Position numbers and translations under genes: made by a program | Shown here: positions 1-27,459 of the stretch, piece by piece | Layout of the letters: every line of letters begins with the position of its first letter | How positions within the stretch are numbered: the stretch's first letter is position 1 | Assembly (NCBI GenBank): GCA_964525635.1 | Contig: CAZGJX010000046.1 | Span: 2,478 to 29,936, forward strand | DNA from: an uncultured archaeon | GTDB taxonomy: Archaea; Asgardarchaeota; Lokiarchaeia; Sigyniarchaeales; SOKP01 | Direction of reading: 5' to 3' | DNA length: 27,459 nt | Notes under the pieces: model-generated | The model's input: only the letters and a program-made list of their open reading frames with translations | The model's database searches: none | What the model was told of the DNA's origin: nothing

Positions 1-571
1 TATGATCCTCGGAGAATTGGTATAAATGTTTAAATTCATCATACTCCGTGTTATTTTGAAATTTAGAATAAATTTTTTTTCCCAGATTATTATATAGTAT
101 CCTCACTTCTCCAATCTCCATTTGATGAGGATCTTTTTCTACTGACATTACTGCTTTAACAAAACCATTACCATATACAGGTCTTTTTAATATATATTGA
201 TGTTCTTGTTTTTTTTGATATCTAAATTCTCCAAAAGCTATACAACATTTCGTAAGAAATGAAACATTTCCCCATTTAGGTTCTGGGATAATATATTTAG
301 TATTCAATTGTTTTATAAATTTCAATAATTTATTTAATGTTTTAAATAGTAGTCCTTCATTTTCTTTTGGTATATCCTTCCGATAAAATAAAATCCCTGA
401 ATCTGAAAAAAAAATCCCATAAATTTTACTTGATTTTTCTAATTCATGATAGGCATTATCCATAAATTTATTTAATACATTTAGACCATTCTCTTCTTTC
501 ATAAAATTTTTGAATCCCGATATATCAAAATATGCGATCCAAGTATTACCTTCAAATAACTCAATTGTAAT
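1..571 (-). CDS. Class III nucleotidyl cyclase-like protein (partial, runs off left edge); probable ATT start
   Basis: Not in the ORF track. Manual translation of the - strand is open from 571 to the edge: ITIELFEGNTWIAYFDISGFKNFMKEENG...IFFSDSGILF...KCCIAFGEF...VYGNGFVKAVMSVE. F-D-I-x-G-F, S-D-S and IAxG motifs match the adenylate/guanylate cyclase fold. AGGTGG SD lies 6 nt upstream of the ATT at 571, with an in-frame TAA at 598-596. Confidence 0.65.
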   Translation of the reverse strand, partial: MTIELFEGNTWIAYFDISGFKNFMKEENGLNVLNKFMDNAYHELEKSSKIYGIFFSDSGILFYRKDIPKENEGLLFKTLNKLLKFIKQLNTKYIIPEPKWGNVSFLTKCCIAFGEFRYQKKQEHQYILKRPVYGNGFVKAVMSVEKDPHQMEIGEVRILYNNLGKKIYSKFQNNTEYDEFKHLYQFSEDH

Positions 572-675
572 AAAATACCACCTTTTTTCAATATATTACA
601 AATTTATAGTCAATTTTAATAATATTCTCAGAATAATTTTATCCCCATTTCACTAATTTTTTATGAATATTAACG

Positions 676-1545
676 CTAATCAAAAATTTCATCTAATCTA
701 TCACACATTTGACCACAAAATTGACACCCTAAATAGTCAATATTTCGGGTTATTTGTTTGACAGAAGATTTACTTAAATTTTTAGAAATTTGTATCTGTG
801 ATTTAATTTTATCTAATTTTTTCTTAATTGTTAAATTTACTGGTTTTATAGGATTTTCACGATCACATTCTGGATGAGAATGCCATAATTCTAAATTTAA
901 ATCAATATTATCAGGAATGAGCTTTCTTGATAATTCACCATAAATTTTTAGTTGATCTAAATGACTTTTATATTCCCTTTTACCTGTTTTTAATTCAATT
1001 AATGTTATTGAAGAAAAACTATTATAAGAAATCATATCAATTTTTCCTTGTAGATAAATATTTGATTCTAATCTAGTTTTTATTGTAAGTTCATTATCAA
1101 TTAAAGTAGAGTAATAATTCCCATTTTTATCTAATTTTATTAATTTTTGAGAAATTTCTGCTAAAATTTCTAGTTGGGGTTCAATTAATTCTATAATTTC
1201 TTGTGCAGTATATGTCTCCAATAATGTATCCACATCTTCATAATTTAATTCTAATTCTTGTAATAGGGCAGAAATCTCATAAAATCTTTCTTTTAATACT
1301 TCATAGATAGCATTTTTAATTGATGATCTTTTCCGTACAATATAAAACAAGATTTTATCAAAAGATTTTTTAAAGGTATCTTGGATCAAAATATGAATTA
1401 ATCTTCCTACTATCATTGAATAACGCCATCTAGTAGGTTTTTCTAAGTCAATCCTTTTTTTTTTTACCCAAAATAAAATTGGGAATTTCCTTTCACATCT
1501 AAAATCATTAACTTCAGTAACTCCTATTTTTATGTTAAAATTCAT
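676..1545 (-). CDS. Cas4-like PD-(D/E)XK nuclease with 4-Cys Fe-S staple
   Basis: N-terminal FRCERK Cys, GRLIH, LQGKIDMI, IELKTG, QLKIYG and C-terminal CQFCGQMC give the Cas4/AddB motif order. ATGA overlap with the upstream Ago gene. Confidence 0.85.
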   Translation of the reverse strand: MNFNIKIGVTEVNDFRCERKFPILFWVKKKRIDLEKPTRWRYSMIVGRLIHILIQDTFKKSFDKILFYIVRKRSSIKNAIYEVLKERFYEISALLQELELNYEDVDTLLETYTAQEIIELIEPQLEILAEISQKLIKLDKNGNYYSTLIDNELTIKTRLESNIYLQGKIDMISYNSFSSITLIELKTGKREYKSHLDQLKIYGELSRKLIPDNIDLNLELWHSHPECDRENPIKPVNLTIKKKLDKIKSQIQISKNLSKSSVKQITRNIDYLGCQFCGQMCDRLDEIFD

Positions 1546-3440
1546 AATAAAAACCTTTGATATTCTTGATTTAAAATTGATATAATTGGTATATTAAAAA
1601 TATTCAATATTTGATATAACTCTATTGGTAAATTTGGTTTTATTAAACTTGTAGGATGTAAAAATGAATGAGAGAAAAATGAATTTAAGATATTGTAAAT
1701 AGTTGAATCATCCTTTGAATTAATTTTAATTAATATTGGATTTGGTATCCCTTTTTTTGGATTATCTGGATATCCATTAGATATAAGGCAAATGTTTGTA
1801 TATTCATTATCTTTTGAGATAATAAAATAAGAACCATTTTTAGGTATTTGAATATTATCATCAGATACTTTAAATATTTTAAATGGAATATCAAGTACTT
1901 CAGTAACATAAATATCCTGTATCTTTTCTATAGCATTATTGATATATGTTTTCAAATCTAAATTGTTTTTATAAACAATTATTAAATTTTTATTTTGTAC
2001 TTGTTTTTTTATCTTTGTTATTTCATTAAATATAAATTCACTTACCTTTTCTTTTATGAAAGTATTATTATTATAAGTAAGAGGTAGTAGAGAATTATTA
2101 ACAATATGTTTTTGGTCTATTAAAACAGATGAAAATATACAACAATATCCTAAATCAAAGTGTTTTGATATATTAAAACTAATTAAGATATTATTATCAT
2201 TTTGAATTTTTAAATAATTTCTATAGCTTATTCTAAATTTTAAAGACAAATATATTAAGATAAATTGGATTTCATATTCCTCGGACTCCGAAATAGTTTT
2301 TAATGTTAATACTTTATGGGGTAAAGAAAATCTTTGTTTAATTTCATCATAAATACTTTGAGAACCCATTTCTAAATTATTTAGTATAAAAAGTGAATTT
2401 ATATCTGAATTCGTATCAAATTCTAAATTATTATCATCAAATTTTTTCCCTATATTAAAATTTAGTTTTAAATCTTCAATTGAAATCACATTAAAATATT
2501 GTTTTATATGATCTAAAAAATTGTTGAGAATCTTTTTATCCTTATTTTTTAATTCTATAGTTTTATCAATTATAATTCTTATTGATAACTTCTCTTTCAT
2601 TTGAGTTAATATTTCTTCTTTTAAAAGATCTGAAAATGATTTTTCTCCATTAAGAATAATTGATTGAAGATTTGGATAACTAAGTTTTTTTTCTTGAATA
2701 ATTATCTTAGATTTAATTATATTTACATAGTTATCATTAACTAATAAACTTTCAATTAATATTGATATTTTATTTAGTCTATCTTGGAATTTTTCTATAG
2801 TATAACAATAAACATCTTCCCATTTTTTATTTATCTTTTCCATAATATACTCATTTTGAGGAAAATTTAAAATTGAGTCGTGTATTTCATAACGTGGGAT
2901 ATAAGTCAATATAAATTCTTCATTTTCATAATCTATAACGCCGAATTCTTCCGCTTCACATAATTCATATCTTGTTCTATAAGGAAAATCTGAATCTATG
3001 GAATCTATAGGTTCACCTCTTTTACTTATTCTACCTTTTGAGTATTTTTTTAAACAACTTCTAACCTCTTTAGCAGGTAAATAAATGCCATTGGAATTTT
3101 TAACAATTAAAAATTCTATATATAATTTTAAGAATAAATCAATAGACCTCAATTGATGAATAGACCATGGTTCAGAGATTTCATCTTTAATAATTATCAA
3201 ATTTGAACTAATCAAAAAAGAAAATTCATTTACATCATCTATATCTCTAAATATAATTCCAAAGTCCTCATTTTCATCTTGAAATATTGAAAAGGGAATA
3301 TTTATTGTATATTCTCCACTAGTTATATAATATCTCAATGAATCAATACTCATGGGATAATCCAGAGAAATCTTATATCTTCTTATATTTTCTTTTTTTA
3401 TTTTTAATTTCCATCCAGGTATCCAAATCAAGTTTATCAC
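1542..3440 (-). CDS. ago: Divergent, catalytically inactive prokaryotic Argonaute (Ago-B; MID-PIWI with reduced N-lobe)
   Basis: MID-like IYDEIK...LPHKVL...YLSLKFR; PIWI strand ILISFNIS (D to N); PKNGSYFII, LISNGYP..KGIPNPILI, SFLHPTSLIKPNLPIELY; hydrophobic C-terminus RFLL. GTG start overlaps the TAG of the upstream gene by 1 nt. Confidence 0.7.
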   Translation of the reverse strand: MINLIWIPGWKLKIKKENIRRYKISLDYPMSIDSLRYYITSGEYTINIPFSIFQDENEDFGIIFRDIDDVNEFSFLISSNLIIIKDEISEPWSIHQLRSIDLFLKLYIEFLIVKNSNGIYLPAKEVRSCLKKYSKGRISKRGEPIDSIDSDFPYRTRYELCEAEEFGVIDYENEEFILTYIPRYEIHDSILNFPQNEYIMEKINKKWEDVYCYTIEKFQDRLNKISILIESLLVNDNYVNIIKSKIIIQEKKLSYPNLQSIILNGEKSFSDLLKEEILTQMKEKLSIRIIIDKTIELKNKDKKILNNFLDHIKQYFNVISIEDLKLNFNIGKKFDDNNLEFDTNSDINSLFILNNLEMGSQSIYDEIKQRFSLPHKVLTLKTISESEEYEIQFILIYLSLKFRISYRNYLKIQNDNNILISFNISKHFDLGYCCIFSSVLIDQKHIVNNSLLPLTYNNNTFIKEKVSEFIFNEITKIKKQVQNKNLIIVYKNNLDLKTYINNAIEKIQDIYVTEVLDIPFKIFKVSDDNIQIPKNGSYFIISKDNEYTNICLISNGYPDNPKKGIPNPILIKINSKDDSTIYNILNSFFSHSFLHPTSLIKPNLPIELYQILNIFNIPIISILNQEYQRFLL

Positions 3441-5677
3441 TAAATAAAAATAGGTAAATTTGTTTCAATTTCTTTTATATTTGTGTTGATGAGATTATTC
3501 ATTAGATGTCTAACTGCATGTACAGGAAGCGGTAAAGTTATTCGAAATTGAGAATAACCAGTATAACATTGCGTTAAATCAAAAAGATTTTGTAACATCT
3601 CATCAAAATCAAAATCATACGATGATTCCTTCTTAACAACTTTAGTTGGTTGACATGTTCCCTGATAATTTTTGAATGATATAAAATATGCCTCATAGTT
3701 ATCTAAAATAATACAATCTCCAATTTTTGTTGGTGCTATTTTTCCATTTTTTTCAAAATAGATTCGGACTATTTTATTCTGATGTATTTCAAAAATAGAA
3801 AAATCTAAGTTATTTTTTTTGAAAGATTTTAGAAAAATATTTTTATCATCATCAAAAATATTTCCTAAAAACATACAATTTAAGGAATTATCAGAATCTA
3901 ATTTTATAATTTTATTTAAAATATTTATCAATTTAGTTTCAAATTCATTAATTTTACTTTTAAAGTAATATATTTTAATTAAAATTCCAATATTAGAGTA
4001 AATCGCTATTGATAATGCCTTTTCATCAGATTCTATATTTGAATGAATATTAATACCAAGATATAATTGATTTTTTCTCTCTTTTTTATCTAATCGCCAT
4101 GCTGTATATCCTGATTTAGCATATATACCTAAAAAAATATTTCTAAAATAATTAGTTATATTTTTATTATAACTTCTCATAAAAGTTGCGAAGTTTATTC
4201 CTTGAGTAGGAATCAATTTAGATTTATTATATAAATAGCTTTTTAGCTCTTTAACTGAGCTAATATTTTCTTTATTTAAATTTCCATAAACAAAAACAAT
4301 TATATCAATATTATTATTTTGAAGGAAAGTTTTTAAAGTCTCTAATTTAAATCCAATGTTACAAGGTGTATTAATTTCTTTTATATCAATATTTTTGAAA
4401 CTAAACATATTAGAGAAACATACTCTAAATTTTTGCGTATTTCTAAGAGCATCTTTAACTAAAGTAAAATCTGATCTATCAAAATCTCCAATATAAAGAA
4501 TACCTATAGAAATTGATTCATGAGTTTTTTCATTATAATCCCAAGATTTATATTTTTGTATTTCTAAAGCAGGAACCATAGATAAATTTCCATTATATAA
4601 TTCCAACGGAGTTTTTTTAAAATTTATTTTTCGACCTATAGATTCCTTTCTTTGTAGATAAAAAGGATTTGAAGATCTAAATTTAAGATTTGTAACAAAA
4701 ATATCCTTAAGAATTAATGCATAATCAAGAGATATTTTAAATCGAGATACGGGATCCAAAACAATTTCATCCATAATTTTTGGTCTATCTTTAGCATCAA
4801 TTCTTTCGAATCTTGGTTGAGGTCTTAATCTTTCAGGAGGAAAATCATAAGGTTTGTTAGAAATCTCTATTTTTATTGTTTTTAAATTGGGGTCTAAATG
4901 GTTTCCTAATATCTGCTTAAAGCATATTTTTTTTTTGTTATGATATTGAATTAAATTTTCACCAGAGATTGAAATTTCTTCACTTGTTTTTATATTTTCA
5001 TTTTTAAAGATTAATCCTGAAGAGGGTATAGAAAGTTTACAACTACTAAAAGAATTGGACTTTTCACTACATTTTTCTACTGGACAATAGTCAACTAAAT
5101 ACTTATTTTTTGATTGTTTTATCATTTCCAATAAATCTCTATTCCTTAAAGTATCTGTGTAAAATAATTTTACACGTGAGTCAATAAATAATCCAATTTT
5201 ACCATCAGAGAATAATCTTGGAGAAAAAACAAATCCCCTTTTTAATTCAATTTCACGACTTTTATATAAATATTCTTCAAATTTTAGAACTTCATATACA
5301 TGCCTTTTTACTTTTTCAGAAACTTTCCAAGTTTCTGAAGGATCATTCATAAGAAAATTGATTACTATAGATCCAATTAATTTTTCAATAAATTTTGTAT
5401 GTTCAGGATTGGTATAATTAAGTAATATTCTAACCTCTGACTGATAATTCTTCTCAAACTCTTCATTTGTTGTTTTTATATTATCACTTGAATAAATATC
5501 CTTTCCAATATGGAATATTGCTATTCTTTTATTATTTCTTCGTAGTTCTCTTACAATAAATCCAACATCGTTAAATTCTATATTCACATCTTCTAACGGA
5601 GAATATTTAACAATTTCTAAATTCTCACATAAAGGATTTTTATCAAATTCAAGAAAATTTAAAAGAATTCCTGTCAT
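3440..5677 (-). CDS. ago: Long prokaryotic Argonaute (Ago-A; N-L1-PAZ-L2-MID-PIWI), catalytically inactive
   Basis: N-terminal LLNF; L1 RGFVFSPRLFSDGKIGLFIDSRVK; PAZ LIQYH...YDFPPERL; MID ELK...IPTQGI...NIFLGIYAKSG..AWRL; PIWI LYLGINI, GDCIIL, QGTCQP, LFDLT...LPLPVH; C-terminal PIFI. The DEDX tetrad is absent. Confidence 0.9.
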   Translation of the reverse strand: MTGILLNFLEFDKNPLCENLEIVKYSPLEDVNIEFNDVGFIVRELRRNNKRIAIFHIGKDIYSSDNIKTTNEEFEKNYQSEVRILLNYTNPEHTKFIEKLIGSIVINFLMNDPSETWKVSEKVKRHVYEVLKFEEYLYKSREIELKRGFVFSPRLFSDGKIGLFIDSRVKLFYTDTLRNRDLLEMIKQSKNKYLVDYCPVEKCSEKSNSFSSCKLSIPSSGLIFKNENIKTSEEISISGENLIQYHNKKKICFKQILGNHLDPNLKTIKIEISNKPYDFPPERLRPQPRFERIDAKDRPKIMDEIVLDPVSRFKISLDYALILKDIFVTNLKFRSSNPFYLQRKESIGRKINFKKTPLELYNGNLSMVPALEIQKYKSWDYNEKTHESISIGILYIGDFDRSDFTLVKDALRNTQKFRVCFSNMFSFKNIDIKEINTPCNIGFKLETLKTFLQNNNIDIIVFVYGNLNKENISSVKELKSYLYNKSKLIPTQGINFATFMRSYNKNITNYFRNIFLGIYAKSGYTAWRLDKKERKNQLYLGINIHSNIESDEKALSIAIYSNIGILIKIYYFKSKINEFETKLINILNKIIKLDSDNSLNCMFLGNIFDDDKNIFLKSFKKNNLDFSIFEIHQNKIVRIYFEKNGKIAPTKIGDCIILDNYEAYFISFKNYQGTCQPTKVVKKESSYDFDFDEMLQNLFDLTQCYTGYSQFRITLPLPVHAVRHLMNNLINTNIKEIETNLPIFI

Positions 5678-5678
5678 T

Positions 5679-6383
5679 TTATTTACTCTTTGAAAATTTA
5701 ATATTTGTTATGTTAAAATTAATTGTATTTTTATATATATCATAAAAGATATTTTGAATTAGATTATAACAATAATAAAATCCACATATTTGAGGAAAAA
5801 TTAACATTTTTTTTCTTTTTATTTCACTTTGTCCATCTGAAAAATCTAAAAACTTAAAAAAGTTACGATTATTTGGTTGAATACTTGAGATAATTCTAAT
5901 TAAATTATAATTAACTTGAAGAGAAACATGAACAAAATCAGAATAGATCTCAATATTTATGAGACTATTTTCTCTTATATTTATATTGTATTTATATAGA
6001 ATTTTATCAATTTTTTTATTTAAATGATCTTGAATTTCTTCGGGATGAAATTCATTTTCATGAATGTTCAAACTAAAAATTCCAATTATATTCCATTCAA
6101 AATCTCCTTTCAGATGATCTAACCCTCTTATTAATTGGTTTTCGATTATTAATTCTGGTTCAATAGATAGTTTTTTAGCCCATATAAAATCATTTTTAAT
6201 TTCTATCAAACCCTTTTCTTTCATTTCTTTAAGTTTTTTAGAAATATCATCTTTAGATAATAATCCACTTTCATCAAAAGATTCCTCTGAAAATTTTTGA
6301 ATATAAAAATCATAAAAATCAATGAATTCTCCAACTTCTAGAGAACTTAAATATTTTTTTAAAATTTCTTCTAAAATTATCAT
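5679..6383 (-). CDS. Hypothetical Ago-operon protein with probable N-terminal winged-helix domain
   Basis: 234-aa ORF coupled to both neighbours (ATGA overlap, 1-nt gap). SKDDISKKLKEMKEKGLIEIKNDFIW resembles a wHTH recognition helix plus wing. C-terminal part not recognised. Confidence 0.55.
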   Translation of the reverse strand: MIILEEILKKYLSSLEVGEFIDFYDFYIQKFSEESFDESGLLSKDDISKKLKEMKEKGLIEIKNDFIWAKKLSIEPELIIENQLIRGLDHLKGDFEWNIIGIFSLNIHENEFHPEEIQDHLNKKIDKILYKYNINIRENSLINIEIYSDFVHVSLQVNYNLIRIISSIQPNNRNFFKFLDFSDGQSEIKRKKMLIFPQICGFYYCYNLIQNIFYDIYKNTINFNITNIKFSKSK

Positions 6384-7477
6384 ATTTTATCAAATATCAA
6401 TTCTTCAAAATATTGTTTAAATTTCAACTTTTCATTTGAATTGAAAAAGTTCTTCATATCCAAACCATCTAAATTTAAAAATTTTCCTCTAAATATTAAT
6501 ATAAAAGTATTATTTTCTTCTTTTATTAATTCATTTAAATGATTTAAATCTGATTGAAGTTCTCTTGTAATTTTTCTATCAATTAAATAAAAATAATAAC
6601 TTTTATCAAAAATATCTATTTTTAAAGGGATTTTAAATATATTATCTTTTTTTTTATATTCTATATTTATCATAACTTGGTCAATTTTTTCAATAAATTG
6701 CTCGAGACATGTTATGACTATCTCGAAATCATTTGATAACTCCTCTCTTATGTTTTTATTCTCATTGGTTTTGTAAAACATTACAACTTTATTTAAATCA
6801 ATTTTATATAAAGTGCGTGATTTTATTGTTTTTCCTTCAGATTTTTTAGTGATGATTCTGAGAATCTCACCGAGGATTTTCGATGAAATATTTTTATCAA
6901 CATTAAATTTTTTTTCTATTTTCTTTAAGCTTTCTTCTTCAATACCTTCTGTAGTGCTATCAAGATTTCTAGAGGGATAAAAATAGGGTGTTAATTCTAA
7001 GGATTTTAAAAAATCGAAAAATCTAACTCTATTTTTTTTGTTTATAAGATAATTTAATTTTTGAAATTCAGCATCTCTCTCTTTATTTTTATTTTTTTTT
7101 AAAAAAATTACAAAATCTCTAATATCAGAATTAAATGCTTGATTTGTTATAAAAGAAAATTTAAAGTCTAGTTTTTTTACTGGATCTAAATTCAATTTTT
7201 TATATATTTTCTCCCGATCTTTTGAAAAAATCTCAAATAAATGATCTATTGTATCCTTGATCCCGTTTAATTTCCAATGTCCATCATCTTTTTTTTTAAT
7301 TTGTCTAAATATAATATAATTCTCAAATATGCAGTTAATATCCTCAATGACATTGCTAGGACTTTCTATTATTATAAATCTAAAATCTTTTTTATCAAGA
7401 TTTTCCATTAAAGATAAAAACACGCAATAATCTTGATAATTGTATCCTCTCTTACTTTCTGTTCCACTCGATGGAAT
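6380..7477 (-). CDS. Cap4/DUF4297/Mrr-like dsDNA endonuclease domain protein (start extended 18 codons to ATT 7477)
   Basis: The ORF track starts at GTG 7423, but the frame stays open to 7477: IPSSGTESKRGYNYQDYCVF. The SG..S..GY.YQD motif followed by E....ED and RQIKK is the Cap4/LmuA-type nuclease signature. AAGGT SD-like site upstream; in-frame TAG at 7480-7478. Confidence 0.75.
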   Translation of the reverse strand: MPSSGTESKRGYNYQDYCVFLSLMENLDKKDFRFIIIESPSNVIEDINCIFENYIIFRQIKKKDDGHWKLNGIKDTIDHLFEIFSKDREKIYKKLNLDPVKKLDFKFSFITNQAFNSDIRDFVIFLKKNKNKERDAEFQKLNYLINKKNRVRFFDFLKSLELTPYFYPSRNLDSTTEGIEEESLKKIEKKFNVDKNISSKILGEILRIITKKSEGKTIKSRTLYKIDLNKVVMFYKTNENKNIREELSNDFEIVITCLEQFIEKIDQVMINIEYKKKDNIFKIPLKIDIFDKSYYFYLIDRKITRELQSDLNHLNELIKEENNTFILIFRGKFLNLDGLDMKNFFNSNEKLKFKQYFEELIFDKI

Positions 7478-7661
7478 CTAAATGACCTTTTTTAATGAGT
7501 ATTTATTTTTTATCTAATTTGTCTAATATTATATTATTAAATTAGTTTTAAATATTATATCTCTAAATTTTTATTGATTTTATTAAATTAATGGTCTGAT
7601 ATCCTTTAAAAATGAATGATTTGATATTATATTAATTCACCTATTATTATAAAATCTCAGA
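7478..7661. promoter_or_regulatory. Divergent promoter region shared by the Ago operon and tnsAB
   Basis: 184-bp extremely AT-rich gap between head-to-head operons. Individual TATA boxes cannot be singled out. Confidence 0.5.
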
Positions 7662-10600
7662 ATGATTAGTTTAAAATCTCCTTATATAGATAATCTCAAC
7701 TTAGTACAATTAAGAGAAGTGAAACCATCATTAGTTTCTTTCCGTACAATTAGGTATTCTAAAAAGGAATATATGAAAAATATAGCTATTGAATATTATC
7801 CAAATCGTGAATCAAGGGAAACAATTTACTTAAACCGATTAGGAGGAGAATCTTTCCTTGAAGATACTTTAATGGTATTACAAGAGCATGAACCAAATAT
7901 ACTATTATACTTACCTCAATCAATTCCAGTAACTGGTAAAAAATTAGGCAAAAAACTCGAATATATAAGAAAAGATGGAATTATTGAAGAATGGACTCCA
8001 GATAATGCATCTCTTTGGATAGAACAAAAACCAAAGATAATTGAAGTAAAATCAATAGAATGGATTAACTCTCTTTCTTCTAAGGAAAAGAAAAAATTAT
8101 TTTATAAATGGGATCAGGCAAAAGAATTTGCTGATAAACATGGTTTTGAATTTCAAATATTTACAGATGAATTTATCAATCAAAGTTGGAGAGTTGAGAA
8201 TATAAGAGATCTTGAAAGTCAAATGCGATTTTCAGAGAAGGAACATGAAGAAATAATAATAGAATTTATTTATAATAATAGAGATAAAAATTTAACAGTT
8301 AAGAAACTGCAGAGAGAGTTAGAATTAAAAAGTATCTCAAAACAAGAGATCACTAAAGCAATATGCAGCTTAATTTATCGTCAAAAGATATATATTGATT
8401 TAGAAAAAGAATTTAGATTTGATAAGACTATTCTTAAAATTCCTAATGAGAACCTTTATGAAATTCCATTAAATAAATGGCTTGACTTATATAAATTTCA
8501 GTGGAATTCAAAAGATACTGAAATTAAATCTTGTAAGGAGGATTTTGGAATAATTAATCGATCAAATCTTACAGAATATCAAAAAAATATAGAAATTAAA
8601 AACAGAGATATAATTCAAGCAATTGAAAATGGGGATTATTATAAGAATATTATAAGAAAATTTAAGATTAGCTATGGAAAGTTCCATAATTTAAAAATAT
8701 TATATTTAAAATTTCTTAGTAAAGAAATCTCTGAAAAAGAATTTCAACGTGCTTTAATTCCTCAGAAACCAAGTGGTCGAAGAAAAACAAGATTATTTGA
8801 TGTTGATAAATATGGTAAAGCAATTTTTTATGATCTTAGATTTAAAGATGCTATAGAAATCTGTATTGAAAAACAAAATAGATTGAATTATACAGATGCA
8901 TGGAGATTCTATAAAAGATTTAAAAGATTAGATGCATTTCAACAGGGTTTAACGACGAAAACTAGTGAACTTCTTTCAGTATTACTAGAGATTTCAAAAA
9001 TTAATCCTAATTTTAAACATACAACTGCTAATATTTTTAGAAATGAGATTAAAAGATATTGTCAACATTTTTATAAACGTGTAATAACAAAGCGAGAAGG
9101 ATTAAAACAAGCGATGAAAGAGTCTATGATTATTACAGGAGCAACCCCTTATACAAATTATATTGGTCAAATGGTTCAGATTGATCACACATTAACAGAT
9201 ATTATAAATAAAGTGGCTCTTCCAATTACTATTTTTATTGAGAACCAAAAATTAATTCGAAAGAAAAAAAATAAACGATATTATATGGATCGAACATCTA
9301 TTACTGTTTTAGAGGATGTTCATACAGGGGTAATTTTGGGTTATGCTTTTCGATATCGAAAACCAAGTATAGAGTCTGACTTTCAGGCAATAAGAAGAAT
9401 GGTGGTAGGTAATGTAAATCCATTAATAAATGCTATTGATTCAAATAAAGAAATTATTACGGCTGAAAAAAATTATTCAAGTACAATTGGAAAAATACTG
9501 CGAGGAATTCAAGAAATGGTAGTAATGGATATTTTACCAAAAGAAGAATATGAAATGATTCAATTAGAATTTGATCCTAATTATAAAGATAATTTACGAG
9601 CTATTGCTGATTGGTGGGATCATATTCGTGTTATACCTTATTTATTACATATGGATAACGGAAGAGATTTTACTAGTATACAAATGAAAAAATGGATGGC
9701 AAAAAATCATATAAATACAGCATATCGCCCTGTGGGGGGCTCACAATATGGTGGTCATGTTGAAAGATTACTTGGAACTTTAAATCGACAAGCTTTTCAT
9801 GAGATGACAGGTACAACTAAAAGTAACCCAAATAAGCGAGGAGGATATTCAAGTGAAAAATTTGCGATACTAACTTTTGAACAACTTGAGGCATTATTAT
9901 TATTAGCAATTATTCGTTATCATGCATCTCCTCATAATAAGGATAATTTATCACCTCGAGAAAAATGGCGACAAGCCTATGAAGATAATGGACATAATTT
10001 TCATTTTTTACCATCTGGAAAAATTAAAGAACTAACATCGAGAATGAAAAATCAGATACATCAACTGGCTTGGGATTTAATGCCAGAAAAAAAAATAATA
10101 TATAACCTGAAAGATGGACTTACAATTAATAAAATAAAATATAATGATATAAAATTAGCAAATTATTTAAGAGATAAACAAAAGGTAAGAATTCGATATT
10201 CTAACTCAGATATAAGATTTGTTTGGTGGTGGAATTCTCATGAAGATAGACCCATTCCAATCTGGGCTAAGAAAATAAAATTAGGAGATCGAGTATATAA
10301 TAAAAATCAATTACAACGTATACCAATCATTTCTAATCTTCAATTCCAAGATATGCAGAATTTGCCCTTATGGAAAATGGGAATGGAATTATCAGATGAA
10401 TATGAACGTATAGTTAATAGTGCAGAAAATGTACATTATAGTATTTATAAGAATATTCCCAAATCATTAAAAGAAATCAAGAAAATAGATGCGAATATTG
10501 CAAAGAAAATTGATGAAGGAAGAATAGAAGCTAAAGAAATGAAAGAATTAAACCAATATCTTGATTTTGAAAATGCAAATCAATCTAATAATAGAATCAC

Positions 10601-10787
10601 AATTAACCATAATTTAAAAAAGTTAAATAAAAAGGATCAGAAGAAGGAGTTAAAGAAATTATGGCAACAAAAACCAGTAATAGTTAAAAATATAATAATT
10701 CCACCAAAAAAAACAAATCCATTTACAAATAAGAAAATTAATTTAAAAGATATTAATAAGCAAAAGAATAGTGATTTAAATGGCTAA
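7662..10787 (+). CDS. tnsAB: Tn7-like TnsA-TnsB fusion transposase
   Basis: N-terminal TnsA endonuclease (ESFLE, WTPD D114, IIEVK, KW..AK.FA...GFEFQIFTD) and wHTH. TnsB DDE core QIDHT (D508), MDNGRDF (D665), GGHVERLLGTLN (E701), then GTTKSN, YH..PH...SP.EKW and a Mu-type C-terminal barrel (VRIRYSNSDI). Confidence 0.92.
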   Translation: MISLKSPYIDNLNLVQLREVKPSLVSFRTIRYSKKEYMKNIAIEYYPNRESRETIYLNRLGGESFLEDTLMVLQEHEPNILLYLPQSIPVTGKKLGKKLEYIRKDGIIEEWTPDNASLWIEQKPKIIEVKSIEWINSLSSKEKKKLFYKWDQAKEFADKHGFEFQIFTDEFINQSWRVENIRDLESQMRFSEKEHEEIIIEFIYNNRDKNLTVKKLQRELELKSISKQEITKAICSLIYRQKIYIDLEKEFRFDKTILKIPNENLYEIPLNKWLDLYKFQWNSKDTEIKSCKEDFGIINRSNLTEYQKNIEIKNRDIIQAIENGDYYKNIIRKFKISYGKFHNLKILYLKFLSKEISEKEFQRALIPQKPSGRRKTRLFDVDKYGKAIFYDLRFKDAIEICIEKQNRLNYTDAWRFYKRFKRLDAFQQGLTTKTSELLSVLLEISKINPNFKHTTANIFRNEIKRYCQHFYKRVITKREGLKQAMKESMIITGATPYTNYIGQMVQIDHTLTDIINKVALPITIFIENQKLIRKKKNKRYYMDRTSITVLEDVHTGVILGYAFRYRKPSIESDFQAIRRMVVGNVNPLINAIDSNKEIITAEKNYSSTIGKILRGIQEMVVMDILPKEEYEMIQLEFDPNYKDNLRAIADWWDHIRVIPYLLHMDNGRDFTSIQMKKWMAKNHINTAYRPVGGSQYGGHVERLLGTLNRQAFHEMTGTTKSNPNKRGGYSSEKFAILTFEQLEALLLLAIIRYHASPHNKDNLSPREKWRQAYEDNGHNFHFLPSGKIKELTSRMKNQIHQLAWDLMPEKKIIYNLKDGLTINKIKYNDIKLANYLRDKQKVRIRYSNSDIRFVWWWNSHEDRPIPIWAKKIKLGDRVYNKNQLQRIPIISNLQFQDMQNLPLWKMGMELSDEYERIVNSAENVHYSIYKNIPKSLKEIKKIDANIAKKIDEGRIEAKEMKELNQYLDFENANQSNNRITINHNLKKLNKKDQKKELKKLWQQKPVIVKNIIIPPKKTNPFTNKKINLKDINKQKNSDLNG

Positions 10788-12075
10788 AAGCGAAAAATTT
10801 GATGAGGGATTTAATGAATATGACATAAATGAGAATCATTTCTCCTTGATCCATATTAAAGAGAAATATTATGAGCTTATAACTAAAATTAATCAAAGAA
10901 CTGCATTTTATATGTATGATCCATCAGAAATTATAATTCGAAAAGGTTTATTTCCTCGATTTAGAAATGCATTTCTTGATTTAAATGAACGTGGTCGAAT
11001 TTTATTTATCTATGGTGATTATACTACAGGAAAATCTTTTTTAATACGTTATTTTGCATGGCTTTGTAAAGTCAAATTTAGTTCTTATTGGAAGACAACC
11101 AAAGATGGAAGAAAAACGCATCCTATAATAATAAAGAATTTAATAGATAGTATCCGAAGTGTTGAGGGATTCTATACTTGGTTACTTGAAAGTCTTGGAA
11201 ATCCTGTTGATCCAAGACAATTGAAAGAATGGGAAAAGACTAAAGTAAAATTGGTAAAACTTCGTAAAAGAGTTATTAAAACTTTGGATGCCTATGAAAC
11301 AAGACTTCTTATTCTTGATGAGAGTCAAAGATTACTTAAAGCAGGTGATAAACATCAAATTGCTGGAATATTTGAAGCCTTAAAAGACTTAACTACTAAA
11401 AATCATTGGGATGAATTAGGTTGTACTCATCGACCTTATTTTGTTTTATGTGGTACCACAGACTGTCTTTATTTACTGAGAGCAGGTAAATTTATCCAAG
11501 GCAGAGTTCACACATGTCCTTTAGAATCAATCTCAGTAGATAAATATCATGAATTTTTAGCTACAATTTATACTGATTTTATTAATTTAGGTGTTTCTAA
11601 CAAATGGGATTTATTTTATAAACAAGGAGATGAACTTATTATTAATGAAGAAATAGGAATGACGCTTTTTGAAAGAACTCAAGGAAAAGCAGGATTAACT
11701 GTTGAGATTGTTCGTCATGCTGTTTTGGATGCTTTAGAACATGGTAATGAATATCCTAAATTGAATAATTATAAAGAAGTAATCTTGGAAGGAACAAAAT
11801 ATATTATCAAAAAAGAAAGTATTGATGAAAAGAATGCAATAAATATAGAAGAAGATGATGAAGAACAAATTAATCCTCAATCTGAAGAAAAAATAAATAC
11901 TCGGAAAGCAATCCAAGTTATTATAGATGATAAAACACTCTTATGTGCCTTTAGAGGATGTCCAAAATCTAAAAAACCATATAAACGTGATTGGTATTTA
12001 ATAAACCATTATAAAACGGAACATCCAGAGGTAGAATTATATGACAATGAAGGAAATAGATTGGATAACAATTAA
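10780..12075 (+). CDS. tnsC: TnsC/TniB-like AAA+ ATPase with C-terminal C2H2 zinc finger
   Basis: Walker A GDYTTGKS, Walker B LLILDESQ, sensor VLCGT, Arg finger QGRV; 8-nt overlap with tnsAB. C-terminal CAFRGC...Y.....LINHYKTEH. Confidence 0.9.
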   Translation: MAKSEKFDEGFNEYDINENHFSLIHIKEKYYELITKINQRTAFYMYDPSEIIIRKGLFPRFRNAFLDLNERGRILFIYGDYTTGKSFLIRYFAWLCKVKFSSYWKTTKDGRKTHPIIIKNLIDSIRSVEGFYTWLLESLGNPVDPRQLKEWEKTKVKLVKLRKRVIKTLDAYETRLLILDESQRLLKAGDKHQIAGIFEALKDLTTKNHWDELGCTHRPYFVLCGTTDCLYLLRAGKFIQGRVHTCPLESISVDKYHEFLATIYTDFINLGVSNKWDLFYKQGDELIINEEIGMTLFERTQGKAGLTVEIVRHAVLDALEHGNEYPKLNNYKEVILEGTKYIIKKESIDEKNAINIEEDDEEQINPQSEEKINTRKAIQVIIDDKTLLCAFRGCPKSKKPYKRDWYLINHYKTEHPEVELYDNEGNRLDNN

Positions 12076-13162
12076 AGATAGAATTAAACCATTTGAAATA
12101 ATACCAAGTTATATTGATTTATGGACTGATCTTGGTATCTGGTATTTACATAATGAAGATTTTTTTTCAGATTGGTTAAAACAGAAATTTTCTGAATTGA
12201 AAGAGATCATTAGAAAATTCTATGATAATGATATTTTAAAGGAGGAAAATAAAGAAAAATCTTTAAATTATTCATATATAAGAAAATTAGTCTATGGTAT
12301 TTCAAAATATCAAAATATATATGATGCTTTATTCTTTGCTAATGGTTGGAAAGGATTAATCGGATTAGAGTTAGCAAAAACTAAGTTAAAATTATTTTAT
12401 AATAAGAACAAAAGATTTCCAACTCAAAGAGAGATGGATATCATTTCTAATAAAGTAATTCAAAAGAAAAAATATTGGAAAAAATTCGGAATTAACTCAT
12501 GGAATGATTTATTAAAAGAAACATTTGGTCAAGTAAATAAAACATATAATATACATCGAGGGAAAAAAGGTTTAGAAAAAGCTAAATATTGTTTGTTAAA
12601 TTTTCAAAAAAAACAGAAAAGATTACCTACAGCAAGAGATAAAATGATGATAACCTATTCTAATGTAGTTGCAAGAGGTATTTGGAGCGAATTTGGAATC
12701 AATACATGGAATGATCTCTTAATTTATACTTTTAAAAAAATAAATAAATCAAGCAATTTATATAAAGGTGAATTAGGTCTTAATAGAGCTAAAATTGTAC
12801 TAAAAAATTATTATAAAAAATATAAAAAAAAACCTACATCTGAAATAAAAGAGGTTGCAAGTATTTTAGTTGCAATAAAGAGGAATTATTGGTCTAAATT
12901 TGGAATAAAATCTTGGAATGATCTTTTAGAAAATGTATTTGGAAATGTGAATGTGAGAAAAGGAATATGGACTGGAGAAAAAGGATTAGAAAGAGCAAAA
13001 GAAAAATTAAAAAGCTTTTTTATAGATAATAATGCATTACCAACAAATAAAACAAAAGGTTTTGGAGGAATTGTAAAAGCAATCCAGAGAGGTTATTGGA
13101 AACAACAAAATATACACTCTTGGAATGAATTTATATTTTTCGCATTTAAAAAAAATAAATAA
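12041..13162 (+). CDS. Tandem-repeat protein (N-terminal ~100-aa domain plus 4 ~69-aa repeats), putative DNA-binding
   Basis: Four copies of G..GL..AK..L..F......P.......I....RG.W..FGI.SWNDLL...FG, similar to homing-endonuclease-associated (HNH_repeat-like) helical repeats. GAGGT SD; overlaps tnsC; alternative ATG at 12047. Confidence 0.7.
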   Translation: MTMKEIDWITIKDRIKPFEIIPSYIDLWTDLGIWYLHNEDFFSDWLKQKFSELKEIIRKFYDNDILKEENKEKSLNYSYIRKLVYGISKYQNIYDALFFANGWKGLIGLELAKTKLKLFYNKNKRFPTQREMDIISNKVIQKKKYWKKFGINSWNDLLKETFGQVNKTYNIHRGKKGLEKAKYCLLNFQKKQKRLPTARDKMMITYSNVVARGIWSEFGINTWNDLLIYTFKKINKSSNLYKGELGLNRAKIVLKNYYKKYKKKPTSEIKEVASILVAIKRNYWSKFGIKSWNDLLENVFGNVNVRKGIWTGEKGLERAKEKLKSFFIDNNALPTNKTKGFGGIVKAIQRGYWKQQNIHSWNEFIFFAFKKNK

Positions 13163-13198
13163 TTTAAAGTTAAAAGAAATAGATTAAGGGAATTCAAA

Positions 13199-15976
13199 AT
13201 GAATGTTATATGTAATACAATAAAAAAAGAAAAGATTTCTGACAATATTAAATCATTTAAAATAGATCATCAATTTATTAATATTTGGGAACATCCGCGA
13301 ATATGGACACTAAAATCTATTAAATATTGCTCTAAATGGTTAATAGAAGAACTTAACCGAATTAAATTAATTTTACTAAAATTTATAGATATTGGTTATT
13401 CAAATCATAATAACGATGGTTTTGATTATTTCTTTCTAAGAAATCTTAAATATTGGTTAATTGAAAAAGAAGATTTTTTAGAAGCATTATTTAAAGTAAA
13501 TGGATGGCAAGGTCGTCTTGGGCTTGAGATTGCTGCAAGTAAATTAAGATATTTTTTTGCCAAAAATAAAAGATTTCCAAAAACAAAAGATAAAGGAATG
13601 ATTAGGATAAGGAATTCTGTTTTATCAACTGAAAATTGGAAAGATTTAGGAATTCTATCTTGGGATGATCTATTAATTTTCACTTTTGGAGAAAAAACAA
13701 TTAAAGAATGGCAGGATCTTAAAGAAAAAAAGAAATTTCAAAAAGCAATTAAAGAATTAAATAAATTTTATAAGAAAGAACAAAGGTTGCCAAAGTATAG
13801 TGATAAAGAAATATATTGGATATCAGGAGCAGTATCTAAGGGTATTTGGAAAAAATATGGGATAGATGTGTGGAATGACTTATTAAAACACGTCTTTGGG
13901 AAAGTAAATGTAGAATATCATATTTATGATGGAATTGAAGGACTTAAGAAAGCAAAAGAAGAATTATTGAATTTTAATAAAAAATATAATAAATTACCAA
14001 CATCAAAAGATTTTGAATCTATGGCTAAAGCTATATATAGAGGTATTTGGGAAGAATATAGTATAATAACTTGGAATGATTTATTAAGAAGAATTTTTGG
14101 AGAAGTTAATTTAAATCTTCAAAAGGAGTATATGGGTGATGATATACTTCTTAGGATTAGAGAAGAATTAAAGAATTTTGTGAAACAAAAAGGAAGACTT
14201 CCAAAATCTAATGATAAGGAGATGGGGTCAATAATAAGTGCTATTGGGAGGGGTGTACTAAAAAAATATGGGATAAGGACTTGGAATGATTTGCTGAAAA
14301 GTACTTTTGGAAAAATTAATAGGGATACAACCCAATATCATGGGATTGAAGGTCTTAAAAAAGCAATTATTAAATTAAAGAAATTTAAGGAAAAACATAA
14401 AAGAGAACCTAATACAGGGGAAATGGATACTATATATAGAACTGCCATCCGTGGAGAATGGAAAGAATTTAATATATTAAATTGGGATAATTTACTTGAT
14501 TTTACATATGGAAGATATAATAGAGAAATAAATAGATATAAAGGGAGAATTGGATTAAATAATGCGGTTCAAGAACTGAAAAAGTACAGAGAAAAATATG
14601 GAAAAAAACCGATTTCAAATATGAAAGGAATGAGAGTAATTTATAATACTATAAATAGAGGTGAATGGAAAGAATTTGGAATTAATTCTTGGAATGATTT
14701 ACTTTTATTTGCTTTTGGAGAAATTTATTATGAAAAAAATAAATATAAAGGTATAAGAGGATTAGAACGAGCAAAACAAGTATTAGAAGATTTTAAAAAC
14801 ATAAATGGAAAAATACCTTCACAAAAAAACAAAGGGATGGGAGGAATTGTAACTGCGATAGGAAGAGGTGAATGGAAAGAATTTGGAATTCACTCTTGGA
14901 ATGATTTGCTCAAGTTAAAATTTGGAGAAATCAATTATCAACCAAATAAATATTTAGGTAAAAAGGGACTTAATACAGCTATAAAAAAATTAAGAGATTT
15001 TAAAAAAAAATATGGGAAAAAGCCAACCTCACATTCAAAAGGAATGAATGGAATAATTGGAGCTATCGGAAGAGGAGAGTGGAATGAATTTGGAATTTAT
15101 TCATGGAATGATTTACTAAAAAGAACTTTTAGAGAAATAAATTTTGAACCTGATAAATATAAAGGAAGACAAGGATTTGAGAGGGCAATTCAAGAATTAA
15201 GAGATTTTAAGAATAAATATGGAAAAAAACCAACTTCCAATACTAAAGGATTTAGTGGAATTTATAAAATTATTCAACAGGGAAGATGGAAAAAATATAA
15301 TATAAATTCTTGGAATGATTTGCTTATGCATACTTTTGGAGAAATATATATTGAAACAAATAAATACAAAGGTAAACTAGGACTTAAGAGAGCTATTCAA
15401 GAATTAAAAGAATTTAAAATAAAATATGGTAGAATTCCTATCATAAAAGATAAAGGTATGGGGGGGATTGTTAATGCAATTCTTAGGGAGGAATGGAAAG
15501 GATTTGAAATTAACTCTTGGAATGATTTACTCATAACAACTTTTAAAGAACTTAATAAAGAAAAAAATAAATATTTAGGGAAGGAAGGATTTAAGAGAGC
15601 TATTCAAGAATTGAAGGATTATAAGAAGAAGTATGGAAAAATACCTTCTTCTAAAAGTAAAGGAATATTTGTAATATATAACAATGCTCGATTGGGTAAA
15701 ATGAAAGAATTTGGAGTAAATAATTGGAATGATTTATTAAAAATTGCTTTTGGAACTTTTAATCAAGAAAACAATAAATATATAGGAGAAAAGGGACTTG
15801 AGAGAGCCAAATCTGAATTAAGAGAATTCAAGAGAATTAATGGTAAAATACCAACATCGAAAAGCATGGGGATTAAAACTATTTATAAAACAGCTCGCCT
15901 TGGTAAATGGAAAGAATTTGGTATTAATAATTGGCATGATTTACTTTTTAATACTTTTCATCCTGATGAATTATAG
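13199..15976 (+). CDS. Tandem-repeat protein (paralogous N-terminal domain plus 12 ~69-aa repeats), putative DNA-binding
   Basis: 12 W(N/D/H)(D/N)LL motifs; N-terminal domain alignable with that of 12041-13162. Confidence 0.75.
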   Translation: MNVICNTIKKEKISDNIKSFKIDHQFINIWEHPRIWTLKSIKYCSKWLIEELNRIKLILLKFIDIGYSNHNNDGFDYFFLRNLKYWLIEKEDFLEALFKVNGWQGRLGLEIAASKLRYFFAKNKRFPKTKDKGMIRIRNSVLSTENWKDLGILSWDDLLIFTFGEKTIKEWQDLKEKKKFQKAIKELNKFYKKEQRLPKYSDKEIYWISGAVSKGIWKKYGIDVWNDLLKHVFGKVNVEYHIYDGIEGLKKAKEELLNFNKKYNKLPTSKDFESMAKAIYRGIWEEYSIITWNDLLRRIFGEVNLNLQKEYMGDDILLRIREELKNFVKQKGRLPKSNDKEMGSIISAIGRGVLKKYGIRTWNDLLKSTFGKINRDTTQYHGIEGLKKAIIKLKKFKEKHKREPNTGEMDTIYRTAIRGEWKEFNILNWDNLLDFTYGRYNREINRYKGRIGLNNAVQELKKYREKYGKKPISNMKGMRVIYNTINRGEWKEFGINSWNDLLLFAFGEIYYEKNKYKGIRGLERAKQVLEDFKNINGKIPSQKNKGMGGIVTAIGRGEWKEFGIHSWNDLLKLKFGEINYQPNKYLGKKGLNTAIKKLRDFKKKYGKKPTSHSKGMNGIIGAIGRGEWNEFGIYSWNDLLKRTFREINFEPDKYKGRQGFERAIQELRDFKNKYGKKPTSNTKGFSGIYKIIQQGRWKKYNINSWNDLLMHTFGEIYIETNKYKGKLGLKRAIQELKEFKIKYGRIPIIKDKGMGGIVNAILREEWKGFEINSWNDLLITTFKELNKEKNKYLGKEGFKRAIQELKDYKKKYGKIPSSKSKGIFVIYNNARLGKMKEFGVNNWNDLLKIAFGTFNQENNKYIGEKGLERAKSELREFKRINGKIPTSKSMGIKTIYKTARLGKWKEFGINNWHDLLFNTFHPDEL
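13500..15960 (+). repeat. Coding tandem repeat, 207-bp period
   Basis: Trp codons of the WNDLL motif at 13661, 13871, 14072, 14282, 14483, 14690, 14897, 15104, 15311, 15518, 15725 and 15932. The last seven intervals are exactly 207 bp. Confidence 0.95.
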
Positions 15977-16320
15977 TATAATTCAAATTACATTTTTTCC
16001 TTTTAGCATATAATAACCCTTCTTTATTAATATTAGGATATAAAAAACCTCATAATTGTATTTTTTTTTTATTACCTTTTTACCGATAAATAATCATTTT
16101 TCATCTTTATTTTTTCTAAAAATGGCTATAGAACCTTTAGAAGTATTATTTTAAAAAAAAGTATAGTATGACCCCATTTTACCAATAAATAAAAAAAAAT
16201 AAATATTTAAAAAAGAATTCATAATCCTAAGTGATAAAATCGATAGTTTTCATTATTTCCTCCAATATTGAATAGAAACCAAGAAGAATGTGCTTTAATC
16301 GATATATATCAGTAATAAAT

Positions 16321-17172
16321 CTATTCTGGGAGATGTTTTAATATGTCTGATGTATATGTTTTACATTTTTCAGAGTCCTCTTCGTTAAATCGATTATGTG
16401 CTAGATCGTTTCGAATGCTTGATATTCTTTCAAAAAAAGCCTTTAGGGTATGGGAGGATCCAAAAATTTTTTCAAAAATATTTATCCAATTTTTTTTTTG
16501 CATCATTATAAAAAGATAATCAATGAAGCTAAGGAAATCAATAACATCGTAATATCGTTTAGGTTCCTCTTTTTCTTTTTTGATTTTTCTTTTTTCGGCA
16601 TTCTCTCGGAGGTTTGTTCCTACTCCTAAATTCCACCAATCCTCCCCGTATTGTTTTTTCAATTGGTCTTTAACAAACATCCTCATTTTTATTTCAAAAT
16701 CTTCAATTAATTTCTTGGTAGCTTCTTTTGCATCAATGTTTTTATCTTCAATTTCACCGATTTTTATTGATGAATCCTTAAATTTTAGCCATTCAATAAT
16801 TATTGTGAGTTGTTCGTATTTTTTCTCTCTAAAGATTGTTTTTGGTATATAAGGACTTCCAATTTCCCAATATTTGGAATCTCCAAGCGGATCAAACATA
16901 ATTGTGGTAGAATGTTCAGCAATTTTTACTATATCAGAATATATGTTACTCAACCTTAATTGTGGATTTGCTTTAATATTCTCCTTAGTTATAAAGAATT
17001 TATTTTCTATATCTTCGTCAGGAGAAATTATCTTTATTGAAATTTGTTTAGGTTCGGGTTCTGGAACGCGCCATTTAGGGATGTATAATTTAAACTCAAC
17101 CCCTTCGACATCAGCCACCCATAATATTTTATTAGGTGTTGTTTTTTTAAAGTTCGCAATAATTTCGTACAT
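16321..17172 (-). CDS. Swt1-like HEPN domain protein with uncharacterised N-terminal domain
   Basis: C-terminal FEIKMRMFV...YGEDWW...DFLSFIDY...NW..IF..IF...RNDLAH with an intact Rx4H motif. Confidence 0.8.
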   Translation of the reverse strand: MYEIIANFKKTTPNKILWVADVEGVEFKLYIPKWRVPEPEPKQISIKIISPDEDIENKFFITKENIKANPQLRLSNIYSDIVKIAEHSTTIMFDPLGDSKYWEIGSPYIPKTIFREKKYEQLTIIIEWLKFKDSSIKIGEIEDKNIDAKEATKKLIEDFEIKMRMFVKDQLKKQYGEDWWNLGVGTNLRENAEKRKIKKEKEEPKRYYDVIDFLSFIDYLFIMMQKKNWINIFEKIFGSSHTLKAFFERISSIRNDLAHNRFNEEDSEKCKTYTSDILKHLPE

Positions 17173-17190
17173 TGTAATAAAACTAATTAA

Positions 17191-20100
17191 TTATTTTTTT
17201 AATTTCTCCATTGATTCATATGTGTACAGACGAATAATTCCTATTAGCTTTAGCGCCTTACTTCCTAAAATTTTCGATTCATCTTGTTTTCCCGTCATTA
17301 TCTCGTGTTGATCAAAATAGAGATAAACCTCATCAAGAAAGCGTTCTATTGATTCTTGTCTCCACTCGTTAAACATAGAATCGTCTGGAACATGTTCAGC
17401 AGCCTCTTTTATTTTTTCTAATTCCTCATTTAGATTTTTTAATGGTACTTCAATATCTCTCTTGATATTATCTAGCTTACTTTCAGAAAGAAAACGAAGA
17501 AATCGTTCTACAACTTTAGGTTCCACACCCCAAAGTTTTTTCCCCTTGTTCATAATATCGTAATATTTTTTATTGCCTTTTTCAATTTTCTTAATCATTT
17601 TTGAGGCAGTATCTTTCTGGCGAAGTTTTTCTTCTAATTTCTTTACAATAGATGCCGTTCTTTCGTATATCTCCTCAGGTGTTTCAAAGATATTTCTTAG
17701 GGTTTCTCGAACGCATCTCATTATTTTTTCAACTACATGTTTTGCTGTAATTATACCTGATTCAGATTGTAATCCTGGAAATTCTTTATTAAAATCATCA
17801 GGTTCATAACACCAATAGGTAGAAGGTCTCTTGATCCCTTTCTGAGTAACCTCAATTGCAACCACCAAACCTGAACGATCCGAAGTCAACATCCCTGAGA
17901 ATATTCCATTTGGTAGTCTATCAAACATTTTAATTCCTATTTCCTTAATTGCCGTCAATAAATCTTTCTTTGATTGATTTAAACCAATAAATTCCAATTT
18001 ATTCTCGTATTCTTCAATGATATCCGTATCTTGTTCTTTAATTCTTTTCAGATTCTGGTATTCTAGATCAGACTCTAACACTGGGGCATCTAATTCGATT
18101 GCAGCATCGATCTTCCTCAATCTCAAGTAAATTCTCTTCATAAGATTTAACAAAGCTTCGAGACCCTCCTCTAGAAAGAAATTATGGATAAATATTTTTT
18201 CATGACAAGAGCCTAACCTATCAATTCTCCCAGCTCTCTGAATCATTCGTACAGGATTCCAATGAAGATCATAATTTATCACATGTTTTGCATCTTGAAG
18301 GTTCTGACCTTCAGAGAGCACATCTGTCGAAATAAGAATGTCAATTTGCTCTTCTTTAGGTATATCTTTTGATGAAGATATGGGGGCAAATCGATCAATA
18401 ATTTCTTTTCTCTTCTTTCTAGAATTTACTTTTCCTGAAATTATTTCAATTTTGGGATTATTCAGATCGCTTAAATATTCTTTATCTTTTAGAATAGATT
18501 CGTAAATATAGCTTGCTGTATCCTCAAAAAAAGAGAATATTACGGTTTTTTTTTCTTTATAATCTGCAGCGTCGTTTATTATTAACTTTAACTTGATTTT
18601 TAACTCCAATAATTTAAAATCGTTATTATTGAGAATTTTTTCCATTATTTCGAGAATATCATTTAGAATTTCTACTTCTTCATTGAGGGCTTCGGAAAAT
18701 TGGTTTTTAAATTCCTTTTGAAAATGTACTAGATCTAAATCTTCAATCTTACCTTGAGTTTTTAGGGATTTTAAAGTTTGGTCTACTTGATTATCGTATT
18801 CCACTAATGAAACCTCAAGAAGGTCAAAAGGATCGATGTCTTCGTCTATTTTTTCATCGAAAAAGTCAATAAATTGCTTAATTATTTTAGATTTGATGTG
18901 GAATCCTTTTTGGACTGCGATATCTGAGATTTTATAGAAAAGGATTAAGTTTTTTACGCTTCTTATAAAACAAAATACTGAACTTTCGAGTCGTTTTAAT
19001 AGCGTCGTGGTTAAAAGAGGAACAATTGACTTAGAACTTCTAATTACTTCAGCGTCTTGATATTGTTCCAACTTAAATTTCTCTATACTAAATGGTGTGG
19101 CTTCCCAACCTCGTAAAAGTTCAAATATACATTCATATAGAATATTGGAAGGTGTTTCTGGAATATCAACTCTTTCCTCCTCGCTTTTTAATTCATTGGG
19201 CTTTTCTATAAGACGCGAATTAAATAAATCTCTAACCATTTGACAAGAAAGACCATCACAAATTTGTTTTAAAATTAATTGTTCGTTTATTATTTGGTAA
19301 TAGATTGTATCGAGTTCTCGGTCTGGGAATTCAATTTTTCTACCATCGGGAAGTAATATATCTTGCTTCAATACCTTTTGCCTGTATCGAATAATTGAGC
19401 GGCTTCTTGCAACAATTAAATGGTCAGTTATAAGATTAATATCATCTCCACTGCTTTCTTTATCAATATTTTTAAAAAACTCTTTTAGGTCAGGAATATT
19501 TAGCGAATCGTTGAGAGCTGTATCCTTATTTTTAAAGATTAATTTTAATTGATGATATAAGTCCATATATCCAATATTTATAGGAGTTGCGGTTAATAAT
19601 ATAATTTTTGGATCCTTTCGAGCTAAAATAGATAAAAAATTCTTATAACGTTTGGGTTTAGGATTGCGAAAATTATGGGATTCATCTACCAAAATAAAAT
19701 CGAATGCTCTTCGCTCAATAGCTTGCCGACTCATCATTTCTTGACTGTATATTGTGAAAGAATTAAATCCCGAATCAATTAACAAATCGTGCCACATATC
19801 TTGGAGTTGAGCGGGACATACAATTAATATATCGTTATTCATGGGCGGGGCTCGTAGACTTAATGTTCTTAAAAGAGCAATTCCAATATATGATTTACCT
19901 AATCCAACCGCATCAGCAATCAGTACGCCTCCGAATTCTTCAATAATATCCAGAGCACGCGATACACCTTCACGTTGGAACTCTGCTAATCTGACTATTT
20001 CATCCTCATGTTCAAGTGTTCTTTGGAGCTCATATTTATGATATTCAAATACTATTTTTAAAAATACTATGAAGGGATCATATTCTTTATTTCCGAACTT

Positions 20101-20745
20101 AGAATTCTGCAAAAGATCGACTAATTTGCACCGATAATCGTAGGTTTTTCGTGAATTGAAAAAGTGTTCAAACCAATCCTTCAAGTGTTTCAAGCTATCC
20201 TCGTCGTCTATGGAGATGTTGAGTTCTGTGTTTCCTAATAACCCTCCATTAGTAAAATTTGAGGATCCTACTATGGCTATATTTGGGAATAAATACATTT
20301 TTCCATGTAGACGAGGACTCGGATGAATTCTTAATTGATTTATATATTGCACCTCAGGTTTGGACGATTTTATATTTTCAGGGAATGTGTCCCAGTTGGG
20401 TTTTTTTTTTTCTAAGAAGGCAATTAAGGAGCTAATGTGAGCTCGGTTTTGCTTATATTCAGTTATGGGTATTTCATCTAGCATTTGAAGGAATGCTTCT
20501 TGAATTTCCCTTTCAGTATTTTTCGCACTTCGATACTCCCACCCTAATAAAATTCGGCAGGAATTTAGGGTTAATAGTTGGTTCCCAAGTAGCTCCCAGG
20601 CTTTTAAATTAAAAAAACCAGTTGCGATATCTAAAGTATCTGGTTTTAGATTTTCAATATATTCTTTAAGAGCGTCCTTCAAAGTATATCTCTCTAGGGT
20701 TTGACTTTTCGGTTCATTATCAATTATTTTCCTCAATAATATCAA
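17191..20745 (-). CDS. PLD-nuclease / SNF2-family helicase fusion
   Basis: IATGFF, LHGKMY..GSSNFT.GGL.GNTELN (PLD); ADAVGLGKS, VDESHNFRN, LLTATP, STDVLSEGQNLQ, NYDLHWNPVRMIQRAGRIDR. The start may be the TTG three codons downstream (MRKIIDN). Confidence 0.9.
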   Translation of the reverse strand: MILLRKIIDNEPKSQTLERYTLKDALKEYIENLKPDTLDIATGFFNLKAWELLGNQLLTLNSCRILLGWEYRSAKNTEREIQEAFLQMLDEIPITEYKQNRAHISSLIAFLEKKKPNWDTFPENIKSSKPEVQYINQLRIHPSPRLHGKMYLFPNIAIVGSSNFTNGGLLGNTELNISIDDEDSLKHLKDWFEHFFNSRKTYDYRCKLVDLLQNSKFGNKEYDPFIVFLKIVFEYHKYELQRTLEHEDEIVRLAEFQREGVSRALDIIEEFGGVLIADAVGLGKSYIGIALLRTLSLRAPPMNNDILIVCPAQLQDMWHDLLIDSGFNSFTIYSQEMMSRQAIERRAFDFILVDESHNFRNPKPKRYKNFLSILARKDPKIILLTATPINIGYMDLYHQLKLIFKNKDTALNDSLNIPDLKEFFKNIDKESSGDDINLITDHLIVARSRSIIRYRQKVLKQDILLPDGRKIEFPDRELDTIYYQIINEQLILKQICDGLSCQMVRDLFNSRLIEKPNELKSEEERVDIPETPSNILYECIFELLRGWEATPFSIEKFKLEQYQDAEVIRSSKSIVPLLTTTLLKRLESSVFCFIRSVKNLILFYKISDIAVQKGFHIKSKIIKQFIDFFDEKIDEDIDPFDLLEVSLVEYDNQVDQTLKSLKTQGKIEDLDLVHFQKEFKNQFSEALNEEVEILNDILEIMEKILNNNDFKLLELKIKLKLIINDAADYKEKKTVIFSFFEDTASYIYESILKDKEYLSDLNNPKIEIISGKVNSRKKRKEIIDRFAPISSSKDIPKEEQIDILISTDVLSEGQNLQDAKHVINYDLHWNPVRMIQRAGRIDRLGSCHEKIFIHNFFLEEGLEALLNLMKRIYLRLRKIDAAIELDAPVLESDLEYQNLKRIKEQDTDIIEEYENKLEFIGLNQSKKDLLTAIKEIGIKMFDRLPNGIFSGMLTSDRSGLVVAIEVTQKGIKRPSTYWCYEPDDFNKEFPGLQSESGIITAKHVVEKIMRCVRETLRNIFETPEEIYERTASIVKKLEEKLRQKDTASKMIKKIEKGNKKYYDIMNKGKKLWGVEPKVVERFLRFLSESKLDNIKRDIEVPLKNLNEELEKIKEAAEHVPDDSMFNEWRQESIERFLDEVYLYFDQHEIMTGKQDESKILGSKALKLIGIIRLYTYESMEKLKK

Positions 20746-20759
20746 CTCATTTTAAAATA

Positions 20760-23700
20760 TTATAATTCATTATGTAATAACTCAGATACTAATTCGTCTA
20801 GACCATCTAAATCTTCATCAATATGGTTATAGATTGCATTTTCTAGTTTTTGACCAGACTTAATAATTTCTAATCTATCTTCTATATTGCTAGGTATCAA
20901 TTTTTTTTTTGTTGATTTTTTTAGTTTTTTATTTATATCTTCCATTTCTTTTTTAATCCAATTATCTACGAAATTTTTTACTTTAACCTCGAATAATTTA
21001 CCGTATTTTGAAATATCTTGGTGTAATTTATTTTCTGGATTCCATAGAGGAATTGGAAAATCAAAGGGATGTTTATGAATATTTCTTTCATCCTTTATTT
21101 CAATTATCGAAAATGTTAATAACTTTGAATTTAGAACTGCAAGTAAATAATATAATTCAGTATAATCTTCTGTAGTAACTCCATAATAGTAGCATGAAGT
21201 ATCAATTAAATATTCTCCAATAACCAGAGCAGCCTTTAAATGTATTCTGGAAGATGCATTATAGACAATCTTAAAATTATTATTTTGCATTGGTTTTGTT
21301 AAATCTTGATGAAAATCCAATCTATCCCAGAGTGTAATAATATCTTGGCCGGTAACTTCATCTTTCTTTTTTTTTCGATGTTTATCCCATTCAGATTGAA
21401 GAAATTCCCAGTGATTCTTACATTCTTCTGGCATATTCTCATCAAAAGAATAAGCATCTTCAGTACTCCTTATTGGTAGAAAAGCCTTATAAGTATTAAA
21501 AATATAAAAAGGACAAAGTGAATCTGATTTTATTATATTAAAAATATAAGCTGAATCTATTGATACGCTCTTATAAGGAACATATTTCCATGGATTCTTA
21601 GACCATTTTAATTGATCTTCGTCACAGACATAATGATCATCAATCCTTCTTACAAAAAAAAGATTTCGAGGATTAAAATGAGTACCTAAGTAAAATTTTC
21701 CGTGATATTGCGATTTACTTAATGGAGGTAATCTTTGTTTAATTTCGTATGGTATAAATCTCCCGATTGAATAAAAAGTTCTTCTTTTTTTTCCACTACC
21801 TCTCGTAATTTTATCAACAAAAGCAGGTATCCAATTTTCTGAATATTTTGTTTTATATTCCTCAAAAGACCAGGCTCCATCAAATTTAGGTTGAAAATTT
21901 CTATAAACCATTCTTAGTCGTTTTTCAATTTCTATACTTGATTCTTTTTCACGATTTTTTTTATGTCCTGCTAAGACAACAAACTCTTCTGTGAATGGTC
22001 TTGGCTTTTCGAAATCCCACATTTCTATATCTTTAAGATTTTTAAATTGTCGAAAACAATCATTATGAGAACCTTTATTAACAGCTCTTGGTACTAAAAA
22101 TATTATTTTAGCATTTTTTTTTAAATACATCTCTGTACACTGAAATAGGAATAAAGAGGATATTTCTAAATTTGAAACATTTGCAGTTTTACTTGGACTA
22201 ATCCCAACATTTTTTGCCAAAATTTTCATTTGATTTTGATATTCTGATGAATATATACTATTTAATCCAATCCAAGGAGGATTTCCAATAACTAAATCCA
22301 TTTGATTCCTTACTAATTTAGTTCCTATTGAATTATATAGTAAATAAACCCATATATGATCTCTATCCTCTAAGTATAGTTGATATAATTGCGAAATGAT
22401 ATCGTGCAAGTTATCCTTATAAGTTTTTATCAATTCTGATGATTGAAACTGAATATTGTTTTCTAACCAATCTTCTCTGAACTTTCTATCAAAATTTTGT
22501 ATTATATTATCTAAACTTCTATCTCTGACCATTAATTCGTCAATATATTGTAGAAATCGAATGAAATCGCGCAGATAATTGTATGAATTTTCTTTATTGG
22601 GAATCTGAAAAAATTTTTCATTGATTAAAATATTTTGATCTTTAGCAATTGTAAAACTCTCATATATTCCATATTCCATATTCATCTGAGGTACTCGTTT
22701 TAAAGGAAAAATTGAATCAGTTAAAAAAACATTTACAGGTAGATGTTTATTAGGTAACTCTTCAATATGGAGTAATAGGTTAGCTTTAGACACTAAGACT
22801 GCAATTGGATTAATATCAAAGCCATAAATATTTGTTATTGCATTATATTGCTTTTCTAATGATTCACCTGAGTTTATAATTTCTTGCAGTATTTGTATTA
22901 AAAATGTTCCTGATCCACATGCGGGATCAAGAACTTTCATACCAAAAGAATAAGCATCCTCAACTAATAGTCGAGCCAATTCTGGAGGAGTATAAAACTC
23001 GCCTAGCGCGTGTCGGGTTGCTGGAGAAACCATATCTTGATATATTACTCGAAAGACATCAACCGTCTCGTAGTCTGCATTCTTTAACGCTCTATATAAT
23101 AGTTCTCTAATATTTACTAATTCATTGCCCCAAGAATAGAAATCATTTATGAAAATTTCTATCCCTCGACTTTCAAAATACTCTGAAAGTTCAACAAATG
23201 AATTACTTGAATTTACGACTTTATCAGGTAGATACTTGCAAAATAGAACTATTTTAATTATTGAGGAAAGGTATGTATGTTTTATGAAAAGCTCTTCGTC
23301 AATATCTTTTGTTTGGTACACTTTTCCAAAAAAACGCTTCCATTCCTTTTTAATAAAGTCGATTTTCTTCTTGTTATTATCTATGAAAGCTTTAAATTCA
23401 TATTTAGCTCTAATAAAAAGCGGAGAAAACTCTCCAAATTGTTGCTCAAATGTTTCAGCATTGAATGCAGCCTTTACATCGAAGCATGACACTAAACTCG
23501 TCAAAAATCCCATTAAAGATTCTGAATCTTTTTTCTTATCAGAATATTCTAAAGTATCGTATAAATTTCCTTTCACATCATAAAAACAGAAGGCATTTTT
23601 GTACAAGACAATAATATCTTCCAAATTTTCACTAGTAGATTCGTGAAATTCTCCGATAATCGTCATTAAGTTATTTTTTACCCAATTTTCTTCTGTTGAT

Positions 23701-24350
23701 TTTTTAGAGATTAATACTTTTAATACGGATCTTTTCAATGGAGCTTCCTTTCTTGGAGCTATTAAGTCCAAATCTCCTTTTATGTACAAACCTGAGCGTT
23801 TAAACAATAGAAATGTATTATTTTCGTCTTTATTCAGTATGGTCCTATATAATTTTTTAGCAGTTAAAGTATGCTTTGCTTGTAGGATTGAAGCTGTTAA
23901 TCCCTTTGGATCTACTAAAGGTTTTTTATTTAAAAGATCTCCTATAAAACGATCAATTTTTGCAGATGGATTATCGAGCTTAAAGATCATCTCTTCTATT
24001 ATGTCGTCAGAGATTATAGATATCCATAACTGAGAAAAATCTTTAGTGAAAAAAATTACATAATCTCCATAGCTTTCCATTACTTCAGAAATTATTAATT
24101 TTCGCCAATTTCTTTTATTTGCTCTTTTTGGAGCTATTACTAACCAAACTTGAAATTCCATCTCGTGGTATACTACTTGATATAACTCCTCAATATTTTT
24201 TGAAATTGAAGTCTTCTTAAGACTTGGAATAAGTTTGGGATCCATTTTTTCTGGATCTCCTAAATTATAACCAGCTTTATGAAAAATTTGGTAAAAATTC
24301 TCAACCGTTTTAAAATCTTCTGGTTTCCATAAAATTTCTTTTATGCTCAT
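20760..24350 (-). CDS. Type IIG/Eco57I-like N6-adenine DNA methyltransferase with C-terminal target-recognition domain
   Basis: GEFYTP, LDPACGSGTF, GFDINP, IGNPPW; C-terminal YYLLAVLNS...FPIP typical of the specificity region. Confidence 0.88.
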   Translation of the reverse strand: MSIKEILWKPEDFKTVENFYQIFHKAGYNLGDPEKMDPKLIPSLKKTSISKNIEELYQVVYHEMEFQVWLVIAPKRANKRNWRKLIISEVMESYGDYVIFFTKDFSQLWISIISDDIIEEMIFKLDNPSAKIDRFIGDLLNKKPLVDPKGLTASILQAKHTLTAKKLYRTILNKDENNTFLLFKRSGLYIKGDLDLIAPRKEAPLKRSVLKVLISKKSTEENWVKNNLMTIIGEFHESTSENLEDIIVLYKNAFCFYDVKGNLYDTLEYSDKKKDSESLMGFLTSLVSCFDVKAAFNAETFEQQFGEFSPLFIRAKYEFKAFIDNNKKKIDFIKKEWKRFFGKVYQTKDIDEELFIKHTYLSSIIKIVLFCKYLPDKVVNSSNSFVELSEYFESRGIEIFINDFYSWGNELVNIRELLYRALKNADYETVDVFRVIYQDMVSPATRHALGEFYTPPELARLLVEDAYSFGMKVLDPACGSGTFLIQILQEIINSGESLEKQYNAITNIYGFDINPIAVLVSKANLLLHIEELPNKHLPVNVFLTDSIFPLKRVPQMNMEYGIYESFTIAKDQNILINEKFFQIPNKENSYNYLRDFIRFLQYIDELMVRDRSLDNIIQNFDRKFREDWLENNIQFQSSELIKTYKDNLHDIISQLYQLYLEDRDHIWVYLLYNSIGTKLVRNQMDLVIGNPPWIGLNSIYSSEYQNQMKILAKNVGISPSKTANVSNLEISSLFLFQCTEMYLKKNAKIIFLVPRAVNKGSHNDCFRQFKNLKDIEMWDFEKPRPFTEEFVVLAGHKKNREKESSIEIEKRLRMVYRNFQPKFDGAWSFEEYKTKYSENWIPAFVDKITRGSGKKRRTFYSIGRFIPYEIKQRLPPLSKSQYHGKFYLGTHFNPRNLFFVRRIDDHYVCDEDQLKWSKNPWKYVPYKSVSIDSAYIFNIIKSDSLCPFYIFNTYKAFLPIRSTEDAYSFDENMPEECKNHWEFLQSEWDKHRKKKKDEVTGQDIITLWDRLDFHQDLTKPMQNNNFKIVYNASSRIHLKAALVIGEYLIDTSCYYYGVTTEDYTELYYLLAVLNSKLLTFSIIEIKDERNIHKHPFDFPIPLWNPENKLHQDISKYGKLFEVKVKNFVDNWIKKEMEDINKKLKKSTKKKLIPSNIEDRLEIIKSGQKLENAIYNHIDEDLDGLDELVSELLHNEL

Positions 24351-24435
24351 TTTATCATATCTTACTCTTAATATACAAAAAATTGCATTTATCCCTTATT
24401 ATATTTTCTTATTTTATGTGTTTTATAACAAAAGA

Positions 24436-25035
24436 TTAAAAAAACATGGGTGCGATTATGCTAAATCTGATGCTATTTTTTAGTAAGATAAATCCTTGTG
24501 AGTTTTGGAGGATAAAAATATCGTCTCCTATAATGCGATAGCTTTCCCCTATCAAGTTGAAATCGTAAAAAGTATCGTTTAATCTTAATACTATGTGATT
24601 GTCTTTTCTTTCAAGCAATGTAGCTAAGTAATCTATTCTTTTTTCCTTCAATTTTAGAATAAAATCATTATGAATATTCCGTACATTTATAACTGTATCT
24701 TTATTCTCGATTGCACCGATTATCATAGAACTTTGATGATTAATATAGGTTTTAGTGTCCTCTAATAGAATCCATCCGTTACCTAAGATTTTTTTCCATT
24801 CTCGTTCAGTTGGGTCTTTTTTCCTATAGAGAGAAATGATATTTATGAGTTCTCCCTTGCTCATCTTGCTACGATTCTGTATTTTGTGGTCTCGGGCGAT
24901 TTCTTGGAGAGTTTTAATGGAGTGTATATTTAGATCCTCCGATACATTCGATTTCAAAGTGTTATTGATGTAATTTCTCACGAAAGGAGTTAGCTCTAAC
25001 TGGGTCAAATCCTTTCTTTCTTTACCATTTGTCAT
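24436..25035 (-). CDS. Hypothetical protein with Rho-N/HeH-like nucleic-acid-binding motif
   Basis: SIKTLQEIARDHKIQNRSKMSKGELINII matches the Rho termination factor N-terminal (HeH) pattern; remainder not recognised. Confidence 0.6.
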   Translation of the reverse strand: MTNGKERKDLTQLELTPFVRNYINNTLKSNVSEDLNIHSIKTLQEIARDHKIQNRSKMSKGELINIISLYRKKDPTEREWKKILGNGWILLEDTKTYINHQSSMIIGAIENKDTVINVRNIHNDFILKLKEKRIDYLATLLERKDNHIVLRLNDTFYDFNLIGESYRIIGDDIFILQNSQGFILLKNSIRFSIIAPMFF

Positions 25036-25280
25036 ATTTGAATTCTTTAAACTTATATTAATTATTGATATTAAAAACTCAAATAAAAACTAAGTTATTG
25101 ATTACTAAATAATTTATTCACATAAGGAAGGGATTAGAAATTATAAAGGCTAAAAAGTGTGATAGGGGAAAAATAATGAGATCAAGTAAAATGGTCCGGT
25201 TCAAAAAAAAAAGTTCAGAAAGTTCAACTAAAATATTCTCATATTGAGAATACAATTCTTATTAATAAAAATAGAGAGTT

Positions 25281-25535
25281 TAAAAAAAATGTCATTTCAT
25301 TTTTTTTGTCATTTCATTTTTTGCTTATTTATCATTTCATTTTTCGAAACCACAACAATTATTTAAAATCTAATGTGAGTTTTCAAAAATAACCCAAAAT
25401 CCTTTATAAATAAATTAGTATTTTGACAACTTATTTTTCAAAATAATCCATAATTTTTCAGAAATAATATAAAAACCTTTATAAAGAGAATTTTTAAAAT
25501 TTTTATTTGAGTTTTCATAAATAATACAAAACTTA
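25281..25535. repeat. Non-coding repeat unit, copy 1 (candidate back-to-back transposon ends)
   Basis: T(G/A)TCATTTCATTTTT at 25290, 25307 and 25330, then ...AAACCACA (25354); 19-bp spacer; TGTGAG at 25374, then TTTTCA(N)AAATAA at about 25380, 25435, 25455 and 25512. Confidence 0.85.
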
Positions 25536-25805
25536 ACTAAAAAAAAGAAATTTATCTTTCCTTTTTCTCAAAAATTAGTAGTAAACTTAAAGATCATTTT
25601 CAATAATAAAGAGAAAATATTTTAGAGATACTATTTTTTTTAAAAATTAATTTTTTAATCCCTTTTTCCCGTTAATTCAAAAAATTATTTCATTCTAAAA
25701 GTAATATTTTTAAAAAGAGTGTAAAAACCAATATTAAATTCAATATTCGAATTATTTTATTTGATAAAGAAATCTTATATAATATTCTTTATTAATCACT
25801 TTATA

Positions 25806-26819
25806 ATGAAAGTGATATTTACTCAAGGATTTTGTATTTTATTAAAGGAACTTATTACTGTCGATGATATAAAGCCTTTGTTATCACACTTCAATCCTAT
25901 GTGTTCAAGTTCTAAAAAAAAAGAAATTAATGATGAAAAATATAAAATTATATCAGAAGCTCAAAAAAAATCGATGGAAAAATGGATGACTATAGGTTCT
26001 TTATATATTGATTTGCCAGATAATGATGGGAGAATACTAATTGATATTGTAGATAATCAATGGCCAGATCATATGGGTGATGTTAAAGATGAGGTTGGTC
26101 TGTTTTCAGCGTGGTCAATGGGATATTTTGGACCATTCGTATATCCTAAATCTTTAGAACGAGCATTATTGTGTTATAACCAATTCAAAGAATCTAATGC
26201 ACATATCCCTAAACATCAAGCATTTATACGTATTCTTATGACATATACTAAAAAGCAAGATAATCCAGAAAATCCAGATAATTATGATCCTTTAAAAGAA
26301 TTAATGTATATGAATAAAATTACAAGTAAATTATTGGAGCATCCAGAAACTTTATATTATTTCAATCCTAATGGTGAGGTTTTACTTAATAAAGAGCAAT
26401 TTGATAATAAACTCCTTCATTATCAGAAATATAATACTCCACCAATTCCAATCTGGAGTAATGTACGAAGAATTAAATTGGAGGATAATTGGACTTTAAT
26501 GGACAGTGTTGGGGCCCAGCAATTAGATTTGTGTGATATTGAAGTGGTTTTTCCAAATGATTATGCACCATCAAATCATATTTTTGAAGTTATTATGAAT
26601 TCCATACTTTATTTAATAAATCAGGGATTAGGATTTAATGATGGAGAAACAATAGATGGAGTTTATGGATATATTTGGCATATTGGGGTATTTGAGAAAA
26701 GTTTATCTGTTCCTCCAAGAAAAGTGTATCGTTTTTATCCTTCAGATATTAAAGAATTTCCTTCATTTTTGCATTATGATAAAATATTTGAACCTGATAG
26801 CAATAAGAAAGATACATAG
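25806..26819 (+). CDS. DUF4261-like domain protein
   Basis: C-terminal MDSVGAQQLDLCDIEVVF...YLINQG..FNDGETIDG pattern. ATG 25806 (MKVIFTQG) preferred over TTG 25761. Confidence 0.65.
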   Translation: MKVIFTQGFCILLKELITVDDIKPLLSHFNPMCSSSKKKEINDEKYKIISEAQKKSMEKWMTIGSLYIDLPDNDGRILIDIVDNQWPDHMGDVKDEVGLFSAWSMGYFGPFVYPKSLERALLCYNQFKESNAHIPKHQAFIRILMTYTKKQDNPENPDNYDPLKELMYMNKITSKLLEHPETLYYFNPNGEVLLNKEQFDNKLLHYQKYNTPPIPIWSNVRRIKLEDNWTLMDSVGAQQLDLCDIEVVFPNDYAPSNHIFEVIMNSILYLINQGLGFNDGETIDGVYGYIWHIGVFEKSLSVPPRKVYRFYPSDIKEFPSFLHYDKIFEPDSNKKDT

Positions 26820-26960
26820 TTGAATAAAGGAAATATGACCAGTGAATCTTTCCTTTTGAGATAATCCTTTTCCATACTCAAAAATTTATATATTTTCTAA
26901 TCTTTTAATCACCCAATCTTGTCTCTTTAAATATTTATCTGAAATAAATTCTATTTTGAT

Positions 26961-27190
26961 TAAAAAAAATGTCAAATCATTTTTTTTGTCATTTCATTTT
27001 TTCCTTATTTATCATTTCTTTTTTAAAAACCACTCGTATTAATTAATTTATGTGATCTTTCAGAAATAATCCAAATTTCTTTTTAAAAAACTCAGAAGAA
27101 TAGCGACCAATTTTTCAAAATAATCCAAAAACCTTTATAAAGAGAATTTTTAAAATTTCAATTTTAGTTTTCATAAATAATATATAACTA
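26961..27190. repeat. Non-coding repeat unit, copy 2 (direct repeat of copy 1)
   Basis: Left part offset exactly 1680 bp from copy 1 (sites at 26970, 26987, 27010); TGTGAT at 27051; identical 32-mer AAAAACCTTTATAAAGAGAATTTTTAAAATTT at 25471 and 27127; one internal site missing. Confidence 0.85.
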
Positions 27191-27367
27191 GGAAGAAAAG
27201 TAAAGAGATTTTTTTAAATGTTCTAAAAACATACAGAACTCTTTATTCCCATAGATTAATAGATATAAGATTAATAGGACTCGAGAAAAATCTAAAAGCA
27301 ATACAAAAAATTATCTTATGTGATATAAGACAGTATAAATTGTTTAAGCATAATTAAGTTAAGGAAT

Positions 27368-27457
27368 TCAATTTAACCAAATTGAATCCGTTTTTTTTTC
27401 TCTTATAATCGTCATTGCTTGATTCAATTCTGTTTCTGTTAGGTTTATTTTAGAATT
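27368..27457 (-). CDS. Possible 3' end of a gene entering from the right edge
   Basis: Open frame NSKINLTETELNQAMTIIREKKTDSIWLN-TGA; too short to classify. Confidence 0.3.
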   Translation of the reverse strand, partial: NSKINLTETELNQAMTIIREKKTDSIWLN

Positions 27458-27459
27458 TT

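Follow-up and report, generated by a model that had tools for sequence, protein, structure and literature searches.

Do two catalytically dead Argonautes encoded side by side in an Asgard archaeon belong to one defense system, and how might the tasks of an Argonaute be divided between them? The question is raised by a five-gene operon on the minus strand of the window, the stretch of 27,459 nucleotides that we analyzed, which encodes two such Argonautes (Ago-A and Ago-B) back to back together with two nucleases (Table 1). Taken in order from gene 1 to gene 5, the junctions are a 4-nt overlap, a 1-nt gap, 1 nt, and a 4-nt overlap. The initial annotation had claimed that the two Argonaute frames are tandem and translationally coupled, and we found them exactly so: at the junction (...ATT TAG TG ATA...), one base is common to the TAG stop and the GTG start. 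The host is an Asgard archaeon, and the cassette is patchily distributed in its phylum, being present in 7 of 400 genomes. A search of the host genome for SSU rRNA gave no hit, and its domain was assigned from four actin-family genes (best match, 443 bits) and from a 70%-identical copy in an uncultured-archaeon MAG. DNA of the window is represented in salt-marsh metagenomes, and no RNA data set was found to contain it. The surroundings of the operon form a defense island with HEPN, PLD-SNF2, and N6 methyltransferase.

Table 1. Genes of the two-Argonaute operon, in cassette order, with their positions in the window
Gene	Product	Coordinates	Strand	Basis or start
1	Cap4/LmuA/HamA-like PD-(D/E)xK nuclease (predicted), presumed effector	6383..7477	-	HMM matches and Atlas feature search
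2	234-aa protein without recognizable family	5679..6383	-	Orthologues in cassette loci
3	Ago-A, 745-aa long Argonaute, catalytically dead	3440..5677	-	ATG start
4	Ago-B, 632-aa PAZ-less Argonaute (predicted layout N-L1-L2-MID-PIWI), catalytically dead	1542..3440	-	GTG start
5	289-aa Cas4-family PD-(D/E)xK nuclease (predicted)	676..1545	-	PADLOC and orthologue Pfam matches

Ago-A was readily recognized, with a match to a PADLOC pAgo model at 1.5e-34. When its family profile was compared with PDB sequences, the best matches included CpAgo (3e-27), CbAgo (2e-20), KmAgo, PfAgo, and AaAgo, all of them long-A, whereas the match to the long-B RsAgo was weak (E about 0.5). By sequence, long-A pAgos thus appear to be the nearest relatives of Ago-A. 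The CpAgo alignment spans residues 219 to 715, the PAZ region included. The AF2 model of Ago-A is good in the MID-PIWI part and poor at residues 165 to 346 (pLDDT <50), and because it is unreliable in the PAZ region, we base the predicted PAZ on the CpAgo alignment from residue 219. Four Cys residues near this region (198, 203, 213, and 252) are invariant in the family. A word-indexed search for Ago-A relatives gave only 7, even with an alignment as the query, probably because the word index becomes saturated with so AT-rich a sequence; further Ago-A sequences were collected as neighbors of Ago-B relatives.

Ago-B had no match in Pfam or NCBIfam, a phmmer search against PDB gave nothing relevant, and the protein alone matched PADLOC weakly (1.3e-4); its fold came to light only through a structure model and a family profile. 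The AF2 model (pLDDT 89.3, pTM 0.88) matched Argonautes in Foldseek over residues 1 to 632 (E 1e-22 to 1e-17, with Siwi at 1e-22) and in VIA with Z 22 to 24. The MID-PIWI part of AfAgo aligned with residues 248 to 632 (Z 23.7, rmsd 3.6, 345 residues), bearing out the initial proposal that Ago-B would model as MID-PIWI. Furthermore, alignments with HrAgo1, TtAgo, KmAgo, and hAgo2 spanned residues 1 to 632 with 490 to 540 residues aligned, indicating an N-terminal lobe (N-L1-L2) packed like that of long Argonautes. In an Atlas fold comparison of the same residues, TM was about 0.7, with a SIR2-APAZ-pAgo fusion cluster at TM 0.71. The Ago-B family profile matched the PIWI of 9iad (2.2e-7), and pAgo HMMs matched 11 of 34 family members (best, 4e-19). 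According to the model, Ago-B is an Argonaute fold with an N-L1-L2-MID-PIWI layout. Between the L1-like hairpin and L2, the model has just two helices (residues 197 to 232), and there was no PAZ Pfam match. Ago-B is therefore predicted to be PAZ-less, in agreement with the earlier remark that it has no clear PAZ; we drew the domain boundaries from the order of the secondary-structure elements.

Both Argonautes had been described as carrying an inactive PIWI domain, with Asn at the first Asp and the RDG Asp missing, and this held true across both families. In Ago-A, the first catalytic position (D1) is N543 within LGINI and is N, Q, or S family-wide, D3 is Gly605 within FLGN at the RDG Asp site (Gly in 14 of 14 members), and D4 is V, A, or S. 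Judged from the alignment, the whole Ago-A family lacks the DEDX catalytic tetrad. The tetrad is likewise missing from Ago-B, where D1 is N423 within ISFNI, in a variable column with no Asp among its six commonest residues, and where the stretch at the RDG Asp (VYKNN) holds no conserved acidic residue at D3. As for the origin of the pair, hhalign found homology between Ago-A and Ago-B in the MID/PIWI only (97%, E 2.8e-11, 15% identity), and the two therefore represent an ancient split and no recent duplication.

The accessory genes were assigned by weaker matches. The mechanical ORF call for gene 1 is 7423..6380 (347 aa, GTG), and the frame is open to 7477, with a GYNYQD motif in frame upstream of the called start. 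Gene 1 matched the PADLOC LmuA model weakly, and its orthologue in locus L003 matched LmuA (8.8e-6) and HamA (3.4e-4). An Atlas feature search with the extended ORF gave Cap4_nuclease clusters (0.96, 194 shared features). These weak HMM matches and the language-model feature match suggest a Cap4-like identity. In L010/L011, the position of gene 1 is taken by a Metallophos protein; effector-gene swaps are typical of interchangeable effectors. The 234-aa protein had no significant match in Pfam, PADLOC, or NCBIfam, and nothing above 0.81, a subthreshold value, in the Atlas feature search. It has orthologues in L001, L003, L004, and L008 at 22 to 80% identity, and its position is analogous to that of the Lamassu/ABC-3C middle component. 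Gene 5 matched PADLOC Cas4 at 1.3e-4, and its orthologues matched PF12705 (PDDEXK_1), one of them with a weak match to PF01930 (Cas_Cas4). It lies directly 3' of Ago-B in all loci with flank.

Next, we looked into how constant the association of these genes is across loci. Ago-A, Ago-B, and the Cas4-like gene were adjacent and in the same order in all 13 loci with enough flank (the window, L001, L008, L010/L029, L012, L028, L030, L031, L032, L033, L037, L038, and L039); in most cases, genes for a Cap4/LmuA-like nuclease and for a protein of ~234 aa come before the trio. The loci with two paired Argonautes, from archaea and from metagenomes, number more than a dozen and are only distantly related. 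A related-locus search with a narrow alignment returned, as its sole result, a 70%-identical copy on an uncultured-archaeon MAG contig. The pairwise identities of Ago-A, Ago-B, and the Cas4-like protein were correlated at 0.94 to 0.97 over 10 loci, with identities as low as about 22%. Departures from the full cassette were also found. In L003, the nuclease, a 238-aa protein, and Ago-A are kept, Ago-B is reduced to its N-terminal 319 aa, and the Cas4-like gene is lost. In L004/L005, Ago-A is internally deleted and the other four cassette genes are intact, and in L039, there is an in-frame stop within Ago-A. These results indicate that Ago-A, Ago-B, and the Cas4-like nuclease are inherited as one unit. 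The initial annotation had inferred an obligate Ago-Ago pair or a division of labor between sensor and adaptor: the 13 syntenic loci and the codivergence support the reading as one system, and the variants L003 and L004/L005 argue against the word obligate.

The same variants bear on whether the operon holds one system or two. One module, a BPAN-like abortive-infection sensor-effector, could consist of Ago-A, the Cap4-like nuclease, and the 234-aa protein, and the other, an APACE-like pair for guide processing or interference, of Ago-B and the Cas4-like nuclease; the two pAgo modules would then share an operon with no direct contact between the Argonautes. The losses run along this very line, since L003 lost the MID-PIWI of Ago-B and the Cas4-like gene together and L004/L005 lost most of Ago-A while keeping Ago-B with its Cas4-like partner; moreover, heterodimers of pAgo and ACE1 are documented (PMC12094033). 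However, every one of the 13 loci keeps both modules adjacent, no member of the Ago-B family was found without an Ago-A gene or remnant immediately upstream, and the genes are translationally coupled and codiverge. L003 still keeps the N-terminal half of Ago-B beside Ago-A, suggesting that this half serves the Ago-A side. Because two natural variants each lost one Argonaute, two independent modules keep some probability, but we consider them unlikely.

We also evaluated whether Ago-B does more than hold Ago-A in place. If it were a degenerating or purely structural paralogue, an APAZ-like scaffold that binds no nucleic acid, Ago-A would be the sole guide-binding sensor. Several features would suit a scaffold: Ago-B has neither a PAZ nor catalytic residues, its sequences drift apart slightly faster than those of Ago-A (mean pairwise identity 0.26 versus 0.28, with dN/dS a little higher), and L003 retains only its N-L1-L2-like half. 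The MID pocket argues otherwise. It reads Y364-x3-K368...H375-K376...R403, and its four pocket residues are invariant or nearly so among 34 members that are 19 to 70% identical: K368, K376, and R403 occur in 34 of 34, and Y364 occurs in 31, with His in the other 3. Ago-B thus keeps a predicted 5'-phosphate MID pocket, a variant Y-K-K-R of the Y/R-K-Q-K type. In Ago-A, the corresponding V-x3-K...TQ...K521 (V475, K479, Q492, and K521) is partly degenerate, and its first two positions are unconserved across the family. The asymmetry of the two pockets that the initial annotation had noted is therefore real and family-wide, with all four positions kept in Ago-B and only Q492 and K521 in Ago-A. The relaxed selection on Ago-B against which it had cautioned was not seen: dN/dS was 0.18 to 0.26 (closest pair, 0.35), and the family comprises about 35 full-length, diverged clusters with intact ORFs. 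The dN/dS of about 0.2 and the conserved pocket indicate that Ago-B is maintained by selection and is not a decaying duplicate; a pure scaffold is very improbable. For comparison, dN/dS was 0.18 to 0.20 for Ago-A and 0.11 to 0.21 for the Cas4-like nuclease. Neither Ago-A nor Ago-B can slice, and both are under purifying selection.

Upstream of the operon, the neighbors at 7662-15976 are a gene for a TniB-like/AAA_22 ATPase, divergent and adjoining the operon, and its flanking genes, the four proteins being one of 1,041 aa, the TniB-like protein of 431 aa, and repeat proteins of 373 aa and 925 aa. That the Argonautes are the targeting module of this Tn7-like element and guide its transposition is extremely improbable. 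The ATPase gene adjoins them, and in a different Asgard archaeon the operon of HrAgo2 was reported to include transposition genes (PMC11217426). However, tblastn found no homologue of the four neighbor genes in the cassette-bearing loci searched, and neither a transposase nor a TniB or TniQ family protein is encoded in the flanks of the further loci. The relatives are flanked instead by BREX, restriction-modification, GmrSD, SMC-type, or unrelated genes; only in L012 was an SMC_N gene found upstream of the cassette.

Taken together, we think it fairly probable that the operon is a conserved five-gene, two-Argonaute defense cassette of Asgard and related archaea that acts like other inactive pAgo systems. 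Inactive long-B pAgos activate nucleases (PMC10620215, PMC13535254), and Cas4-family nucleases of the ACE1 type bind long-A pAgos as a heterodimer and trim guides (PMC12094033). By analogy with ACE1, the Cas4-family nuclease would make or trim small nucleic-acid guides, and a 5'-phosphorylated guide would be anchored by Ago-B. Recognition of a target by the Argonaute pair would then switch on the Cap4/LmuA-like nuclease, and the activated nuclease (a metallophosphatase in one lineage) would degrade DNA in an abortive-infection-type response. We infer the type of guide, the type of target, and the role of the effector from homology and gene order. The predicted 5'-phosphate-binding pocket is fully conserved in Ago-B and not in Ago-A, and the predicted PAZ region lies on Ago-A. 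A physical complex of the two is conceivable but somewhat doubtful; a complex prediction with Ago-A residues 380 to 745 only and full Ago-B (ipSAE 0.00 to 0.01) reads neither for nor against contact. It seems unlikely to us that the two form an obligate heteromeric sensor that shares out the classical tasks of a single Argonaute, with Ago-B anchoring the guide 5' phosphate and Ago-A supplying the PAZ/zinc-finger lobe and the coupling of target recognition to the Cap4-like effector; if this were true, the archaea most closely related to eukaryotes would possess a RISC-like complex of two Argonautes.

In the published literature searched, the coverage of which was incomplete, we found no tandem or two-Argonaute operon. 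All characterized prokaryotic Argonaute systems found there (long-A, long-B, SPARTA, SPARSA, SPARDA, SPARHA, SiAgo, DdmDE, and SLFN-pAgo) have a single PIWI protein, and nothing in this incomplete coverage contradicted the earlier statement that described inactive pAgo systems have one. Because the pairing recurs in more than 12 distant loci, the cassette seems to represent a type of Argonaute immunity that has not been described before, with two PIWI proteins instead of one. That two very different Argonautes are kept together down to about 22% identity implies guide handling or signaling that needs both. The cassette offers a natural experiment on the splitting of Argonaute functions, with the predicted 5'-end pocket on one protein and the PAZ on the other, and it would connect sensing by Argonautes with Cap4 effectors of the Lamassu type and with guide processing of the Cas4 type. 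The diversification of Asgard Argonautes is discussed with respect to the origin of eukaryotic RNA silencing. Given their compact size and lack of slicing activity, the two proteins may also be of biotechnological interest as a guide-dependent two-component switch.

Among known systems, Lamassu/ABC-3C consists of the LmuA Cap4-nuclease effector, a middle component, and an SMC/ABC ATPase sensor. The cassette resembles it, by analogy and not by membership, in having a Cap4/LmuA-like nuclease followed by a protein of ~230 aa, in the order of effector and middle component. The 234-aa protein did not match the LmuC models of PADLOC, and the operon has no LmuB/ABC ATPase; the Argonaute pair stands at the sensor position instead. 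The long-B pAgo-effector systems (BPAN, BPAS, and BPAM; e.g., EcBPAN) likewise combine a full-length inactive Argonaute with a nuclease effector, presumably for target-activated collateral damage (PMC10620215, PMC13535254). In contrast to these systems, which have one Argonaute, the cassette has two different ones and a second, Cas4-family nuclease; Ago-A is nearer in sequence to long-A CpAgo than to RsAgo, and the effector is Cap4/LmuA-like. In cyanobacterial APACE1, a long-A pAgo with ACE1, the gene for a Cas4-family PD-(D/E)xK nuclease also lies directly beside a long-A-like Argonaute (PMC12094033). However, the APACE pAgos are single, bacterial, active slicers. In the cassette, both Argonautes are dead, and the one directly followed by the Cas4-like gene is Ago-B, which is predicted to be PAZ-less.

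Argonaute function is also spread over two polypeptides in short pAgo/APAZ and in AfAgo/AfAgo-N heterodimers. The two Argonaute-like chains in PDB entry 8xih have 579 and 735 residues and may be one protein modeled to different extents (the fold library keeps both chains of homomers, e.g., 4kpy_A and 4kpy_B); neither the Ago-A nor the Ago-B family profile matched the entry in sequence, and the literature searched contained no citation of it. The PAZ-less layout of Ago-B is that of an APAZ fused to a short pAgo, with no fused effector domain, and the separate 319-aa N-L1-L2-like half in L003 resembles AfAgo-N (PMC10954474). In those systems, however, the two chains make up one Argonaute with a single PIWI, whereas the cassette holds two complete MID-PIWI modules.

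The five genes of the cassette are tightly packed on the minus strand at the left end of the window (GC content of ~22%), with a 4-nt overlap, a 1-nt gap, a 1-nt overlap, and a 4-nt overlap at the successive junctions from gene 1 to gene 5. ORF calls bore out the coordinates and lengths in the initial annotation, as did a reading of the junction between the two Argonaute genes, where the TAG stop of Ago-A and the GTG start of Ago-B have one base in common.

Ago-A matched the PADLOC pAgo models nearly end to end (1.5e-34). Its family profile matched the solved long-A Argonautes CpAgo (3e-27) and CbAgo (2e-20) as well as KmAgo, PfAgo, and AaAgo (about 1e-15), and the long-B RsAgo matched at about 0.5 only. 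In an HMM alignment to CpAgo, Asn543 (LGINI) takes the position of the GLDV catalytic Asp and Gly605 (FLGN) that of the RDG Asp. The 14 family members carry N, Q, or S at position 543, an unvarying Gly at 605, and V, A, or S at the last residue of the tetrad. Because the tetrad residues are replaced throughout, the whole family, and not just the protein first read as inactive, is predicted to be slicer dead. All 14 members share four cysteines (198, 203, 213, and 252), which lie outside the CpAgo alignment and probably make up a zinc-binding insert within or beside the PAZ region. The AF2 model of Ago-A, built from a shallow alignment, was acceptable for MID-PIWI only (pLDDT below 50 at residues 165 to 346), so the putative PAZ region is assigned from the sequence alignment, which begins at residue 219.

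As a single sequence, Ago-B had no match in Pfam or NCBIfam and matched PADLOC pAgo at only 1.3e-4 (residues 430 to 608). An exhaustive profile search yielded a family of 45 cluster representatives, about 35 of them full length (583 to 705 aa, 19 to 37% identity to the query), and 11 of 34 members individually matched pAgo HMMs, down to 4e-19. The AF2 model from the family alignment (pLDDT 89.3, pTM 0.88) retrieved only Argonautes in the top Foldseek rows (E values of 1e-22 to 1e-17). VIA-align placed 490 to 540 residues of the full model (1 to 632) on PIWI-clade, human, Asgard (HrAgo1), and bacterial Argonautes (Z of 22 to 24), and AfAgo MID-PIWI aligned with residues 248 to 632 (Z of 23.7, rmsd of 3.6). 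In the ESM Atlas, the TM score was about 0.7 to Argonaute clusters, among them a SIR2-APAZ-pAgo fusion cluster. Profile-profile comparison aligned Ago-A with Ago-B over MID/PIWI only (97% probability, E value of 2.8e-11, 15% identity) and paired ISFNI of Ago-B with LGINI and VYKNN with FLGN; the Ago-B family conserves no acidic residue at either site. Together, these comparisons uphold the reading of Ago-B as a MID-PIWI protein. In the model, only two helices (197 to 232) separate an L1-like hairpin (146 to 188) from the L2 elements, which fits the lack of a clear PAZ noted initially and points to an N-L1-L2-MID-PIWI layout.

The MID pockets also differ, as the initial annotation had proposed. 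In Ago-B, Y364 is found in 31 of 34 members (His in 3), and K368, K376, and R403 are found in all 34. In Ago-A, Q492 and K521 are invariant in the 14 members, and the Y-x3-K element is not conserved (475 is V, E, K, H, C, or Y; K479 in 9/14). These results confirm that Ago-B keeps a predicted 5'-phosphate pocket without a PAZ, while Ago-A combines a putative PAZ region with a pocket that is partly degenerate.

Next, we looked into how the pairing is conserved. In every locus with enough flank (the window, L001, L008, L010/L029, L012, L028, L030, L031, L032, L033, L037, L038, and L039), Ago-B is flanked directly by Ago-A on its upstream side and by a Cas4-family (PDDEXK_1) gene on its downstream side; the usual genes upstream of the pair encode a 228- to 238-aa protein and a Cap4/LmuA-like protein of about 346 to 422 aa. 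Across 10 loci, the pairwise identity matrices of the three proteins (Ago-A, Ago-B, and the Cas4-like nuclease) correlate at 0.94 to 0.97 and show the same loci pairing up; the three genes have therefore been passed on together over divergences reaching about 22% identity. Full-length Ago-B occurs in 7 of 400 genomes of the phylum, scattered over families, as expected of a mobile defence module.

Pairwise dN/dS among close relatives was 0.18 to 0.26 for Ago-B (0.35 in the closest pair), 0.18 to 0.20 for Ago-A, 0.11 to 0.21 for the Cas4-like nuclease, and 0.14 to 0.17 for the 234-aa protein, values that are approximate because of saturation at dS of 0.6 to 1.1. Mean pairwise identity over 10 loci is 0.26 for Ago-B and 0.28 for Ago-A, a slightly higher rate of change in Ago-B. 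Ago-B is nevertheless clearly constrained, with none of the relaxed selection of a decaying duplicate.

Several loci depart from this arrangement. In L003, a distant relative, the gene after an Ago-A homologue (33% identity) encodes a protein matching Ago-B residues 4 to 318 only, with neither a MID-PIWI remnant of Ago-B nor a Cas4-like gene; the ORF and nitrilase-like protein downstream, the latter matching DRT-associated nitrilase models (1.8e-18), may be an alternative effector module. In L004/L005, Ago-A lacks residues about 68 to 548 and its remaining pieces lie in different frames, with the four other genes intact. The closest relative, L034, gives a slightly raised Ago-B dN/dS (0.35). 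These single cases fit a two-module organisation in which Ago-A would work with the N-terminal half of Ago-B: L003 lacks both the MID-PIWI of Ago-B and the Cas4-like gene, and Ago-A alone is lost in L004. Thus, of the obligate Argonaute pair first proposed, the conserved two-Argonaute system and its asymmetry stand, a single heteromer would be one candidate arrangement, and the L003 and L004 variants make "obligate" questionable. A nonsense mutation, recoding, or a sequencing error could account for the one in-frame stop in L039 Ago-A. In L010/L011, a metallophosphatase (PF00149) replaces the Cap4-like nuclease as first cassette gene, which points to effector exchange. In L012, an SMC_N/AAA_23 ATPase gene directly upstream of the Cap4-like gene recalls LmuB beside LmuA in Lamassu and could mark a hybrid or merely an adjoining system.

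Coordinates of the cassette genes, their neighbours, and variant loci (window positions unless a locus is named)
Feature	Length (aa)	Position	Strand
Gene 1, Cap4/LmuA-like	347	7423..6380	minus
Open frame upstream of gene 1		7424-7477	minus
Gene 2	234	6383..5679	minus
Gene 3, Ago-A	745	5677..3440	minus
Gene 4, Ago-B	632	3440..1542	minus
Gene 5, Cas4-like	289	1545..676	minus
ORF without Pfam match; TniB/AAA_22-like ATPase; two repeat proteins	1041; 431; 373 and 925	7662-15976	plus
HEPN-Swt1; PLD-SNF2 helicase; N6-adenine methyltransferase with TaqI-like specificity domain	283; 1184; 1196	16321-24350	minus
N-L1-L2-like half of Ago-B	319	L003:4277-5233	
ORF, then nitrilase-like protein	197; 520	L003:5250-7786	
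Internally deleted Ago-A		L004:2584-3300 (likewise L005)	
Ago-A with in-frame stop at 723-725		L039:147-2399	
Metallophosphatase	433	L010/L011:2727-4028	
SMC_N/AAA_23 ATPase	937	L012:1-2777	

Among the other cassette genes, gene 5 belongs by its sequence to the Cas4 nuclease family, and gene 2 has no recognisable family in Pfam, PADLOC, NCBIfam, or the Atlas. Gene 1 appears to resemble Cap4/LmuA/HamA nucleases: its own HMM match was weak (5.7e-3), as was that of the orthologue in L003 (8.8e-6), and an Atlas feature search with the extended ORF gave Cap4_nuclease clusters at 0.96. Its frame stays open for 54 nt beyond the called GTG and there encodes GYNYQD, a motif we take to be typical of Cap4/DUF4297 N termini; since this stretch holds no ATG, GTG, or TTG, the true start is probably non-canonical. 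Automated annotation would truncate this nuclease.

Genes for four actin-family proteins (best, 443 bits) are present in the host genome (4.45 Mb, 245 contigs), and a 70%-identical Ago-B copy occurs in an "uncultured archaeon" MAG, so the host is probably an Asgard-type archaeon; the window DNA is present in salt-marsh metagenomes. The HEPN-Swt1, PLD-SNF2 helicase, and N6-methyltransferase genes make the window a defence island. The TniB-like ATPase group adjoins the Ago operon divergently, a linkage that looks specific to this genome. An Ago-guided transposon is unsupported, because the 1041-aa, TniB-like, 373-aa, and 925-aa proteins had no homologues in the first-compared set of cassette-bearing loci and the flanks of the further loci held no transposition gene families.

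The cassette thus comprises two dead Argonaute-fold proteins and two PD-(D/E)xK-type nucleases under strict co-inheritance. By analogy, it would work most like an inactive pAgo with a nuclease effector: the Cas4-like enzyme might generate or trim guides, as in APACE1 (PMC12094033), the Argonautes might sense complementary invader nucleic acid, as in long-B/BPAN systems (PMC10620215, PMC13535254), and the Cap4-like nuclease could be an interchangeable effector. The literature searched, with incomplete coverage, gave no description of a two-Argonaute operon; pAgo diversity surveys report genomes with two pAgo genes and no tandem pair (PMC6299218), and neither of two studies on Asgard Argonautes mentions one (PMC11217426, PMC11291487). 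The cassette lies outside every described type, because all of these hold a single PIWI protein. The short-pAgo/APAZ and AfAgo/AfAgo-N heterodimers are one Argonaute divided over two chains (PMC10954474), whereas the cassette has two complete MID-PIWI modules.

Follow-up and report, generated by a model that had tools for sequence, protein, structure and literature searches.

A Tn7-like transposon with TnsAB and TnsC, found in the stretch of DNA analysed here (the window; 27,459 nucleotides (nt) from an uncultured Asgard archaeon), is in our judgement very probably aimed by derivatives of TnsD that lack the TniQ core. Two proteins built from 69-amino-acid (aa) repeats occupy the TnsD slot, directly 3′ of intact tnsAB and tnsC genes. 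They are most likely target selectors, as a sequence-only reading of this DNA had proposed, given the linkage of such genes to tnsC, their fusions to TniQ, a model of docking on TnsC and fixed attachment (att) sites. Gene order, repeats, ends, common insertion sites and fusions are evident from the sequences compared.

The prevailing view makes TniQ the universal link from target selector to TnsC, and its core has been termed ubiquitous in the Tn7 branch (survey, PMC10293859). Surveys detect Tn7 elements by TniQ; that of Thesier et al. (10.1101/2025.07.27.667033) searched in this way, so elements without TniQ were invisible to it. In the Asgard elements, targeting of fixed gene ends appears to proceed without TniQ.

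A TnsAB–TnsC core without TniQ

Pfam profiles and motif positions identify a fused TnsAB transposase of 1,041 aa (7662..10787, forward strand), with a TnsA-like nuclease motif near 7992-8050 and DDE residues near 9177, 9648 and 9756. The Pfam matches (Tn7_TnsA-like_N and Mu-transpos_C) are weak for this protein and above cut-off in its homologues, and the TnsA nuclease and TnsB DDE transposase that mark Tn7-type elements are both present. The next gene (10780..12075, forward strand) encodes TnsC, an AAA+ ATPase of 431 aa assigned by Pfam (TniB, E 3e-12), alignment and tree, with its Walker A motif at 11014 and Walker B at 11305. No Pfam match to TniQ/TnsD (PF06527) was found in the window element, and a custom TniQ profile, which detects L164 and L134, had no match on contig C46 or in the TniQ-less loci.

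The two paralogues after tnsC, with 4 and 12 repeats, are present as the sequence-only reading described them. Selector A (12041-13162, 373 aa) overlaps tnsC by 35 nt and is followed by selector B (13199-15976, 925 aa); repeat spacing is 67–70 aa, mostly 69, with a DNA period of 207 nt. Repeat analysis places the arrays, all on the forward strand, at 12353..13162 (4 × 69 aa) and 13514..15976 (12 × 67–70 aa). The conserved scaffold and the 12 helix variants reported for the longer protein match the sequence, the repeat regions are strongly basic (net charge +41 and +78) and, in agreement with the same reading, Pfam finds no nuclease domain in either paralogue. The description of these proteins as modular repeats was accurate as far as it went but overlooked a non-repeat N-terminal domain (N-domain) of about 100 aa in each. 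In selector A (12041..12352) it is helical, HTH-like and predicted from a structure model and alignment to dock on TnsC; in selector B (13199..13513) it was delimited by alignment. Its top structural matches are the MuA I-beta and TnsB DNA-binding domains, at just Z 4.2–4.9, and a comparison with the TniQ core gave an hhalign probability of 0.2%. Foldseek and PDB sequence searches returned no solved relatives of the repeat or the N-domain, and neither further copies of the repeat proteins in the 4.45-Mb genome nor relatives in viral_contigs were found.

Linkage to tnsC and fusion to TniQ

The absence of tnsC linkage among homologues had been named as grounds for rejecting the selector proposal. 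Among 400 Asgard genomes, a gene for an N-domain and repeats directly follows nine of the ten tnsC matches, and the tenth tnsC ends its contig; the same pair occurs in L001, L061, L111, L112 and L137. Counting against the proposal, four such genes (L113, L040, L135 and L136) have no adjacent tnsC. In other proteins TniQ, the N-domain and 11, 5 or 2 repeats are fused (P0058, P0066 and P0132), or TniQ and repeats (P0052 and P0084), and in L164 the layout is tnsAB, tnsC and two TniQ/N-domain/repeat fusion genes. One TniQ–repeat fusion (P0052, on contig MDVR01000143) appears in 10.1101/2025.07.27.667033 only as an unclassified TniQ without TnsC, a class that was not pursued there. The TniQ-fused relatives suggest a plausible route to the TniQ-less state. 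Repeats are also fused to PD-(D/E)xK-like domains (P0050, P0061, P0076, P0082, P0086 and P0130), which makes the arrays candidates for a general DNA-reading scaffold.

Structure prediction supports contact between the N-domain and TnsC. The model of TnsC with residues 1–235 of selector A scored 0.84, against 0.00 for the best of three controls; the mark used was attained by 58 of 80 solved pairs and by 2 of 110 mismatched pairs. The docking runs share at least 88% of contacts, with a partner pLDDT of at least 79. The modelled interface comprises selector A residues 5–37 and 84–91, all in the N-domain, with the repeats outside it.

Transposon ends and insertion at gene ends

The end proximal to tnsAB (7520..7626, forward strand) is eroded: a site scan found no terminal TGT, an inner TnsB-site-like motif is kept (7605-7626), and the segment matches at 85% the intact end that precedes a truncated tnsAB in G158. 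A 'type 2' end (25282..25354, reverse strand; site scan), with three close TnsB-site repeats and its terminal TGT at 25354, is likely to be the far end of the window element and also flanks the closest tnsAB relatives (G158 C67; L137). TGT...ACA ends with repeated TnsB sites are thus represented by one in the window and by another that is eroded there and intact in relatives. A 'type 1' end (25374..25490, forward strand), belonging to a sister family with L001-type TnsAB, is inserted head-to-head with the type 2 end, and a second type 2/type 1 head-to-head junction (26962..27150, unstranded) falls within a stack of mini-elements.

In 18 of the 400 genomes, codons for the conserved msrB motif YCxNS are followed by a transposon end of this family at 35–47 nt, and in the reversed control there were none; each of the host genus's four genomes has such an end, G000 C6 included. 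Oriented insertion at a set distance from an att gene was thus found for msrB, a gene that is not among the Tn7 att sites named in the literature searched. In G075 the element is contiguous with msrB and carries a collinear orthologue of selector A, on which basis the four-repeat selector A most likely homes to msrB and would be its best candidate reader. The window element is separated from msrB by a contig break, which counts against the selector explanation as a whole, as does its eroded left end. The 12-repeat selector B, with collinear orthologues P0002–P0008, may read a second site in a second targeting pathway.

Because insertions are stacked at msrB, target duplications there are mostly unreadable, as they are in the window itself. 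Complete relatives with 5-bp duplications are L001, at the 3′ end of a DHH gene, and L051; L111 sits at an aRF1 stop. Relatives that have such duplications or different arrays thus occupy sites other than msrB. A pattern search found transposon ends at the DHH motif in 0 of 161 genomes, so the DHH site rests on a single element, and the 3′ ends of G000's own DHH and aRF1 genes have no transposon end. Neither ends nor an att site were resolved for L164, L035, L036, L002 or L053.

In the mechanism we propose, the array would bind conserved DNA close to the 3′ terminus of a host gene, with the variable helix of each three-helix repeat set onto a few base pairs. The N-domain, extended in TniQ-less members, would contact TnsC directly and nucleate it on DNA; TnsC would then bring in TnsAB, with insertion at a fixed distance and a 5-bp duplication. 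Two selectors would provide two pathways, repeated insertion would have built the mini-element stack at msrB, and new specificities would emerge as whole repeats are gained, lost, swapped or mutated.

A repeat related to HNH_repeat

The repeat is related to HNH_repeat and is weakly HTH-like. The suggested check against HNH_repeat (PF18780) placed selector B above the Pfam gathering cut-off (48.2 bits versus 26), a score summed over repeats with no single stretch significant, and the nearest Atlas structures are HNH_repeat and HA helical repeats (TM 0.66, for HNH_repeat, and 0.50). In the HTH (TetR-type) comparison the matches are weak (Z 3.4–4.3), and the list was filled by TetR N-domains at Z of just 3.4–4.2, with an rmsd mostly of about 3 Å over some 54 residues. 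Periodicity and residue make-up, richer in G/S/T/A/N/Y than in K/E, support reading the variable helix (positions 41, 42, 44, 45 and 48) as a recognition helix. Its columns show an identity of 0.62 among orthologues and 0.16 among paralogues, where the remaining variable columns have 0.51 and 0.22. The difference favours the selector explanation, but the statistic is marginal (p about 0.05, with related sequences); that marginality and the weak HTH match both count against the explanation. The helix variants listed earlier are real, but their variability is not unique, as several surface columns of the scaffold are equally variable.

'TALE-like' was an overstatement: in the strict sense, TALE-likeness finds no support in a 69-aa unit of three helices with four or five variable positions and no small RVD alphabet. 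The 403 repeats hold 330 distinct helix tetrads, which brings the array nearer to a zinc-finger array than to a TALE. The claim that the repeats are recombinable held up, since orthologue comparison revealed whole repeats gained, lost and swapped. Somewhat tentatively, we suggest that each repeat acts as a self-contained, recombinable module that reads a few bases of DNA by a learnable code and that would aim both nucleases and a TniQ-free transposon of TnsAB, TnsC and one selector.

Alternative explanations

The repeat proteins might bind the target and still require TniQ in trans, as TnsF-like accessories, for example from a separate TniQ-C2H2 element on G000 contig C148, whose presence counts against TniQ-independent selection. 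TniQ is encoded elsewhere in G000, G139 and G140, and Tn6022 and Clade I of 10.1101/2025.07.27.667033 provide examples of TniQ split from the DNA-binding protein. However, in G075, a genome 99% complete, the element lies at msrB and two queries retrieved no TniQ, the C148 TnsC is placed in another branch of the tree, and the N-domain itself docks on TnsC in the model; we regard dependence on TniQ in trans as improbable. TnsC might instead target through its own C-terminal C2H2-type zinc finger (11944-12024), leaving the repeat proteins as regulators or end-binding proteins. The finger is invariant in the main TnsC clade, to which the window TnsC belongs (alignment and tree), but a single zinc finger reads too few bases, and a second, fingerless TnsC branch (L035, L036 and L111) retains the repeat gene together with a site at a gene end. 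Closely related TnsCs also occupy different sites, and arrays elsewhere are fused to TniQ. Targeting by TnsC is thus unlikely, even though TniQ-less Tn5541 likewise has a C-terminal TnsC extension (PMC9881144).

That the arrays bind DNA nonspecifically or are cargo, their helix variation being drift, would fit the very basic proteins, the equally variable other columns and some stand-alone copies. We consider this highly unlikely, as distant elements preserve the order of their repeats, the helix favours G/S/T/A/N/Y over K/E, placement after tnsC is strict and att spacing is fixed. Guidance by Argonaute was suggested by a divergent five-gene pAgo operon (676-7423) that adjoins tnsAB, in which 3440-5677 matches PIWI/pAgo profiles (profile search, E 1e-34) and which also holds a second, weak PIWI match and a Cas4-like nuclease. 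The operon lies beyond the eroded end, its five genes have no homologue in the 22 other loci searched, leaving this guide effector unlinked to tnsC, and insertions are at fixed gene ends; Argonaute-guided transposition is largely refuted and barely credible.

Relation to known systems

Selectors of the TnsD kind are among the closest known parallels to the Asgard proteins. TnsD of Escherichia coli Tn7 and dual TniQ-TnsD systems (PMC10293859) likewise have a position after tnsC and two tandem selectors, and Tn7-like elements also share set spacing from the 3′ end of a conserved gene, TGT ends with TnsB sites and a 5-bp duplication (PMC10293859). Unlike TnsD, the Asgard selectors have no TniQ core; their predicted TnsC contact is the N-terminal helical domain, and their putative DNA-binding part is an array of 2–13 near-identical modules. 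Archaeal and Asgard TniQ-C2H2 elements (10.1101/2025.07.27.667033) have hosts, fused TnsAB and a tandem modular targeting domain in common with the window element, whose module, in contrast to theirs, is not a zinc finger. Tn5541-type elements (PMC9881144) share TnsAB and TnsC, the absence of TniQ and an extended TnsC C terminus, but the description of those elements includes neither a selector in place of TniQ nor an att gene, whereas the Asgard elements have probable dedicated selectors and chromosomal att sites. Compared with HNH_repeat (PF18780) and HA (PF03457), the Asgard unit is longer (69 aa), has an extra short helix and sits on a predicted TnsC-docking domain; HA domains occur in bacterial nrdD-targeting TniQs (10.1101/2025.07.27.667033, Fig. 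S3). TAL effectors also combine tandem repeats, a conserved scaffold, a variable patch and recombining arrays, but use 33–35-aa two-helix hairpins with a two-residue loop and few RVDs, where the 69-aa, three-helix Asgard unit has a variable helix and hundreds of variants. If our suggestion is true, the repeats would join zinc fingers and TALEs as the third type of modular DNA-binding array. Its specificity and modularity are testable through the selector/att pairs (msrB, the DHH gene and aRF1), and an E. coli mate-out assay works for an Asgard Tn7.

Profile matches identify as cargo, on the reverse strand at 16321..25035, a HEPN protein, a PLD-SNF2 helicase, a type IIG-like restriction-methylase and a Rho_N protein. 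No tRNA genes were found in the window, and no RNA dataset carrying its sequence was listed. Joints in the Logan assembly of the best-covering run were disregarded, their sides being just 20–23 nt, bar one between two type 1 ends; that assembly, possibly of the source sample, matches 11275-18359 letter for letter.

Repeat-array proteins follow tnsC in place of TniQ

The window (GC ~26%) encodes on its + strand TnsAB (1041 aa), TnsC (431 aa) and two probable target selectors, selector A (373 aa; 12041–13162) and selector B (925 aa; 13199–15976). Their repeats are about 69 aa long, 4 in A and 12 in B, and each array is preceded by a non-repeat domain of ~100 aa (N-domain). The sequence-only reading of the gene order and the repeats is borne out, as is its description of both proteins as strongly basic; a nuclease domain was not found in either. 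The selectors have no second copy in the genome, and Logan contigs of the best-matching sequencing run, possibly the source sample, match both ORFs letter for letter. Runs with matching DNA come from salt marsh, and the relatives carry the taxon names Promethearchaeota and Heimdallarchaeota.

Across 400 Asgard genomes, the repeat matched 28 genomes and the window TnsC matched 10 places in 8 genomes. The linkage to tnsC expected of target selectors held among these homologues: an N-domain/repeat gene lies directly after tnsC in 9 of the 10 places, and the tenth tnsC is at a contig end. Five metagenome loci (L001, L061, L111, L112 and L137) add further cases, with one to three such genes each, and a profile made from eight TniQ domains had zero matches across these tnsC-linked loci. 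Four N-domain/repeat genes (L113, L040, L135 and L136) have no adjacent tnsC. Our confidence is high that Tn7-like elements with repeat-array selectors and no TniQ are a real variant that recurs.

The window's genome also holds a separate canonical element (contig C148:3–7202) with TnsAB, TnsC, a TniQ that carries a long array of C2H2 fingers, and a further protein in which TniQ occurs twice. In L113 (386–13708), an N-domain with 9 repeats shares an operon, without tnsC, with a type I restriction–modification system and a HATPase, a possible co-option for defence. Three-repeat proteins of about 200 aa in one genus (L044:1373–1972, L045:5848–6453 and L047:9564–10154) have a conserved host context and are possibly domesticated.

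The window element would work in the manner of a dual-TnsD Tn7 element (PMC10293859), but the TniQ feature of that system is absent from it. Tn5541 is a known TniQ-less element (PMC9881144) for which no replacement selector is described, in contrast to the dedicated repeat-array selectors here. A TniQ-based survey of archaeal Tn7 elements describes C2H2 arrays but not the 69-aa repeat, and includes the contig of P0052, a repeat-family protein, only as an unclassified TniQ without TnsC (10.1101/2025.07.27.667033). No account of a TniQ-less repeat-array system was found in the non-subscription literature searched.

Upstream of tnsAB, a five-gene pAgo operon on the − strand (676–7423) encodes a long pAgo/PIWI protein (3440–5677; catalytic tetrad not obvious by eye), a second PIWI protein with a weak match (1542–3440), a Cas4-like nuclease (676–1545) and two proteins given no family match. 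It is absent from all other loci compared and has no tnsC linkage elsewhere.

The N-domain is predicted to dock on TnsC

Models of TnsC, ATP and selector A residues 1–235 gave a docking score of 0.84 (0.85, 0.81 and 0.84 in three runs), against 0.00 for the best of three controls. The runs had at least 88% of contacts in common, with a partner pLDDT of at least 79. In the benchmark, 58 of 80 solved complexes attained this mark, as did 2 of 110 mismatched pairs; the counts apply only roughly because our models used their own alignments and a ligand. N-domain residues 5–37 and 84–91 face TnsC residues 41–46, 90–119, 138–147 and 257–266, including the clade-invariant F43, Y44 and G140. The model might be recalling a solved TniQ–TnsC complex, which is unlikely because no TniQ likeness was detectable in the N-domain. 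The main TnsC clade also has an invariant C-terminal C2H2 finger.

Arrays are exchanged and fused

Repeats 1–4 of the B array are mostly collinear among relatives (46–65% per repeat), and this array occurs on two N-domain classes of only 9–20% mutual identity that track two TnsC branches. The A protein of L001 misses repeat 3, P0003 has 13 repeats, P0056 joins the first repeat of A to the last of B, and P0039 combines the N-domain of A (48%) with a different array.

Among 288 relatives (50% clustering), TniQ is fused to the N-domain and repeats in P0058, P0066 and P0132 and to repeats in P0052 and P0084, and L164 is a canonical tnsAB–tnsC element carrying two TniQ–N-domain–repeat genes. The fusions and this layout put the array in the position of the DNA-binding part of TnsD. 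By sequence, the window selectors look like such TnsDs minus TniQ; from unrooted comparison, we infer that TniQ was lost from a TnsD-type ancestor. The gene before P0052 (L134:9052–10017) is of TnsC-like size without a recognisable Walker A.

Six proteins join repeats to a C-terminal PD-(D/E)xK-like domain (motif read by eye), a natural TALEN-like architecture when standing alone (L037:4636–6969, L039:2133–3845; P0050, P0076, P0082, P0086 and P0130). P0069, P0079, P0091 and P0168 are very long, with many diverged repeats, one with a methyltransferase domain.

Repeat structure and the variable helix

AlphaFold2 modelled the repeat as a confident three-helix unit (mean pLDDT 88.8), with low confidence in the inter-repeat arrangement (pTM 0.42). 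HNH_repeat, the family proposed for comparison, is indeed among the nearest models (TM 0.66; HA, 0.50). As for the suggested HTH-like fold, the bulk of the PDB matches are to DNA-binding domains of TetR proteins, at a Z of only about 4. Judged by its residue range and motif pattern, the variable helix would correspond to the TetR recognition helix.

In 403 repeats, positions 41, 42, 44, 45 and 48 vary and 43, 46 and 47 are hydrophobic; the variable helix is as described, and several surface columns of the scaffold vary as much. Helix positions are 48% G/S/T/A/N and 12% K/E, against 26% and 29% in the other variable columns. Identity is 0.16 versus 0.22 between paralogous repeats and 0.62 versus 0.51 between positional orthologues (p about 0.05, from non-independent sequences). 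The TALE-like reading is not supported in the strict sense: 330 distinct helix tetrads leave no RVD-like alphabet. We put a true modular code at a little under even chance.

Transposon ends and target sites

Two end families recur in the host genus, type 1 with L001-type TnsAB and type 2 with the window's TnsAB. A truncated tnsAB in G158 (C67) is flanked by two type 2 ends, and L137 has one. The window has a type 2 end with three sites that closes at 25354, and beyond it type 1 and type 2 ends meet head-to-head. On the tnsAB side, an inner site of the end survives but the terminal TGT is lacking, which probably makes this copy immobile; it could act in trans.

An end lies 3′ of the host gene msrB in all four genomes of the host genus. 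In 18 of 400 genomes (7 genera), a pattern search placed a type 1 end 35–47 nt past the YCxNS codons of msrB; the reversed control placed none. In G075 an entire repeat element adjoins msrB with tns genes directed towards it, and G262 retains part of a B-type array there. The window-to-msrB link spans a contig break, msrB being on C6, a contig with a type 2 end at its terminus. Mini-transposon ends form long stacks (G158 C67; G160 C119/C215; window genome C124/C132/C84/C191/C203) that enclose ordinary genes, such as dnaK–grpE, carAB and transporters; by analogy, they may be an integron-like island grown at msrB. A third end-like motif, repeated beside type 1/type 2 ends (window 25178–25248; C132 and C232 of the same genome; L087, L090 and L154), possibly marks a third element family stacking there.

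Elsewhere, L001, with A- and B-type proteins, is a complete element that occupies the final codons of a DHH gene and shows a 5-bp duplication. A separate 5-bp duplication is present at L051, L111 starts at the aRF1 stop codon and L112 falls within a LAGLIDADG-like frame on a contig with numerous small ORFs. The msrB (G075), DHH, L111 and L112 sites indicate that different arrays pair with different sites, one family with two. Selector A would read the msrB site, as G075 has an A orthologue and no B. Beside the end of the L001 element, L115 (10001–13655) carries a Gabija-like OLD-TOPRIM and UvrD pair as cargo.
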